DNA of 64,000 bases from contig NW_015176464.1 in assembly GCF_001447785.1 (NCBI RefSeq), positions 1-64,000 on the forward strand. Direction: 5' to 3'. Below, piece by piece: positions 1-64,000 of the stretch. The position numbers and the translations under genes were made by a program. This DNA is from Gekko japonicus. Lineage: Eukaryota. Numbering within the stretch: position 1 is the stretch's first letter; the number at the start of each line of letters is the position of its first letter. The notes beneath the pieces are model-generated. The model was not told the origin of the DNA, searched no databases, and saw nothing but the letters and a program-made list of their open reading frames with translations.

Positions 1-15
1 GAGCCAGAGAGTTCT

Positions 16-88
16 GGTGGCTCGCCGTGTTAAGGCACCACCTATAGAAATCATGAGGTTAATTTGATAGCGGTTCGAATCCCATGTA
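16..88 (+). other. tRNA-like Pol III element (tRNA pseudogene or tRNA-derived SINE head)
   Basis: A-box-like TGGCTCGCCGTGTTAAGG (18-35), B-box GGTTCGAATCC (72-82), followed directly by T-runs (90-100) resembling a Pol III terminator; acceptor stem does not pair cleanly. Confidence 0.4.
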
Positions 89-143
89 GTTTTTCTTTTT
101 GGGTAATGGTTCTATTTTTCTTTTTTTGGGCTTGTTTTATTTT

Positions 144-156
144 TCTATTTTTGTAC
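144..156 (-). terminator. snRNA 3' box-like element (GTACAAAAATAGA)
   Basis: Resembles the GTTTN1-4AANARNAGA consensus (imperfect 5' half); lies 9 nt after the terminal stem-loop. Confidence 0.55.
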
Positions 157-165
157 AATAAAGAT

Positions 166-509
166 AGGGTTTAAGAACCCTGAGGTAGCAGCATGGAACG
201 ATCGAACCGAGAGTACAAGACACACCCACTGCCTTGCCTTGTAAAAAGCAGCTTTCATCAGTGCATCCCTATATGTAGATTTATTTAAGCTACCGGGATG
301 CGTGATGAGCCAGCATGCATAAGGCGCCGTGTGAGGGCAAGCCTTTACAGCAAATACTTTGGTGCATCCTTGTAAGCGGGATGCAATGTGAAGGCAGTGA
401 GGGGTTCGATGGACAGTTCCATCTAGACTAGGTGTGCTAGCCTTCCTTTAGACTCTAAAGGAAGAATACCATAGTCTGGCCCACTCAGAGACCCGAAGGC
501 CTCAAGTTT
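166..509 (-). ncRNA. Putative orphan Pol II snRNA-type structured RNA (~344 nt)
   Basis: Minus-strand start TTC|AAACUUGAGG 63 nt after the PSE; 5' cUUCGg hairpin; many nested stems; terminal hairpin 166-181 then a 3' box-like motif 9 nt downstream. Confidence 0.65.
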
Positions 510-553
510 GAAACCTCAGCCACCCGATCTAGTCTTCCTTATTTTTCCTTTTG

Positions 554-572
554 ATTTCTATGTAAAGGTGAC
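554..572 (-). promoter_or_regulatory. Proximal sequence element (PSE) GTCACCTTTACATAGAAAT
   Basis: Close to the vertebrate SNAPc-binding PSE consensus; no TATA downstream (Pol II type); -63 from a C|A start. Confidence 0.65.
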
Positions 573-697
573 CGTTTTTCACCATGTTTTAACTCTAGGA
601 ATTAGTTTGATTAAACATATAACGACCTTTAAGTAGATTAGGTATGACAACGGATTGATATAAATGTTTATTTTTTTTGTTGATTTAAAACATTCAA

Positions 698-730
698 GTG
701 CCCAGCATGCTTTGAGAAATCTATTTGCAT
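698..730. promoter_or_regulatory. Distal sequence element 1: SPH/ZNF143 site (698-716) plus octamer ATTTGCAT (723-730)
   Basis: GTGCCCAGCATGCTTTGAG next to a perfect octamer, -189 to -221 from the inferred start at 509. Confidence 0.65.
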
Positions 731-883
731 ATATGCCAGCCCCCAACGTCAAAATTACACTCTTGCCCTATATGGATCGATCATGGACTGATCCATTTCC
801 CCGTAATCAAAGGGGGGAGACGTGGGGTTTTTTTGTTTATTATTTTTGTTTTTTTTTAAATCTATTGTTCACACAGTAAAATC

Positions 884-990
884 GGGGGTCTTATTGATGA
901 AAAACCCCTTGGTTAAAAGAGGTACGATACTTATATCGTTCCCTCCGAGGCTCTATGACCTCAGTTTAAAAATAGCCAAGGCTAATGTGA
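884..990 (-). ncRNA. Possible second snRNA-type small RNA (~105 nt; 5' end uncertain)
   Basis: Terminal hairpin 885-908 (G-U pair only on minus), 3' box-like GTGTGAACAATAGA (861-874) 10 nt downstream, two internal hairpins, second DSE ~200 nt upstream; no convincing minus-strand PSE. Confidence 0.35.
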
Positions 991-1181
991 ACTGCACATC
1001 GAACCCATCACGGCCGTGCACAGAGCATGTCTCGCACCCCGGGTTCGAGCTGCAGATTACATTGGACCTTCATGGACTCTTCCTCAACAGAGAGGGAGTT
1101 CCTATGATGATGCCCTTCCGCATGAAGAGAATCATTCTTCAGAATTGCTTTTGCGCTCATGGGGAACAGATTAGGGTAGAG

Positions 1182-1224
1182 CTCCCATGATGCTTTGGAT
1201 TCAAAGGGGGGTGATTATGCAAAT
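1182..1224. promoter_or_regulatory. Distal sequence element 2: SPH-like site (1182-1199) plus octamer ATGCAAAT (1217-1224)
   Basis: CTCCCATGATGCTTTGGA plus a perfect octamer, same order as DSE1. Confidence 0.55.
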
Positions 1225-1281
1225 AGCCCAGCGAGCTATTCCGGAAACTACCGAAGGAGCTTTCGTCAATTTTCGAGACTA

Positions 1282-1644
1282 ATGCTTGTGTTTTCGTTTA
1301 AGCTCGGAGCTTTCCGACGGACTGCCAGAACGCCGATTGCTCTGAATCGGCCAAGCTCGGGTCTCAGGCCCCGACGACTGTTTCAGTCATCCATATTACG
1401 TTCAAGACGACCCGCGGATGTGGTGGTAGAGATAGAAACCCCCAAGCCGCGTCCGAAAGTGCTTCTTTGCTTCATGTTAATGTTCATATGTTTGAGTATT
1501 TTACTTTTGTGTGGAATAGTTATTCAAATTTTACATTTTGTTGATCTTGGTGCAATTACTCGGGATCGTGTTCTACAATGGATCCTGGTTGTAAATAAAC
1601 GTTTACACAACTATCTTGTTGCTCCTGTGGGAGCTACATCTTGA
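1282..1644 (+). CDS. Hypothetical 120-aa basic single-pass membrane protein (or terminal exon from acceptor at 1302)
   Basis: In-frame ATG at 1282; Arg/Ser/Pro-rich N-terminus, hydrophobic VLLCFMLMFICLSILLLCGIVIQIL; AATAAA ~40 and ~70 nt after the stop; CTAAT...pyrimidines...AG acceptor at 1279-1302. Confidence 0.35.
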   Translation: MLVFSFKLGAFRRTARTPIALNRPSSGLRPRRLFQSSILRSRRPADVVVEIETPKPRPKVLLCFMLMFICLSILLLCGIVIQILHFVDLGAITRDRVLQWILVVNKRLHNYLVAPVGATS

Positions 1645-1870
1645 GCTCCAGTGCCAGTATTCAGTTATAATTTCTACCTCGGTTGAATAAAGTTATCTTT
1701 TGGATTTATTTTTGAAATAAAAGTTTATATTGTATTAAAACAGTATATATATATATATTGAATACATCGTTGGTGAAGAAAATTTTGAAGTCTGAATCAT
1801 CTTTGTATACATATTTTTAATGCACCACAATTTTATTACGGATATATATATATATTTACCTTAAATGTTC

Positions 1871-2470
1871 NNNNNNNNNNNNNNNNNNNNNNNNNNNNNN
1901 NNNNNNNNNNNNNNNNNNNNNNNNNNNNNNNNNNNNNNNNNNNNNNNNNNNNNNNNNNNNNNNNNNNNNNNNNNNNNNNNNNNNNNNNNNNNNNNNNNNN
2001 NNNNNNNNNNNNNNNNNNNNNNNNNNNNNNNNNNNNNNNNNNNNNNNNNNNNNNNNNNNNNNNNNNNNNNNNNNNNNNNNNNNNNNNNNNNNNNNNNNNN
2101 NNNNNNNNNNNNNNNNNNNNNNNNNNNNNNNNNNNNNNNNNNNNNNNNNNNNNNNNNNNNNNNNNNNNNNNNNNNNNNNNNNNNNNNNNNNNNNNNNNNN
2201 NNNNNNNNNNNNNNNNNNNNNNNNNNNNNNNNNNNNNNNNNNNNNNNNNNNNNNNNNNNNNNNNNNNNNNNNNNNNNNNNNNNNNNNNNNNNNNNNNNNN
2301 NNNNNNNNNNNNNNNNNNNNNNNNNNNNNNNNNNNNNNNNNNNNNNNNNNNNNNNNNNNNNNNNNNNNNNNNNNNNNNNNNNNNNNNNNNNNNNNNNNNN
2401 NNNNNNNNNNNNNNNNNNNNNNNNNNNNNNNNNNNNNNNNNNNNNNNNNNNNNNNNNNNNNNNNNNNNNN
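1871..2470. other. Assembly gap (others at 6492-6524, 12429-13183, 16726-17042)
   Basis: Runs of N. Confidence 1.
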
Positions 2471-3262
2471 GCACAGTCGAGTCCGACTCTTCGCGACCCC
2501 ATGGACAATCTCCCACCAGGCTCTCCTGTCTTCCGCCGTCCTCCGAAGTTGACTCAATTTCATGTTCGTTGCATCGATGACACTGTCTAACCATCTCATC
2601 CTTTGCCGTCCCCGTCTTCTTTGACCTTCAATCTTTCCCAGCATCAGGGTCTTTTCCAGTGAGTGCTCCCTTCTCATTTGGTGGCCAAAGTATTTGAGCT
2701 TCAGTTTCATTATCTGGCCTTCCAGGGAACAGTCAGGGTTGATTTCTTTGAGGATTGACTGATTTGTTCTTCTTGCAGTCCAAGGGACTCTCAAGAGTCT
2801 TCTCCAGCACCATAGTTCAAAAGAATCTATTCTTCGGCGCTCGGCCTTCCTTATAGTCCAGCTCTCGCAGCCATACATGACTACTGGGAATACCATTGCT
2901 TTGACCATGCGGACTTTTGTTGGCAGGGTGATGTCTCTACTTTTTATCATGCTGTTTAGGTTTGCCATCGCTTTCCTCCCAAGGAGCAGGTGTCTTTTAA
3001 TTTCATGGCTGCTGTCACAGTCTGCGGTGATCTGGGATCCCAGGAACGTGAAGTCTGTCACTACTTCCACGACTTCCCCTTCTATTTGCCAAGGAGTGAT
3101 GGGGCCGGATGCCATGATCTTAGTTTTTTTGATGTTGAGCTTCAAGCCCACTTTTGCGCTCTCCTCTTTTACTCTGAGCAAGAGGCTCTTTAGATCCTCT
3201 TCACTTTCAGCCATTAGAGTGGTATCATCTGCATATCTGAGGTTGTTGATCTTTTCCCCAGC
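2471..3262 (-). mobile_element. RTE-BovB LINE, 5'-truncated 3' fragment with open RT C-terminus
   Basis: ORF AESEEDLKSLLLRVKEESAKVGLKLNIKKTKIM...VKAMVFPVVMYGCESWT...HGVAKSRTRL is typical BovB. Confidence 0.95.
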
Positions 3263-3874
3263 AATCCCACCTTACAATCCCCAGCACCACCTTACTAGTT
3301 AGTTAATAGTAATATTAAATTGACACAATAGCCAATCACGGACTTGTTGGGAAGGGCTCTATGATAATGAGGATAAGTCGTTCCCCTCCCTCCAGAAGAA
3401 AAGTTTAAAAACAGAGAACACGGAACTATCAGCAGCCTTTTTCTCTTACTGAAACTTTCTTACATTAGCTCTAGTCTGCAGCTAGGGTTAAGTTTCTCGT
3501 GTCTCCAGCAGGTCTAGAGTCACGTGTCTCTCCTCTCTTTTCATTCATTTTTACCCCCTTGCCACTGCCCATTGCTGGAAGCTTTAGGAGCAGAACGGAG
3601 CATCTGAGGTAAATATATTCTACAAGAAACAACGTTAGTTCCTAATTGTGCTATAATAATTCTATCTGGTTTTCTTAGTTCTTGAATGTGTGTATGGTTT
3701 TACTATTATTATTCCCTGTTTGAATGATCAATACTCAGTAAAGAATTGTTGTTTTACTTTAAGTTGTCGTCTCTTGATTAAAGCGTCATTGCACAGCGGC
3801 ACCCTTTGTATACATTGACCGTAACCCAGTTATTAATAAGCTAATTATCTCTCATAAAGAGTGATTAGGCTAAC
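3263..3874 (+). mobile_element. Probable LTR fragment
   Basis: Ends GGCTAACA like the solo LTR at 21801-22755; CCAAT and AGTAAA motifs; 5' end not identifiable. Confidence 0.35.
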
Positions 3875-4144
3875 AGTATGATGATATACATTCTACTCTT
3901 TTAGACCCAAATTTATTTAACATGATAGGCTGCCTGGATACTTTGAAGGTGTGCCATCTTCTGAATGATTCATCACCTGAAATAACTGAAAAAGTAGCCT
4001 TATTTCTAAGTTTGGTAATTAAGGATCAATTGTGTAATGTCTAGATGCATATGATTGACTCATTTTCCCTTGTTACCTCTTTATCTGTTTATTGTTTCTA
4101 CCTGTAATTTGATATATGCCAATATCTGTGAGTGAGTGAATGTT

Positions 4145-4375
4145 CTTATGGTTAGGGTTCTGGTTAGGGTTGAAATAAGATCTGGGAAACCCAGGTTTGA
4201 ATCCCCACTCAACCATGGAAGCTTGCTGGGTGACCCTAGGCTAGTCACACAGTCTCAGCCTAACCTAACTCATAGTATGATTGTAAAGATAAAATGGAGA
4301 AGGAGTGAATGTTGTAAGCCACTTTGGAACCCCATTGGGGGGATAAGTGGAGTATAAATTAAATAAATGAATATA
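4145..4375 (+). mobile_element. tRNA/CORE (MIR-like) squamate SINE; further copies near 8805-9330, 21565-22783, 23550-23835, 27345, 32540, 40720, 44850, 49930, 52345, 60320, 63598
   Basis: Recurring GGTTTGAATCCCCACTC...GCTGGGTGACCTTGGGCTAGTCAC...CTCAGCCTAACCTACCTCACAGG consensus. Confidence 0.75.
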
Positions 4376-7300
4376 TAATAAATGCTATGTGCTCAGTGTA
4401 TTTCACTACATTATCCCAGTCATTGTTCTAGTAGCTTTATAAAGTCAGTATCATCATCCTCATATGACACAGTGGGGCTGAGAGGACCTGAGTGGCTTCA
4501 TTCAGGCCAGTTAATGAATTAATGGCAGAGGTAAAACTTGAACTAGAGCCTCCCAGTCCACAGCCCAGTCCCATAACCCCGATACTATTCTAGCACCTGG
4601 AACTACTCACACACATACATCGTGAGTAGCCCATATACCTGCTATGATCACACTGATCCTGGCTTTGTTCTAGAGTAAAAATATGCTTCTTATTAAATGG
4701 CTAACTTAGAAGAACCTTATTTTAGCCAGCAAAACCATAGGCCATGTGTTCCAAGTTTACACAGGGTCTCCAAATCATCTAGGGTTGCCAGCCCCCAGGT
4801 GGGAGTGGGGGATCCCCTAAAGTTGCGGGCTCCTGCCCACCGTCAGTCAGCTGGATGGCAGGGGGGAGCCCCACCCCCAGCAGCCATGATCCCACGTGAC
4901 ATCCCCAATGTTGATGATGTTGTGTGGTGACGCTCTGGGTTTTGGGCAATACTCTATGTTTTAAGCCCAATTTTATGTTGCATGTAGCAAACAAAAAATA
5001 CAATGAAATATATATTACACAGTGTATCGATAAGCAATTAAAAACATAATACATACATATAAAATGAAAGTAACATATACAGCAGCCTGCTGGACTTGCA
5101 CATCTACTGATCATAAATCACACAAGTGAATATTACATAAAAAGCCACTAGGCCAGACACATTTCAGCCCTGAGTGCCTTCTTCACTGTCCCCTCCAATT
5201 GACTGGCAGTATGAAACCTCTCAACTGGCTAAGCCTGGTTTAAAGTATAGCAGTCTTGCCTGCTCAAGAGTCTGCACCTTCTGATTGCTGTACTTTAGAC
5301 TCCAGGTCTAGTCTGCTGTACTCTAAATCTAACTCTCTCTCTCTCTCTGCCTCCAGTAAGTGGTCTCAGTCCCTCAAGCCTCAATTTGTAGCTGCCTGGA
5401 TCAGTATAGTTTGGACATGCAAGGCTCTTAAAAGTGCTCAAGTTACTTTCAGACAACAGGGGAATACAAATTGGAAGATTTGTCTAGCACCCAATGCACT
5501 GGCATCTTTATTGACATATCAACCTTCTGACACAAAGTAAATTAAATTCCTTCTATGGTAAGATCCAAAAACAGTGTGTAAAGAATTTGCAAGGAAAGCA
5601 CTTTCTAAAGAGCATAGGGATAAAAGCCGTCTCTTGAGTGGTGCAGGCTATATTTCACTATGCCCTCGGAATGGCTGTGACACGTTTCTAAGCCCAGCAG
5701 TGTCCTCTTCCAAACAGCTCTGCCCTATGCTGCAATTAGAGCTCCTGCTTCATGACATCCTGAATCTACTACACATTTCTTATGGGGGAGGGGATCCAAA
5801 GATGGACACACTACTTTTGGATCTTGTCTTTTTTTCACTATGCCACTCCCAACTCCTGCTGTATGCTGAGGACTATGCTGTCAGCAAGCGTACACCTTTA
5901 TCTGCTTCTAGCATAAATGCTACCCAAGGAGGAAACAATGCAGTAAGTCCCATTGTGTTACAAAGATTTTTTATTAAAAATGGTCAGTATCATATGGGCA
6001 TAATTTGTAAGACAGCGGATATCTCAAATCAGGGACTCTACCAGCAGAACCCAAGCATCTTATTACTCTCTGCATAACTATGGAAGTTTGCCAGAGGAGG
6101 AAACTCTCTACTACTGCACTTCAGCACCATCACTGTAACTAGCCAGAAGGTGGCACTGCAGCTACCAACTCAGCAGAAATCGAGGCATAAAGAGGCCAAA
6201 CAGGTTTAATTTAGGTTGCCAGCTCCAGGCTAGGAAATTCCTGGGTATTTGGGAGTGGAACCTGGGGAGGGGAGTGACCTCAGCAAGATATAATGCCAGA
6301 GAAGCTACCCTCCAAAGCAGCCATTTTCTCCAGAGGAACTGATCTCTGTCATCTGGAAATCAGTTGTAATTCCAGATCTCCAAGCCCCACTTGGAGGTTG
6401 GCAATGGCAACGCTACATTCCAGCCATCTTCCTATAAAGCTGCAGACTGCACTGGCATTCCAGCAGGCCCATGTTTGTGTTGAGCATGGTTNNNNNNNNN
6501 NNNNNNNNNNNNNNNNNNNNNNNNCTCATTGCCCTCTGAAGATAACAGAAAATGCCCTAGGGGTTTTTTTTCTGGGGGAATGCATGGGAATGGGGTTCTG
6601 GAAACTCTTCGACAAGATTCTTTTTAAAATGTTTAAAAGTTCGTGAGTTTTCAGTATACAGACAGTATACAAACTTCATTTCCCTCTTGAACGTTCTGGC
6701 ACCTCTTTTTCAAAAAAAAAAAAAGCCCTGGCCATCACCCAGCACCACTGCACACACTCAGATAGGTGCACAAGTCTAAAAGGGGTTTTGAACAGCAGAC
6801 TGTTGAAGCTGTGTTTGTTAATATCTGTGTCTCTGTTGTCCCAGTAAATAAACAGCAGCCAATTGGGAGCCATCTTGCCTTGCCACCCTCTCAGACCTGC
6901 TGCACCACTTCCCTGCTCGGAAACTCCAGAGGAGGCTCCTTTCTTCAGACTGTTTGTTTTCTTCAAAATGCAATTGTGTACACAGGCTCAAACTCATATT
7001 GTTCACTAGAATCCCTCAAATCAGTTAACAGCTATAATAATAGCAGTCGCAGTAGTAACAATAATGATGCTGAGTAATTCTGCTATACAGGCAGGAATTT
7101 GTAAATGTATGCAATAGCTGTGCACTTTAAATTAAACAGAGGGAGGAGATACATACATGATAATAATAAAAGAAGAGAAGTCATCTACAGTTCAAATTCA
7201 TTTCTGGCCAAAAAAAAAAAAGCAACAAAGAGGGCTATGGATTTCCATACGTATACTCTAAAATACACACATGTATTTTAACTATTTATTCTATTAATGA

Positions 7301-7450
7301 AATGTTGCTTTTGTATTGATAACATGTTGTTACCCGCCCTGAGCCCACTCGTGGGAAGGGCGGGCTATAAATATGAATGAATAAATAAATAAATAAGAAA
7401 TAAATAAATAGGCTAAAATTTCATGGATGAATAGGGGGGTCAGGTATGGA

Positions 7451-7676
7451 TAGGATTGCCAGCTCCAGGTTGGGAAACACCTGGAGATTTTGGTGGTAGA
7501 GTGGAGCCTAAGGAGGTCAGGATTTGGGGAGGTGAGGGACTTCGATGGGGCATAATGACATATGGAGTCCACCATCCAAAGTGCCCATTTCCTCCAGGTG
7601 AATTGATTTCTGTTGCCTGGAGTTCAGTTTTAATAGCGGGAGATCTCCAGCCACCACCTGGAGGCTGGCAACCCTG
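7451..7676. mobile_element. hAT (Blackjack-like) MITE, TIR TAGGGTTGCCA; other copies near 4779, 6211-6410, 10257-10446, 25404-25622, 27987-28188, 30563-30761, 58342-58549
   Basis: TIRs plus 8-bp TSD GGTATGGA (7443-7450 / 7677-7684); shared internal CCAAAGCAGCCATTTTCTCCAGG. Confidence 0.8.
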
Positions 7677-8994
7677 GGTATGGATCAAGGAAGAATGGGG
7701 CAGTACTGAAGAGGCAGGGATTGAAGAGGGCCCACTGATACGGTGGCGCTTGAGGACCCACAAAAATCTGGAGCTGGCCCTCCGCCTGAGCTACACTGTG
7801 AGCTGCCCTTGACTGCAGACTCCTTCCATACCAGCTGCCCTGACACAGTTACGGGCTTTAGCCTGGCACCTCTTCGCCATGCCAGGATCCAGCTCCAACT
7901 CCCCCCACCCCAGCTGCCAAGGCCAGAGGGAGAAGAGACAGCAAATGGGCATTCTTCCACCCGTATCACACTAAGAATGCCCATCCTAAGCACCTTAGTT
8001 TTATTACAACTGATTTTTTTAATTGGACTTTCATGGCTGTAAGAAATTTTGAGAGGTAATTCTGGCTGAACAGCAAAAGTGGAAACAAAAAATAATAAAT
8101 ACTATTATAAAGGGGAGACAAGATGGACACAGCTCCTCTTCCAGACCTTATGATGAAGTACAGCACCCAGCTTCTGTAGGTGCTTTAAAAATAAGAAATG
8201 CATGAAGAAGTTCAATTATAAGATTAACTTGACATCCACCCCATCTTTTCAGCCAGCAGAGTTGCAAGCCCTGACAATCCCCCATGTGAGTGTCCTGTCC
8301 TCCAGGGCACAAATACCAGTTCCATCCTCTCTCTAGTGTGACTTTGACAACTTTGCACCTTCAGTTTTAAATCAATCAATGATGATGGACTAATCAAGGC
8401 TGATTTGAACCTGCTGCACCCTGCCAGTGTCTTTAGTCTGATCTTCACGCTGCAGTAGCTCTCGAGTTTAACTGAGTCTGTCAGGGATGAAGCTCTCAAA
8501 ACAGCAAAGTGCTCTTTGCTCTCCTGTCAGACAGGCAATTTTCACTAATACCAGCAAAGAATTGTGTTACAATGGCAAAAGAAGGGAAAGGATGACCTAA
8601 TTTTGTCAGCCACCCTCAGGAAGTTATGTGCAAAACACATGTGTATATTCCATATTAACTCATTGATGCATACTATTGGCCTGAAAATTGGTTCCCAGTC
8701 TGTAACATATATGAACTGCATTGCTAATAGCTATGCTGAGGAAAATCAAAATTATTTGGTTTACTCATCGATAAACAATACAGACACCTCCTCTAGGCTC
8801 AGCTTGATGTAGTGTTTAAGAGTGGCAGATTGTAATCTGGAGAACCAGGTTTGATTCCCCACTCCTCCACATGAACCCTGCTGGGTGACCTTGGGCTAGT
8901 CACAGTTCTCTCAGAACTCTTTCAGCCCCACCTACCTCACAGGGTGTCTGTTGTGGGTAAAGGAAGGGAAGGCAATTGTAAACCGCTCCAAGAC

Positions 8995-9280
8995 TGTTGA
9001 ATAGTGGGCTCCATGGATGAACAGACCACAAGCCTGGTGATCAGTTCTACTTTATTAGTGATTTCAGCAAGCACAAGACAAAACCCGAGCCTCAGCTATG
9101 TTAAATAGCATGCAATTGCCACACCCAAACACACCCCACTCCCAGTGATAGGCTATTTACATAACATTGCTACTACATTGGTTACTTTCAGAATCCTGGC
9201 AGGCTGTTGTTCTTATGCTCCAAGCTCAGCCAGCCTCTGGGGTGATTCATTCAAGAATGATTCAGTACCAATACATAACA
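8995..9280. mobile_element. Short solo LTR inserted in a SINE
   Basis: TGTT...AACA termini, 5-bp TSD AAGAC, SINE sequence resumes after it. Confidence 0.7.
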
Positions 9281-10638
9281 AAGACTCTTTCAGGTAGTGA
9301 AGACCGGGTCACAAAACCAACTCTTCTTCTTCATGCAAAGCAACAGTTCTGTGGCCACTGCACTGACCAAAGTCAATAGCCGATTGCTTCAATCTGCACT
9401 CATGATCCACCTCTCTGCCACAAAACTAGCCTGGTGCAACCTCCAAAACATTCCTGAGCTACTCCCGTTGGAAGCAAGAATCTGAAATTGGCCTGGAATT
9501 GTTCACAAACAGTTCATACATTATGTTTTTCCATTTCATTCTATACTCAAAATATCGAGGACTCCCCTCATAAACAGAAAGGGCCTTCTTTCTAACAGAA
9601 GATGTTGCCTGCTAGCAATACTCAAAGGCTGTTTTCTCTGAATGATGTAATTCTCTTTATAACCCGCTTCTGTGCTCCCAGCCTACAAGCTATAGAAATT
9701 TCTTCAGATGTTCTTAATCAAAAGGCAAACACATCTTAGTTGTTTGTCAAACACAAGCTTTTCATTACATGAGAACGAGGCAGATAGACAACATGCATTA
9801 AGACAACATTATTGGAAGATAACAACACCATTAATACTCCCCAATGGAAACTGCAGTACACAGTAAGTAGAACAGTTGGGGGAAATTGCAAATTAGGCAG
9901 GCTCATTTTGCATTTTATTGGAGAAGAGAGAATAAAATGGCAATGAGTGGAAGGGAAACCCTAATTATTGGAAGATGGGAGGTGCACTTTTTCCTAACTA
10001 AGCTTTTGAGCAGTCTCTGCTTTTCGTTTTTTCTCAATGCACACCTCTAACAGAGCTAGAGAAAAGAACAAGGAAGGCCTAAACTAAACTCAGTCTTGTA
10101 CCTCTACTACCATGTGCCTTAGGTGTCACATTTGCATGAAACTGAGTTTGCACAATGCACTTCACTGCACTTCATGCATCTGCAGACAGGTGCAAACTAA
10201 CCCCTACTCCTTCACACCAAGGATTATTAATATGGTTAAATGTCCAGTGTTTCAGGTAGGGATGCCAAACTCCAGGTGGGGGCCTGATGATCTCCCAGAA
10301 TTACAGCTCATCTCCAGACTATGGAGACCAGTTTCCCTGGAGAAAATGGATGTTTTGGAGGGTGGCACCACGCCCTGCTGAGGTCTCTGTCCTCCCCAGA
10401 TTCCATCCCCAAATCTCCAGGAGTCTCCCAGCCTGGGGTTGGCAATCATAATTCTGTGCTAGAGATCTCAGCACCCTACCCAAACTCAATTTCAAGGATT
10501 ATTTGGGGGAAACCATGACAGTTAAACTGCTACATGTTTGTGGTGTAGATATTGCCACATAAGTTCTCTATGTACTTGTGCTGCTCTGGCATGCTATAGC
10601 TGATACTGGTGGAGACCTGTCTGTTTTGCAGACACTGT

Positions 10639-11081
10639 GGCCCTGTTCATACGAGACGTTTTGGGCCGGGAGTGGGCCGGATTGGAAGCGCAGCAAACGG
10701 GTGCGATCCCAAGTCAACATCTGGCTGGCGTTGTGCTCCCGTCTCCAATCCGGCCCTTCCCCCGATGAATCGCTTCAAAACTGAACCACCTACCTAGGTG
10801 GTTCATCCATTTGGTCTGCATCACTGCTGGCCGTGGGATCACCGGCGCGTATTGCCGCCGGCGCATCCCCGGCCCCCAGCCGAACTGTGCATGTGTGAGC
10901 ATGCGCAGTTCGGCAGCCTCCCCCTCCCGAGCGTCCCTTCCTCCCCGGCGTCTGATCGTGCCGGGAAGCAACGACGCGCGGTGCACGGGATCCATGGGAT
11001 CCCGCCCGCGCGTCTCTTTTTTGGTGCGGCTCTCTTTAGCCGCGCTTTGCCGGGTGTTTTCCCTGCCGTGTGGCAAGGGCC
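10639..11081. mobile_element. PIF/Harbinger-type CpG-rich MITE; related partial copy at ~59451-59730
   Basis: Imperfect GGCCCT...AGGGCC TIRs, 3-bp TSD TGT, central palindrome GCCGAACTG(T/C)GCATG...CATGCGCAGTTCGGC. Confidence 0.7.
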
Positions 11082-11631
11082 TGTGTTTGGTGAAACATTT
11101 AAGTAATTTAGCAATCATGATCTATTGGTGTGATAAGGAGCTTCCCAGCCTAGAATCCCAATGGCAACATTGCTATCCGACATTTGTGCGACTAATTAAA
11201 TTTACTAGCCACCTCTAATAGAATTGGGCTGTGTTAGCCACAGAGCATCTGGGGCAGCTGCCCTGGGCCCTGAACTGGGGGGGGGGGTGTTTTTGGAGCC
11301 ACCACTACCCAAGCTGCTGTCCTGAAGCTTCTGCTGCTGCAGAGTCTCCACTGAGCTCCTGTGCTGCCTGAGAGACAAAGGTGAGAGTGATCACCTGTAG
11401 GGCAACTGCCCCTACTCTTCAGCTGATCTCTCTTCCCCCATTCTTCTTGAGTGATTCTAAGGCTCCATCCTTCAGTATTGCCAAGGGCCCCAGAATCATT
11501 AAGAACACCCCTGAATATAATACATTCTTAGCCTGGTGATACCTACTTGACTGACAAGATCTCGTTTCCTATATCTGAAGAAGTGTGCATGCACATGGAA
11601 GCTTATACCCAGAATAAAGCTTCATTAGTCT

Positions 11632-13262
11632 TTTTTTTTTTAAATCCCCGGAGGGATATTTTTTTATTTTGCAAATACTACAAAAACTACAAAGAAATAT
11701 TAGGGAAGGGACTACAACTAAGGATAAAGGAAAGCAAACCACACTAAACTAAAACCCCAAGAGGAGGTCTTTTCACTGTTAGTAAAAATGTTAGTATAAT
11801 TAGTTTTAGTATCACAATATACGTGTAGAGTTCTTGCTTATAACAATTCGTTATTTATATGTTATTTTGTTATGAGAGAAGTCTGATCATCTTCTTAGTC
11901 ATCACTTCAAAAGGCCATTTTCCAAGTCCTTCTGCCTTTACTTCGGCTTTCTGTCTCTAAAATCGTATACCACTCTGGCAGGTCCAGCACCCTTTTCTGC
12001 TGCAGAATCCTCATCCGTTCCTGAGGTAGCAGAGTCACTAGACTTCGTTTCTTCCTCTTTGGACTCTTTGTCTGTCCCCAGCTGACATCTCAAAAATTCT
12101 TTAGCTTTAAGAGTGGAGTCTATCTTCTCTCTTCTATTGTTGATCTTAAAGATGACACCCTCCAGAACCACCCACCTGTACGATATCCCATTAGTTTGAA
12201 GAAAAGAAATTAAGTCCTTATAATTTTTCCTCTTTTGTCTAATTTCAAATGGAATGTCCTTTAAGGTTTTGATGGTTACATTTCCCATTTTCAGTGGAGT
12301 TGCTGAAGTTGCTTTTAAAATGGCATCTCTGGTTTGTCTTCTTAAAAACCTAACCACTATTTCTCCAGGTAGGTTAATTTTTTTAACGTAATTGGAGTAA
12401 TCCCTGTAGACTGACTCCATTTGAAATTNNNNNNNNNNNNNNNNNNNNNNNNNNNNNNNNNNNNNNNNNNNNNNNNNNNNNNNNNNNNNNNNNNNNNNNN
12501 NNNNNNNNNNNNNNNNNNNNNNNNNNNNNNNNNNNNNNNNNNNNNNNNNNNNNNNNNNNNNNNNNNNNNNNNNNNNNNNNNNNNNNNNNNNNNNNNNNNN
12601 NNNNNNNNNNNNNNNNNNNNNNNNNNNNNNNNNNNNNNNNNNNNNNNNNNNNNNNNNNNNNNNNNNNNNNNNNNNNNNNNNNNNNNNNNNNNNNNNNNNN
12701 NNNNNNNNNNNNNNNNNNNNNNNNNNNNNNNNNNNNNNNNNNNNNNNNNNNNNNNNNNNNNNNNNNNNNNNNNNNNNNNNNNNNNNNNNNNNNNNNNNNN
12801 NNNNNNNNNNNNNNNNNNNNNNNNNNNNNNNNNNNNNNNNNNNNNNNNNNNNNNNNNNNNNNNNNNNNNNNNNNNNNNNNNNNNNNNNNNNNNNNNNNNN
12901 NNNNNNNNNNNNNNNNNNNNNNNNNNNNNNNNNNNNNNNNNNNNNNNNNNNNNNNNNNNNNNNNNNNNNNNNNNNNNNNNNNNNNNNNNNNNNNNNNNNN
13001 NNNNNNNNNNNNNNNNNNNNNNNNNNNNNNNNNNNNNNNNNNNNNNNNNNNNNNNNNNNNNNNNNNNNNNNNNNNNNNNNNNNNNNNNNNNNNNNNNNNN
13101 NNNNNNNNNNNNNNNNNNNNNNNNNNNNNNNNNNNNNNNNNNNNNNNNNNNNNNNNNNNNNNNNNNNNNNNNNNNNNNNNNNNAGGCTACTGCCGTGTGA
13201 GCCGCCCTGCCCTGTCTTGGGAAGAGCTTCCGCCATCGCTGTTCCATAGACCAGAAGTTCCA
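11632..13262 (-). mobile_element. L1-clade ORF1-only retroelement (HAL1-like)
   Basis: ORF1 C-terminus (PGEIVVRFLRRQTRDAILKA...KDIPFEIRQKRK...GISYRWVV) stops at 11938, ~300-nt 3'UTR, poly(A) at 11632-11641, 16-bp TSD AAAGCTTCATTA(G/A)TCT; middle is a gap. Confidence 0.75.
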
Positions 13263-14504
13263 AAAGCTTCATTAATCTTAAAGGTGCCACTGGACTCAAA
13301 CTTTGTTCTGTCCTATAATGAGATATCCGTTCTTTTCTCCACTTGTCAGTAGAGTTCATCTAGGAGCTTTCCTTTAGTTAAAAGTATTTTAGCGTGCCAG
13401 AAATTTTTGCACATTCATTCTGCCCCTTTAGAATGCCTTGAAAATAGTTTTCTCCCTCTCACATTAACAATAATTTCATGTTATCCAATGAACTTGATTG
13501 GCAGTAGAATGAGGACAGACAAATGAAAAGTATTTCTTCACATGACAAACAATTTAACTGCTAAAAGATGTGATGCAGGTTTTCATCTTAGTTGACTCCA
13601 GAAAGGGATGAGACAAATAAATGGAGAAGACATCTTCCAGCATCTACTAGCTATGATGACTAACTGAAACCTCCATCCTCAGAGGTAATACACCACTGGA
13701 TGCCAGTTATAGTGACAGGCAGCAGGCAAGGAATATTGCCTTCATGCTTGCCAAATGAATCTATCTGGTCACTTTGAGAAACTGGTTATTAGACTAGATG
13801 CTTGGTCTGTTCCAGCAGGTAATCCTTATGTCATATTCTTAAACCTTTTCTGATGTCACAGTAAAATGTGCCTTCAGTTTTAGTTCAGAAAAAAGTACAC
13901 CACATCTATACAAAGTTTGGGAAGATTTCTCCAGGCTTTCATCTTAATGTAACAACATCTCATCTTCCCCTCCAACAGCTCAAGAGCTAAGAAGCATGAA
14001 ATGCCAGTGAGACGTAGGGTCATCACCCCATCATTTTCCCAACCCAACTCACACATCAAAGAGTTTGTAAAGAAAATGACTTTGTATTGCTTTGCAGTAG
14101 CTATTATCTCATCCCCTGGTTTGTGTGTGTGGATTGTCCCCCCCCCCCCAACAAGGCCTCCCCATTTCATTGCAAATGTATACCATTTGCTGCCAGAGGA
14201 CAGGTAATTGAAACCAAAAGAAAAACAATGAAAAGAGGATGAGGATGAATCACTACAATCTATATTTTCTGATAGGAAAAAACAAAAATAAAATGTATTT
14301 TCACAGGAAGATGATAAAGATTTTATTTAAAATTGCTCCCCACCCTTTTCATTAAGCTTCTTATTGTGTATCTTTTAGGAAAAGCTTGCAGCTCCCAAAG
14401 AAACAAACAAAAATAAATGTCCCCCTTTGCAAAGGCAGCAGCTGAATGTGACTAGACACATAGGGGTGAAATTATTGAATAAAGACACATGTGTTCCACC
14501 TATG

Positions 14505-14830
14505 TATATGTATGTGTGTGCTGTCAAGTCACTTCTGACTTATGAAAACCCTATGGATTCATGACCTCTAAAATGTCTTGTCATTAACAGCCTTGCAAAC
14601 TGAAGGGTGTGGCTGTCTTTAGTCAATCCATCTCATGGTGGATCTTCCTCTTTTCCAGTGAGTCTTGTCTTCTCATAATGTAACCAGAAGACAATAGCCT
14701 AAGTTTGGTTATTTTAGCTTCTTGGGAGAGTTCAGGCTTGATTTGATCTAGGAACCACTTATTTGTCTTTTGGCAGTTCATGGTATCCATAAAACTCTCC
14801 TCCAACACCACATTTCAAATGAATCTACTT
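14505..14830 (-). mobile_element. Degenerate RTE LINE 3' fragment
   Basis: Translation LDQIKPELSQEAKITKLRLLSSGYIMRRQDSLEK resembles an RTE RT C-terminus. Confidence 0.65.
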
Positions 14831-15785
14831 TTGTTCCAACTACCTGTGCATTATGTAGAAGAAGACTGTACCATTTCAGACTGTAGGGAGGGGTGTCATG
14901 TTTTTGATCATTGCAGCTGTAGCTGGATCCTGGTCTTATGTCAGAGCACAAGAAAAGAAACAGTATTTACGTATACACTTTATTCAGTTTTCTATGGATG
15001 TCATCCAATTCAAGACACCTTAGTCAACTAATGTATGAGTTTTCATTAATAAGTTATTTCTGAGTGTTTCCCAATTATATGAGTGCAGGTGACATCAGGC
15101 ATTACTTCAGTCGAAGCATTACCTCCAACATAAGAGAGAAGGTGGGAATGCCCCTTCTAAGATGGTGCCTACCATGCATTTTTTTCAAAGTATTCCATTA
15201 ACATTAAATTTTCCTGATCAATCAAGAGCAGCTATTGAGCCACTCAAACTTTCCTTAGAGATTAATCTGACCAATTAACCAGTTTCCAACACAATCATAC
15301 GAATATAAGAGAAGCCAATGTTGGATCAGGCCAATGGCCCATCTAGTCCAACACTCTGTCACACAGTGCCCAAAAAATACCAAGTGCCATCAGGAGGTCC
15401 ACCAGCAGGGCCAAGACTCTAGAAACCCTCCCACTGTTGCCCCCCCGGCACCAAGAATACACTGCATCACTTGCCCCAGACTGAGAGTTCCTATCTATAC
15501 CTTGTGGCTTATCTAATTCCCTCTTGAAGCCATCCATGCTTGTAGCCGCCGCCACCTCCTGTGGCGGTGAATTCCATGTGTTAATCACTCTTTGGGTGAA
15601 GAAGTATCTCCTTTTATCTAACCCGACTGCTCAGCAATTTCATTGAGCGCCCATGAGTTCTTGTATTGTGAGAAAGGGAGAAAGGTACTTCTTTCTCTAC
15701 CTGCTCTATCCCATGCATAATCTTATAAACCTTGATCATGTCACCCCATAGCCATCATTTCTCCAAGCTAAAGAGCCCCAAGCGT

Positions 15786-16360
15786 CAGGGCTATTTTTGG
15801 GCAGGAACGCACAGGAACAGAGTTCCGGCTGGCTCCTGAGTTGGCCACGCCCAGCAGGAACTCATTAGCATAATAGGCCACACCCAACAGCAGAAACTCA
15901 TTAGGATTGGCTACATTAGGGGTGTGTGGCCTAACATGCAAAGGAGTCCCTGCTACAAGTCCCTGCTACAAAAAAAGGCCCTGGGTTTTGACAACAAACA
16001 AGGTAAACAGAACAACAAGCAAAAGGTGGGTGTGGCTGGATGAGCACACTTCTGGTAACATGGGGGTGCGGCCTAATGTGCGAATGAGCTGTGCTGTCAG
16101 GGGTCTGGCCCAATATGCTAATGAGTTCCTGCTGTTGGGTGTGGCCTATTATGCTAATGACAAACAAGGTAAACAGAATAAGAAGCAAAAGGTTGTTGTG
16201 GCTGGATGACCACACTTCTGGTAACATGTGGGTGTGGCCTAATAGGCTAATGAGTAGTGCTGTCAGGGGTGTGGCCTAATATGCTAATGAGCTTCTGCTA
16301 TTGGGTGTGGCCTATTATGCTAATGAGTTCCTGCTGGGCTTTTCTACAAAAAAAGCCCTG
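15786..16360. mobile_element. hAT MITE (TIR CAGGGCTATTTT) with internal CTCATTAGCATA repeats; family copies at 22219-22505, ~24242-24636, 44243-44638
   Basis: 8-bp TSDs CCAAGCGT (here), CAGATAAG (22219 copy), GAGGTATC (44243 copy). Confidence 0.85.
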
Positions 16361-17851
16361 CCAAGCGTTTTAACCTTTCTTCATAAGGAAAGTGTCCCAA
16401 CCCTTTTATCATTCTAGCTACCCTTTTCTGCACTTTTTCCAATGTTATAATATCCTTTTTGAGGTGTGGTGACCAGAGCTGTACACAGTACTCCAAATGA
16501 GGTTGCACCATTGATTTATACAGGGGCGTTATAAGACTGGCTGATTTGTTTTCAATTCTCTTCCCTATAATCCCCAGCATAGCATTGACCTTTATTGCAG
16601 TTGCACACTGTCTAGACATTTTCATTGAGTTATCTACTATGACTCCAAGATCTCTCTCTTGGTCAGTCTCTGCCAGTTCAGACCCCATCAATGCGTATTT
16701 ATAGTTAGGATTTTTTGCTCCAATGNNNNNNNNNNNNNNNNNNNNNNNNNNNNNNNNNNNNNNNNNNNNNNNNNNNNNNNNNNNNNNNNNNNNNNNNNNN
16801 NNNNNNNNNNNNNNNNNNNNNNNNNNNNNNNNNNNNNNNNNNNNNNNNNNNNNNNNNNNNNNNNNNNNNNNNNNNNNNNNNNNNNNNNNNNNNNNNNNNN
16901 NNNNNNNNNNNNNNNNNNNNNNNNNNNNNNNNNNNNNNNNNNNNNNNNNNNNNNNNNNNNNNNNNNNNNNNNNNNNNNNNNNNNNNNNNNNNNNNNNNNN
17001 NNNNNNNNNNNNNNNNNNNNNNNNNNNNNNNNNNNNNNNNNNAAAAAAATTCCCATTTATACTCACTCTCTGTTTCCTATTAATTAGCCAGTTTTTGATC
17101 CACAAGAGGACTTGTCCTTTTATCCCGTGACTATTGAGCTTACTTAGGAGCCTTTGATGAGGAACTTTAGCAAAAGCTTTCTGGAAGTCAAGGTAAACAA
17201 CATCTATTGGGTCCCCCTCGTTCACATGTTTGTTCACTCCCTCAAAAAACACAGGTTAGTGAGACAAGATCTTCCCTTACAGAACCCATGCTGAGTCTGC
17301 CTCATAGCTTTTATTTATCAATGTGCCTACTAATTCTTTCCTTAATAACAGTTTCCACCAACTTACCTGATATTCACAAAAGACTGACTGGCCTGTAATT
17401 TCCCGGATCTCCTCTGGAACCCTTTTTAAAGACGGGAGTGACATCAGCTACCTTCCAGTCCTCAGGAATGGAGGCAGATTTTAAGGAAAGATTACATATT
17501 TTTGTCAGGAGATCCACAAGTTCACATTTGAGTTCTTTCAGAACTCTTGGATGTATGCCATCTGGGCCTGGTGATTTATCAGTTTTTAAGTTGTCTATCA
17601 GTAGTAGGACCTCCTCTCTCGTCACCTCAATCTGACTCAGGTCTTTCAACACACATCCCAAAATCAGTGGTTCTGGAGTGGGCAAGCACTTCTCATCTTC
17701 CACAGTGAAGACAGAGGCAAAAAAATGCATTCAGCTTCTCTGCCATTTCCCTATCATCCTTCAGTACTCTTTTTACCCCTTGGTCATCCAAGGGCCCCAC
17801 TGCCTCCCTGGCTGGTTTCCTGCTTCTAATGTATTTGAAGAAAGTTTTATT

Positions 17852-18294
17852 GGCCCTGGTCACACGGGAGGATTTACCCCACGAAACAGATGGGTTGAGG
17901 GTGGATTAAACCGGCGCGATTAGATGCCAACATCTTGCAAGCGTCACACACCCACCCCCAACCCGTCGCTACTGGCCGAAAACGCGGATTTAAAAGAGAC
18001 CTGCAAAAGACTACTACTTACTGGGAAACGTGCAGCATGGGCAGCCGTATGATCGCCAACATGCCCGTATCCCATGGTATGTGAGGCCCTGCCACACTGC
18101 ACATGCGCACAACTGTGCAGCTGCCTCGCCTCGCCCTTCGTCCCATCGCTTCCCCCTCAGCATGTGATCCTGCCGAGGAGCAAATGCGGCACGGCTCGGG
18201 GGATCTGTCTGATCCCAATGCTGCACTTCAATTTGCTGCGGCTGTAAAAAGCCGCACTTCTACCGCAGCTTTTCCCGCTAGTGTGACCGGGGCC
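17852..18294. mobile_element. PIF/Harbinger-type MITE in CR1
   Basis: TIR GGCCCTGGTCACAC / GTGTGACCGGGGCC, 3-bp TSD ATT. Confidence 0.8.
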
Positions 18295-18972
18295 ATTGTT
18301 GGTCTTTACGTTTTTTGCGATATGCTCCTCATATTCCCTTTTTGCCTGCCTGATCACAGACTTGCATTTTATTTGCCACAGCCTGTATTCCCTTTTATCA
18401 ACCTCACTGAGACTAGCTTTCCACCGCTTAAAGGAATCCTTCTTACCTTTTACAGCTTCCATTACTTTGTTAACCATATAGGCTTTTTTCTATACCTATT
18501 TGTGCCTTTCCTAACCTGTGGTATATATATTTTTTCTGAGCTTCTAGGATTGTAGTTTTAAATAGTTTCCAAGCTTCCCCAATGGTTTTGACCCTTTCTA
18601 CATTTCCTTTCAGTTTCCTCCTCACATGTCCCCTCATATCAGAGAAGTTACCCCTTTTAAAGTTAAAAGTGGTTGTGTCAGTCTTTTTGGGCAACTCCCT
18701 ATTTATACAAATGTTAAACTCAATAACATTATGGTCACTGTTCCCAAGCGGTGCAATCACTTTTACATCTCTCACAAAGTCTTGGGCATTACTTAGAACC
18801 AAATCCAGGATCTCCTCTCCCCTTGTATGTTCTGTGACCATCTGTTCCATAGCACAGTGATTGAGAGCGTCTAGAAACTCAATCTTTTTTCCCCATTTGA
18901 ACACATATTGACCCAATCGATGTGTGGGTAGTTCAAATCAACTATTATGGCACAGTTATTTTGTCTAGCCAC

Positions 18973-19274
18973 CAGGGGTCATTTCGTAGAAAAAGAGCTA
19001 GGGGGACTCATTAGCATAACTCATTAGCATATGCCACACCCCCTGACATCACCGGAAGTGTGTCATAAGGACACGCCCCCTGACATCATTGGGTTCCCAT
19101 TCCTAAGGTGGAGGCAGGGGATCTCCCGCAATTGCGAGGAGGAGGAGGCGGCCTGGGCGGGTCACGGCGGCGCAGGCAAGCCGCGGAACGGCGGGGCTGC
19201 TTCTGGCAGCGGCGGCTTCCCCCACGCTCAGCCGCCCGCTTCGTCCCCCCAAATCCCCCCCCAAATGACCCCTG
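18973..19274. mobile_element. hAT MITE in CR1
   Basis: TIR CAGGGGTCATTT / AAATGACCCCTG, 8-bp TSD CTAGCCAC. Confidence 0.85.
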
Positions 19275-21800
19275 CTAGCCACTATCTTTAATTCATTCAT
19301 CATTTTATAATCCTCCTCTATCTTTTGATCTGGTGGGTGATAACAAACTCCCAATGTTAAGCTTCCTTTTGGGCCCACTATTTCAACCCATAGCATTTCC
19401 AGAAGCAAATCCAATTTTCTTACCCTCTCAATCTTACTGGGCTGTATAACCTCTCTGACATACAGAGCCACCCCACCTCCAACCCTTCCCCCCCATCTTT
19501 CCGATATAATTTATAACCAGGAATCACCGTATCCCACTGATTTTCCTCACCCACCAAGTTTCTGAAATACCCACAATGTCTATCCCCCCCCCCCAAACAC
19601 CAAGCATTCCAATTCCCCAATTTTATTTCGGACACTTCTAGCATTTTTGTATAAACACCTATAGTTTCCCATGCATGTTAAGCCCACAGCCTTCCTATAC
19701 AGAGACTGTCCAGTCTAGGCACACTGATTTCAGCAGACTCAGAAGGGAGTAATTCTGCATACAATTGCACTGTAAATGCTTCAGTGCTATGTTTTACTTA
19801 TTTACTCAGAACTCATATTGCTTTTTTTTAGTCTCTTTTTAACTTTACTTTATTCATTTATTCACTTGCTTTACTCAACTTGCATAAATCCAAAATCCCT
19901 TTGGCAAATGGTAGTAGCTGCACAGTTCTTTGGATCCTGGCCTGTACTTGTGGATTCTAATTAAAAATAAAACTGCAAAATTGCTTTCTGTGTATCTTGC
20001 TATCTTCTCCTTACGTAAGGGGGAAGAAGAAGGAGGAACAGTACAGGTGGCTTAAAAAGAAAATATACTGCCTAAGCCCTTTTCCTGAATGGGATTCTAA
20101 TCAGCAGCGTTGCAGCTGCAACACAGTGTTTTGTGTTCCTGTGAGTCATTACAGCAAGGGCCAGCAGACATCATCTGCCAATGTATACTTGTAAAATAAC
20201 GAAACAGTTTCCCAAGAAAAAGTTAAAATGAAACTGATTTTAGAAACTAGTTGGCATTTTCTTTGCATCCTGATTACTGCCTGTGGAAATCTTTTGAAAA
20301 CCTTTGTACTAGACACAAGCACAAAATCATGACGGTAAGCAGCACTCTTTCACTCCAAGAGCTTCAGGAAGGAGGCCTACTTGGTATAGAGATTAGGGGT
20401 AAAAATTGGAAAGGAAAGGCTTACTCAAGCATATTGAGATCCACATATGTTGGGGCCAGAGGAGAAGGATTAATAAAATGTATGGTTACAACTAAGAATG
20501 TATTGCCTTGTGTTTAATTGGGTGACCAAGACCAGCTTGGAACTTCTGGAGAAAAGTTACTGTGCTTCCAGTGCCCCTGAATGAGAAATGCAACACGATT
20601 TTGGGCTCATTGCACAATTAAGTGCATAGTTAACATGCTGGCCTGATTTCACCCAGAGGTCAGCCAGCATAAGAAATCATAACTTTTAAATTCAAACTAT
20701 GCAGAAAATGGGCCTCTCACCATGCTGAATATATTATTGATGATGTTTATCTTGAACAAAGTAAAGCCATATTTTGCTTTAAAAGTTAAGCGCTCCACCT
20801 CTCAGACTTGCTTAACTTTTGCTATCCCTTATGTGTACTGCATAGAGTCCACATCTGTTCAACTCTGGTAAAATCCAGGCAGCATTCCAAATACTCCTTG
20901 ATAGGCATTAATCAACCCCCTGCTAGACAAGTGCCCAGGTACAGGAGGCCTGTCCTCCTTTGCATCTGGTCACCCTGTCTATGAATTTAGCTAAGCTTTT
21001 CTCCAGAAGAGAGGCACATCATGCAAGCTTTACACACAAAAAAAACCCTGCCTGCTTTTTCCAAGTTATAGCTTGTCATCCTAACTCTCTGAGGAGCACA
21101 TATTACCACTTATTGACTTGGACACACTATCTACCTTGGCAGGTGACACTGTTGCCCTTCTCACCCAAGCTGCACGTAGCTGAGTTATAACGGCAATACT
21201 CAGCAACTTTAAATCAGGCAGAACATTTCCAGTGGCCACCATTCATTGCTACAGTTGCACATCTCCACAAGGTGGCTTTTCTATTTGAATAAAACATTTT
21301 AAATTGCAAAACCTCTACTCCATGCATATCTTTATTGCTTACAGTGCCAAAAAGTACAGCTCTGTTGATCAGACTTATTCAGAGCTCGTTCCTGCATTAG
21401 AGAATCTAGAAAAACAGAAGCATGAGTAACTGGCACATCTGCTTTCCCTGGCCTGTTTAGTTGCATATGAAGCAGGACTCCTGCATCTATCTCACAGAGA
21501 GGCCTGGAAATCATCAGAAGTTTCTAAACCCATTTCCAAATACTACTTTGGGGCTCACAGAAGAAGAGCTGGATTTATACCCTTGCCCTTCACTTGGAGT
21601 CTCAGAACGGCTTACAATTCCCTTTCCTTCTTCTCCCCACAACAGACAGACAGACACCTGTGAGGTAGGTAGGTCTGAGAGAGCGCTGAAAGAACTGCTC
21701 TTGAGAGAGCAAACTGTTACTGACTCAAAGTCACGCCAGCAGCTGCATGTGGAGAAGTGGGGAATCAATCCCAGTTCTCCCCGATTAGAGTCTGCCACTC

Positions 21801-22755
21801 TGTTAGAGAATGAACTTGATATTTTGATTTATGAACTATATTCATTGCTACAATATTGGCCACTCCTGTTAGGTAACCACTCCTCCCTACATGCAACCAA
21901 TAGGATTGTTTTTGGGATGGACTAACAGGGAGGTGAGCCAGGAGTTTGGCACGGCCACCACCCACCTCCTATATCCCCCGATAAAAGGAGAGAACCAGTC
22001 ACATGATCTCTCTCTCTCTCCTACTTGATTAGCTAGCATCTCCCCCGCAACAACCCCTGTCTGCTTTTAACCCTCTTAAGTCCCACTTGCTATCCCCAAA
22101 CCTTGACTCCACTGCCCACATGTTCTGGCTGGTTCTGGTCGTGTGTGAATTTCCTTAGTTTTCCATTTCTTCCCCTCTATTCTTCATTGGAACAACCAAA
22201 GCTGCGAAGACAGATAAGCAGGGCTACTTTTGGGCAGGAATGAGGGTGTGTGGCCTAACATGCAAAGGAGTTCCTGCTACAAAAAAAGCCCTGGGTTTTG
22301 ACAACAAACAAGGTAAACAGAATAAAAAGCAAAAGGTGGGTGTGACTGGATAACCACACTTCTGGTAACATGAGGGTGCATCCTAATGTGCTAATAAGCT
22401 GTGCTGGCAGGGGTGTGGCCTAATATGCTAATGAGTTTCTGGTGCTGGGTGTGGCCTATTATGCTAATGAGTTTCTGCTGGGTATTTTCTACAAAAAGAG
22501 CCCTGCAGATAAGTACAGCCCATCATCACCCTACCTGCTAATGCAACTGTATTTCTAAGGAACTTGATTGAATGTATGAGTGCATCAGTATTGTTTGTAT
22601 GAGATTTATTTTCTTAAGTAAAAGACATTTATTTTAGCAACAACAGCCTCGTTGTCCTTCTCTGGTAACCCTTGGTGGGAACAGGACCTTGGTATAGTTG
22701 GCAAGCACCCATTTATAAATTGCCAATTGCTGTAAATAAAGCAATTCGGCTAACA
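21801..22755 (+). mobile_element. Solo LTR (Gypsy/ERV-type) inside a SINE, containing a hAT MITE
   Basis: TGTTAG...CTAACA termini, 4-bp TSD ACTC. Confidence 0.8.
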
Positions 22756-23148
22756 ACTCTTAACCACTACACCAAACTGGCTCTCCTGTCCTCCTGCTGT
22801 ATGAATATTAAAAATAATGCACAAAAGATCATTAGAATAGATTGTAACAGATTCAGTAACAAAAAGTCATTAAAAATTAGTTACAAAAGAAAACAAAGCC
22901 TTCAGCAAACAAGCAGCCCTTAGTTATTCTAAGAACATTAAAAGCACTATCAGTAAAATCAACATTCATTATTTGTTTGCTTCAAAAGGTATGCTTAGAG
23001 ATTCTAGGAATGTGCAGCAGCATCAAAATTCAAATTTGGGATTTGGAGCTGTGACTCAGAATTCTAAAAATCTGAATATTCAGAATCCCATTGAAGTCAA
23101 CAGGAAATAATAACAATTTTTCACTTAAAAACAAACAAAACAAAAAAG

Positions 23149-23358
23149 GCCGCTTTCCCACAAGCTGCTGCAGCATGTTCGCTCTTCCCTTTGCCCCATC
23201 GTACGTGTCAATTTCACACTAAGTGCTGCAGGGCTGCATTTTGCCCCGCAGCTTCGCCCAATTTTCCCCGCCTCTACTCAATCCTGTGTGAAATTGACAC
23301 GTACGATCCAGGCAAAGGGAAGAGCGAGTGCATTGCAGCAGCTTGTGGGAAATTGGTC
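23149..23358. mobile_element. Palindromic MITE
   Basis: TTTCCCACAAGCTGCTGCA / TGCAGCAGCTTGTGGGAAA and ATCGTACGTGTCAATTTCACAC / GTGTGAAATTGACACGTACGAT inverted arms. Confidence 0.75.
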
Positions 23359-24162
23359 AAAGCAAGGCAAACCACTGTTTTTAAAGTTCCTATTACATTC
23401 CTGATCCTTTTCCAGCACCTGAACCAACCCACAAGACCTGAGCAGATGTGGACAGTGCACAGCAACAGCCACAGTTGTCAGAAGTAATGCCTGGACTTTG
23501 GGCATTGACTGCAATTTGGGCATTCAGATCCCTGAACTGGGCAAGGGTCAACAAGAAGAAGAAGAAGAGAAGAGATTGGATTTATACCCCGCCCTTCACT
23601 TGGAGTCTCAGAGTGGCTTACAAACTCCTTTCCCTTCCCCTCCCCACAACAGACACCCTGTGAGGTGGGTGGGGCTGAGAGAACTCTGACACAAACTGCT
23701 CTTTTTCAAGGACAGCTGTGCCGGAGCTTGTGACTGACCCAAGGTCACATCAGCAGGTGCAAGTGGAGGAGTGGGGAATCAAACCCGGTTCTCCCAGGTT
23801 AGAGTCCATGCACTTAACCACTATACCAAACAAGGCAGAACTGGGCATGGCACAATGGAAGACAGAACAGCTGAAGCTGGAGGTGAGCACTGGCATGCAG
23901 ACTGGAGCAGCAGGCAACAGATGGCAGAATGGCCAGCAACTGATCCCAATGGTAGCAGCATAATAGAGTGCAGTGTGTGGGCATGGTCCTGAGCTGGCAT
24001 TTGGAAGAAAGGAAGGGGCAGAAGACGTACAAGGCAATGGGATAAAACTATGACGCACCTTGTCCTATGAGAAGGGACTGGAGTGTGCCACTCACTACTA
24101 TTCAAAAGACCTGTCAGAGAAGCCAAGCAGTGGGGAATTGACCTTAAAGAAAACCAGATTTG

Positions 24163-24770
24163 CCCTGATCTGGATAGCCCAGGCAAGCCTGATCTTGTCA
24201 GATCTTGGAAGCTAAGCAGGGTTGACTCTCACAAGTACTTGAAGGGCTATTTTTGGGCAGGAACGCACAGGAACGGAGTTCCGGCTGGCTCCCAAGTTGG
24301 CCACGCCCAGCAGGAACTCATTAGCATAATAGGCCACACCCAACAGCAGGAACTCATTAGGATTGGCTACATTAGGGGTGTGTGGCCTAACATGCAAAGG
24401 AGTTCCTGCTACAAAAAAGCCCTGGGTTTGGACAACAAACAAGGTAAACAGAATAACAAGCAAAAGGTGGGTGTGGCTGGATAACCACACTTCTGGTAAC
24501 ATGGGGGTGTGGCCTAATGTGCTAATGAGCTGTGCTGTCAGGGGTGTGGCCCAATATGCTAATGAGTTCCTGTTGTTGGGTGTGGCCTATTATGCTAATG
24601 AGTTCCTGCTGGGCTTTTTCTACAAAAAGAGCTCTGATGGATGGCAGACCTCCTTGAAATACCAGAGATAAGCACAGGCTTTATTCAGCCACCCTCTCTG
24701 AATATCCTCCAGGCCCCCTGTAGGGGTCAGTCACCAGAGGTCATCATGACTTTGAGGTGCACACACGGTC
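24163..24770 (+). mobile_element. 5S rRNA-derived SINE (SINE3) interrupted by a hAT MITE; other copies near 28730-28905(-), 30850-31033(-), 31790-31980(+), 50841-51255(+)
   Basis: GCCTGATCTTGTCAGATCTTGGAAGCTAAGCAGGGT matches the 5S internal control region; diverged, with an RTE-like tail. Confidence 0.7.
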
Positions 24771-25182
24771 ACACACACACATGGACATATTAAAAAAAAA
24801 GGGAACCAGTTTTTTCACCAACCCATGTTCCAGCTGGGAGCAGTGCACACCCTACCTGGAAAAATAATCCCTCTCTGAACACACTGGTTGGAGGGCAAGA
24901 AATCATTCACATTGCTACCATGACCAGACTTATTTCTTATCCCAGTAAGACAAAGAATAAATCGTCCTCCATTCTCAGTGAGTGCAGGTGGTGTTCCTGC
25001 AGCCTTCCTCCACTAACCTCCCCTACCACACCTACGTTCCATACTACTGCTACACAAGCACACGCTCCCCTAAAAAGAAAATATCTGCTGCAGCAGAACA
25101 CAGATAGGGGGGGAAATGGAATTCGCTTCCTCGCCCACACGCACGCACATGCACGCAAAAATGTATACCTCTGTTATCTCCA

Positions 25183-25824
25183 TCAGGGGTCCTCTTCAAT
25201 GTGGCACCATGGCCCACCAAAAGTTTTCCGGGTGCCCACCAAGTGTTTTGAAAAAGTGGACAGGGCCAGGTGGGACTTCTGTTCAGCAGAGCTTCTGACT
25301 GGCCATCAGAGATCGGATTGGCTGTGCAGGTAAAAAAACAAATTGCTTCAGCAGTAGCTGCCATAAACAGCACAAGGATCTTCACTACATGACTGAAGGA
25401 GCATAGGGATGCCAGCTCCAGGTTGGGAAATACCTGGAGATTTTGGGGGTGGAGCCTGAGGAGGGCAGGGTTTGCAGACTGGTAGGACCTCAGTGGGGTA
25501 TAAAGCCATAGAATCCACCTTCCAAAGCAGCCATTTTCTCCAGGTGAACTGATCTCTGTCACCTGGAAATCAATTGTAATCCCAGGAGAGCTGCAACCAC
25601 CACCTGGAAGTTGGCAACCCTATGCAACAATTTTTTCCCTAAACAATGTGTTCTTTTTAAAAGGTATCCTGTGGTACTGAAGAGTGATTACTAGAGTTTT
25701 ACATAACCTCTCTCCCTGACGTTTTGTGGTTGGCTCTTTTGGATAGACATTTTGGGGCTGCGCCCACCACTCTACTTCAGAATTCCAGAGGTGCCCTCAG
25801 CCTCAAAAAGGTTGGGGAACTCTG
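25183..25824. mobile_element. Degenerate hAT (Charlie-like) MITE with nested Blackjack-like MITE
   Basis: CAGGGGTCCTC...AAAAAGGTTGGGGAACTCTG termini. Confidence 0.55.
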
Positions 25825-28800
25825 ACCTAAATCTTAACTTAGTCTGCCTAATAAACCATATCCTTATGCCTAGTATGCCTAAAAGGAACCTAAACTAAAT
25901 ATGAAATGTTCCTATTAATCTACAATCTAATTAACCTTTGCATTCACTATTCCTAAATCTTATTCAAAGGTGTTAAGTAAATATATACATCAAGGGGTAG
26001 AATGGGACTCAAATGTAGGATGAGATGTTTTACAGAGGGGTACAGGCTGCAAAGCATTAATCAACAGCAAAATCAGCTGCAAGGCATTAATCAACAGCAA
26101 ATGGCCAGGGCACAGCAGGAAGATTATAAAGTAGCCATGTCTGCCTTTCAGCTAGATAGGACCAAATTACTTTCTGTTAACTGTGCCTACTTTGGAATTC
26201 AATATGTGCAGATAGGTATCAATCACAGGTTGTACTTTCACCTCAGCCTCCCCCGCTTGGCAACACCAGTCAGGGAACACTTAGTCTGGCACCAAGGATG
26301 GTGAGGGCGAGGAGCCGTCCGGGAAATATAACTCTTTACATCAGTTTTTGGTAACATCACCCACTTTTGTGCTATTATGAACTGGCAGTCTTCCACAAGA
26401 TAAATTTTTGCCTCTTCTTGCTTCCTCAGTGAACATAGTATCTAAAGCTAATAACTTGGATTCATTTACTGGATTAATACATTTCTGCATTCTTTATATT
26501 CTTTTTCACACAGATTATCAAAACAGAAAATATCTGTTGGTTAGTTTACATCTTATATTAAAATCTTCAGGATTACAGGAAACCATGTCTTGAAACAACT
26601 ATTTTCACAATGACTATTTGTACATTCCTGATGCATATGGTGTATGCCAGTCAATAAATCTGGGAGAATGGTGTGTTTTAGTGCAGAATTCTAGACTTTT
26701 TGAAAATAAATTATTGGGGGTGATCCATAATCTGCTTCATTTAAAGCACTCAGTAAATTAATTATGCTGATGTTATCTTGACAGAAAAGATAATAGACAG
26801 TGCTCACTTCTGTCTGCACAAAGGTATTAAAGGTTCAATTTCTACTAAAATTTCTTCTTCTAAAAGTAATACCTACCTTGAGTAACTCCATCCTGGATTG
26901 CTAACCTTCTATCAGTAGATCACAAACTCAGGGAAACAGATAAACTGTTTTCTTTTAGGGACAGTAAGGAGAATTCTCTTCACTGAAAAAGCAGCCCCTG
27001 TATAAGGTGATAGTACATGTGTCAGTGGTTAAATTTTGAGCTAATTGAAATAAAATCCCCATCAGGTGTATCTTGTTTATAGCTAGAATCCAGGAAGGGT
27101 CAATCACAGGAAATTACTAGTATGCTTGATATTCAAGGGAATGCCAGTAAACTACGTACATACCCTCAGAGGACACTGTATACAGACACACACCTGGTTG
27201 TTGGGGTGGCAGAAAAGGGCAAGTAATGCAATTAAAGCAAATTGCTAAAGAAAGATTTATGGATGTTTGTTATTATATTTTTGCAAATGCACAGAATGTG
27301 GACACAAATAGTCTTGAAAAATCAAAATGTCAGAAAACCAGTATCATAATGGTTAGAGTGCTGGATTGTAACCTGGAAGATCCAGTTTCAGATCTCCACT
27401 CTGCCATAAAGCTTGATGTGTGACTTTAACCCTGTCACATGATCTTACCCTAATCTACTTGGACAGGATTGCGGTGAAGATAAAATGAGGAAGGAGTAAG
27501 GCTGCCATATTTCCAAGTTACCTAGCGATTGCTTTACATCTCTTCTTGTTTACTACTACAGAATGTCACAGAAAACATACCTTTACCTGATTCTTTGTCC
27601 ATGCCAGGATTTGCTCAGGCATACATGGAAGACTGAAAAATGGAACAAGGTATTTTGCCCCAAGACCTCTAGTTTTATGGTTCCAGCAGTACATGGCTCT
27701 GGAATTAATGTACAGTAGACCTTCACATGTAGAAGGTTCTTGATTGCTTTCCTCCTAAGTCTTGAACTTTTGGTAGTTAAAAGCTAAAGTCATGCATACA
27801 CCTCAGTCTGTAGTCTTTACCCTTATTAAAAACAGGAAGTCCCCATAGGCAGCTGAAACAAGGGAGGGATGCTCTTCTGTGTGCATACCTACCTCCTCTT
27901 GGTTTTGATGAAACAGAACAGTATGTATTAATAATGAATCTAAGAGTTTCTCTGCACAATTAAAAACTTTACTATGCCATTCAAGATAGGGTTGCCAGCT
28001 GTGGGTGGGGAACTACCTGGAGATTTTGGAGGTGAAGCCTGGGAAGGGTGGGGTTTGGGGAGGGTCCAATGCCTTAGAGTCCACCCTCCAAAGCAGCCAT
28101 TTTCTCCAGGGTAACTGATCTCTGTTGTTTGGAGATAAGTTGTGACAGCAGGAGATCTCCAGGCCCCACCTGGAGGTTGGCAGCCCTAACTCAACTAGTC
28201 ATCTGACCTAGGGTTGCCAACTGATTGGATAAAAGATATCTCGTCCCTTTAATATAGGCTTCGTGGTATGTTATTTAGGAGGTGATATAATTTACCTCCA
28301 TGCCATGTTTCCTCTATTAAAGGGACAGGACATTTTTCTTGAGCCCTGAACCTCAAGTGTTGTCACAGATTTCTTGCCGAAAACTGGCTTCACCCCCCCC
28401 CCAACTCTGAATAACCTAAATATGTTTTTAATTAGCATATTCAATCAAAGCATATGCTGAAGAGCAGTATATGGAAGATCTTCAGATAATGAATACTACT
28501 CTTCACAGTACACCTCTAAAAGCAAGACAGCCCTATTCTGCAGAAAAGTTAGTCTGTGTAATTATAAACGTATTTTTCTATCCCTTTCCCCTAACCTACT
28601 GTATTGGCTCTGAAGGGCTTAGAATGAATCCCAAGCCACTTTCTCCCCCCAAACACTGAATATCTGTAATTCAAGGCAACAACCTAGAGAAGCCAAGCAG
28701 CTAGATCCACAAATAAAGCAGGGCTTTTGTGTCTTGCCAACTTATGGCAATCCTGTAGGTTTTTCAAGGCAAGAGATTTCAGAGGTGGCTTGCCATTACC

Positions 28801-29986
28801 TTCCTCTGTATAACAACCTGGGATTTCCTTGGTGGTCCTCCATCCAACTGCTAACCAGGGGCCAATCCTGCTTAGCTTTTGAGATCAGATGAGATTGGGC
28901 TAGCCTGTGGTGTTACATTGCCAACTGTCTTCAGAGAAGCAACTTGGAGATTTAAAGTTCTATGTCTGATTGAAATCCACAGCCTGCCCATAGCTCTATG
29001 CCTGCACTAACAAGAGTATTTTTGTAAACATGTATTTATTTTGAGATAAGTTGGAAAAAATGTTATCAAATACATTTTCTAGCTGTAACTTGACATGGTA
29101 TGCATGTGAAGTTGTCAGCCAGCAGGCGAGTCACTATCTGTTGCTGGGTATTATATATTTAAATATTATAGTAACAATAATTCCCACCCAGTACAGGTAA
29201 CACCATGAGACAACAGTACAACGCTAGCCTGTAATTATTGTTCTTTGCTTATTTCAGGATCAAGTAACAGCATCAATCCAGTTACAGAAACATAAAGAAT
29301 CATTTCAAGCTTCTAAAAGATTTTCTTTGCTAATCTTCTCCCTAGTAAGTGGTGGGGGGCACTGAAATGTATTGGAGTGACACTTGAAATCTGTAGCTAC
29401 ATTTGTCATTCTGCCAAGGACATGGAGAGAACCTGCCTGAACACCAGCGGGAAAACAATTTGCTGAAGCAGCTGAAGCAGTAAGTTGCAACTCATTGAAA
29501 ACCATCCCCAGCACCCTGCTACATGATCAACAGCTATTGAAGTGGGACTTGAAATATGGATTTGATGGTACAAAACAGAAGATAGATAACACACACTTTG
29601 GACTGACCTCCATTTGGTGGAATGTGATAACCAACATCTGAAGAGTTATCTGCATCTCTCAGGTGAAATCAACTGAAACATGATAGCCCCAGACGTTAGT
29701 GTTCAAAGATACTACTTGGATTCCAGAATCCAGAGTGTGAAATGTATAACTTGTTCCACTTGTACTTTGACTAAACTAAGGAAGTTTTTTCCCCACCCAC
29801 ATTGGCTCTCAGCTCCTAGGTCTGATTCTCATTGAGGTGGGTAAAGGTTTATATGATGAAATGTGCTTCAGGATAAAACAAATCTTTTGTTCAGAGAAAA
29901 CTAGATGGCAGAATGGTTTTAGACTAGTCTTCTCCATGACATGCTAGTTTTCTTCTATGTGTGTGCACTGTTTCTATGGGGACCAC

Positions 29987-30297
29987 CAGGGCTGGTGCTA
30001 CCATTAGGCCAACCTAGGCAGCCACCTAGGGTGCTGACCTCAGAAGAGTGCAGAACTGACAGTCTGCATTACTGTGCAGGAACCCCACCACCAGGCGCCA
30101 AGGAGAGCTTAAAATACAATTCATGTATAAGAGCTGCTGCAAACAATTCATGATTTTTAAAAGCAACTAAAAAGTCCAGTTTTCATTTGAAGGTAGTCAA
30201 AACAGAGGGGGGGGGGAGTTTGAAAATTGGTGGGCGCATGGGGGAGCACCAGAAGGTAGCCTCGCCTAGTGTGCAAAAAAACCTGACACCAGCCCTG
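29987..30297. mobile_element. hAT MITE (duplicated at ~36083-36403)
   Basis: TIR CAGGGCTGGTG / CACCAGCCCTG, 8-bp TSD GGGACCAC. Confidence 0.8.
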
Positions 30298-32941
30298 GGG
30301 ACCACTCAGTCATACAATTCCCCCCCCATTCCTTCACTCTGACAGCCCTGGCAGATTTACCATCTCTCACTTAAAAGAGAGAATAGGAGGTTTTATACCA
30401 CTCAGTGGTTTTACCTTGCATTTACTCAAAGCAGGCCTGTCACCTCTGTTTCTCCAGCTCTACGCTCAGCTCCAGGGCTTTCCATACTATTGACAGCTGA
30501 GACATGCATCGCACACTTAAAATGTTTCCTTTGAGGTTTCTAATACTAATCAGGCAAGAATTGAGGTTGCCAGCCTCCAGGAAGGGTCTGGAGTTCTCCA
30601 GGAGTTACTTCTGATTTCCAGACTAAAGAGATCAGTTCTTTTGGAAGAAATGGCCGTTTCTGAGGGCAGACTCTATGGCAACGCATTCCCACTGGGCTCC
30701 CTCTCCTCCCAGACACTGTTTCCAAATCTCCAGGAATTTCCCAGGCCGAGTTGGCAACCCTATGCTCCTCAGCACCTTAATATTCCTGTTTTAATCTTAT
30801 TTTATTGTTATTTGGGGGGTGAGTATTTTGTGTGTGGGTGTGTGTTCCTGGAATTCATGGTTGACTTCTGGTGACCCCTAGTGGGGCATGGACATTTCAA
30901 AGCGGTGGCTGACTATTGCATGCCTCTGCATCCCAGCTCTGGTATTCCTTGGAGGTCTCCCTTCCAAGGACTTGCCAGGGTCTGCCATGCTTAGCTTCCA
31001 AGATCTGACGAGATCAGGCTATCCAGGTCAGGGCTATTGTTCTTATTTTTGTAAAACATGTTGGGGGTTATTTGAATTAAAAGGGGTGAACAAAAGTATT
31101 TTAAAAGTGTTTAAAGAAACCACCAATTTTAATTAATGTTAAAATAGTAACTTTTCTGACTATCCTTCTTCGTTGTACACAGGCAAACCCAGAGGTGTAA
31201 CAGAGACACAACAGGCAATCTCCTTTAAGGAAATTAATTCTACTGCACTCAGAGTGGCTGAATAATCCAAAATCAAAACAGAACTGCCCACCCCAGAGTA
31301 ATCTCACTGGAAAGATACGAGGTCATCACAGGAAGCCTCCTCTGTGGGTGGCTAATTTGGGTTCCTAAGAACCTTTCATTATTCATTTATTTATCATAGG
31401 TTGCACTCTAGCTGTTCCTTCTCTTATGGTGTGGTAGTTTCCTACACAGAAGCCACCCTAATTTTTACAAAATCTCCATGATAAGATATCATAGCCAAGA
31501 AAATGTTCACGAGAAATAAGTGAATGTTAAGACATGCTGACAATGATGATGCTTTACACTGTATGAATGCTGTCTCCTTTTACTCTCTCAATTTGTGTTT
31601 CAACTAGACCACAAACCAGAGTATCAGCAATCCAAACTCTTTCACTAAAAGTTGGAACTGATTGTTGAGGCTGGGATCTTGGTGCAGGGAATTGCTAGCA
31701 TTTTGTGCCACAAGATGGCAGCCTTTCCTTTCTAATTTCTTTGAAATATTTTCCCCTATTTATAGTTGAGAGGGGGTAAGACAAGTAAACCCTAACCTGG
31801 ATGGCCCAGGTTAGCCCAATCTCACCACAACTTGGGAGCTAGTTAGTAGTGGGATAGGAGACCACCAAGGAAGTCCAATGTCACCATGCAGAGGAAGGCA
31901 ATAGCAAACCTCCTCTGTTAGTCCCTTGCCTTGAAAACCCTACAGGGTCACCATAAGTCAGCTGATTGTGACAACACTTGACACACAGAGAAGCTGAGTA
32001 CAGGGGGTTTGGGTGGTTTTTTTACAAGATTTCCTATACCCTACTAATATGTTTTAAATTTACAAACTAATAGCACATACAGAATCTCTTTAGCAGCCAA
32101 AGAGTATCAGAGAAAAAGCGTTTTCTGTTGTTGAACTCTATTTGTGGGATTCTCTTCTGAGAGACCAGTGCTCGCTCATTCTTAAATGTGGTTGAAATCT
32201 GTCCTGCTCATTTGTGCTTTTGTAACTGATTTTTCATATTTCACCCCTACAACAACAGTTTTCATATGCATTTTGGTTTATTTTATGCTATAGACTCCTG
32301 GGCAATTTTATCTGTTCCTTGAAAACCATGATTTGGCTGTTATGCATATTCTGAATCCGGCCAGGTTAGATAACTGCAGTGCAATTTAAGTGGGGTTGCC
32401 ATTAAAAACAGTCTGGAAACTTCAGCTGGTTCAAAATGCAGAAGCCACACACTACTGTCAGGGGCAGCATACAAAGATTATATCCCCAACCCCAGATGCT
32501 AAAAGATCTGTATGCCAGCCTATGTATTATTGCCGGTGTGTGTAATGGTTAGAATGTTGGCCCAAATTCTGGAAACTCAGATTCATATCCCTACTCTGCC
32601 ACAGAAGCTTGCTGGGTGACCTTGGGCCAGCCACACATTCTCAGCCTAACCTACCTTACAGGGGTGTTGTAGGGATTAAGGTGGGGTATAAATGAAGTAA
32701 GTTAATAAAATTATTTCCAGGCAAAATTACTTGTAAGGTCCTAAACAGCCTGGGACTGGTTCTGTTGAAGAACCACCTCCTCCCATATTGTACAGCCCAC
32801 AAAGTAAGATCTACCTTCCAAGCCCTGCTCTTTGCACCTCTATCGGCAGAGGTGAGGTGGGTGGTACTTAGAAACAGGGGTTTGTCATAGGTAGTGCCTC
32901 ACCTTTGGAATCCTCTCCCTTTTGTGGTCTGCCTGGTGTCT

Positions 32942-33290
32942 AAAGGTAAAGGTAAAGGTTCCCTTGCTCGAAAGCCAGTCGAGTCCGACTCTAGGGTTGC
33001 GGTGCTCATCTCCGTTTCAAAGCCGAAGAGCCAATGCTGTCCGAAGATGTTTCCGTGGTCATGTGGCCAGCATAACTAAACACCAAGGCGCACAGAACGC
33101 TGTTACCTTCCCACTGAAGTGGTACTACCTATTTATCTACTTGCAATTTCTTGCTTTCGAACTGCTAGGTTGGCAGGAGCTGGAACTAGAGACGGGAGCT
33201 CACTCCGTCTTGCGGCACCCGGGTCTCGAACTGCTGAACTACTGACCTTCCACAGCCTGCAGTTCAGCGTCTTAACCACTTGAGCCCTAC
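32942..33290 (-). mobile_element. Sauria SINE (duplicated at ~39048-39396)
   Basis: (ACCTTT)n tail read as AAAGGTAAAGGT on +, BovB-like GTCGAGTCCGACTC 3' part, tRNA-like head. Confidence 0.8.
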
Positions 33291-36200
33291 TGTTAATAGC
33301 AGGAGACCAAAACATTTCTTTACCCAGGCTTTTAAGAGAAGTTTTATCTCATCTTTTTCAGCTGGTTGTTTTATGACCTGTGTGCTACTTTTTATTACTA
33401 TTGTTGTTTTATAACTGCTTAAATGTCAGAAAACCAGTATCATAATGGTTAGAGTGCTGGATTGTAACCTGGAAGATCCAGTTTCAGATCTCCACTCTGC
33501 CATAAAGCTTGATGTGTGACTTTAACCCTGTCACATGATCTTACCCTAATCTACTTGGACAGGATTGCGGTGAAGATAAAATGAGGAAGGAGTAAGGCTG
33601 CCATATTTCCAAGTTACCTAGCGATTGCTTTACATCTCTTCTTGTTTACTACTACAGAATGTCACAGAAAACATACCTTTACCTGATTCTTTGTCCATGC
33701 CAGGATTTGCTCAGGCATACATGGAAGACTGAAAAATGGAACAAGGTATTTTGCCCCAAGACCTCTAGTTTTATGGTTCCAGCAGTACATGGCTCTGGAA
33801 TTAATGTACAGTAGACCTTCACATGTAGAAGGTTCTTGATTGCTTTCCTCCTAAGTCTTGAACTTTTGGTAGTTAAAAGCTAAAGTCATGCATACACCTC
33901 AGTCTGTAGTCTTTACCCTTATTAAAAACAGGAAGTCCCCATAGGCAGCTGAAACAAGGGAGGGATGCTCTTCTGTGTGCATACCTACCTCCTCTTGGTT
34001 TTGATGAAACAGAACAGTATGTATTAATAATGAATCTAAGAGTTTCTCTGCACAATTAAAAACTTTACTATGCCATTCAAGATAGGGTTGCCAGCTGTGG
34101 GTGGGGAACTACCTGGAGATTTTGGAGGTGAAGCCTGGGAAGGGTGGGGTTTGGGGAGGGTCCAATGCCTTAGAGTCCACCCTCCAAAGCAGCCATTTTC
34201 TCCAGGGTAACTGATCTCTGTTGTTTGGAGATAAGTTGTGACAGCAGGAGATCTCCAGGCCCCACCTGGAGGTTGGCAGCCCTAACTCAACTAGTCATCT
34301 GACCTAGGGTTGCCAACTGATTGGATAAAAGATATCTCGTCCCTTTAATATAGGCTTCGTGGTATGTTATTTAGGAGGTGATATAATTTACCTCCATGCC
34401 ATGTTTCCTCTATTAAAGGGACAGGACATTTTTCTTGAGCCCTGAACCTCAAGTGTTGTCACAGATTTCTTGCCGAAAACTGGCTTCACCCCCCCCCCAA
34501 CTCTGAATAACCTAAATATGTTTTTAATTAGCATATTCAATCAAAGCATATGCTGAAGAGCAGTATATGGAAGATCTTCAGATAATGAATACTACTCTTC
34601 ACAGTACACCTCTAAAAGCAAGACAGCCCTATTCTGCAGAAAAGTTAGTCTGTGTAATTATAAACGTATTTTTCTATCCCTTTCCCCTAACCTACTGTAT
34701 TGGCTCTGAAGGGCTTAGAATGAATCCCAAGCCACTTTCTCCCCCCAAACACTGAATATCTGTAATTCAAGGCAACAACCTAGAGAAGCCAAGCAGCTAG
34801 ATCCACAAATAAAGCAGGGCTTTTGTGTCTTGCCAACTTATGGCAATCCTGTAGGTTTTTCAAGGCAAGAGATTTCAGAGGTGGCTTGCCATTACCTTCC
34901 TCTGTATAACAACCTGGGATTTCCTTGGTGGTCCTCCATCCAACTGCTAACCAGGGGCCAATCCTGCTTAGCTTTTGAGATCAGATGAGATTGGGCTAGC
35001 CTGTGGTGTTACATTGCCAACTGTCTTCAGAGAAGCAACTTGGAGATTTAAAGTTCTATGTCTGATTGAAATCCACAGCCTGCCCATAGCTCTATGCCTG
35101 CACTAACAAGAGTATTTTTGTAAACATGTATTTATTTTGAGATAAGTTGGAAAAAATGTTATCAAATACATTTTCTAGCTGTAACTTGACATGGTATGCA
35201 TGTGAAGTTGTCAGCCAGCAGGCGAGTCACTATCTGTTGCTGGGTATTATATATTTAAATATTATAGTAACAATAATTCCCACCCAGTACAGGTAACACC
35301 ATGAGACAACAGTACAACGCTAGCCTGTAATTATTGTTCTTTGCTTATTTCAGGATCAAGTAACAGCATCAATCCAGTTACAGAAACATAAAGAATCATT
35401 TCAAGCTTCTAAAAGATTTTCTTTGCTAATCTTCTCCCTAGTAAGTGGTGGGGGGCACTGAAATGTATTGGAGTGACACTTGAAATCTGTAGCTACATTT
35501 GTCATTCTGCCAAGGACATGGAGAGAACCTGCCTGAACACCAGCGGGAAAACAATTTGCTGAAGCAGCTGAAGCAGTAAGTTGCAACTCATTGAAAACCA
35601 TCCCCAGCACCCTGCTACATGATCAACAGCTATTGAAGTGGGACTTGAAATATGGATTTGATGGTACAAAACAGAAGATAGATAACACACACTTTGGACT
35701 GACCTCCATTTGGTGGAATGTGATAACCAACATCTGAAGAGTTATCTGCATCTCTCAGGTGAAATCAACTGAAACATGATAGCCCCAGACGTTAGTGTTC
35801 AAAGATACTACTTGGATTCCAGAATCCAGAGTGTGAAATGTATAACTTGTTCCACTTGTACTTTGACTAAACTAAGGAAGTTTTTTCCCCACCCACATTG
35901 GCTCTCAGCTCCTAGGTCTGATTCTCATTGAGGTGGGTAAAGGTTTATATGATGAAATGTGCTTCAGGATAAAACAAATCTTTTGTTCAGAGAAAACTAG
36001 ATGGCAGAATGGTTTTAGACTAGTCTTCTCCATGACATGCTAGTTTTCTTCTATGTGTGTGCACTGTTTCTATGGGGACCACCAGGGCTGGTGCTACCAT
36101 TAGGCCAACCTAGGCAGCCACCTAGGGTGCTGACCTCAGAAGAGTGCAGAACTGACAGTCTGCATTACTGTGCAGGAACCCCACCACCAGGCGCCAAGGA

Positions 36201-39200
36201 GAGCTTAAAATACAATTCATGTATAAGAGCTGCTGCAAACAATTCATGATTTTTAAAAGCAACTAAAAAGTCCAGTTTTCATTTGAAGGTAGTCAAAACA
36301 GAGGGGGGGGGGGGTTTGGGGGAGTTTGAAAATTGGTGGGCGCATGGGGGAGCACCAGAAGGTAGCCTCGCCTAGTGTGCAAAAAAACCTGACACCAGCC
36401 CTGGGGACCACTCAGTCATACAATTCCCCCCCCATTCCTTCACTCTGACAGCCCTGGCAGATTTACCATCTCTCACTTAAAAGAGAGAATAGGAGGTTTT
36501 ATACCACTCAGTGGTTTTACCTTGCATTTACTCAAAGCAGGCCTGTCACCTCTGTTTCTCCAGCTCTACGCTCAGCTCCAGGGCTTTCCATACTATTGAC
36601 AGCTGAGACATGCATCGCACACTTAAAATGTTTCCTTTGAGGTTTCTAATACTAATCAGGCAAGAATTGAGGTTGCCAGCCTCCAGGAAGGGTCTGGAGT
36701 TCTCCAGGAGTTACTTCTGATTTCCAGACTAAAGAGATCAGTTCTTTTGGAAGAAATGGCCGTTTCTGAGGGCAGACTCTATGGCAACGCATTCCCACTG
36801 GGCTCCCTCTCCTCCCAGACACTGTTTCCAAATCTCCAGGAATTTCCCAGGCCGAGTTGGCAACCCTATGCTCCTCAGCACCTTAATATTCCTGTTTTAA
36901 TCTTATTTTATTGTTATTTGGGGGGTGAGTATTTTGTGTGTGGGTGTGTGTTCCTGGAATTCATGGTTGACTTCTGGTGACCCCTAGTGGGGCATGGACA
37001 TTTCAAAGCGGTGGCTGACTATTGCATGCCTCTGCATCCCAGCTCTGGTATTCCTTGGAGGTCTCCCTTCCAAGGACTTGCCAGGGTCTGCCATGCTTAG
37101 CTTCCAAGATCTGACGAGATCAGGCTATCCAGGTCAGGGCTATTGTTCTTATTTTTGTAAAACATGTTGGGGGTTATTTGAATTAAAAGGGGTGAACAAA
37201 AGTATTTTAAAAGTGTTTAAAGAAACCACCAATTTTAATTAATGTTAAAATAGTAACTTTTCTGACTATCCTTCTTCGTTGTACACAGGCAAACCCAGAG
37301 GTGTAACAGAGACACAACAGGCAATCTCCTTTAAGGAAATTAATTCTACTGCACTCAGAGTGGCTGAATAATCCAAAATCAAAACAGAACTGCCCACCCC
37401 AGAGTAATCTCACTGGAAAGATACGAGGTCATCACAGGAAGCCTCCTCTGTGGGTGGCTAATTTGGGTTCCTAAGAACCTTTCATTATTCATTTATTTAT
37501 CATAGGTTGCACTCTAGCTGTTCCTTCTCTTATGGTGTGGTAGTTTCCTACACAGAAGCCACCCTAATTTTTACAAAATCTCCATGATAAGATATCATAG
37601 CCAAGAAAATGTTCACGAGAAATAAGTGAATGTTAAGACATGCTGACAATGATGATGCTTTACACTGTATGAATGCTGTCTCCTTTTACTCTCTCAATTT
37701 GTGTTTCAACTAGACCACAAACCAGAGTATCAGCAATCCAAACTCTTTCACTAAAAGTTGGAACTGATTGTTGAGGCTGGGATCTTGGTGCAGGGAATTG
37801 CTAGCATTTTGTGCCACAAGATGGCAGCCTTTCCTTTCTAATTTCTTTGAAATATTTTCCCCTATTTATAGTTGAGAGGGGGTAAGACAAGTAAACCCTA
37901 ACCTGGATGGCCCAGGTTAGCCCAATCTCACCACAACTTGGGAGCTAGTTAGTAGTGGGATAGGAGACCACCAAGGAAGTCCAATGTCACCATGCAGAGG
38001 AAGGCAATAGCAAACCTCCTCTGTTAGTCCCTTGCCTTGAAAACCCTACAGGGTCACCATAAGTCAGCTGATTGTGACAACACTTGACACACAGAGAAGC
38101 TGAGTACAGGGGGTTTGGGTGGTTTTTTTACAAGATTTCCTATACCCTACTAATATGTTTTAAATTTACAAACTAATAGCACATACAGAATCTCTTTAGC
38201 AGCCAAAGAGTATCAGAGAAAAAGCGTTTTCTGTTGTTGAACTCTATTTGTGGGATTCTCTTCTGAGAGACCAGTGCTCGCTCATTCTTAAATGTGGTTG
38301 AAATCTGTCCTGCTCATTTGTGCTTTTGTAACTGATTTTTCATATTTCACCCCTACAACAACAGTTTTCATATGCATTTTGGTTTATTTTATGCTATAGA
38401 CTCCTGGGCAATTTTATCTGTTCCTTGAAAACCATGATTTGGCTGTTATGCATATTCTGAATCCGGCCAGGTTAGATAACTGCAGTGCAATTTAAGTGGG
38501 GTTGCCATTAAAAACAGTCTGGAAACTTCAGCTGGTTCAAAATGCAGAAGCCACACACTACTGTCAGGGGCAGCATACAAAGATTATATCCCCAACCCCA
38601 GATGCTAAAAGATCTGTATGCCAGCCTATGTATTATTGCCGGTGTGTGTAATGGTTAGAATGTTGGCCCAAATTCTGGAAACTCAGATTCATATCCCTAC
38701 TCTGCCACAGAAGCTTGCTGGGTGACCTTGGGCCAGCCACACATTCTCAGCCTAACCTACCTTACAGGGGTGTTGTAGGGATTAAGGTGGGGTATAAATG
38801 AAGTAAGTTAATAAAATTATTTCCAGGCAAAATTACTTGTAAGGTCCTAAACAGCCTGGGACTGGTTCTGTTGAAGAACCACCTCCTCCCATATTGTACA
38901 GCCCACAAAGTAAGATCTACCTTCCAAGCCCTGCTCTTTGCACCTCTATCGGCAGAGGTGAGGTGGGTGGTACTTAGAAACAGGGGTTTGTCATAGGTAG
39001 TGCCTCACCTTTGGAATCCTCTCCCTTTTGTGGTCTGCCTGGTGTCTAAAGGTAAAGGTAAAGGTTCCCTTGCTCGAAAGCCAGTCGAGTCCGACTCTAG
39101 GGTTGCGGTGCTCATCTCCGTTTCAAAGCCGAAGAGCCAATGCTGTCCGAAGATGTTTCCGTGGTCATGTGGCCAGCATAACTAAACACCAAGGCGCACA

Positions 39201-41277
39201 GAACGCTGTTACCTTCCCACTGAAGTGGTACTACCTATTTATCTACTTGCAATTTCTTGCTTTCGAACTGCTAGGTTGGCAGGAGCTGGAACTAGAGACG
39301 GGAGCTCACTCCGTCTTGCGGCACCCGGGTCTCGAACTGCTGAACTACTGACCTTCCACAGCCTGCAGTTCAGCGTCTTAACCACTTGAGCCCTACTGTT
39401 AATAGCAGGAGACCAAAACATTTCTTTACCCAGGCTTTTAAGAGAAGTTTTATCTCATCTTTTTCAGCTGGTTGTTTTATGACCTGTGTGCTACTTTTTA
39501 TTACTATTGTTGTTTTATAACTGCTTTTAAATGCTGGTTAAGCTGATTGTGTTCCTAAGTGTGAGTTTTATCATTTTATGGCTGGTTTTTATTAATGATT
39601 TTTAAACAATTTTATACTCTTATTTGATTTTACTTTTGTTTATTTATTTAGTTAGTTAGTTTATATCCCACCTTCCCTGCCGAGGCAGACTCAGTGCGGA
39701 TTACACAGAATGTATAAAACAACTAAAACAGAGAAATTAATAAAATCACAACAACATAATTATAAAACATGACATAGTATAAAGTGCTAGTGCGGTTCGT
39801 ATCACAATGGTGGGTATTAGCAGCATCCAACGGCATACAGTCAGCTAATGTCATAGTCTGGATTATATCAGGCTTTTAGTAATGATGTTGTAGAGGAAGC
39901 CCAGAAGTTCAAATGATCATCTATTGATTATTGCTGGGATTCCAGAGGGCCTTAGGAAAGAACTTTAGGGATTTTCCAGAAATAAGCTGGCAAATTGTTA
40001 ACCACTAAGCAGAATTGTAGAAACCGGTGTTTTATATTCAATTTAATTGGCAGAAGAGCAATTTCCTAATGAAAGCAGGTGTTCCAACATCAGTAGACAT
40101 TTTAATTAGGATGGTAAGGTTCGCCACAATAATGACCTGTCATAGTAGAGATTTATGTTCAAACTCTCTGCTTCAAAGAACTAGATTCAGAAGTTCACTA
40201 TGATCTTTTAAATAGCTTTAGCTATAAGGAAGAATCAAACTAAACTCTCCTTTCAGTTTAAAATGCTTTAAATATTGTTAGTGGAAATCTTAAAGCAATC
40301 TATAAGCAATGTACCTGCCTTTTAGCAGCTTATTATTCTAAGGCAAAAAAGACTGCTTGCTTGCTTAGAGAAATAGTTATGCATTTAATGAACTGAGCTG
40401 GTGATGCCCAGTGAAAGGAATTTTATAATTGGTTAAAGAAGATGTCAAGATGATTAATTGAGTTAAGTACAATTATACTTTCTGTAAAAAGATATTTAAG
40501 CCTGAAAACCCCTTTTCCTTATGTGTTTCTAGAAGTTAAAACAAAACTTTTATATTATGTTTATAGCTGAGGATTAAGGCTATGGTATAGCAAGGGAACC
40601 ATTAAATTTACTTTTTATAGAATGTCTGTGAGAGAAGTAGCTGAATATTTACTAAGACTATATTTTTAAATAAGAAACTTTGCTTAAGACTAGCAAACTG
40701 CTAACAAGCAAAAACCTTTCTTCCCAATGGGGACTCAAAGTGGCTTACATGGGTCTCCTCCATTTTATTCTCACAATAACCTTGTGAGGTAGGTTAGGCT
40801 GTGAGACTGTGGGGCTTAAGGTCACCCAGTGAGCTTCCATGGCATGAATGTGTGTGCCAAACCTGGGTCTCCCAGACACTAGTCTGACATTACTAACTAC
40901 ACCACACTGGCATTAGTGCTCACTATTTTTATATTCATCTTTTGTTGCACGCTGGAGCACTACCTAGGTAGCAATCTCCAGTTTCTGCCTCATAGAAAGG
41001 TAAAGAAAATTATATTTTTAGTAGAAATAACCCACAAAATGATATTAAGAGTGCTGTTATACACTTATATGCATGTATCAATATAAAGAAACCACTTTTG
41101 TAACAGAACCAATAGATTTTATACTGAAAATGAACTCAGCCACTCTGTGTGTAAAAGTTCATTCAAAGGTAAAGCAAGTCTGGGAGAATGACCAAAAGCT
41201 GCATTCATCATTTTTAATGAGATGAGCACCTGCATTGTAAAGTTGAAATGCAGCCAAGTAACATCTTGTTAGTCAAA

Positions 41278-41457
41278 TATTCCCTACAGGCAAGCGTGCT
41301 TTCCATTATTCCCTACAGGCAAGCGTGCTTTCCATTATTCTCTACGGGCAAGCGTGCTTTCCATTATTCCCCATGGGCAAGCGTGCTTTCCATTATTCCC
41401 CATGGGCAAGCGTGCTTTCCATTATTCCCCATGGGCAAGCGTGGTGTCCATTATTCC
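41278..41457 (+). repeat. 29-bp minisatellite, ~6 copies (TATTCCCCATGGGCAAGCGTGCTTTCCAT)
   Basis: Directly visible head-to-tail units without spacers. Confidence 0.9.
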
Positions 41458-41899
41458 GCTTGGACATCACACACCAGAGGTCATTCTGGCTCCCCCAGCT
41501 CTCGTTAGGTGGCGGCAATAACTTTTTAAAGAGCCCCTAATGAGAGCTGGGGGAGCTGGAATTACCTGTTGCGTGTGATGTCTGAGCAGCAACGCCGCTC
41601 AGACATCACATGCGAGGTGGAATTTGTCCCTAGGAGTCCAAGGCCACCACCCTGGGGCTCAGGGAGGCGGGAATGTTTCAAAAAAAACCCAGCTGTTGCC
41701 GCTGCCGGTGGCGGCGGGGCGGACATAACTTTTTAAATAGCCCCTAACTAGAGCTGGGAGAGCCGGAATGACCTCTGGGCAATATTGCCTATGGGCAATC
41801 ATGGATTCTCTATTGGCAATTATGTCCCTATTTTGTCTGCGTATGCTCACATCTGTTCAGACTTGGGTGCCAATTCTTTTGTTTTAATGTAAGAAAAGA

Positions 41900-42760
41900 C
41901 AGCCAACTAATTCCTTGCTCTTTCGTCGACTCCGCTAGAGACAGGCCAGCGAGCCTCACAGCACCTGAGGTGTTTCCATGACAACGACGTTGGTGCGGAG
42001 ACTGACTGACTGACATCCAGCGTCAGCGTCTGCCTAACGGCGACTTCTCGCAACATAGAATTGTTACCAAAGAGGTAACAACCTTAACATAATCCTCACA
42101 ACCCTTCCGGTTTCCAGTTGAAAAGACGCGACATCCAATGCAAAGAAACGTCAGTGTAGCGTAGGAAGGCGAGAAATAGAGCACGCTTCCCTCATCACAC
42201 ATATTCTATATCTGCGTATTATCGCCTTCCTTTCTGGCTTCTTCCTGTAATACCCCGCACAGGCAGTCCAGTACATACCGGAAGTTAATTTTGTGCACAA
42301 CGCGTGTTTTCCTCTAGCTCTGATGAGCGGTGTGTATCTGTAGTCTTAGTTTCCCCGCTTCCCCTCCCTCCCTGAAAAAATACGTAACGAGGGGAGGGTG
42401 CGGAGGGGCGGAGTTGTGGTCTTTCACCATAGAGATAGGAAAAGGAAGCGGATCTTGATCCTTTTCCCTGAGAGGGGAGTGGACGTCGCTGACTTTGGCA
42501 GGACTATTTGGGAGCGGCTCCTGCTGCTGCCGTCCGCCCCAGGTGAGTCTTTGGGAAGGAGGAGGAAGGGTCGCAGGTGGGTGGACGGGTATGTCTGTGC
42601 GGTAGGATCCTTCCGGGGGGGGGGGAGCCTCTTAAGATCCCCCAGCCCTGATTTCAGTAGATTTCTCTGAGGTTTCGTTTTCGGAGCCCCCTTTCGAATA
42701 AAAGCGGCCGCCCCTTCTTCTCGACTACGTAGGAGGAGGAAAGAAACCTTCTCCCAGCGG
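41900..42760 (+). promoter_or_regulatory. C1GALT1C1: CpG-island promoter and non-coding first exon of C1GALT1C1 (donor CAG|GTGAGT at 42542/42543)
   Basis: CpG-rich, ETS site ACCGGAAGT 42277-42285, GC box GGGGCGGAG near 42405, strong donor; coding exon downstream has an acceptor near 48072. Confidence 0.65.
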
Positions 42761-45700
42761 ACCCTAGCTGGAGTTTGCAGTACCAATTGTGATCCGACTG
42801 AGGCTCTACAAAGAATACATAATATTGGCGGCACGAAAGATGTTAACATTGGCCTTGTTAATATTGGCCATATCGATACAAAATTATGATAGTAGTAATG
42901 TTGTTTTATTTAAATGCTCCCTTCTACAAAATTTGCTTCCTGGAGGCGGTGTACAGCACAGTCAAATGACATCAAAAGCAAGCCCGAAGCCATGCTCCCT
43001 AAAACAACCTACACTGATATAAAAATGAAGCAGAAACAGGAAAAGGCTACAGCCACTAATGCAGCAAAAACAACAGCCGTTTAAATCAAAGAGCACCCAA
43101 GCCAAATGTATAATAATGATAACCGATGGAGGAAAGACTCAAGCAAATTCATTAAAAACAAGCTGGAATAAAAATAGAGAAGAATCTGACACTTAATGAT
43201 ATTGCCTGTGTCAATAATATCAGTATTGGTACTATTAGTTCTGACAATATTGGTATTCCACACATTTTTTAATTGCTGGCCATACGAAAAAGAAGCATCC
43301 AGTACAGAGTGGTGATGGGTACTCTGTTAAAATTAAAGGAGAGAAGATAGGGTGACTCTATGTATTCATGAACTTTATCAGGCTCAGTATTTATATAATG
43401 TTCTCAGTGCTTCATGTACATTATCTTGTATTCTTTACAACCATTGTTATTTTTATCTTCCTGTTCCAGAGAGGGAGGCTGAGACTGACAGAGAGTGGTT
43501 TGTAGACAGTGTGGCAGAGACAGGATTTGAACTGAAGTCTGAACTTTGGAGATTTGAACTCTGTCACAGCTGCTGCATTCTCTTAGCTGCTGCATTCCAC
43601 CAAAAAGTTTATGGGATAAAAAAAATACTGACAGGGGTCTGTTTTTGAAAACTTTTCCAAGTCCATATTATGACAACAGACTGGCAGCCTATGAAAGCCT
43701 TGCCCAAATCAACTTGTAAAACCTCTACAGTGCCACAACCATTTTGTGTGGCTGCTGCTAAACTACTATGTAGCCTGAATATAGAATATCTTTTATATGC
43801 AGTATCTCACTAATCCTTCACGGAATCCAGCACAGTAGGTCATTACTGTTATTCCCCTATTGCGCTGGGGTGGGTGTGGCTGGGCCAAGCACAGCTTCCT
43901 TGAGACCTCATAGTGAATTCATGACAAATGAATTACAAAGAGGGACCTTCTATTTGCCACTCACCCTTTTGGCTACTGAGCTGCACTCAAGTATGCATGC
44001 ATGTGTTTAGGTTTGAATCCCATCCTTCCCAAAAGCTGAGTATTACAAAATTGCCTGGCTGTTACATAAAATTTCACACAGTGGAACAAGGATTGGCTTC
44101 CCTTCTCCCACCTCACCAACATGAGACCCTTCTAACAGTGCTGCACTACATCAAACTGAAGTTCACTTAATATAACTGTGTCTTGCCCTTTTTTTCATGC
44201 CATATTCATACTCAAGCATATCATATATTCCAGGGAGGTATCCAGGGCTATTTTGGGGCAGGAACGCACAGGAACGGAGTTCTGTCTGGCTCCCGAGTTG
44301 GCCACACCCAGCAGGAACTCATTAGCATAATAGGCCACACCCAACAGCAGAAACTCATTAGGACTGGCTACATTAGGGGTGTGTGGCCTAACATGCAAAG
44401 GAGTTCCTGCTATAAAAAAGCCCTGGGTTTTGACAACAAACAAGGTAAACAGAATAAGAAGCAAAAGGTGAGTGTGTCTGGATGACCACACTTCTACGAA
44501 CATGGGGTGTGTGGCCTAATATGCTAATGAGCTGTGCTGTCAAGGGTGTGTCCTAATAAGCAAATGAATTTCTGCTGTTGGGTGTGGCCTATTATGCTAA
44601 TGAGTTCCTGCTGGGCTTTTTCTACAAAAAAAGCCCTGGAGGTATCCATGTTAGGCCAACACACTTCAAACACATGGCACCATAAAGATGAACTAACTTA
44701 TTGTGGTATCTGACATGGTGGGCTTTGGCTCAAGAAAATTTATCCCAGAATAAATTCATTCAGCCATTAAGGTGTCATGAGACTCTTTCCAAATGGTAAT
44801 AACTATAAGTGAATGGCAGAATTGATCAGTGTATTAATTAATATACGCTAGCCAAGCCAGAGCAGTGTATGGTTAGAGTGGGGCTGGATAGAGGCAAGCT
44901 CAGATTGCTGGTCACAGTGAAATTCACTGTGTGACCACCTTGGACCAGTTGCTCTCTCTCAGGGTAACCTACCTCATAGGGTTGTTGTGGGGATAAAATG
45001 GAGGAGGGGACAACCATGTACACTGCCTTGAATTAACTGAAGAAAGAACTAAATAAAAATTAACAAATAAATATTGTCAACTATGTGTGGTAGGCTAATA
45101 TGTTTGATCTGTTATGCTTCTGTAATGGTTGGTTTGCAGCGCCAACTGGGTTGTATTGGATATCTTAGTGTGTATTTTTGTAATCTACCCTGAGTTGTGA
45201 AAGGGCGAGTTATAAAACTTTTACTAAAAAACATGAAAAAGTTATTGTTAATGTGTGCCTTGGGTCACCTGACTGACATATTAGCTAACATGGCCAATAC
45301 ACTACCTAGTTCTTTCTTCTTCAGTGTGAATTCCTAAAGTAAACACTTAAGTGAAAGAGGGAGGTCATTCTCTGCCAGGCAAACTAAAAGTTAGCCTGGT
45401 GTTTTTCTTGTAGCTTAGAGCTGAATAGGTGTGCTAATTAATCCTCTTGATCATTTTATGTAAGAACTACTGGGCTGTTAAAAATTGTGCCCAGTACTTT
45501 CAATATGTGACGGCACAAGAAAAGATCACCCTGCCCATTTCTGATCATTCTGAAGGCCCGATATGTTAAACGGCATCCAAAACTTATAAAATGGATACAG
45601 AGAACCTTTTCTTCCGTGATACTGGATGGGGGCCCCTCTAAATGGGCACAACAGATAAAATGACACAACACATAACTAACTTGTGGAACTCACAGCCACA

Positions 45701-46494
45701 AGAATTAGCAATAGCCCCTAGTTCAGATATCTTTTAAATGGAGATTAGACAAATGTATGGAGGTTTGGTAAACAAAATGGCTATTAGCCAAAGGGACTTC
45801 TGAATAGCAGTTGCTGGTGGGCATCAGTGGGGCAAGGCTTTGCTTTTTTTGCCCTGATGGCAGGCATTCCAGGGTATCTGGTTGGCCAGTAAAGGAAACC
45901 GAATGCTGGAATAAATGGCTTAGTCTGATTGATGCGGGCTGCATAACTATCCAAATAAGTTGATGCGGGCTGCATAAATATCCAAATAAGTACAGAGGTG
46001 GGAAGTACGGCCCAATAAACAGAATCACCCTGCTTCATCTCTCTGTTTTCTAGGCTCTGTGTGGTAGATACTTCCAATATATACTTGTTCACAGATCATG
46101 TTCAACTGAGTAGTTAGTCCTGCATATTCATTTACATGTTTTCCTTCCACCCTCTCTCCAGATATTCAAGTTCCACCAATGTAATAACAAAGCTTTTGGG
46201 AATTAGCAGCAATTCCCTGCTGATGTCATAACAATACTGAGCATAGAAAAGGAGCCTTTTTAGAAGGTTCAAATCATTTTACTTGTGTTGTCCTGTTATT
46301 CCTTATATGTCTTGTTAATCCTTATAACAACAAGCCTGTTAGTTGTTAACCCAATACTGCTGATGAGCTGAGAGGTAAGAGGTTTCCCCTTGGCCACCAA
46401 CACCTGTGGCTGAAGTGAGTATCAATTATATTTTTAGAACCCAGTTCCCACATTAATATGCAGCCAATCTGCCTTTAAATAAACATGTTATTTT

Positions 46495-47080
46495 AAAGCA
46501 GGGTCACAGTTCTGGGACTTGTTAGTGGACTTTGTGTCACCCCTGTGCTTAAAGATCTGTACTAGTTACCCATCTGCTTCACAGTTCTGGTTCTTACATT
46601 TAAGGCTCTAAATGGCTTAGGGCCACTGTACCTGAAGGATTGCCTCCTCTCATACTATCCAGCCTGCCAGTTAAGATCTGCCTCTCAAAGCCTGCTGTCT
46701 CTAGTAACTAGAGGCAGGGGTCTGTCTACACACTCACTCCGGTCATCCCCTGCTTTGATTGCCTCTGCCATCTGAAGCGAGAAAGGGCCCTCTCCGGCAT
46801 GGCACCAAAACTTTGGAACTCCCTTCCCAGGGAGATTGGTCTGTCTCCCTCCATCAGTATCTTTTGCCAGCAGGTGAAGATTTTTTTGGTGCGTTTGTTT
46901 CATCTGGCATACCCCCAGTAACAGTTATTGGCCCTCCTTCTAGTGTTGTTCATGTGTTTTTAATTGAACTATTTTATAATTTTGACTGTATTTTGTTTAA
47001 ATGTTTTAATTTTTTTTTTATGTTCACTGCCCTGTGGAGCCTGATTGGGTAGAAAGGCAGCATAAAAATGTTTTCAATAA
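46495..47080 (+). mobile_element. L2 LINE 3' fragment (intronic)
   Basis: Degenerate L2 3' motifs (CTGTACTAGTTACCC...ACATTTAAGGCTCTAAATGG...CTTTGGAACTCCCTTCCC) and AATAAA tail. Confidence 0.6.
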
Positions 47081-48089
47081 ATAGTCTGTGAGGGCCCCTT
47101 GCCTATGGGATGCCCTCCCCCCTTCAGGCGCACCTGATGCCGACTACCAGGCCAAACACACATCTTTTCACCCAAGCTTTTAATTTGGGGTTTTATCTTA
47201 CCAGCTTTTGAATGGTCTGTTTCTCCTTTATGGATAGTGTTTATTCTGTTTATGTCCAACGGCTTGTTTATAATGTGTCATGACTCTGAAGAGGCAGCAT
47301 AGAAATATCCTAAATAAATAAATAACTTTTGACCTGGCACCCCATGGATCCATGATATGTAGCCAAGGCTGCAGTGCATTAAAAGCTGCCCAATGAACAC
47401 CTGTTTTAGAAAAAAAGACTCAGCTGAAGGCAGCAGTTATTCAGCTCCCCAGTTTCTCACGTCGGGAATATGGGACAACAGATTTACTTAAATGGCTTGG
47501 CTCATCTGTATCTAATAGTAATTAGAAGGCATTTTATAAGTTCTAACACCCAGTGTATAGCATTTCGGTACACAGAAATTAAACCGTTTAGCTCTGACTT
47601 GGCAGTTGTTACAATTGAACAGTATTTGCCAAGAAACACAAGTTGGTGAATCACTGAATTCATTGTTCTCCACTGGAATGTTTGTGAAGGGTAAATACAG
47701 TGTTTAATGCATGTAACAATGGTTTATAATAAGCAGCATACAGTAAGGTGCATGTGGCAACTTTTAAGTCTGACGAATTTTGATTCTAGCACAATCATCA
47801 TACAACCATGTTAACATCCACTTAAATACACTTGGCATAACTCAGGTGTATTGTTGAATTATCTCAGACAGTTAATATTTCTGCACGGTAAAAACAGTCC
47901 TGATTCTTGGTGTGCATGTTTATTCCTCATTATTGGTGGCAAAATATTAAGCAGCAGTACTTTTGAATTTCTGAAGCAAGATACAGCCAGTGACAAATGC
48001 AAACTAGGGTTACAGTTTTTACACTTGCTAACAAAATGCATATCTCCCCCCCCCCCCCCCATCTCATTGGCAGTTTTCTTCTGGAAGCC

Positions 48090-49040
48090 ATGATTTCTGA
48101 AAGTGGTGCGTTTGTGAAGGGTATGATGCTAGGAGGGGTCTTCTGTGTCCTGGTCACTCTTCTTGGACACATTAAGATGGACAGTAGCACTAAATCTCAT
48201 GAGCACCGCCACCTTCAGGCTCCCAAAAAGGAGGATGTTTTAAATCTTTCTGAAGATGAACGCCTGGGTCTTAGCCATAGCATCCGTGTCTACTGCATCA
48301 TCCTTGTCAAACCTAAAGACCTTAGCTACTGGGCAGCTGTGAGAGAGACTTGGAGCAAACACTGTGACAAGGCAGAATTCTACAGTTCTGAAAAGGTCAA
48401 AGTCTTTCACTCCATTGTGCTTGACACAGAGGACATGTGGCTAATGATGAGGAAAGCATATAAATTTGCCTATGAAAATTACAAGGATGACTACAACTGG
48501 TTCTTCCTGGCCCATCCCACCACGTTTGCCGTAATAGAAAACCTCAAATATTTTCTCCTGAAACAAGACTCATCCCAGCCATTTTACACCGGCCGTACAG
48601 AGACATCTGGAGACCTGCAGTATGTGAATGGTGATGGAGGAGTCGTCTTAAGTATTGAATCATTGAGGCGACTTCATAAAGTTTTTGAGGATCCAGACAA
48701 GTGTCCAGAACAGGGGGGCGTGATTTGGAAACTGTCTGCAGATAAACAGTTAGCTGTCTGCTTGAAGTACACTGGGGTGCACGCTGAAAACGCAGAAGAT
48801 TCTGAAAAAAAGGACATCTTCAACACTAAGTCAGTTGGTTCTCTAATTAAAGAGGCAATGTCAAGTCACCCCCAACAGGTGGTAGAAGGGTGTTGTTCAG
48901 ACATGGCCATCACGTTCAGTGGGTTGGCTCCTAACCATATGCACGTGATGATGTACGGAGTCTACAGGCTCCGAGCATATGGACACAGTTTTAATGATGC
49001 CTTGGTTTTCCTACCTCCCCCGGGCTCTGATAATGACTGA
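48090..49040 (+). CDS. C1GALT1C1: C1GALT1-specific chaperone 1 (COSMC), 316 aa, single coding exon
   Basis: [19 protein letters not shown]...[20 protein letters not shown]...[23 protein letters not shown]...[12 protein letters not shown]; synteny with MCTS1 and CUL4B. Confidence 0.97.
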
Positions 49041-50955
49041 TAATTCTTACAACCAGAATGGCGGTTAATGCATATGAATGGGTGGTCTTAATGTATAGCA
49101 TCTTTCAACAAACAGCATGTACATAAGCTGGTACAAATTTTGTACTTCATGATATTGGTGTAATTATTTACTCTTTTGCACAACCTGCTTTTGTAATCTT
49201 TACAAATGGGAAAGGGGGTCCTTTTTTTAAGAGAGAAAAAAAAGAACAAACGAGTCCTTTTTATACAGACTTGACTCAAGGATTGTTATATGGATTATAA
49301 CCATTCAAGGTTTCACTGTCAACACAATGTATAGTTATGTAAATATTTAATATAAGAAAATATCCTTGGCCTACTTTAAATTAAATCTATTTTTACAGAA
49401 TGTGATGTTATTTTTTAATATATATATATATGTATATATAGGTTTTCTGAAATGGTCAAATGAGAATACAAATTTGCTATTAAAATAGTATTCAACTGTT
49501 TCTATCTGACTAGCACACAGAACTTAAGTCTTTTTGTTCCTTTTTTAAATGAAACCTATTCTGTAAGTTTTGTGAATGTTGTATTGGGGGCAAGGGGCTA
49601 TTCCAGAGGCCTTACTGCACCTTCTAAAGAATAGCAGCAGCCTTGGTAGCAGCAGGACCACCTGAAATTGGGGTGACATCTTAAACTCTGTCCTCAACCC
49701 AACCCCCAAAGTCCTTCACTAGCATCACAAGAAGTGCAGCAATTTCGGCTAATTGCAGCACCATCATTTGGCTCCTTAAAACTGAAATTTAAAAATGTTG
49801 TTACCGTTTTAGTGTGGTACCTTGGGTGCACTGCATTGCTTATTAGATGCTTCCTGTTACTGATTGCATTGACTTGCACCGTGTAATCTGCCTTGAGTCT
49901 CAGTAAGAAAGGTGGACTAAAAATAAAGTAGAAGAGTTGGTTTTTGTACCCTCCTTTTCCCTAGCATAAGGTGTCTCAAAGTGGCTTACAATTGCCTTCC
50001 CTTCCTCTTCCCACACCAGGCACCTTGTGAGGTAGATGGAGCTGAGAGAGTTCTGAGAAAACTATGACTGGCCCAAGGTCACCTAGCAGGCTTTATGGGG
50101 AGGACTGGGGAATCGAACCCAGTTCTCCAGATTAGAGTGTGCTGCTCTGAACCACTACACCATGCTGGCTCTCACACCAAGATGGCAAACAAGTAAACAA
50201 ATACTGATGGAAGGGTATAAATGCTCTAAGCTAATTATTGTGGAAAGCATGCAAGGTCAGACCCCTACAGTATTAAGGAGTTAAAATGGTTAGTTCCATA
50301 ATCCCTTAATACCTATGGAATCCTTGTTTGCAACCCCAGCCAGGACACAAGGAAGTTGCTTTAGGTATGCCCAAGGACCTAGGGTAGGCCAAATAGTATG
50401 ATAAAGTTGAATATTCCACACTACTCAGTTTCCAAGAAGTGTAGCATGTGGGCTGGGTCATTTTAAGAGCCATGTGCCACCTTTGGCCTTATTGCACTGT
50501 TCGTTTTGGATATGGCTGAGTCAGACTAAAAGAGGAATGGGATTGGCTGTAGATTTGCTAACCAACTGGAAATACAAGTTTGTTTCGCATTTTATAGGTG
50601 CAGTGTTCCAACGGAAATCTACCCAGAGCACCATATTTTGAGTGAGGCAGCTTCTATAAGCAATCTCGTAACTGCCTCACATAGGCCCCTTCACTGTTTT
50701 AGGCCTCGTTTTGTCGAACAGGCAACATACCCCTTGCTTCTCTTTCATATACCTCATGATGAGGTCTGAATACTGGATTCTGAAACCACAGTCCAGGGTT
50801 GCAGATCAAGTTATGCAGTTCATGCTAAGCAGTTGACACCCCTGACCTGGATAGTCCAGGCTAGCCCAACCTCATCAGATCTTGGAAGCTAAGCAGGGTT
50901 GGCCCTGGCTAGTATTTGGATGGGGGAAACCACCAAGGAACACCAGGGTTGTGAC

Positions 50956-51163
50956 CAATGTTCCCCTCTAAGCTGTGGAGTCTTGTGAGCAAAAATTCTG
51001 CTTTGTGAGCTACTGGCATTAAAGTTGTGAGCAAGCGACTGGGCTGCTGCCTAAATTAGTTTGCTCTGGAGCCATCCTTTCTGAGCGAAGACAAAAATGC
51101 GTGAGCCGGAGGCTAAAAAAACTGTGAGCTATCTCACACTAACTCAGCTTAGAGGGAACACTG
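50956..51163. mobile_element. hAT MITE inside a 5S-derived SINE
   Basis: TIR CAATGTTCCC(C)TCTAAGCTG / CAGCTTAGAGGGAACACTG, TSD GTTGTGAC / GTGGTGAC. Confidence 0.8.
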
Positions 51164-51598
51164 GTGGTGACACAGGGGCAGGCAATGGCAAACTGCCTCT
51201 ACATCTCTCGCTTTGAAAACCCTACTGGATCACCGTACGGCAGCTGTGACTTGACCAAAAAAAAGAGTTTGACACCCCACCCTCTACCCAAGGGAATAAA
51301 GAGTGATAAACACACCACGTATACTTTTCCTTACCCTTCTCATTCTGTGATCAGTCAACTCATTTCAAATGTATTTGTCAGGCTTTTTTAAAAAAAACCT
51401 AACAACCTTTTGTGTTCAAGGCTGAATACATAGAAAAGCATCTCAGCTAACAGGAACTCAGCAGTCACTTGATTTATTTAGCGTAGTCACGGAACAAAAT
51501 AAATTTGTACATTCAGTCACACGTTAAAAACAAGAATTACAAAGTAGTCCACGTTTACTGGAAGTGCATTTGTCAGGTGCTGCACATCTTCTGCTGCT

Positions 51599-54500
51599 TC
51601 ACTTGTATGTCTTCATATGCCAGAGCCCATCATTTAAATAGTGGATATTTTCAATGCCAATTCCTTTGTTGACTTTCTCACTGTGAAAGAAATAGGGTGG
51701 GAGGTAGGAAAAAGAAAAAGCATGTGTCTAATGAAACTTTTTGGAACACAGCCCAGCAGAACTAGTCTCCAAATCAAACTGTCATCTGGTTCAACTCAGC
51801 AAGAGAGACTCTCTGACTGACATTAGGTAGAATCCAAAACTACCAAGACACTGTGTAGATTACTGCTGGGGTGGCAGGGAGAGAAGCTGCACTGCAGCCA
51901 CTGTTAGGGATGCCTTCCTGGATTTTAACAAGCAAACCTGCAGGTCTGAATTCTAATTATGCCTCTCCTTCCAGCGTACCAGTCCTCCCTTAGAACTAAA
52001 ATCTCCCTCTCAAACAATGACCTTCTGGAGCACTCAGCAACTAATTTCACCAGAAATGGTGCTGGACACTCCCCTCCCCCACCCCACTGACCTTCTCTCA
52101 AATCATTTCAACAAACGCAATCTCGTTCACACCACACTTTTGCTTCTTGGCTGTTTATTGGGGGGTGGGGCACACACGCACATTTGGCCCAGGAGCCTCT
52201 GAATGCTGGTCCGTAATCTAGTGCAATGCTTTATACAACTATTTACTTACATGCATATTTGCTAAGAATCTTGGAAAGTGCTGACAGCAAGTGTGAGACA
52301 TTAAGTGACTGAGGACTACAACTTCTGCCCAAAAAACATCTGCCCTTCCATTCCCCACAACCAACACCTTGTGAGGTAGGTGGGGCTGAGAAAGTTGTGA
52401 GAGAACTGTGACTGACCCAAGGTCACCCAGCTGGCTTTATGTGGAGTAGCGGGGGATCAAACCTGGTTCTCCAGATTAGAATTTGCTGCTCTTAACCACT
52501 ACACCAATCTGGCTGGAGCAAGAGCAACAGGAACATCTCAGCCCCAAGTACAGGACAACTCATATTGCTGCCCTTTCAATGCCTTCATCTTACACCATGG
52601 CCTCTTAAAAAGAACTGTATTCAGTACATCTTAATTTACTCTTACTTAAAGGCCTATTGCTGGGCAAAAAGGTGGCACATAATTTAAATAAAGTTCTTGC
52701 AAATTCAGCTGCTATTCACACAAAAATGGAGGGGAATAAATGTATAATTACAACCAGTGATGATCGAACAAGAAAGGGTTTTCCATTATGCTCTTCTGAA
52801 CAAAGGAAACGGAATAGTTTTTATGAAGGAACCACACAAGTTTAGGGGGCATGACATAACTCCCAACAGGCTATGGACAATATACAAGAGTTGCAGAGGG
52901 TAATGTACAATTTCCACATCAGTGGTGGGGGACAACAATGCCAGATGATCTCTGAATCAATTAGTGGAACCAACAGCATAAGTCTGAAGAATCATTGCAG
53001 AGTGACATCTTGGACCAGCATTATTCCACTCTGTGACAGAATGATGGCATTTCCTTTTTAAAATTAAGACTCACATGTCTTCTGCTGACATCTTCATGAC
53101 TCCAACACACAGCGCATGTTGCTTTCCTTCTGCCATTATTGCCTACAACAGTCAGCTTAAGGAAAACATCTCACATGTTGTTAAACAAAAAAACAAAAGG
53201 AAAAAACCAGATTCACAAAATGGTAATTGGACTGAGAGCATCTGGAGAAACTAGTTAAATATATAGCTATTGAGAACGCTAGGCAGTCTGCTTTATATAC
53301 TACTAGCTAGTTTACACGTAGAGGAAAAAGAATTTCTAAATCTTTTAAAAAGTTTTTAAAATTCTGTTTAAAAAGTATTTTTTTCACTGGCACTTTCATC
53401 AGCACTGTATAAGCCACTTTGATCCTGTGCAGATTGTGGGAAAGGCAGGATATATCTATAGCTATCTTATATTTATCTATATCTCTATCTATCTATCTCT
53501 CTCTCTCTATATATATATATACACACACATACATACACACACACCCCTAAATACAAACAAACCACAACTCCTATACAGAGTTGAGAGTGATCCTAGAGAG
53601 ACATAGAAGAGGGTCTGCCAATTCCTTGGTCCAGCCCCTGAAATTAGAAAGAGGAACAGGTTGAAGAACTCATTCAAGGGACTGAATGTTCTTTTAAAAA
53701 AAAAATAGAACACTTCAGAAATTAAAGAGTCTCATTGTAAGATAGTTCCTTGAGTCAGTTCTCAGATTTGTAACCCATTAGACTAATACTGCAAGATGAC
53801 GGGGGGGAAACACAATAATTCAAAGCCACACTCTTCTTCATATAAGTAATCTCTGCCATGTGCTATAGTGAAAGCTAAATAGAGACCAACTACCCAAGGA
53901 TACCACAATTGTATCTGCAGCAGCAGGGTAAAGTTTCGCTCCTGGAGAAGTCAGACCAGGACACATTATATTTGCTCCACTAAGTACAAATTTAATGGCT
54001 CCTTTATCAACCTGTTGATGTGGTAGAATGAATGGATCTAGGAATGGGGAAAAAGTTAGTATCAGAAGAGATATGACACCAGTTGGGCTTAATAATATAC
54101 CGGAACATCTAATACAAGGGTCATTTAGTGTATGTCAGCAACAGTCTACTTTCTAGGATGAATGAGTGGACTGAGAAGAACTTACTGTGTTGTTGGACAC
54201 AATTATCAAGGCATTCCCTTACAGGCCATCAAAATACAGTATTCAACAGTTTCCCTAAAAGATTCATTTTCTGACGCAAGCTTTATTACATTTTGTCTAC
54301 ACTGCATCCACATGGATAAAATTTAAATCCATAAGCGCATGGTCTTCCTTCAGTGCCAGGCCCATTAACTCCTTCCTCCACATCTGTAAGGAATGGTCAA
54401 GAGTAGCAACTGCCTTATATTTTCTCTCCACTCATCAGATGCAGAACACAAGAATTTAACAGAGTTCCGGCATCTCGTTTAATATCTGTTGAATACAGAT

Positions 54501-57253
54501 CCAAATATGAAGGACAGAAAGAAAAAAGATTAGGGACCAACATCACCAAGAAAATACATTTTTGAACACCTCCAGCCCATCTAGAACAGCACATTTTGCA
54601 AACAGAATAATCATGTTAAAAATGTAAACAACAGAAGTGTCACAGTGTTAACAGGCAAGCCTCTGCAGACAGCAGAACACAAGCTGGAAGCAAGAAAAGG
54701 TGAGAAACGTAAATACAGAGTGGAACAAACAGGCAACCTATTTGCTAGACAAGTTGAAAGTATAAAGTTAAAGGCAGACAACAGAATCTGAAAACTTCAC
54801 ACACACCACACGGAGGCAGCCACAATGCGAAGAAGTCTGAAATACCGCACAGAAGGTACAGCTTGGCACAAACTAGCTAGCTCTTTAAGTTCTAATGGAG
54901 CAGTAACTTGGGCACATTCAAGTGTAGATAACACACCTGTTTCAATAATGCAACCCCTTCTCCCCACAGTGCCCCCATTTTCACTCCCACACTTACATTT
55001 ATGAAGTAATCTCAGCGTTGGATAGAAAGGCCCTTCTCTTTGCCTGAAGAACAGTAATTCTCCATTTACTGTGAGGATTTCTATATGTTCGTGACTGGAA
55101 GACACAAAGTTAGCTAAAGGTTTAAAAGGTGATTTGGAATGGGGTGGGATTTTTCCACACAAGAGAAATAATTAATCTCTCGCATATTTACAGCATTTTG
55201 TGTACATTACAACATAGTTTAAAGGAATATATCATCCAATATTTATGTCCACTCAGCTAGATAAAAATCATGTCTCAGGGTAGATCTCCCCTCTGGGGTT
55301 ATTATTCATTGTAAACCCAAAAAGACAGGTTTGGCCTTCTGGTTCTATGGAGCAGTCTACAAACTATACAAAAGACTTTTAAAATTTGATTAAGCAAACC
55401 ACCAATTTTGATATTCTAGCATCATTACCAATGACCCAGGCAAATACACTTCAGAAGTAAAAGCAACTTGAAGAACACTGTAATAGGAGATACTCACCAT
55501 CGTACTATCTTGACAGGATCTTTCTTTGGCATAATTTGGTTTAGCCATGGCTCAATACCAGGAAACTGATCTAGCAGTTGGTTCTTAATGCCTTTAATAA
55601 CAGATGTTTTTAACTGGATGCAGTTGGATACATTTTCCTTTTCATCAAATCTGTCAGATAAATCAAAGTGTTTCAGAGGTGATCTCCAGATTCACCACTT
55701 ATTCCTGCCTCACCAGTTTAATTGTAAGTCAACAATATACTTTACAGAAGCAAGAAAGGGCTGAGCTGGGGGGGGGGGGACTTTAAGTATCTAAACACCC
55801 AATTAATGGTGACTTCTTAAAATATTCTGGTGCTGAGATATTTCAGATATTCTCCCACTCTGATTTTAATAACACTGTTTCCTTTTGTGAAAGCATACTT
55901 CAATGTGATTGTGCCTTCTCCTGCATTACCCACAATGATATACATTCATGAGTATGTTTAGCAACTAAAGTTTTAAGCAATTCAGTATCAAGAAGGATTA
56001 GCAAGTTGCACATAATTACAGCAATTAACACTCAAATGTCTAGACTACATTTTAAAACCTACCCTTTATATCAGAGACAACATTAATTCAATCTTGTACT
56101 TTTCTTCTACAAGAATCCCCATGCTTCACACCCACGCATATTAAATTTTCAAAGCAAGAACCTCCCTTTTTTAATATTTGTGGCATAACTTATTGTGTTC
56201 GCTGAAGCAGGGAACAGGCTCTTGTTTAAGAACAGCACAAGTGCATTGTTGACTCTGGCCAGTGTCCCCTATTTCAGTATTCTCTGCAAGAAGTCCCAGC
56301 AAATAGCATGCACTAAATGTCTGCAGTTGTAATTTTCCACTATTTGCTAAATCAACATTTTTTTTATTTCTGAAAGTGTACAAAATATCTACAATAAATG
56401 CTAGGCAACCAAAGGTCTACTTTCAGACTACTCCTGTTCTAAAGTTCCTAGAGAGCTATGAAAAAAACACTTGGAAAAAGAGGCCTTAAACCAGTTCCCT
56501 TGCTCTTCCAAACCCTGTGTCTGCAAAACCTTTCCTCGCCACTCCAGTACTTTCACCACTCACATCCCTTTCACCACCTCTGGCAATCCCAATTTACTTA
56601 CTTGAAAATAAATCCATCCAAACAGGACTTGCCTCCCATATCCCAGAAATACATTTCTACATACCATGGAGACAGGAGATAAAGAAAAATGACACACAAC
56701 GCAGAGAGAGAGAGAACTCCCTTGGGAGGTCTACAAGATGTCAGGGGCTTCACCATACCAATATCCTCATCTCCCTCCCTGTGGTTTTTGCCTTTAGCAA
56801 CATTGCGCCTCTTGCAGCATACTCAGTCCCCATTTAGCCAAAGGATGCGTTGGGGCGGGGGGGGGGGGGGGGAGTTTTTTTTTTCGGTTATTTTTAAAAT
56901 CGTCTCTTTCTACATACCCTGCACATGTAGAGGCCGCTAAATTACCTACAGCTGGCTTAGTTTCACCGCGTTTGTGATTTAGCATGGGCCGCGGTCATTT
57001 TACTATCAGATCATATTGCATTTAATCGCACTCTTTCTCCAGGCAGCTTAGGGAGGGGTGTGTGTGTGAATTCTTCTCCCCTTTTATTTTCACAATTCCG
57101 CGAGAGCTTTCATTTTTAAAATGCTGTTGCTTCTTGCAATAGTAATAAATAACAGAAACCAAGACACACCCGATGACCACCACATCCCCACCCCTCAGAG
57201 ATCATCACTGTGTATCAGTTTCCAGCTTCACTCCCTACTCACTTCTTAAACAT
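51599..57253 (-). CDS. MCTS1: MCTS1 re-initiation and release factor, 181 aa; coding exons 57243-57253, 55498-55650, 54997-55094, 53904-54037, 53075-53142, 51599-51680
   Basis: Spliced translation [29 protein letters not shown]...[65 protein letters not shown]...[14 protein letters not shown]; exons sum to 546 nt; all GT-AG; AATAAA at 51473-51478. Confidence 0.98.
53455..53545. repeat. Compound microsatellite (TATC)n(TC)n(TA)n(CA)n
   Basis: Directly visible. Confidence 0.9.
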
Positions 57254-57620
57254 CCTGGGGGCGCTGGGTCCCCGCACGTCCGGGCGGAGCGAGGACCTGG
57301 GAGGGTGGGGGTTGGCACCCACTGGCTCCCGATTTGACCCTCCTCACTCTCACACGAGGCCCTTCAGGCCCTCCCTTCTCTTCTGCACCAGACGGAAAGG
57401 AAATCGGCGTCACTTTACGGCCGTCGCGTCGTGAAGCGCTGCCCCGCCGCACCTTTCCCGAGCGAACGAAACACCCTGAGTCACTTACAGGAAGAGAAAG
57501 ACTACAACTCCCACTAGGCAATTCGTGTAGGAAACATTAAGGCCGGTAGAGTTGATCCAGCCTTCTTCCTTGCCTAATCTCGGCACAGCCGTTGCCATGG
57601 AGACCTTCATCCGTTTATGT
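57254..57620 (-). promoter_or_regulatory. MCTS1: MCTS1 5'UTR / CpG-island promoter
   Basis: CpG-rich segment just upstream of the ATG; ZNF143-type ACTACAACTCCCA at 57501-57513. Confidence 0.65.
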
Positions 57621-57764
57621 TGGCCCACATACCAAAACCAGGCACCAAGAGCCGATTTAAAGTGCCCTGTTTATGCCCTGGAGTTGCCCCCAAAATAAAT
57701 GCTCCCTCTCATTTTTGAAATAACGTAATTTTACGGTAGTAATTCCAGTGGAGTAATTATGTTA

Positions 57765-58125
57765 GGCCCCGGTCACACAGGCCGGATATGGGGGGGAGGC
57801 GTGGCTAATTGCCCCAGCGCAGTTTGATGCGCAATTACACGATCAGACGCACCAACAGCACGCCACGGGTCGTTCCCTTGGCGCAGGTGGGCAAACAAGG
57901 GACCAGAGGGGAATGCGGCGCGCTGACACGATCACACCACGGGCATCTGGAGGCAGCCCATGGCAAACATTTACTAGTACCTTGGAGGTACTAGTTTTTT
58001 TAAGGCGCATTGTCGGCGGTAAGCCATCGGTGTGCTCCACTTCCCAGATGTTGGGGTGTGATCGCGGCCAGATCGCGGCCCACCATCCGTGCCTCCCGCG
58101 GCAACTTTGCCGTGTGACCGGGGCC
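57765..58125. mobile_element. PIF/Harbinger-type MITE
   Basis: Perfect TIR GGCCCCGGTCACAC / GTGTGACCGGGGCC, TSD TTA. Confidence 0.85.
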
Positions 58126-58733
58126 TTAGTCTGTTGGGACAAAAAGGTGCCACAGGACTTCTATTTTATTTTGCTATAACAGGCCAACATCTATCCCACT
58201 GAAGCAGCAAAAATAAACAATTGTAAAGCACATTAGAGTAACATGGGGGGGGGGGGGTTGTAGTCCTCAATTTATACCATAATAAAACCATGTTTGCTAC
58301 ATCTTACTAGAACAGCCATAAAAAGAATAGTGTGGCAAAGCTAGGGTTGCCAGGTCTGGGTTGGAAAAGACCTGGAGACTTTGGGGGTGGATCTAGGTGG
58401 GGTTTGGGGAGGGGCCTCAGCATGGTACAATGCCATAGAGTCCACCCTTCAAAGCAGCCATTTTCACCAGGGGAGCTGATCTCAGTCAGCTGAAGGTCAG
58501 TTGTAAAAGCAGGAGATCCCCAGGCCCCACCTGGAGGCGGGCAATCCTAGGCAAGGCTATGTAAAAATCATTAATCAGAAAAAGCACAAAGCCTGGTAAG
58601 ATTTTTTTTATTTCTGGCTTAACCAAACCACGATAAAAATGTTAAAACCTATATTGAATGAGGAATCTGCAGTCCTTGTTAATTTCTTCACACATAGCAT
58701 CAAATTTACTGAAGTCTAACCCAGTAATTTCAG

Positions 58734-59389
58734 ATTCAGGTGGGTAGCCATGTTGGTCTGAAGCAGCAGAACGAACGTTGAGCCCAGTGGCACCTTTAAG
58801 ACCTACAAAGTTTTATCCAAGGTATAAACTTTCGAGTGCACACACACTTTCAGATTCAATGAAATGGAAATTACCACTCCATACATATAGGTAGAGAGTG
58901 AGCAGTAAATTAGCACACAGCATAATAAAGATGTTTAACAGATTCAAGGACCAAACAGGAATAACATGATAAATATATATGGTTACCATTTGTTTGGGTT
59001 TAATTCTGAGGGAAAACATAGTGAACGAAATAAATGTCAAAGGTGGAGCGTAACGGCAGGGTCTCTGTTAATTACTCTCAGCATTCCACAATTAAGGATA
59101 CATCTGCCCATCAATCTCCAACTTGACAGTTATTTCATTCACCGTTTTCCCTCAGAATTAAACCCAAACAAATGGTAACCATATACACTTAGCTAGTTAT
59201 TCCTGTTTGGTCCTTGAATCTGTTAGACATCTTTATTATGCTGTGTGCTAATTTACTGCTCACCCTCTACCTATATGTATAGACTGGTCATTTCCATTTC
59301 ATTGTATCTGAATAAGTGTGTGTGCACATGAAAGCTTATACCTTGAATAAAAATTTGTCTTAAAGGTTCCACTGAGCTCAAACTTTGTT
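58734..59389. mobile_element. Penelope-like element remnant with inverted pseudo-LTR arms
   Basis: ~250-bp inverted arms, 13-bp TSD CCAGTAATTTCAG, degenerate hammerhead core CTGAATAAGTGTGTGTGCACATGAAAG. Confidence 0.75.
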
Positions 59390-60899
59390 CCAGTAATTTC
59401 AGGCTAGAGTCTTCTCTTGAAGTTCTTCTGTTGGAGAACAGTGACTCTCAGGTCCCTGCCACACGGCAGGGAATTAGGTGCTAGTACCGCGGCTAAAGTG
59501 AGCCGCGGCAAAGTTGGGACGGCGCGGCGGGATCTCACAGATCCCCCGAGCCGCGTCGCAACGCTCCCCGGCACGATCAGATGCCGGGGAGAACGCAGCG
59601 GTGGGAAGGGGAGCCTGGCGAACTGCGCATGCTCACACATGCGCAGTTCGGCCAGGAGCCGGGGATGCGCCGGCGCAAGGACGCGCCGGCGATCCCACGG
59701 CCAGCGTTGCCGCAGCATTGCTGCGGCCCTCCTTTCTTCCCCCATTTCTTCCAATATAAGTAGCTACCCATATCACACATATAGGAAGCAGTGCAATATA
59801 CATAATGCTGCTTCCAGTTTCATCCTCAACTGTAAAACTTCACACAAGTCCATAATATTGTGTTCACTTCAAGCTTGCAATCTAGTCTGCACCTGCTTAA
59901 GAAGCTACAAAACTTGGCTCTGCAAAGCTGTTTGTATAGAAGATTTTCACCAAGTTACCAGGACAGGGGCAAAACAGAACAGAAATCTATAATCCTTCAA
60001 AGAATTTGCCCAACAACATAATCTCTAGTATAAAAGAAAGGTAGGTCAACATAGATGTAAGAGGGGTGTAACTGCATACAATGATCCTGCTCCTTTTTCA
60101 AAACAAAGATGAAAGTTCACAAGAATACAAAGATGAATAAATCAATAGAAACTCGTGTCAAACGAAACCACACAACTAAGAGGAATAAAATATGTTTCGA
60201 AAGGTTGTGAAAAGGTAAGATAGAATGCTTAATAGTGAAAAAGGAGACTATAACTCTAGTGACTGTAGTAGAGTGGGGGGAGGGGGGTATTTATTATTGC
60301 CTTAATTTACACCATGGTTCTCTCCCCAATGACGTTCTGAAGTTTATTCTCCTCTCCTCATAACAACTCTGTGATGTGGATAAGGCTGAGAGTGTGTGAC
60401 CAACTCAAGGTCACGAAGCAAACTTCCATGGCAGAGTGGAGATTTGAATTCAGGTCTCCCAGATCCTAGTCTGATACTAACCACTACAGCATGTTGGCTT
60501 TTAAAGAGGACTTTATACTATAAAAAAATAAATAAAGGGCAGATCAAACCGTAAGTGTTGCTGATGGTGTCAAAAGAATGCAGATTTCACATGCATTAGC
60601 AGAACCATTAGGAATATGTGCGTATGCAAAAAATAAAAATCTAGAGAAATAACTGTGTCAGTCTGTTGTACATAAAATAAAAATGTCATTGTAGGTACTA
60701 TAGATTAAACCAATTTATTATTGCAGAAGCTTGCTTCATTAGATGCATGAATACCTAAAGGGGCGGGAATGTAAACCAAAGCTGCAGCCCTATGGAAACT
60801 TACTTTGGAGTTGCTCCATTAAACTCACCGGGACTTACTTGTGTGTAAATCAGTATCGGGTTCAGGCTCAACTCTTAATGGACAGTTAAGCACATTTAA

Positions 60900-62182
60900 C
60901 GCTGCATCGGATCACAGCCAAATGATGCCGAGATGCAAAATGAAACCAAGCGAGGAACCAAGGCGTTCCCCTCCCCGTTTCCCTCAACCCATTCCTGGCC
61001 AAGGAAAGAAGGGGAGAACACGCCTCCTAAGCCTGCCCCTGAAATGGGCAGGGAGAAGACAAGGGAGGGAAGCTGCATTCGAGAGATCCCAACCGCTCCT
61101 TTCTTCCAAGCTTTTACTCCCCCCACCCTGGGAAGCCCGCACGGCTCCATCCGATGGGGCTCAAACCCCGCCGGGCCACGGGAAAAAGAAAGGCCACCCG
61201 AAAATCCGCTACAGGGGGCGGGGGGCAACAAGGCTGCTCAGCGCACCCGCCCATCCTTTCTCGGAGAAAAGTGCGGTGGCCCCGCCTCTTTCCATAAGGA
61301 AGCTTCAAGCGCTGGAGCGCGAGGATTTTCCAACGGACCAGCCATCCCATGGCTGGGCGCGCGAGAGGCCAGCAGCAGCCACCCGGCAACATGATCACTT
61401 CCGGTAGGTCAGAGGACAGAGGAAGGCGGGTGGGGTGCTAGGTAGCGAGGGGGGGGGGAGAGAAGGCCGAGGCGGGGGAGGGAAGGGACGCGAGGAAAGG
61501 CCGAGGCGCGAGAGGCAGGGCCGACCACCTTCCTGCCAGAGCCTGGCCAGCCTCTTTCGTCTGGTTGAGCCCCACAGGGGGGAACTTGAAGTCGGTTCCG
61601 AGGCGCCCGGCAATGCTTCCGGGCGGGGCGGCCTCCCGACATGCCTAGCAACCGGATGCACCGCCATCTTTAGCCTCCCTGCCTCTCAGCTCTAGTATTG
61701 ACAATAACAAGCCGCGATCCCAGGCCGGCCTCCCTCTCCCCCCCTCCCTCTCTTGGCAACGAAAGAGGAGGAGGAAGTGGAGGGGAAGTGAGAGAAGGAG
61801 AAGGGAGCTCGACTCCCCTCTCCTTCCTCAGGAGAGAGGTGGCCTCGGGCAGGGGGACGAGAGTGAGAAAGAGGGACCCTGCCCGCTTCTTGGAGCGGAG
61901 AAGGGGGCAGAGCCGAGAAGGAGGCCTGCCAGCATCGGGAACGGGGAGAGGCGTTCGCTCACTCGGGGCAGGCAGAACTCCCTGAGAGAAGAAACCAACC
62001 AGAGGGGGAGGGCAGACAAGAAGCGCTTCTCCTGATCGAGGGGGACCTGCTTGGCAAGGAGGCACAAGCTTTGGATCCCGCCGGCAAGGCAGAGCTCTTC
62101 AGTTACCAACTCGGTCTCTTTCTGCGTGTCTGTCACACCAGCAGGATTTGATGCCCTTCAGCCTGCTCACCTCTGTGTGTTC
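60900..62182 (+). promoter_or_regulatory. CUL4B: CUL4B CpG-island promoter region
   Basis: GC/CpG-rich, GC boxes, YY1 motif CCGCCATCTT at 61661-61670. Confidence 0.75.
61391..61403 (+). CDS. CUL4B: Probable alternative CUL4B first coding micro-exon (MITS-G)
   Basis: GCAACATG ATC ACT TCC G|GTAGGT; joins in frame to acceptor TTTCCCACAG|GT at 62195/62196 giving [12 protein letters not shown]. Confidence 0.55.
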
Positions 62183-62735
62183 ATGTTTCCCACAGGTTTC
62201 TCTTCCCCCAACCCCTCAGCAGCAGCAGCTCAGGAGGTCAGACCTGCCACTGATGGTAGCAGCAGTAGCTCCTCCTCCTCGTCCTCCTCTAAGAAGAGAA
62301 AATTAAATAGTAATAGTAACAGTAGTGAGAGAGAAGAGGTTGACGCCATCTCCTCCTGCTCTTCCCTTCTTTCCAAAGCCAACTCTTCCTCCTCCACATC
62401 CTCCTCTGTCAACACCACTGCTTCTACTGCCTCCTGTTCCTCCTCGGGGGTTGCCTCTTCCAACCATCACCTGCAGAAGAAGTTGCGCTTTGAGGACTCA
62501 TTGGATTTTATTGGACTTGATGTGAAGATGGCTGAAGAGTCTTCCTCTTCATCCCCTGCTGCCTCTTCTCAGCAGCAGCACCAGCAGCAACTCAAAAATA
62601 AAAGCCTTTTAATTTCCTCAGTAGCTGTGGGACACCACGCAAATGGCCTGACCAAAGCTGCCTCCTCCACTGTCTCCAGTTTTGCCAACAGTAAACCTGG
62701 TTCAGCCAAGAAGTTAGTGATCAAGAACTTTAAAG
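62183..62735 (+). CDS. CUL4B: Cullin-4B, large N-terminal coding exon (gene continues beyond the window)
   Basis: [20 protein letters not shown]...KKRKLN (NLS)...[22 protein letters not shown]...[15 protein letters not shown] then G|GTAAC donor. Confidence 0.96.
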
Positions 62736-63705
62736 GTAACAGACAGCTGTTGTTCCTTATGTCTGACATCTCTGTGGGGTTGGGATGGCCGGTATGTTGT
62801 AAAAATCTCTGGGAACATTCAGTACTCTCCTGTAAAGTCCCATGTCAGCACAGGCTAGGCTGCATATTCTCTCCTCACTAGATCCAAGTGAAGCACTTTA
62901 TTTTCCCCACAGGAGTAAATGGGGAATGTGGGGTTAAACCTGCTCCCTCTAACTGCTGAGCCTGTGAGCTTACTTGGGAATGGACATCTGCTTCCCAGAT
63001 TGCAGCCTGTTTTGGACTTTGTTCAAGAGAATTATGTAGGACCATTGACAGCTGAACCAGTCTCCTACTATATAGCTCCACCCCTTCATCTCCATATCTC
63101 TGCCTCTGTTCAGTTTCTTGGTGTGATGCTAGTGTGGGTACACTATAGTGCGATGGAATCTTAAGCCTTTATAAGAGTGGTAGTGTTTGAAACTGGCTCT
63201 TTTTTAAAATAGATATAAATTGCAGCTTGGAAAAACTTATGTATGTGTATTCTTAGAAATTTTTGAGAGATGCAAGTCCCACAGTCAGTCATTTGGAGAA
63301 TCTTATATACAGTTGTGTGCAGCCTTCTGCTGCTCCCTGTGAAAATAAATGTATTTGAGCAGTACTCCAATAACTCTGCCTCCACTTGAAATCACATATG
63401 AGATTTTTTTTTGTTAGGCCAAAGAAGCAGTACTTTGTAGATTGTCTACTTCTTGAATCATATTAGGATAGTGAGACAATATACAATCAGCCCTAGGAAT
63501 ATAATGTGAATTAATGACAATTTGATGGTTCTTTGCCATGGGGTACCTCATCTTGTCTGCTGAGGAAAGATCCTCTTCCTCCCTGACATTCCATGGTAGA
63601 GTCAGTGTGGTGTAGTAAATGTTGAACTAAGCTCTGGATTGACCCATGTTCAAATTCCCATTCTGCCATGAAGCTCACTGTATGACCTTGGACTAGTCAC
63701 TTCCA

Positions 63706-63906
63706 GGGGAGGGGCTGTGGCTCAGTGGGAGAGCCTCTGCTTTGCATACAGAAGGTTCCAGGTTCAGTCCCTGGCATCTCCAGTTAAAAGTATGAGACAG
63801 TAGGTGACGTAAAAAAACTCTACCTGGCAAGATGCTGCCAGTCTGACTAGGCAGTACTGACCTTGATGGACTGATAGTCTGATTCCATATAAGGCAGCTT
63901 CATATG
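63706..63906 (+). mobile_element. tRNA(Ala)-like-headed SINE
   Basis: GGGGCTGTGGCTCAGTGGGAGAGCCTCTGCTTTGCATACAGAAGGTTCCAGGTTCAGTCCCTGGCATCTCCA followed by a non-tRNA body. Confidence 0.7.
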
Positions 63907-64000
63907 TGCCCATGTGTAACATACATCACGGGCTTGTTAGAATATAATGGAGAAAGAGGAACAATCTGCAACAAAGCTCCATAAAAATATGGTAAATATA

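Follow-up and report, generated by a model that had tools for sequence, protein, structure and literature searches.

The HSURs of Herpesvirus saimiri, a monkey herpesvirus, have been described as viral Pol II RNAs with an snRNA promoter and a 3′ box, of which HSUR2 binds miR-16 and miR-142-3p as an adaptor and HSUR1 binds miR-27, leading to its decay (PMC4378190; PMC13158664). In vertebrate snRNA genes, Pol II is recruited by a DSE together with a PSE in the absence of a TATA box, and the 3′ box works only when transcription began at an snRNA-type promoter (PMC5493778). Retroviral small RNAs have been described as Pol III products or canonical microRNAs, or as long antisense RNAs, and those of the BLV cluster and the foamy viruses are made from internal promoters, independently of the LTR (PMC4378190; PMC5807749). 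Ovex1, SpeV and CrocERV37-39 belong to one lineage of birds and reptiles (PMC4299795); chicken LOC422926 is the locus of Ovex1 ORF3, and ORF3 and Gag-Pol of Ovex1 are possibly different in origin (PMC2717909). In the available text of the open literature we found no precedent for a retrovirus with snRNA-type genes. Here we describe a cassette in the genome of Gekko japonicus that is almost certainly the tail of an integrated reptile retrovirus, and that very probably carries two snRNA-type genes antisense to the provirus.

Composition, context and lineage of the cassette

The window, which means the whole stretch of 64,000 nucleotides analysed, is the start of contig C16754; its first base is base 1 of the contig, which leaves nothing upstream to inspect. 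The cassette (1..1870) holds 62 CpG at a GC content of 0.41, with an observed/expected ratio of 0.80 vs 0.27 for 2471..64000, and this ratio was reached by none of 59 downstream windows of the same size, the highest being 0.67. The sequence-only reading had counted about 60 CpG with little depletion and had seen the cassette cut off by a gap, and both descriptions hold, the gap being 600 N at 1871-2470. It had also set the cassette apart from the repeats that fill the rest of the window, and this had to be corrected: a check of copy number in the assembly showed that the cassette is itself a repeat, with matches on 32 contigs, its own included, at 65-94% identity over long matches. Rfam assigned no family to the cassette at the gathering score or at E<0.01, and ARAGORN made no call on it. 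When one copy was divided by region, the spacer had the highest CpG ratio (0.71), followed by pol (0.50), the LTR (0.47) and env (0.38).

The flanks of eight other contigs carrying the cassette were fetched. An env frame ended directly upstream of the cassette in seven of them, the eighth contig stopping there, and in these other copies env stops about 150 bp short of the position equivalent to base 1. Pol and gag were found farther upstream wherever the contig extended that far, Pfam recognizing protease, RT, tether, RNase H and integrase upstream of env, and downstream of the cassette came a polypurine tract (PPT) and an LTR. The order LTR-gag-pro/pol-env-LTR with a PPT is that of the other copies, and the window itself retains the env-3′ LTR spacer (1..1870, plus strand, which is the provirus sense) and a remainder of the 3′ LTR. 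Four LTR pairs were 96.3-99.7% identical, which indicates that the insertions are young. A primer site was visible in two of the four LTR-paired copies, and in those two we take it to be of the tRNA-Pro type. Beyond the gap, a LINE reverse-transcriptase fragment, presumably RTE-like, occupies 2471..3271 on the minus strand and is followed by the 3′ LTR remainder at 3283..3870 on the plus strand, which corresponds to LTR positions 396-979 of another copy at 84%. An LTR remainder beyond the gap is what a correctly scaffolded provirus should show.

The sequence-only reading had proposed a foreign origin, and in this it was right, since env, pol, gag, PPT and LTR flank the other copies. The origins that it named, however, namely an endogenous DNA virus or Polinton, an unmethylated host ncRNA locus or a mis-scaffolded contig, are left with a negligible probability. 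The high CpG ratio and the HSUR-like grammar would suit a DNA virus or a host locus, but the genes upstream are those of a retrovirus (six flanking ORFs, scanned where PolB, capsid or terminase would be expected of a DNA virus or Polinton, were retroviral or without family), the ends are direct LTRs and not TIRs, and a family on 32 contigs with retroviral flanks is no single-copy host locus. Mis-scaffolding is contradicted by the rest of the 3′ LTR after the gap.

By sequence comparison the provirus is of the Ovex1 type, and this lineage assignment rests on Env. The Env protein matched 204 representatives at E<=0.001, chicken LOC422926 among them, at an E value of 8e-77 and 30% identity. The named Pol relatives, at 46-53%, come from turtles, a caecilian, a hummingbird and Xenopus. 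Env had no match in Pfam or PDB and none in a word-index search, its Atlas features point weakly to Fusion_gly clusters (0.89-0.90), and a scan of IMG/VR with Pol returned no match.

Sense-strand units and predicted antisense genes

For the comparison of copies, the window and 26 contigs were aligned as 27 natural copies, five matching contigs being left out at this stage. The aligned copies split into subfamily A, which is 77-94% identical to the window, and subfamily B, at 62-68%.

On the plus strand, a unit like those of type-2 Pol III genes lies at 1..95. It combines an A-box-like motif (18-29) with a B box (72-82) and has two hairpins and, at about 90, a T run; its type-2 grammar occurs in subfamilies A and B. 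The tRNA-like element of the sequence-only reading stands as far as these motifs go, but it is not a tRNA gene: ARAGORN and Rfam call none, and no cloverleaf with an anticodon was found. The membrane-protein ORF with poly(A) signals that had been noticed is present as a TM ORF at 1195-1644, with AATAAA hexamers at 1594, 1686 and 1716 that sit in AT-rich DNA. This ORF is conserved only from a branch-point-like, polypyrimidine and AG motif at 1277-1302; we list a putative accessory-protein exon at 1277..1644 (plus strand; 113 aa; acceptor AG at 1301-1302) with one hydrophobic segment, which is probably spliced. The exon encodes 105-113 aa in 10 copies; in three it is truncated by early stops, in three it runs into a gap or the end of the contig, and in eleven no match to the acceptor was seen. 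Over 29 codons, the differences between nine A and five B copies were 9.7, 4.5 and 19.1 at codon positions 1, 2 and 3, which indicates purifying selection on the exon. It had no Pfam match at the cut-off and no Atlas match.

The two snRNA-type units that had been read from the sequence were recovered, both on the minus strand, and their vertebrate promoter grammar was confirmed, with PSE and DSE motifs and 3′ boxes like those of host U1, U2 and U5. Matrices for the PSE and the 3′ box were built from 22 host U1, U2 and U5 genes. Gene B is predicted to give a Pol II snRNA-type RNA from 167..509 (minus strand), its ends being set by the spacing of PSE and 3′ box; the predicted length is 254-380 nt across copies, and the predicted parts are a 5′ hairpin with a cUUCGg loop, a long closing stem and a terminal hairpin at 167-180. 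Its 3′ box (144..157, minus strand) is the top site of the host matrix, with 18.9 bits in the window copy, and is also the top site by median over 25 copies. Its PSE (554..572, minus strand) is the top matrix site in the window copy and has one mismatch to the published consensus. The DSE of gene B (698..730) consists of a Staf/SPH site at 698-714 and an octamer at 723-730, and the octamer lies at about -221 from the predicted start, the host U1 and U5 values being -221 to -233.

Gene A is predicted to give a Pol II snRNA-type RNA of about 220 nt from 884..1105 (minus strand), with a stem of 23-26 bp and three 3′ hairpins. Its 3′ box (861..874, minus strand) has one mismatch in the window copy and is second-best by median over 21 copies, and its PSE (1148..1166, minus strand), with one mismatch to the consensus, is best by median over 20 copies. 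The DSE (1182..1224) is compact, with a Staf/SPH site at 1182-1197, a purine tract at 1203-1211 and an octamer at 1217-1224; its Staf site and octamer at -77 to -119 are nearer than in host U1, U2 and U5. Between the two genes lies a conserved block (766..817) with a CArG-like box, which has one mismatch in the window copy and is kept in 18 of 21 copies, and a purine tract at 809-817 whose sequence agrees with the PPT of the provirus.

By median, the 3′ box sites at 157-144 and 874-861 of the minus strand score best, and each falls about 10 nt past a terminal hairpin, and each PSE is about 60 nt upstream of the predicted start, with no TATA box. The PSE of gene B ranks first and that of gene A third in the window copy, while by median gene A's is first and gene B's fifth. 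On either strand of 1-1870, these two sites, both on the minus strand, are the only ones with at most one mismatch to the published PSE consensus (PMC5493778), and the host background at this threshold was 0 in about 120,000 sites. The PSE is weak in many copies, with 3-4 mismatches in 15 of 22 for gene B and 7 of 20 for gene A. A canonical Sm site was found in 0 of 20 copies of gene A and 2 of 23 copies of gene B. A sense-strand promoter of the U6/H1 type at 723-800 was also considered and rejected, as its PSE score is low (median 2.1) and its 'TATA' is the CArG box in 18 of 21 copies; the host U6 loci found were retrocopies without promoters.

Folding gave MFE z values against shuffles of -4.0 to -5.5 for gene A and -3.1 to -5.9 for gene B in four copies each, and of -0.7 to 0.6 for the stretch between the genes. 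Two-sided changes common to at least five copies affected 6 of 67 and 7 of 80 pairs, with 0 of 21 in the spacer, and most covarying pairs follow the A/B subfamily split and therefore stand for few events. The plus strand folds about as well as the minus strand or better, and a G-U asymmetry test for strand (3 vs 4) showed no signal. The cUUCGg loop, a minus-strand reading, is kept in 22 of 23 copies. The same UCGAACC/GGUUCGA pair closes the long stem in both predicted RNAs, and this common stem suggests that the two genes are related by duplication.

The cassette family appears in RNA libraries: in three raw RNA runs under the same species label, 276, 130 and 8 reads matched the cassette. Most of these reads are less than 95% alike and thus derive from other copies. 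They occur in both orientations, some cross the 3′ box of gene B, and no pile-up of read ends was seen in the three runs. Transcription of genes A and B as discrete RNAs is what their promoter and 3′ box motifs would predict.

MicroRNA sites, related lineages and possible functions

Directly before the terminal hairpin of gene B, the minus strand carries two overlapping 8-mer sites (181..193), one for let-7 (181-188) and one for miR-15/16 (186-193), present in 24 of 25 and 25 of 25 copies, respectively. The family members of let-7 and miR-16 were taken from the host genome, and the predicted pairing with the gene B site spans positions 1-11 of host let-7 and 1-8 of miR-16. These sites, which were spotted by eye before any test, fall in the longest conserved run of the cassette (178-192, 15 nt). 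Assuming 50-200 microRNA families, two 8-mer matches would arise by chance with a rough probability of 7e-5 to 1e-3 within this run, or of 0.002-0.03 when all conserved runs are counted. A putative 7-mer for miR-103/107 also fits the motif in 24 of 25 copies. The let-7 match is partly open in single-sequence folds, with a probability of being unpaired of 0.18-0.96. Because pairing to the 3′ parts of let-7 and miR-16 varies among copies, there is no support for decay of the microRNA. Neither 8-mer site occurs in gene A, though it is equally conserved. From these sequence features, we consider it fairly likely that the RNA of gene B functions by microRNA binding.

In a third subfamily, with an Env C-terminus 60-62% or less identical to A, two held-out copies had their two highest PSE scores and their two highest 3′ box scores at the homologous places; in a third held-out copy, the B-like C3550, the ranking test failed. 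At the gene B site of the third subfamily the flank is altered and the miR-16 site is lost, let-7 pairing at positions 1-9 is retained, and a match to the host miR-196 seed, pairing at 2-10, is gained. The stretches after pol were examined in 19 further Pol-related loci, of which one had an env and 18 were uninformative. The one locus represents a sister lineage, with Pol 83% identical to B and the Env C-terminus 51% identical to A; its spacer does not match the window at the nucleotide level but has many relatives in the genome, the link to env resting on this one locus only. Eight of these spacers were aligned, and all five that keep the env-proximal end have a canonical Sm site, a terminal hairpin and a 3′ box on the minus strand. 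Their octamer is at -225 to -226 where measured (three loci), and the PSE ranked first in two loci and outside the top three in two others. There is no let-7 site in the slot before the last hairpin of the sister lineage; the Sm site there and the let-7 site in the other lineages thus define one slot with different content.

Our preferred reading, held with modest confidence, is that the retrovirus carries HSUR-like genes for microRNA-binding RNAs made by SNAPc and Integrator. Staf and Oct-1 would bind the DSE and SNAPc the PSE, Pol II would start about 60 nt beyond the PSE, and Integrator would cut before the 3′ box. The products would be RNAs with a cap and no poly(A) tail, about 220 nt long for gene A and 250-380 nt for gene B, made from the integrated provirus independently of the LTR, and the antisense orientation may keep the RNA units and the microRNA sites off the viral genomic RNA. 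The gene B RNA would bind Argonaute with let-7 and, in two subfamilies, with miR-15/16, and might sequester or redirect these microRNAs as a decoy or adaptor, like HSUR1/2. Let-7 and miR-15/16 are brakes on proliferation, and the most likely effect would be that infected cells stay cycling and alive. More tentatively, a clade of reptile retroviruses may have independently evolved its own antisense SNAPc/Integrator snRNA genes behind env, of which one lineage would make a true Sm snRNP and the others would use the same slot as a trap for several microRNAs (let-7 with miR-15/16 or miR-196), and endogenous copies may still damp these microRNAs in the host.

The genes may instead be real snRNA-type units whose RNAs serve as microRNA precursors, by way of the 23-26 bp stem of gene A, or as protein-binding scaffolds, the seed match being secondary. 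This is rather unlikely in our view, although gene A is equally conserved with neither 8-mer, both RNAs have the UCGAACC/GGUUCGA stem in common, the slot of the sister lineage contains an Sm site instead of a let-7 site, and the microRNAs of HVS do come from snRNA-type units (PMC4378190). The HVS pre-miRNAs, however, lie downstream of the HSUR 3′ box, whereas the gecko stems are inside the RNA; the let-7 match stays exact across three subfamilies while neighbouring bases change, and the chance of two 8-mers is low both in the run and over all conserved runs, as estimated above.

We regard it as improbable that the structures are cis elements of the sense genomic RNA (for export or packaging) or DNA enhancers of an internal promoter of the accessory exon, with the PSE and 3′ box as chance look-alikes. 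The folding of the plus strand would agree with this, as would the RNA reads that continue through the predicted ends and the general enhancer nature of the Staf, octamer and CArG motifs; but PSE, octamer spacing, terminal hairpin and 3′ box are aligned on one strand at both genes and in three subfamilies, a fourth lineage adds an Sm site to them, and the cUUCGg loop reads on the minus strand. It is very improbable that the sense strand makes a viral microRNA mimicking let-7 or miR-16, as BLV and foamy viruses make theirs from Pol III hairpins. No pre-miRNA-like hairpin with 181-193 in its arm appeared in six folds of two copies, and the Pol III unit, which lies 90 nt upstream, stops at its T run at about 90, short of the motif, even though the plus strand at 181-193 does resemble the 5′ ends of both microRNAs.

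Comparison with described retroviral and herpesviral systems

The Env of the gecko provirus is homologous to Ovex1 ORF3, but Ovex1 is described as being without obvious accessory ORFs and without homologous LTRs (PMC2717909), whereas the gecko copies have LTR pairs of high identity and carry an RNA cassette as well as an accessory exon. To the Ovex1-type lineage, which is poorly known, they would add a complex form with accessory genes. A dual RNase H and an Env with an RXKR site are points of likeness to lokiretroviruses; the Env, however, has no PF00523 match, and its best named relatives are of the Ovex1 type.

The BLV microRNA cluster lies just after env. The unit at 1-95 has a type-2 Pol III grammar similar to that of the BLV and foamy-virus units, but those are Pol III pre-miRNA hairpins, whereas genes A and B have a PSE, a DSE, a 3′ box and no TATA box and carry target sites instead of guide strands. 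The four diverged lineages in one genome form a natural series in which the slot is filled by an Sm site, by sites for let-7 and miR-16, or by sites for let-7 and miR-196, and this series lets one ask how viral decoy RNAs arise and whether snRNA-type RNAs without an Sm site are stable.

The analogy with HSURs drawn in the sequence-only reading was upheld at the level of grammar, in that genes A and B have the snRNA-type promoter and 3′ box and gene B has predicted microRNA sites; homology to HSURs was not found, and Rfam gave no match at the gathering score or at E<0.01. Unlike HSURs, the gecko genes lie in a retrovirus, antisense to its genome; their RNAs are GC-structured and not U-rich, their main site is for let-7, and the canonical Sm site is absent in the lineage of the window and present in the sister lineage. 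The best reading by analogy is that the gecko RNAs would work like HSUR1/2 and yet not be HSURs, having neither the homology nor the Sm site. In reviews, as far as their available text goes, snRNA-type genes in viruses belong to herpesviruses (the HSURs), and a retrovirus with PSE and 3′ box would, if true, represent an independent origin of the HSUR strategy, here directed at let-7 and miR-15/16.

Predicted RNA genes and purine tracts of the spacer

In the spacer between env and the 3' LTR of the provirus, many RNA reads over window 190-235, within the predicted antisense snRNA-type gene B (167-509), depart at position 211 into a variant sequence that agrees, as judged by eye, with the C8339-type copy, and therefore one subtype of copies may be the main source of expression. 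The same spacer carries two conserved purine tracts (809-817 and 1203-1211), the core of which is identical to that of the proviral polypurine tract; they may prime plus-strand synthesis internally or be bound by transcription factors. The sister lineage of related retroviral loci encodes a predicted antisense snRNA-type gene of 290-400 nt with a canonical Sm site, located at L116:1600-2000 (contig C4472) and also found in L137, L138, L139 and L144, and the Rfam scan of this gene matched no family.

Divergent copies and a second retroelement family

The 5' half of the copy on contig C5007 contains a long frame (L019:2371-4959) with a repetitive coiled-coil, which did not match the gag region that other copies carry, and this copy is possibly a recombinant. 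On C47452 (L084), gene A (884-1105 in the window) is broken up by unrelated sequence and its promoter side is absent, while gene B is retained. The similarity of the two LTR regions on C14649 (L021 and L023) extends beyond the LTR end, a pattern as in tandem proviruses or assembly collapse. Ten contigs of the Gekko genome had Pol matches of equal score (e.g., C3408:499203-500423), all with a frame length of 1254 aa and at 34% to the Pol of the provirus family studied here; they are a separate, very recent retroelement family.

Other features of the window and the envelope gene

Further CpG-rich stretches were present at 41000-43000 and 57000-62000 (o/e 0.55-0.77 in most 1-kb bins), and a tRNA-Ala(TGC)-like sequence at 63711-63782 (50.6 bits in Rfam) is either a gene or a SINE head. 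The Env of the Gekko retrovirus matched a Bufonid herpesvirus 1 protein of 928 aa (P0070) with an E value of 2e-21, and this match suggests that an Ovex1-type envelope gene moved between retroviruses and a herpesvirus.

Follow-up and report, generated by a model that had tools for sequence, protein, structure and literature searches.

What kind of gene occupies the first few hundred bases of this gecko scaffold, and to which genome does it belong? The earlier note described, on the minus strand of the 64,000-nt stretch of Gekko japonicus DNA analysed here (the window), a TATA-less Pol II unit of the U1/U2 class enclosing a structured RNA unlike known families, and assigned it either to the host or to a virus or mobile element. 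The latter is correct: the unit lies inside an endogenous retrovirus and is not a host locus. It is accompanied by a second unit and carries a cluster of microRNA seed matches, both of which are additions to that description. Judged from their sequences, units 1 and 2 are a real, selected pair of snRNA-type genes borne by the retrovirus, and we put at about one in two the probability that the RNA of unit 1 is a non-Sm product of SNAPc and Integrator, encoded by the retrovirus, that acts as a decoy by binding the microRNAs let-7, miR-15/16 and miR-103/107.

Positions 1–1870 (plus strand, in the sense of the element) belong to an endogenous retrovirus present in many copies, in which they form the non-coding spacer that separates env from the 3' LTR. 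A search of the gecko's own genome gave at least 44 matches over at least 27 contigs, of which four partial ones (C162435, C5336, C8339 and C7833) were left unaligned, and the entire first contig of the window (1–1870) is common to four other loci at 78–90% identity. At these four loci, gag, pro-pol and env reading frames lie upstream of the shared spacer and an LTR of ~1 kb lies downstream; env and pol are absent from this copy, and the scaffold begins at window base 1. Pfam identifies protease, reverse transcriptase, two RNase H domains and integrase in the longer copies, the ~1-kb LTRs have TG..CA ends, and the element has a PBS-like site and a polypurine tract (PPT). Reading frames, Pfam domains, LTR pairs, PBS-like site and PPT together give the order LTR-PBS-gag-pro-pol-env-PPT-LTR. 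Because the LTR pairs of four elements are 99.6, 99.0, 96.3 and 93.5% identical (range 93–99.6%), several insertions are young; a fifth pair, at 99.0%, extends into duplicated flank. The PBS-like site (L043:3628–3660, L035:2877–2910 and near 2617 in L045) is offset by 3–4 nt from the LTR end and differs by subfamily, and we take it to be tRNA-Pro-like in one subfamily and tRNA-Thr-like in the other.

Unit 1 is antisense to the element and lies outside the LTR, within the ~2.3-kb non-coding spacer that runs from the env stop to the 3' LTR. In this copy, the spacer is followed by an assembly gap (1871–2470) and then by unrelated sequence up to the remnant of the LTR at 3283. The features of the two units and the LTR remnant are:

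723–730, minus strand: unit 1 octamer (DSE), exact in 21 of 23 rows, with 9/9 columns invariant.
695–713, core 701–710, minus strand: unit 1 SPH/ZNF143-type site (DSE), as we presume the motif to be, in 21 of 23 rows.
554–572, minus strand: unit 1 PSE, in register −62, pattern present in 21 of 23 rows.
166–509, minus strand: RNA1, predicted at ~344 nt, both ends predicted.
181–194, minus strand: RNA1 linker of 14 nt, with overlapping seed matches for miR-103/107 (7mer-m8), miR-15/16 (8mer) and let-7 (8mer).
166–181, minus strand: terminal hairpin of RNA1, with U-A at pair 177–170 in 12 copies and C-G in 10 others.
144–156, minus strand: unit 1 3' box, in 22 of 23 rows, 9 nt past the RNA1 end.
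1148–1224, minus strand: compact promoter of unit 2, with octamer (1217–1224), SPH site (1179–1196), PSE-like site (1148–1165) and no TATA.
881–1103, minus strand: RNA2, predicted at ~223 nt, fold z −4.0 and none of 200 shuffles as stable.
861–874, minus strand: unit 2 3' box-like site, weaker than that of unit 1, with a between-subfamily column identity of 0.51.
3283–3875, plus strand: 3' part of this copy's 3' LTR, 82–83% identical to the LTR of two other copies.

The promoter description given in the earlier note survives with small changes. The octamer is where it was placed, the PSE with its first base 63 nt before position 509 and no TATA is confirmed, and the terminal hairpin (181–166) and the 3' box 9 nt later (156–144) are both present. 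An SPH site had been placed at 698–716; there is a site with its core there, and its extended span is 695–713. The proposed U1-like RNA start at 509 does not hold up, since it is not conserved and the window's third base recurs in only 4 of 22 copies. Conservation of the promoter elements in homologues, which the note had named as a test of its reading, was found: octamer, SPH site, PSE and 3' box persist across 22 copies (counts of 22 exclude the fragment L050), and the two rows without the octamer are fragments that end short of it.

The copies fall into two subfamilies (12 and 10 rows), and the comparison between these gives conservation its meaning. Identity between subfamilies is 1.00 for the octamer, 0.81 for the SPH site, 0.66 for the PSE, which is thus only moderately conserved, and 0.90 for the 3' box, and 0.48 and 0.47 for the drifting DSE–PSE spacer and the sequence just downstream of the 3' box. 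For one pair of copies per gene, identity at four-fold degenerate sites is 0.48 (108/227) for pol and 0.58 (96/166) for env. The subfamilies are far more diverged than the young insertions are old, so selection most likely operated while the element was replicating rather than on copies already fixed in the host. The arrangement of the motifs is also kept. The PSE stands in the −61/−62 register in all 15 copies scored with a stricter pattern, with no TATA, and the octamer lies at −221 to −227 in 19 of the 21 copies covering it and at −109 in two with a spacer deletion. In L040 and L012, ~115 nt of the DSE–PSE spacer are missing while all motifs are kept, making unit 1 there as compact as unit 2.

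Single motifs occur in the 64 kb at near-chance frequency: the PSE with one mismatch 4 times against 3.4 expected, the octamer 3 times against 4.3, and the SPH core 4 times against 2.5. Two of the three octamers, two of the four SPH cores and two of the four PSE matches sit in the two units. An exact PSE with octamer and SPH site nearby has a joint expectation of ~1e-6 per window, an optimistic figure for motifs picked post hoc, and conservation across the paralogous copies is stronger evidence than these motif statistics. Two further elements adjoin the promoters. What we take to be a CArG-type box (766–775, minus strand) lies ~45 nt upstream of the unit 1 octamer in 18 of 21 copies, is imperfect in the window copy, and could tie unit 1 or the LTR to serum-response signalling. 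Nearly invariant copies of the polypurine-tract word adjoin the DSE of each unit (808–817 and 1202–1211); they might prime plus-strand synthesis internally, bind factors or be left over from a duplication that produced the units.

The gecko's own snRNA genes offer a direct standard for this design. The host PSE stands at −62 in U1 and U11 and at −61 in U5 and U12, and units 1 and 2 share the −61/−62 register; host U2 has no clear PSE at the one locus compared. Three host U1 genes have the octamer followed by the SPH site, as in unit 1, where the SPH site lies ~20 nt behind the octamer in the identical layout, and their 3' box, 7–9 nt past the U1 end, is nearly identical to that of unit 1. The U1/U2-class design seen in the earlier note (DSE and PSE, no TATA, 3' box) is thus conserved in the copies and matches host U1, U5, U11 and U12: DSE layout, PSE at −61/−62, absence of TATA and a 3' box after a hairpin are common to these host genes and the retroviral unit. 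The retroviral unit differs from them in its unrelated RNA body, its variable length, its proviral location and the absence of an Sm site.

RNA1 bears out the earlier description of a structured RNA of ~344 nt, with a fold z of −4.8 and none of 100 shuffles equally stable; its length ranges from 256 to 382 nt across copies. The predicted architecture comprises a UUCG-capped 5' hairpin, a nested domain 2, a long core stem, an unpaired linker and the terminal hairpin. The core stem encloses a modular, variable middle in which hairpin modules are gained or lost between copies, and the 5' hairpin and domain 2 are ~0.85 identical between subfamilies. Its lack of resemblance to known RNA families is also upheld. 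Rfam gives no match near gathering score in window 1–1500, in the whole window (where only an unrelated tRNA-Ala at 63711 is found) or in the four other loci, and known host snRNAs, 7SK, RNase P/MRP and telomerase RNA were rejected on this result. An Sm-like word occurs in just 2 of 22 RNA1 bodies, in agreement with the note's failure to see a clear Sm site, and the seed linker holds that position. A protein-coding RNA1 was rejected on a longest ATG frame of 31 codons, and an HSUR-type pre-microRNA past the 3' box on the lack of a common long hairpin among three copies.

The stems of RNA1 covary, and the way they vary bears on the strand of the structure. At positions paired by Watson-Crick rules in the window copy, variants in other copies give 66 Watson-Crick, 44 G-U, 4 A-C and 26 other cells, counted in copies and not in events; the distinct variant types number 7, 9, 4 and 6, respectively. 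Taking the helices from the minus-strand fold biases the G-U count somewhat, and independent covariation events are few, since most changes reflect the single subfamily split. The UUCG loop is retained in 20 of 23 rows, and this loop and the G-U excess favour the minus strand. Folding energy does not discriminate, as the minus strand folds better in only 10 of 22 copies and plus-strand folds are equally stable.

Unit 2, located just upstream, repeats the design of unit 1 in more compact form, with its PSE in register −62. Identity between subfamilies in RNA2 is 0.77 versus 0.45–0.50 in its flanks (16 aligned rows; the alignment leaves out L003, which has a gap, and the identity counts leave out L048). 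RNA2 has a terminal hairpin, and an inner hairpin has been exchanged as a whole with pairing retained. Most copies of unit 2 carry, in reverse, a variant octamer that is also used in host U1 DSEs (L058–L060). An invariant motif in the core stem is common to RNA1 and RNA2 (403–410/201–208 and 1041–1048/998–1005, minus strand); it resembles the T-arm/B-box word of tRNAs and is possibly a common protein-binding site. Two long invariant runs of 14 and 13 nt lie at 913–951 (minus strand) in RNA2, one with a let-7 6-mer match inside a hairpin, and RNA2 has no exposed seed cluster comparable to the RNA1 linker.

No invariant run in the 700-nt alignment is longer than the 12 nt (193–182) in that linker, which lies between core stem and terminal hairpin and has an identity between subfamilies of 0.99. 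These 12 nt consist of the miR-16 site and the let-7 site combined and are bounded at both ends by seed matches. Pairing was checked against microRNA hairpins from the same genome (L051, L052, L054, L055–L057 and L065). Host let-7 pairs through nt 2–11, with one G-U, in 23/23 rows, with an opposing A in 22; members of the host miR-16 family pair through nt 2–8 plus A in 23/23 rows; and host miR-103 pairs through nt 2–8 or more in 22/23. No other 7-mers are predicted to be unpaired as often as those from the linker, in up to 19 of 22 copies, although in several subfamily-A copies the linker is only partly unpaired (p ~0.3–0.6); accessible sites for host microRNAs are thus predicted at the sequence level. 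Because the three sites overlap, one RNA1 molecule would hold one microRNA at a time. Contiguous pairing ends at nt 8 to 11 and does not extend into the microRNA 3' half, the upstream bases being in the core stem, which argues against microRNA decay by a TDMD trigger of the HSUR1–miR-27 type. By a hand estimate that assumes ~100 conserved microRNA seed families, an 8mer match falls in a given 13-mer by chance in ~1% of cases and two matches do so far less often; the sites are not independent, since microRNA families partly resemble each other. A role for the linker as a partner of the RNase H coding region was considered on account of a 12-nt match in three subfamily-B copies and rejected as coincidence, because the codons differ in the one subfamily-A copy where the motif is found.

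In three unstranded raw cDNA runs with the same species label, sampled at 3–12% each, no discrete RNA1 or RNA2 transcript was seen. Reads over 1–1870 numbered 241, 8 and 110 in these runs; they are mostly less than 95% alike and mostly from other copies, lie in both directions, include the promoters and show no pile-up of beginnings or ends. A 726-nt contig from a fourth run (X2) spans both predicted RNA1 ends. These data represent read-through transcripts or DNA, and they neither show nor exclude a small non-polyadenylated RNA.

We propose that a retrovirus gained snRNA-type units behind env, opposed to the viral genome, and that in the provirus these units would attract Pol II through host Oct1/ZNF143 and SNAPc. 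Cleavage by Integrator at the 3' box would then yield an abundant, capped, non-polyadenylated RNA of ~250–380 nt. Lacking an Sm site, this RNA would not enter a classical snRNP and could remain cytoplasmic, where its exposed 14-nt linker would seed-pair with Argonaute loaded with let-7, miR-15/16 or miR-103/107. These are major anti-proliferative microRNA families, and decoy action in infected cells would relieve repression of their targets in growth and survival. With the units antisense, viral mRNAs would not carry the microRNA sites.

Other accounts of the same observations keep less of this scheme. RNA1 could act as an adaptor in the manner of HSUR2 of Herpesvirus saimiri, with the bound microRNA delivered to host mRNAs that pair with the variable middle and are thereby repressed. 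HSUR2 gives the precedent, in that it binds miR-16, pairs variably with mRNAs with no fixed seed and delivers the microRNA to repress them (PMC13158664). The modular middle of RNA1, which varies between copies, and seed-only pairing, which is compatible with binding without microRNA decay, would both suit such a role; the middle is, however, mainly base-paired in the predicted folds, and we regard an adaptor as unlikely. It is also conceivable that the seed matches are coincidental, the linker binds a protein and only structure counts, with the RNAs diverting dsRNA sensors or Dicer in the manner of VA and EBER RNAs, or regulating proviral transcription in antisense. Long stems dominate both folds, the conserved core stem is common to RNA1 and RNA2, and RNA2 is without a comparable exposed seed cluster, but a run of invariant bases bounded by seed matches, with the chance values given above, is hard to reconcile with coincidence, which makes this account quite doubtful for RNA1. 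A structural role could coexist with microRNA binding and may be that of RNA2.

More drastic is the suggestion that the units make no separate RNA, the structures serving export, packaging or stability of the sense genomic or env RNA and the octamer and SPH sites acting as LTR enhancers. cDNA reads do extend over the promoters and beyond the predicted ends, the plus strand folds no less stably than the minus strand, and the spacer also holds the conserved CArG-like box and polypurine-tract repeats. Such a role leaves unexplained the host-register PSE and the 3' box that follows a terminal hairpin by 9 nt, an arrangement present in two tandem units, as well as the UUCG loop and G-U excess of the minus strand, and we consider it distinctly improbable. 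Least credible, and in our estimate highly improbable, is a viral microRNA from the plus strand that mimics let-7. Plus-strand positions 181–188 equal nt 1–8 of host let-7, an element like Pol III A and B boxes lies upstream on that strand, and the Pol III microRNAs of BLV and foamy viruses would be a precedent (PMC4378190), but 181–188 is outside any long hairpin arm, the T-runs after the Pol III-like element precede it, and promoter and 3'-end signals all point the opposite way. These last three accounts are less likely than either the decoy or the adaptor.

The Pol III-like element in question (17–82, plus strand) is degenerate and tRNA-like; its A-box and B-box words precede a T-run. It is found in both subfamilies, forms no stable cloverleaf, resembles tRNA-Thr/Ser, and could form a Pol III unit directed towards RNA1. 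A true tRNA at 1–95 was rejected, as relaxed ARAGORN calls are discordant between copies. Between the env stop and this element, both subfamilies have a conserved non-coding block of ~18 nt (L026:185–340 and matching regions).

The decoy reading has its nearest parallels in the HSURs, RNAs of ~75–145 nt that are shorter than RNA1 and with which it shows no similarity by Rfam. HSURs are clustered, with snRNA promoters, a 3' box and Integrator processing (PMC4378190). HSUR1 and HSUR2 thus resemble the gecko units as a virus-borne cluster of snRNA-type units, with microRNA binding known for HSURs and predicted from sequence for the gecko element. HSURs belong to the Sm class, come from a DNA herpesvirus and bind miR-142-3p, miR-27 and miR-16, whereas the gecko units are not members of the HSUR group: they belong to a retrovirus, have an Sm-like word in 2 of 22 copies, and combine let-7, miR-15/16 and miR-103/107 in one overlapping 14-mer, a set unlike that of the HSURs. 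Retroviruses have other non-coding RNAs, and the antisense RNAs of HIV-1 and HTLV-1 are driven from the 3' LTR. Described cases are the Pol III microRNAs of BLV and foamy viruses (PMC4378190) and the long antisense RNAs of HIV-1 and HTLV-1 (PMC4378190, PMC5807749), which are like the gecko units in being internal or antisense units that give non-coding RNA separate from genomic RNA. The parts of these sources consulted describe neither a PSE/3' box unit nor a microRNA-binding decoy for these retroviral RNAs (PMC4378190, PMC5807749), and the literature that we searched, mostly papers outside subscription, yielded no report of a retrovirus with snRNA-type genes.

Named relatives of the element were found through env and include chicken LOC422926 and proteins of turtle, crane and stork. 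The env of the gecko element is 28–33% identical to LOC422926, which places it beside Ovex1/GGLTR11-type endogenous retroviruses of birds and reptiles; LOC422926 is ORF3 of Ovex1, of 873 aa (PMC2717909). Ovex1 is described there as a composite whose env and gag-pol are possibly of different origin (PMC2717909), whereas the gecko element is multi-copy. A word search of that paper returned no occurrence of snRNA or microRNA (PMC2717909). The element also resembles lokiretroviruses in its tether and RNase H domains and its RXKR cleavage site, and Atlas, as a lead only, finds a faint resemblance of env to paramyxovirus-type F0 (0.84). Pfam found no match to PF00523 in two env reading frames or 13 env relatives, and reptile lokiretroviruses are reported to be highly degraded (PMC7947760). 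We did not adopt a lokiretrovirus identity, which is without support beyond the weak Atlas lead, the named env relatives being of Ovex1 type. Searches of viral contigs with a DNA pattern and of metagenome contigs with env gave no homologues beyond the Gekko japonicus genome.

If the decoy reading is correct, the snRNA promoter/Integrator route to microRNA-binding RNAs has been taken convergently by unrelated virus classes, in Herpesvirus saimiri and in a retrovirus, and it would be a third route to retroviral regulatory RNA, beside Pol III microRNAs and LTR-driven antisense RNAs, that leaves the genome uncut. The overlap of let-7, miR-15/16 and miR-103/107 sites would be a compact natural element for binding several microRNAs. 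Many natural variants show which features of promoter and structure matter for a long non-Sm RNA of snRNA type, and the spacers of endogenous retroviruses may hold accessory non-coding genes that sit unnoticed. We suggest more tentatively that a retrovirus lineage independently evolved a non-Sm snRNA-class cassette, one member of which is a minimal triple microRNA trap in 14 nt, that this cassette possibly still is transcribed and tunes these microRNAs in the lizard, and that the shared core stem may define a new class of RNP. Transcription may continue, since promoters are intact in dozens of young proviral copies.

Elsewhere in the window, positions ~27300–39000 hold a tandem duplication of a ~6.1-kb unit, nearly identical and possibly an assembly artefact, and 63711–63782 (plus strand) is a tRNA-Ala(TGC) gene unrelated to the snRNA-type units.

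Follow-up and report, generated by a model that had tools for sequence, protein, structure and literature searches.

A predicted snRNA-type gene in gecko endogenous retroviruses carries conserved, overlapping seed matches to let-7 and miR-15/16

The window analysed here, a stretch of 64,000 nucleotides from Gekko japonicus, begins within an endogenous retrovirus that holds an antisense RNA gene behind env, and this proviral gene is undescribed. Its predicted RNA presents, directly before a terminal hairpin (180-167), a block at 194-181 in which 8-mer sites for let-7 and miR-15/16 overlap; the block is a real, conserved feature of the gene. As judged from the sequence, the RNA may act mainly as a decoy for host microRNAs, in the manner of the Herpesvirus saimiri U RNAs (HSURs) and with the Sm site missing; we give this reading a probability of about one half. 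It builds on direct observations, namely the proviral position of the gene, the geometry of its promoter and 3' box, compensatory changes in its structure, the conservation of the seed matches, the Sm site held by distant relatives and the microRNAs of the host itself. All of this evidence comes from one genome.

The proviral gene and its predicted RNA

The predicted RNA matched 22 contigs of the same genome, and the homology continues for kilobases into flanks encoding gag, protease, RT-RNase H, integrase and env, in frames that are partly open and partly broken. The copies show the order LTR-gag-pol-env-LTR, and the paired LTRs are 98.9, 98.6, 96.3 and 93.5% identical in the four copies examined, all of which had such a pair. 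The gag-pol-env flanks together with the near-identical LTR pairs indicate a young endogenous retrovirus present in many copies. Each provirus has one RNA gene, which lies antisense and outside the LTR, with env on one side and an accessory frame on the other; in the window, the end of env would fall about 145 nt to the left of position 1. The features are collected in Table 1.

Table 1. Features of the provirus and of the predicted RNA gene in the window
Feature	Position	Strand	Remarks
Predicted 344-nt non-coding RNA	166..509	-	Ends inferred from PSE/3' box geometry; no Rfam family; without Sm site
DSE	699..730	-	Octamer 730-723 (-221) and SPH motif 718-699 (-201)
PSE-like element	553..571	-	At -62; no TATA box, as judged by eye
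3' box	144..156	-	Begins 10 nt past the predicted 3' end; present in 26/26 copies inspected
Conserved 5' domain	420..509	-	UUCG-capped hairpin and second branched hairpin; 9 of the 13 pairs with two-sided changes
Middle domain	213..399	-	Hypervariable, modular; RNA length 235-381 nt among copies
miR-103/107 7mer-m8 site, AUGCUGC	188..194	-	Kept in 23/24 subfamily I/II RNAs
miR-15/16 8-mer site, UGCUGCUA	186..193	-	Overlaps the let-7 site
let-7 8-mer site, CUACCUCA	181..188	-	Pairs let-7 nt 1-11, including one G-U
Terminal hairpin	167..180	-	Pair 177-170: U-A in 13, C-G in 13 of 26 copies
tRNA-like Pol III-type element	16..100	+	A box, B box 72-82, T run; convergent with the RNA gene, directly behind env
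Accessory open frame	1180..1641	+	154 codons stop to stop; one hydrophobic stretch; homologous frames in L031, L034
3' part of the proviral 3' LTR	3283..3875	+	Homology to the LTR region of copies L030/L031

Cellular snRNA genes are laid out with a DSE at about -220, a PSE at about -55 and a 3' box about 10 nt downstream (PMC2582628, in part). The predicted gene has the same arrangement, with a DSE near -220, a TATA-less PSE-like element at -62 and a 3' box 10 nt after its end; its length of 344 nt and its promoter distances presuppose that +1 is position 509. The octamer lies at -221 to -227 in 22 of the 26 copies and, through a deletion, at -109 in two, the remaining two being not assessable. 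Ten U2 loci of the host served as a control. Eight of them are similar in their upstream regions and, where it is clearest, show a PSE-like element near -61; only one of the ten had an exact octamer within 300 nt. The 3' box of the window matches that of one host U2 at 14 of 16 letters. No Rfam family came near the cut-off for the predicted RNA, a pattern scan for the Sm consensus RAU3-6GR found it in none of the 26 RNAs, and a BLAST comparison of the RNA body with host U2 returned nothing beyond one 12-mer on the opposite strand (E 0.09). A coding role was rejected, the longest AUG frame varying from 0 to 68 codons among the copies and not being conserved, and Pol III transcription is disfavoured by internal T runs of at least four in 14 of the 26 copies. 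We regard it as highly probable that an snRNA-type gene at 509-166 is real.

Four sequencing runs were mapped to positions 1-1870 of the window, three of them raw-read RNA runs of which 3-12% each was sampled. These three RNA-seq runs, for which the library selection is not given, contributed 177, 5 and 81 reads in both directions, and as the reads are mostly only 90-95% alike to the window, they derive mostly from other copies. Read depth has two equal maxima, at 127-252 and at 883-1008, and is thus as high outside the gene as inside. At this low depth no piled read starts or ends and no discrete RNA were seen in the three runs, nor a spliced joint in the raw reads; no variant fell within 181-194 among the 40 listed of 85 variant rows, and a search of sequencing runs gave none listed as holding the predicted RNA. 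The reads show transcription of the proviral family, and a discrete RNA is neither shown nor excluded by them.

The window copy folds better than its shuffled versions (z about -4.5), with values from -1.4 to -7.6 over the 26 copies. In the alignment fold of these copies 13 of the 49 predicted pairs change on both sides, the supported stem that closes the middle domain is 410-403/201-208, and the linker 200-181 is unpaired. The alignment fold of the 5' domain reaches -39.1 on the minus strand versus -30.0 on the other; the folding energies of single copies favour neither strand (13/26), and a count of G-U against A-C, which is biased by the strand folded, was left out. An earlier note on this DNA had set the block in a single-stranded linker, between a stem 193-199/416-422 and the terminal hairpin, at the place where an Sm site normally sits. 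The position is borne out in so far as the block adjoins the terminal hairpin, as the Sm site of the relatives does, but the named stem exists only in the fold of the window copy. The openness is likewise seen in the alignment fold, whereas the minimum-energy fold of the window copy leaves the block mostly paired. In single-copy ensembles the probability that the let-7 7-mer is fully open is 0.075 in the window copy and at least 0.3 in 13 of the 26 copies; the corresponding values for the miR-15/16 7-mer are 0.009 and at least 0.3 in 6 of 24. The let-7 site ranks among the 16% most open 7-nt windows in all 26 copies.

Other parts of the provirus also deserve mention. The accessory frame is kept between subfamilies and gave no Pfam family over the cut-off. 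The A-box and B-box motifs behind env, which we take to mark a Pol III-type element, recur among the other copies scanned (A-box-like in 9/9, B-box-like in 8/9) around a variable middle, and ARAGORN calls no tRNA in seven of seven loci; the element is a possible second viral non-coding RNA. Upstream of the DSE a hairpin at 985-1062 (+) contains an inverted copy of the closing-stem motif of the RNA, 80% identical to 419-381. An element at about 880-1010, well covered by reads, is conserved even in distant proviruses (L104, L106, L108, L118 and L121) and is possibly a sense-strand export or packaging element. Among named pol records, those closest to the provirus come from birds and turtles, at 40-53%, and the proviral RT scores higher against MLV-type than against foamy structures. 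Further pol relatives, P0007 (63%) and P0008 (48%), lie on contigs of about 8 kb from public runs; the viral contigs searched returned no pol relative, and two pattern hits in them were set aside as chance, sharing nothing beyond the pattern itself. Relatives of env are proteins of squamates and turtles, likely co-opted, at about 40%; P0001-P0005 come from five squamates, and four are labelled PPARD isoforms by their sources, likely a mis-annotation of a co-opted env. Elsewhere in the window, 27325-39533 holds two tandem 6.1-kb copies that are 99.8% identical, either a recent duplication or an assembly artefact, and Rfam matches a tRNA at 63711-63782 (+, 50.6 bits). The long frames 1836-3214 and 11938-13359 are artefacts spanning N gaps.

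Conservation and relatives of the seed block

Read directly from the window, the minus strand at 194-181 is AUGCUGCUACCUCA, and the sites for let-7, miR-15/16 and miR-103/107 that the earlier note had recognised in it are confirmed there and against the microRNA hairpins of the host. Rfam hits over the cut-off in the same genome number 14 for let-7, five for the miR-15 family and three for miR-103, and 17 distinct candidate mature microRNAs from 23 loci, with ends inferred from the position of the seed in the hairpins, agree with all three seed matches. Site types and the 111 broadly conserved families were taken from PMC4532895, as far as its excerpted text goes. With 90-150 families, 0.46-0.77 occurrences of an 8-mer for any of them are expected per 344 nt, in line with the caution of the earlier note that a single site is not rare, while two overlapping 8-mers, which it had considered the notable part, would arise in such an RNA with a chance of about 0.003-0.009 (analytic estimates in a uniform-base approximation). 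This chance is modest and the pair unusual, yet not decisive for a genome-wide scan; conservation is independent evidence.

The 22 copies first aligned keep the 13-mer 193-181 exactly in 21 cases and the full 14-mer in 20. The query that found them contained the block, so two samples blind to the seeds were used. A search with the C-terminal part of env returned 74 matches, and the 30 best were retrieved; among these, both 8-mers are present in all 15 proviruses at least 69% identical in env. A DNA query that stopped 14 nt short of the block gave 20 contigs, 18 with both 8-mers, one with the miR-15/16 8-mer and a let-7 7-mer, and one with let-7 only. A search that required the motif found 26 contigs and none in a reversed control; as the motif was required, it counts as no evidence of conservation. 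It provided 24 of the 26 RNAs with flanks used for rates (in two contigs the 5' part fell in a gap or off the contig), to which two subfamily III copies were added. Parsimony changes were counted on a tree built without the block. Per site, the 24 copies show 0.29 changes in the block. The terminal hairpin and the 5' domain have 0.80 and 0.89, the 18 nt upstream of the block 1.72, the two flanks 2.4 and 4.0, and the middle domain, where the alignment is unreliable, 2.6.

In the 24 RNAs of subfamilies I and II the longest invariant run is 193-182, that is the miR-15/16 8-mer plus the let-7 seed match, the next runs being 7 and 6 nt; with subfamily III added (26 RNAs) it becomes 188-182, exactly the match to let-7 positions 2-8. 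The let-7 match 188-182 is invariant in all 26, with position 181 changed in one, and the miR-15/16 8-mer is invariant in all 24 RNAs of subfamilies I and II and absent from both of subfamily III. The 5' flanks of the copies are 43-82% identical to that of the window. The copies differ far more than the LTR pairs do, which places their divergence before integration, and selection on the block would therefore have acted during viral replication. The RNA thus has conserved seed matches to host microRNAs, as HSUR-like RNAs do. The conservation across homologues that the earlier note proposed to test is present, with an invariant run that stops at the edges of the seed matches, and the loss of seeds from a retained structure, which that note named as contrary evidence, is not what the close family shows.

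More distant proviruses present a different linker. Among the best 30 of 74 env matches, the 15 more distant loci comprise two of subfamily III, with let-7 only; one in which the let-7 match has one base changed; five that share the gene layout, with a canonical Sm site immediately preceding the terminal hairpin and 3' box, of which one has no DSE; two without downstream DNA; and five with no gene of such layout behind env. Follow-up searches added four loci with an Sm-type end and three (L147, L149, L152) with a third linker type, which have the same layout and neither an Sm site nor the tested seeds. The loci at which a canonical Sm site stands in an snRNA-type gene or in the end of one (L145, L146, L153, L154, L155, L163, L164, L165 and L168) are candidates for true Sm-class retroviral U RNAs; no Rfam match came near the cut-off for seven loci of distant relatives. 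The RNA of L169 (G000:C2951) is similar to the seed-type genes, and a single base of its let-7 match is altered; the env of this locus groups with the Sm-type viruses, and L169 is a possible recombinant or intermediate. Several isolated seed matches among these loci were discounted: the let-7 7-mers of L105 and L108 lie in the promoter, outside the RNA, that of L116 has no gene around it, and the miR-15/16 8-mer found inside the Sm-type RNA of L121 is probably chance, being absent from its four relatives inspected.

A tree was built from 33 env rows; in it the double-seed viruses group as a single clade (14 rows, 100/100), which subfamily III joins weakly (90/68), and the Sm-type viruses fall outside it on several branches; the tree has a midpoint root and one frameshifted row, covers a 180-residue piece and carries no clade test. 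Since distant proviruses hold an Sm site in the same linker, the seeds appear to replace an Sm site, the homology of the Sm-type RNA bodies to the window RNA resting on position and promoter, not on alignment. The order Sm site, then let-7, then miR-15/16 is the simplest, not a proven one. A broader scenario, which we put forward tentatively and consider somewhat improbable in its entirety, is that reptile retroviruses encode a family of snRNA-promoter U RNAs behind env, with the Sm versions ancestral, and that one lineage swapped the Sm site in place for an Argonaute dock, let-7 first and then miR-15/16/103; a nuclear Sm-class RNA would so have become a cytoplasmic decoy for several families, with RISC replacing the Sm ring.

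Proposed action and competing explanations

The pattern of conservation suggests that the seed block is under selection for microRNA binding, which we consider probable. Pairing beyond the seed, a check proposed in the earlier note, turned out not to exceed random expectation: 3' supplementary pairing at p<=0.05 occurs in none of 11 linker variants for let-7, none of 10 for miR-15/16 and 2 of 10 for miR-103. The best cases (p=0.02-0.06) are four subfamily II variants, none of them the window copy, and inspection by eye gives 7-8 additional paired bases to one host miR-15 member in five or six copies of subfamily II (p about 0.06). The extensive 3' pairing of a TDMD trigger of the HSUR1-miR-27 type was not found and this candidate was rejected; the result argues against HSUR1-type microRNA decay and for seed-only binding, by which HSUR2 binds miR-16 (PMC6763288, in part). 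The proposal of an HSUR-like decoy or adaptor accordingly survives in part. The gene is viral, its distant relatives have an Sm site and the seeds are kept, but the supplementary pairing is not above random and the linker is not fully single-stranded in the window copy.

As a decoy, the RNA would be the product of a complex squamate retrovirus with an internal antisense gene behind env, transcribed independently of the LTR. The gene would use the snRNA machinery of the host, with Oct-1 and Staf on the DSE, SNAPc on the PSE and Integrator at the 3' box, and would yield a highly structured RNA with a cap and no poly(A) tail. Sm assembly precedes cap hypermethylation and 3' trimming (PMC2582628, in part), so an RNA without an Sm site could plausibly stay m7G-capped and cytoplasmic, and without an Sm ring it would likely remain in the cytoplasm after snRNA-type export. 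Because the let-7, miR-15/16 and miR-103/107 sites overlap, one Argonaute could be bound at a time, and the linker would form a compact dock for one Argonaute loaded with any of these microRNAs. We infer such transcription, localisation, Argonaute binding and decoy effect. By seed pairing the RNA would titrate the three families without destroying them. Both let-7 and miR-15/16 restrain proliferation, and titration would ease this brake on the proliferation and survival of infected cells.

The block might instead answer to a ligand other than microRNAs on the RNA strand, a protein (Sm/Lsm variant, U2 stem-loop IV mimic) or an RNA guide, the seeds being coincidental. In Sm RNAs, linkers at such a position serve proteins as platforms, the RNA has further short invariant runs of 7 and 6 nt, a third linker type exists, and the 3' region of host U2 has a loosely similar run; we nevertheless hold this explanation unlikely, as invariance stops at the edges of the seed matches in two nested sets, the RNA body matches host U2 only in the opposite-strand 12-mer, and no conserved complement was found elsewhere in the eight proviral stretches scanned. 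A constraint on the sense strand of the viral genome is very unlikely, whether for a splice donor, for an export element or for a mimic of let-7/miR-15 excised from the viral RNA. The complement of the block does have the sequence of the let-7 and miR-15/16 5' ends, the viral genomic RNA includes the region and reads extend beyond the gene ends, and retroviral microRNA mimics exist (PMC4378190, PMC5807749, both in part). The local folds, however, are weak and inconsistent (-12 to -21 kcal/mol in eight of eight copies, where host hairpins have -29 to -50), the promoter, the 3' box and the alignment fold all speak for the minus strand, and the raw reads, at low depth, gave no spliced joint. That the match has no function and was inherited by chance in recently duplicated copies is hardly credible and largely refuted: all copies are related and a scan surfaces coincidences of 1 in 100 to 1 in 300, yet the flanks diverged to 43-82% identity while the block stayed.

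Where microRNA binding is accepted, its purpose may differ from titration. In an adaptor of the HSUR2 kind the RNA would pair with host mRNAs elsewhere, for example through its middle domain, and bring a let-7 or miR-15/16 Argonaute to repress them. Seed-only binding is HSUR2 behaviour, HSUR2 uses varied regions for its targets (PMC6763288, in part) and the middle domain varies fast; it is also mostly paired in the predicted folds and gained or lost in modules, and HSUR2 is Sm-class while the window RNA is not; we hold this proposal quite unlikely. Argonaute could also serve the RNA itself, replacing the Sm ring as stabiliser or localiser or tuning the level or fold of the RNA to the let-7/miR-15 state, with the structured domains doing the real job, for example as a decoy of dsRNA sensors. 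The site does occupy the Sm position, one dock per molecule makes a weak sponge, and miR-142-3p acts allosterically on HSURs (PMC9226524, in part). We consider this improbable as well: two or three abundant families at one site fit titration or broad sensing equally, and no sensor-binding motif was identified in the predicted RNA.

Comparison with known systems

An independent family of retroviral U RNAs would mean that the strategy of making viral RNAs from snRNA promoters evolved twice, and would suggest that let-7 and miR-15/16 restrict retroviral infection or the growth of infected cells in reptiles. The natural series of Sm site, let-7 only and let-7 plus miR-15/16/103 lets one ask what an Sm ring or Argonaute does for an RNA. 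The provirus itself shares with SnRV/Ovex1-related non-mammalian retroviruses a YVDD RT, a protease in pol and an accessory frame behind env. Its relation to this group is tentative, and the possible link to Ovex1 is our reading of PMC2717909.

The Pol III microRNAs of BLV and foamy viruses, the ALV-J microRNA, antisense HBZ and HIV ASP are parallels in that a complex retrovirus has a non-coding cassette close to its 3' end; the separate transcription of such cassettes means that the viral genome is not cut. Those examples give microRNAs or long LTR-driven antisense RNAs, whereas the window RNA combines a PSE-type Pol II promoter with microRNA target sites (PMC4378190, PMC5807749). The portions of these two reviews that were available describe snRNA-promoter viral RNAs only for Herpesvirus saimiri and its kin, and as retroviral non-coding RNAs they list Pol III or canonical microRNAs and LTR-driven antisense RNAs. 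The open-access literature, to which the search was confined, yielded no retroviral snRNA-promoter gene and no retroviral let-7 decoy. The cellular Sm-class genes U1, U2, U4 and U5 resemble the predicted gene in the DSE near -220, the TATA-less PSE and the 3' box about 10 nt downstream (PMC2582628, in part), and in a linker between two stems before a terminal hairpin; the lineage of the window differs from them in having no Sm site and no sequence or Rfam match, and in lying inside a provirus.

HSUR1 and HSUR2 of Herpesvirus saimiri are viral RNAs made from an snRNA promoter with a 3' box, and bear single-stranded seed matches to host microRNAs including miR-16 (PMC4378190, PMC6763288, both in part); the predicted RNA resembles them in promoter type, 3' box and seed matches. 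The gene described here is that of a retrovirus, not of a gamma-herpesvirus. Its RNA is longer (235-381 nt), has an Sm site in 0 of 26 copies and no Rfam similarity, carries let-7 in place of miR-27 and miR-142-3p matches, with overlapping, mutually exclusive sites at the 3' end, and has none of the HSUR1-type 3' pairing for microRNA decay. The predicted RNA would thus be HSUR-like in its way of working and is not a member of the HSUR family, from which it is set apart by the missing Sm site, the lack of homology and the different class of virus.

Follow-up and report, generated by a model that had tools for sequence, protein, structure and literature searches.

Near the start of a 64,000-nt stretch of the Gekko japonicus genome (contig NW_015176464.1, positions 1 to 64,000; hereafter the window), the segment 166-509 can be folded into a dense, nested structure that includes a cUUCGg tetraloop hairpin. 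A first-pass annotation, made from the letters alone, had read it as a selected fold of the minus strand, a scaffold or possibly a catalyst. This raises the question of what kind of element carries such a fold, which strand makes it and what it could do there.

Positions 1-1870 (plus strand) align with many loci of the same genome at 65-91% identity, a DNA search of the genome with this region having returned 44 matches, and the stretch is what follows env in a lokiretrovirus-like provirus present in many copies, a setting absent from the first-pass annotation. In longer stretches around other copies, gag, pol and env precede this part and an LTR follows it. In these copies env ends about 150 nt before the equivalent of window position 1 and an LTR-like repeat (3' LTR) begins downstream of an accessory ORF, so that the RNA feature sits between env and the 3' LTR. 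In the one natural pol frame compared with Pfam we found protease, RT, tether, second RNase H and integrase; two RNase H domains, tether and RH, within PR-RT-RH-IN are a lokiretrovirus trait. The env product carries an RPKR site ahead of a hydrophobic stretch in 2/2 frames; it matched nothing among Pfam and PDB sequences, and its Atlas neighbours are paramyxovirus F clusters (Fusion_gly) at 0.90, a low recognition value that serves as a lead only. The PDB reverse transcriptases nearest to this RT are gamma (4e-74), foamy (3e-59) and Ty3 (1e-55), and the name lokiretrovirus-like is given by features that fit PMC7947760 rather than by an RT tree. As described in the accessible part of that source, lokiretroviruses combine gag-pol-env, a tether plus RNase H and an F-like Env with an RXKR site, of which the present provirus shares gag-pol-env and the tether plus RNase H, its Env having a site of RXKR type and a tentative likeness to F; reptile copies are termed highly degraded there, whereas several copies here keep long open pol or env frames. 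The text of PMC7947760 gave 0 matches for snRNA, noncoding and microRNA, and a 12-nt motif gave 0 matches in the part of its supplement that was covered, where sequences are broken into lines. Outside the host genome no relatives turned up among viral and metagenome contigs: the sequence motif occurred in 0 viral contigs and env in 0/31 candidates among metagenome contigs.

Copies of the segment were aligned, 23 first and then 26 with three distant additions, at a core identity of 66% to 98%; L011, L015, L023/L088 and partial matches (short or with N gaps) were left out. All aligned copies come from one genome, the rows are related, and the pair counts are not independent events. The predicted product of 166-509 (minus strand) is an snRNA-type RNA with its +1 at about A509 (+/-1) and its 3' end at about 166, both ends being predicted from the spacing of the PSE and 3' box compared with host U5 and U2 genes; its predicted length is 344 nt in the window copy and 235-381 nt among the 26 copies. 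Folding of 166-509 gave a z-score of -4.78 on the minus strand and of -4.32 on the plus strand, where the ensemble was sharper, with 0/100 shuffles as good in either case. The z-score is strong for both strands and thus does not by itself choose between them, nor do the per-copy z-scores, which used 12 shuffles only. The energy of the common structure of the alignment was -95.3 on the minus strand versus -88.4 on the plus strand.

The paired segments that the first-pass annotation had listed are all present in the sequence where it had placed them, and compensatory changes are seen among the 26 proviral copies. The 5' hairpin with the cUUCGg loop (488-503, minus strand) is paired in 150/155 cells, pair 502:489 occurring as AU13/GC10 and pair 500:491 as GU21/AU2. 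It is followed at 425-477 (minus strand) by a domain in which a 9-bp helix (477-468/433-425, with U471 bulged) surrounds a 10-bp hairpin (464-455/451-442), and covariation is found in both: the helix is paired in 231/234 cells (468:433 CG11/UA9) and the hairpin in 255/260 cells (458:448 CG9/UA7/UG6; 457:449 CG17/UA6), the cells being counted over 26 copies and the pair types over 23 of them. Within the helix, 476-472/430-426 is nearly invariant, and the U471 bulge is missing from L072 and L107. The alignment further defines a long arm (193-422, minus strand) made of helix 422-417/198-193 (137/153 cells; 418:197 AU13/GC10), helix 410-403/208-201 (203/208 cells, nearly invariant and therefore uninformative by covariation), a core 396-393/233-230 and a local hairpin 227-224/214-211. 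At 166-181 (minus strand), a 3' terminal hairpin (180-176/171-167), which had escaped the first-pass annotation, is paired in 130/130 cells (177:170 UA13/CG10). Two-sided changes back the UUCG hairpin, helix 477-468/433-425, the 10-bp hairpin, helix 422-417/198-193 and the 3' terminal hairpin. Among the helices proposed earlier, the UUCG hairpin, the 10-bp hairpin, the helix enclosing it and two of the long-range pairings, in the form 422-417/198-193 and 410-403/208-201, hold across copies.

The wobbles had been taken to favour the minus strand, apart from a few stems said to fit the plus strand, and the alignment agrees on both counts. Paired cells on the minus and plus strands are 150/128 for the UUCG hairpin, 231/216 for 477-468/433-425, 255/247 for the 10-bp hairpin and 137/115 for 422-417/198-193, but the outer pairs 399-397/227-229 of one stem fit the plus strand better, with 50 (minus) versus 68 (plus) of 76. 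When distinct pair types were counted in nine helices, 22 one-sided changes fitted the minus strand and 12 A·C types would fit the plus strand; rare pair types may reflect decay after insertion. Covariation in the 26 copies, with an snRNA-type promoter and a 3' box on the same strand, supports the earlier view of a real and selected fold on the minus strand.

Between the conserved parts lies a variable domain (236-386, minus strand) of exchangeable hairpin modules closed by GCAUCC/GGAUGC-like stems, with 29% mean column identity and a size of 78-204 nt between copies, counted from 396 to 230. The inner helices first drawn at 256-307, 263-301 and 321-345 turned out to belong to this domain of the window copy and are gapped in at least 12 of 23 copies. 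In L072 the 5' strand of the conserved arm is duplicated inside the variable domain (ACTGTGCATCGAACCC twice). The promoter halves of L004 and L005 are nearly identical to those of L002 and the window copy, respectively, yet their variable modules differ, a patchwork that shows signs of recombination between viral lineages, or of assembly chimeras. No Rfam family, ribozyme families included, fits the 166-509 RNA: at gathering score the window gave only a tRNA, at 63711, while 1-1870 searched at E up to 10 gave 4 sub-threshold matches and five divergent loci gave 1 chance match. A coding role was rejected, no ORF being shared or conserved among copies.

On the minus strand the fold is bracketed by signals that resemble those of the host snRNA genes. 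The octamer ATGCAAAT (distal sequence element, 723-730, minus strand) stands at -221; all copies that cover this region have it (24/24), 22 of them at -221 to -227 and the other two, L012 and L013, at -109, in which about 115 nt are missing between octamer and PSE. Adjoining it at 699-716 (plus strand) is an element that we take to be SPH/ZNF143-like, with 80% mean identity compared with 64% in the spacer. In 5/5 host U5 genes the octamer is located at -231 to -233, and host U5 genes have a similar element next to it. The PSE (GGTCACC..., 553-572, minus strand) has its TCAC at -62, with no TATA at -30; the same motif occurs at -61 in 5/5 host U5 genes, and TCAC at -61 in 2/8 host U2 loci. By pattern the PSE is present at -61 to -63 in 21/26 copies, by eye in three more, and two copies are without sequence or octamer anchor. 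Downstream, the 3' box GTACAAAAATAGA (144-156, minus strand), 9 nt past the terminal hairpin, agrees at 12/13 bases with the corresponding element of host U5 (L090) and U2 (L098) genes and is found by pattern in 24/26 copies. Mean conservation is 0.96 for the octamer, 0.80 for the SPH-like element, 0.79 for the PSE, 0.87 for the 3' box, 0.89 and 0.83 for the RNA cores and 0.64 for the spacer. The arrangement is thus that of a Pol II snRNA-type gene, with a PSE about 50-65 nt upstream without TATA, octamer and SPH about 220 nt upstream and a 3' box 9-19 nt after a terminal stem-loop, and transcription by Pol III is disfavoured by T runs of four or longer (T4-T5) inside 21/26 RNAs. No Sm site is conserved, an Sm-like motif being limited to 2/26 copies and lying there in the variable domain; the usual position of an Sm site, before the 3' stem-loop, is occupied by a match to let-7. 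On these signals, 166-509 is very probably a Pol II snRNA-type gene in its anatomy, oriented antisense to the provirus.

This match belongs to a group of overlapping seed matches at 181-193 (minus strand), also absent from the first-pass annotation, which pair with the mature arms of let-7 (188-181), miR-15/16 (193-186) and miR-103/107 (194-187), as taken from the genome's own Rfam let-7, mir-15/16 and mir-103 loci. Positions 2-8 of let-7 pair in 26/26 copies and positions 1-8 in 25/26; positions 1-8 pair in 24/26 copies for miR-15/16 and in 23/26 for miR-103. The miR-15/16 part is absent from the two most distant copies, and these have A-U at let-7 position 9 where the other 24 have G·U, a change that the let-7 pairing survives. 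From octamer to 3' box, the longest invariant run is 193-182 in the 23-copy cassette and 188-178 in 26 copies. The site columns are conserved in 8/8 cases compared with 34/77 other unpaired core columns (Fisher p 0.002, calculated on rows that are not independent). The site is mostly single-stranded, between the long arm and the 3' hairpin, and the let-7 match is predicted to be more open than the RNA average in 25/26 copies. The exact 21-nt motif has 25 occurrences in the host genome and its reversed control 0. There are about 90 conserved microRNA families; on this count we estimated by hand a chance of about 0.01 for one 8mer in the run and of about 1e-4 for two overlapping ones, the three families having been picked after the match was recognised and not from a full seed catalogue. 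Past position 11, in a fixed register, pairing of the microRNA 3' half is patchy, the bases concerned sitting in helix 422-417/198-193; the extensive 3'-half pairing of a TDMD trigger of HSUR1 type was not found, and microRNA degradation is therefore not indicated. What the copies share is a conserved and perfect seed match, predicted to be accessible, to host microRNAs, as in viral microRNA decoys and adaptors. Four site bases could pair in cis (487-484/181-184), and 487-484 varies while the site run does not. As a separate observation, L072, L106, L107 and L019 have, at an equivalent position at the start of the variable domain, matches to what we take to be the seeds of the miR-17 and miR-18 families, which are within chance. 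Other seed-like 7-8mers, noted by eye with presumed seeds and uncounted, are scattered in variable loops, about 0.5 8mers per RNA being expected by chance.

We therefore favour, at a probability of about 0.58, the reading of this RNA as an HSUR-like microRNA decoy carried by a retrovirus. Pol II with SNAPc would transcribe it independently of the LTR, and Integrator would cut its 3' end, giving an abundant capped, non-polyadenylated RNA. The Sm site is needed for the return of snRNAs to the nucleus by the snRNP route; lacking it, the RNA would stay cytoplasmic rather than re-enter the nucleus in this way, and would meet Argonaute. The tetraloop hairpin and the terminal hairpin would stabilise the molecule, and the exposed site would bind let-7 and miR-15/16/103 by seed only, titrating them. 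These microRNAs (let-7, miR-15/16, miR-103) are growth-restraining and act on cell-cycle targets; their titration would relieve the microRNA brake on cell-cycle genes of the infected cell, and, with the gene in antisense orientation, the genomic RNA would carry neither the 3' box nor the microRNA sites. Against a decoy, with a single site per molecule the RNA would have to be very abundant to be more than a weak sponge, and the site leaves both the conserved 5' domain and the variable modules unexplained. A wider reading, which we consider doubtful, would take in these modules as well: an HSUR-like RNA independently invented in a retroviral lineage, antisense, Sm-less and driven by an snRNA promoter, with one stacked let-7 and miR-15/16/103 site and exchangeable loops serving as guides or binding modules, would form an adaptor diversified by recombination that could act on the host from endogenous copies.

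Other readings assign a different role to the site or to the fold. The site may control the RNA itself, through its stability or as a let-7/miR-16 sensor, with the RNA acting otherwise, e.g. as a decoy for protein or through antisense regulation of the provirus. In its favour, conservation is as high in the 5' domain and long arm as at the site, the RNA is fully complementary to unspliced viral RNA, and, according to the accessible part of PMC12282143, pestivirus RNA owes stability to let-7 and miR-17 sites that do not sequester let-7. Three growth-suppressive families stacked in 14 nt would nevertheless suit titration better, and we judge control of the RNA by its own site unlikely. We find it quite unlikely that the RNA works as an adaptor like HSUR2, holding let-7 or miR-16 at its 3' site while exchangeable loops recognise RNAs of the host or the virus by pairing and bring the microRNAs to these targets; the pairing is seed-only, as in HSUR2, which is described as binding miR-16 without altering its level (PMC6763288, as far as accessible), and the loops vary as modules on a fixed scaffold, as guides might, but such shuffling is also expected from template switching at repeated stems with no selection on the loops. 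It could also be supposed that the conserved run serves to bind a protein or to build the structure and matches the seeds by chance, given that it sits where snRNAs carry their protein-ring site, that partial cis pairing is possible and that the match was recognised only afterwards. The run stays constant where its cis partner varies, two 8mers overlap and let-7 position 9 changes from G·U to A-U, all of which make coincidence very unlikely.

Two further alternatives concern the fold as a whole. A role of the plus strand, either as an export or packaging element of RRE/CTE type acting in cis on the viral RNA or as a let-7-like viral microRNA from 181, would agree with the location after env, with a plus strand that folds as well (z -4.32, sharper ensemble), with the one stem whose outer pairs fit it (68 versus 50 of 76) and with the identity of plus 181-188 to the let-7 5' end. 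It is highly improbable in view of the alignment energies (-95.3 versus -88.4), of the wobbles of four helices and the UUCG loop, which fit the minus strand, and of a promoter and 3' box that bracket the fold exactly on that strand; plus 181-202 also forms no local pre-miRNA hairpin. The first-pass annotation had in addition proposed an 8-bp pseudoknot between 430-437 and 220-227. Its 6-bp core is intact in 17/23 closer copies, and over the 26 copies 177/208 cells are paired, the three most distant copies keeping the 5' strand without the 3' strand. We rejected it, in this and in a shifted register, both strands being engaged locally: 430-433 by the helix with 472 and 470-468, and 227-224 by the competing hairpin with 211-214 (226:212 GC8/AU6/GU4/AC5); a 4-bp remnant may persist. 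Also rejected was the likeness of GACUA/UAGUC to what we took for a group I intron P7, for which there is no upstream P3 partner and no Rfam match. A ribozyme with a long-range pseudoknot, although suggested by the dense fold, the 17/23 cores and the nearly invariant helix 476-472/430-426, is thus scarcely tenable: the pseudoknot strands lie in better-supported local helices and are not conserved together, Rfam offers no self-cleaving ribozyme or group I intron core, and host signals account for the RNA ends. With the middle third exchanged freely and the best conserved unpaired run matching microRNA seeds, catalysis is not indicated, and only the scaffold half of the earlier proposal fits.

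The closest functional parallel for the decoy is provided by the HSURs, for which the accessible parts of PMC4378190 and PMC6763288 describe an snRNA promoter and 3' box, binding of miR-16, miR-27 and miR-142-3p and, in HSUR2, a perfect seed match to miR-16. HSUR1 and HSUR2 of Herpesvirus saimiri are likewise virus-encoded small RNAs with these signals and a microRNA seed match, but they are Sm-class RNAs of a DNA virus, whereas the RNA described here has no conserved Sm site, is heavily paired and built of modules, is encoded antisense within a retrovirus and has let-7 as its first match. In Rfam we found no relation to the HSUR or U RNA families, by sequence or by structure, at gathering score or with a convincing E-value. 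Lacking both Sm site and homology, the RNA would resemble the HSURs in its working but is not, by its sequence, a member. Small RNA genes inside proviruses are also known from the Pol III pre-microRNA genes of BLV and of simian and bovine foamy viruses and from the ALV-J XSR microRNA, which are read independently of the LTR (PMC5807749, PMC4378190, accessible parts). The RNA at 166-509 differs from the Pol III kind by its upstream Pol II snRNA signals, its internal T runs, its 235-381 nt and a target-like rather than precursor-like character. HTLV-1 HBZ and HIV-1 ASP RNA start in the 3' LTR. They too are antisense to the provirus (PMC5807749, as far as accessible), but they are long, whereas the present RNA is served by an snRNA-type promoter inside the provirus and by a 3' box of its own. 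Viral microRNA sinks in longer RNAs (MCMV m169, HCMV miRDE, the let-7/miR-17 sites of pestiviruses, and miR-15/16 binding by HBV and SARS-CoV-2) also have let-7 or miR-15/16 bound by a viral RNA, according to the accessible part of a 2025 review of microRNA sequestering (PMC12282143), which lists no retroviral RNA of the present kind; their sites lie within mRNAs or genomes, whereas here a dedicated gene would display the site. We found no report of a retroviral snRNA-type gene among the titles and abstract openings covered in the open-access literature, and subscription papers, repeat databases or supplements may hold one.

The literature covered describes, for Herpesvirus saimiri, RNAs that are made from an snRNA promoter and bind microRNAs of the host; for retroviruses it describes microRNA precursors, from Pol III or of canonical type, and antisense RNAs driven by the LTR. 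If our reading is true, a U-type gene directed against let-7 and miR-15/16 in a retrovirus would be a second, independent origin of the strategy and would add a new family of structured RNAs, of which nature supplies 26 variants. It would also offer a natural experiment on the fate of an snRNA-pathway transcript without an Sm site and a compact, testable model for sponges that hold microRNAs stably, and the let-7 activity of the host could be influenced by endogenous copies.

Reads were drawn from three raw RNA runs plus one contig set (4 of 14 listed runs), whose library selection is not known. Depth was low, with 170, 5 and 78 reads in the three runs, mostly 88-95% alike and hence from other copies. 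Coverage was highest at 121-240, crossing the predicted 3' end into the A-rich minus-strand flank; no pile-up of read starts or ends was seen in these low-depth runs, and one contig, which may be DNA, spans 168-559. In run X3 the mate bias was opposite at 138 (14 + / 4 -) and at 910 (4 + / 18 -), with a Fisher p of 0.0003, or 0.02 if halved for mates, while X1, the deepest run, showed no mate bias. The X3 bias over the 3' part of the RNA and the accessory ORF is as expected for minus and plus transcripts, and is a hint only.

Several other elements were noted around the gene. A convergent Pol III-like unit lies at 4-94 (plus strand), with an A box at 16-23, a B box at 72-82, a T run from 90 and no Rfam match; the spacing between A and B boxes is 54-57 nt in 12/15 copies scanned, the boxes being conserved and the interior variable. 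It resembles the retroviral Pol III genes and could be a VA-like or pre-microRNA-like RNA. The accessory ORF (1282-1644, plus strand, open from 1180) is open in 11/15 copies scanned and combines an SP/RxLF-like conserved stretch (RRTARTPIALNRPS..RP[KR]RLF), whose RxL-like part we presume to be cyclin-binding, with a hydrophobic segment; searches of Pfam and Atlas gave no usable match. Before it, at 885-910 (plus strand), a conserved GGGG..ATTGATG..CCCC hairpin followed by TTAAAAGAGGTAC is present in nearly all copies and is a possible splice or regulatory element. A 97-codon ORF at 897-1190 (plus strand) is open in the window copy, whereas the other copies scanned showed no open frame of at least 70 codons containing these motifs; the region also has a hairpin at about 999-1049 and RNA-seq reads at 841-1020, and could represent an exon or else be conserved as RNA. 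Farther along the window, there is an intact single-exon frame of 348 codons at 47994-49040 (minus strand), which we take to resemble C1GALT1C1/Cosmc, the start of a presumably cullin-4B-like coding exon at 62036-62881 (plus strand) and, at 63711-63782 (plus strand), a tRNA-like sequence (Rfam 50.6 bits) that is probably the head of a SINE.
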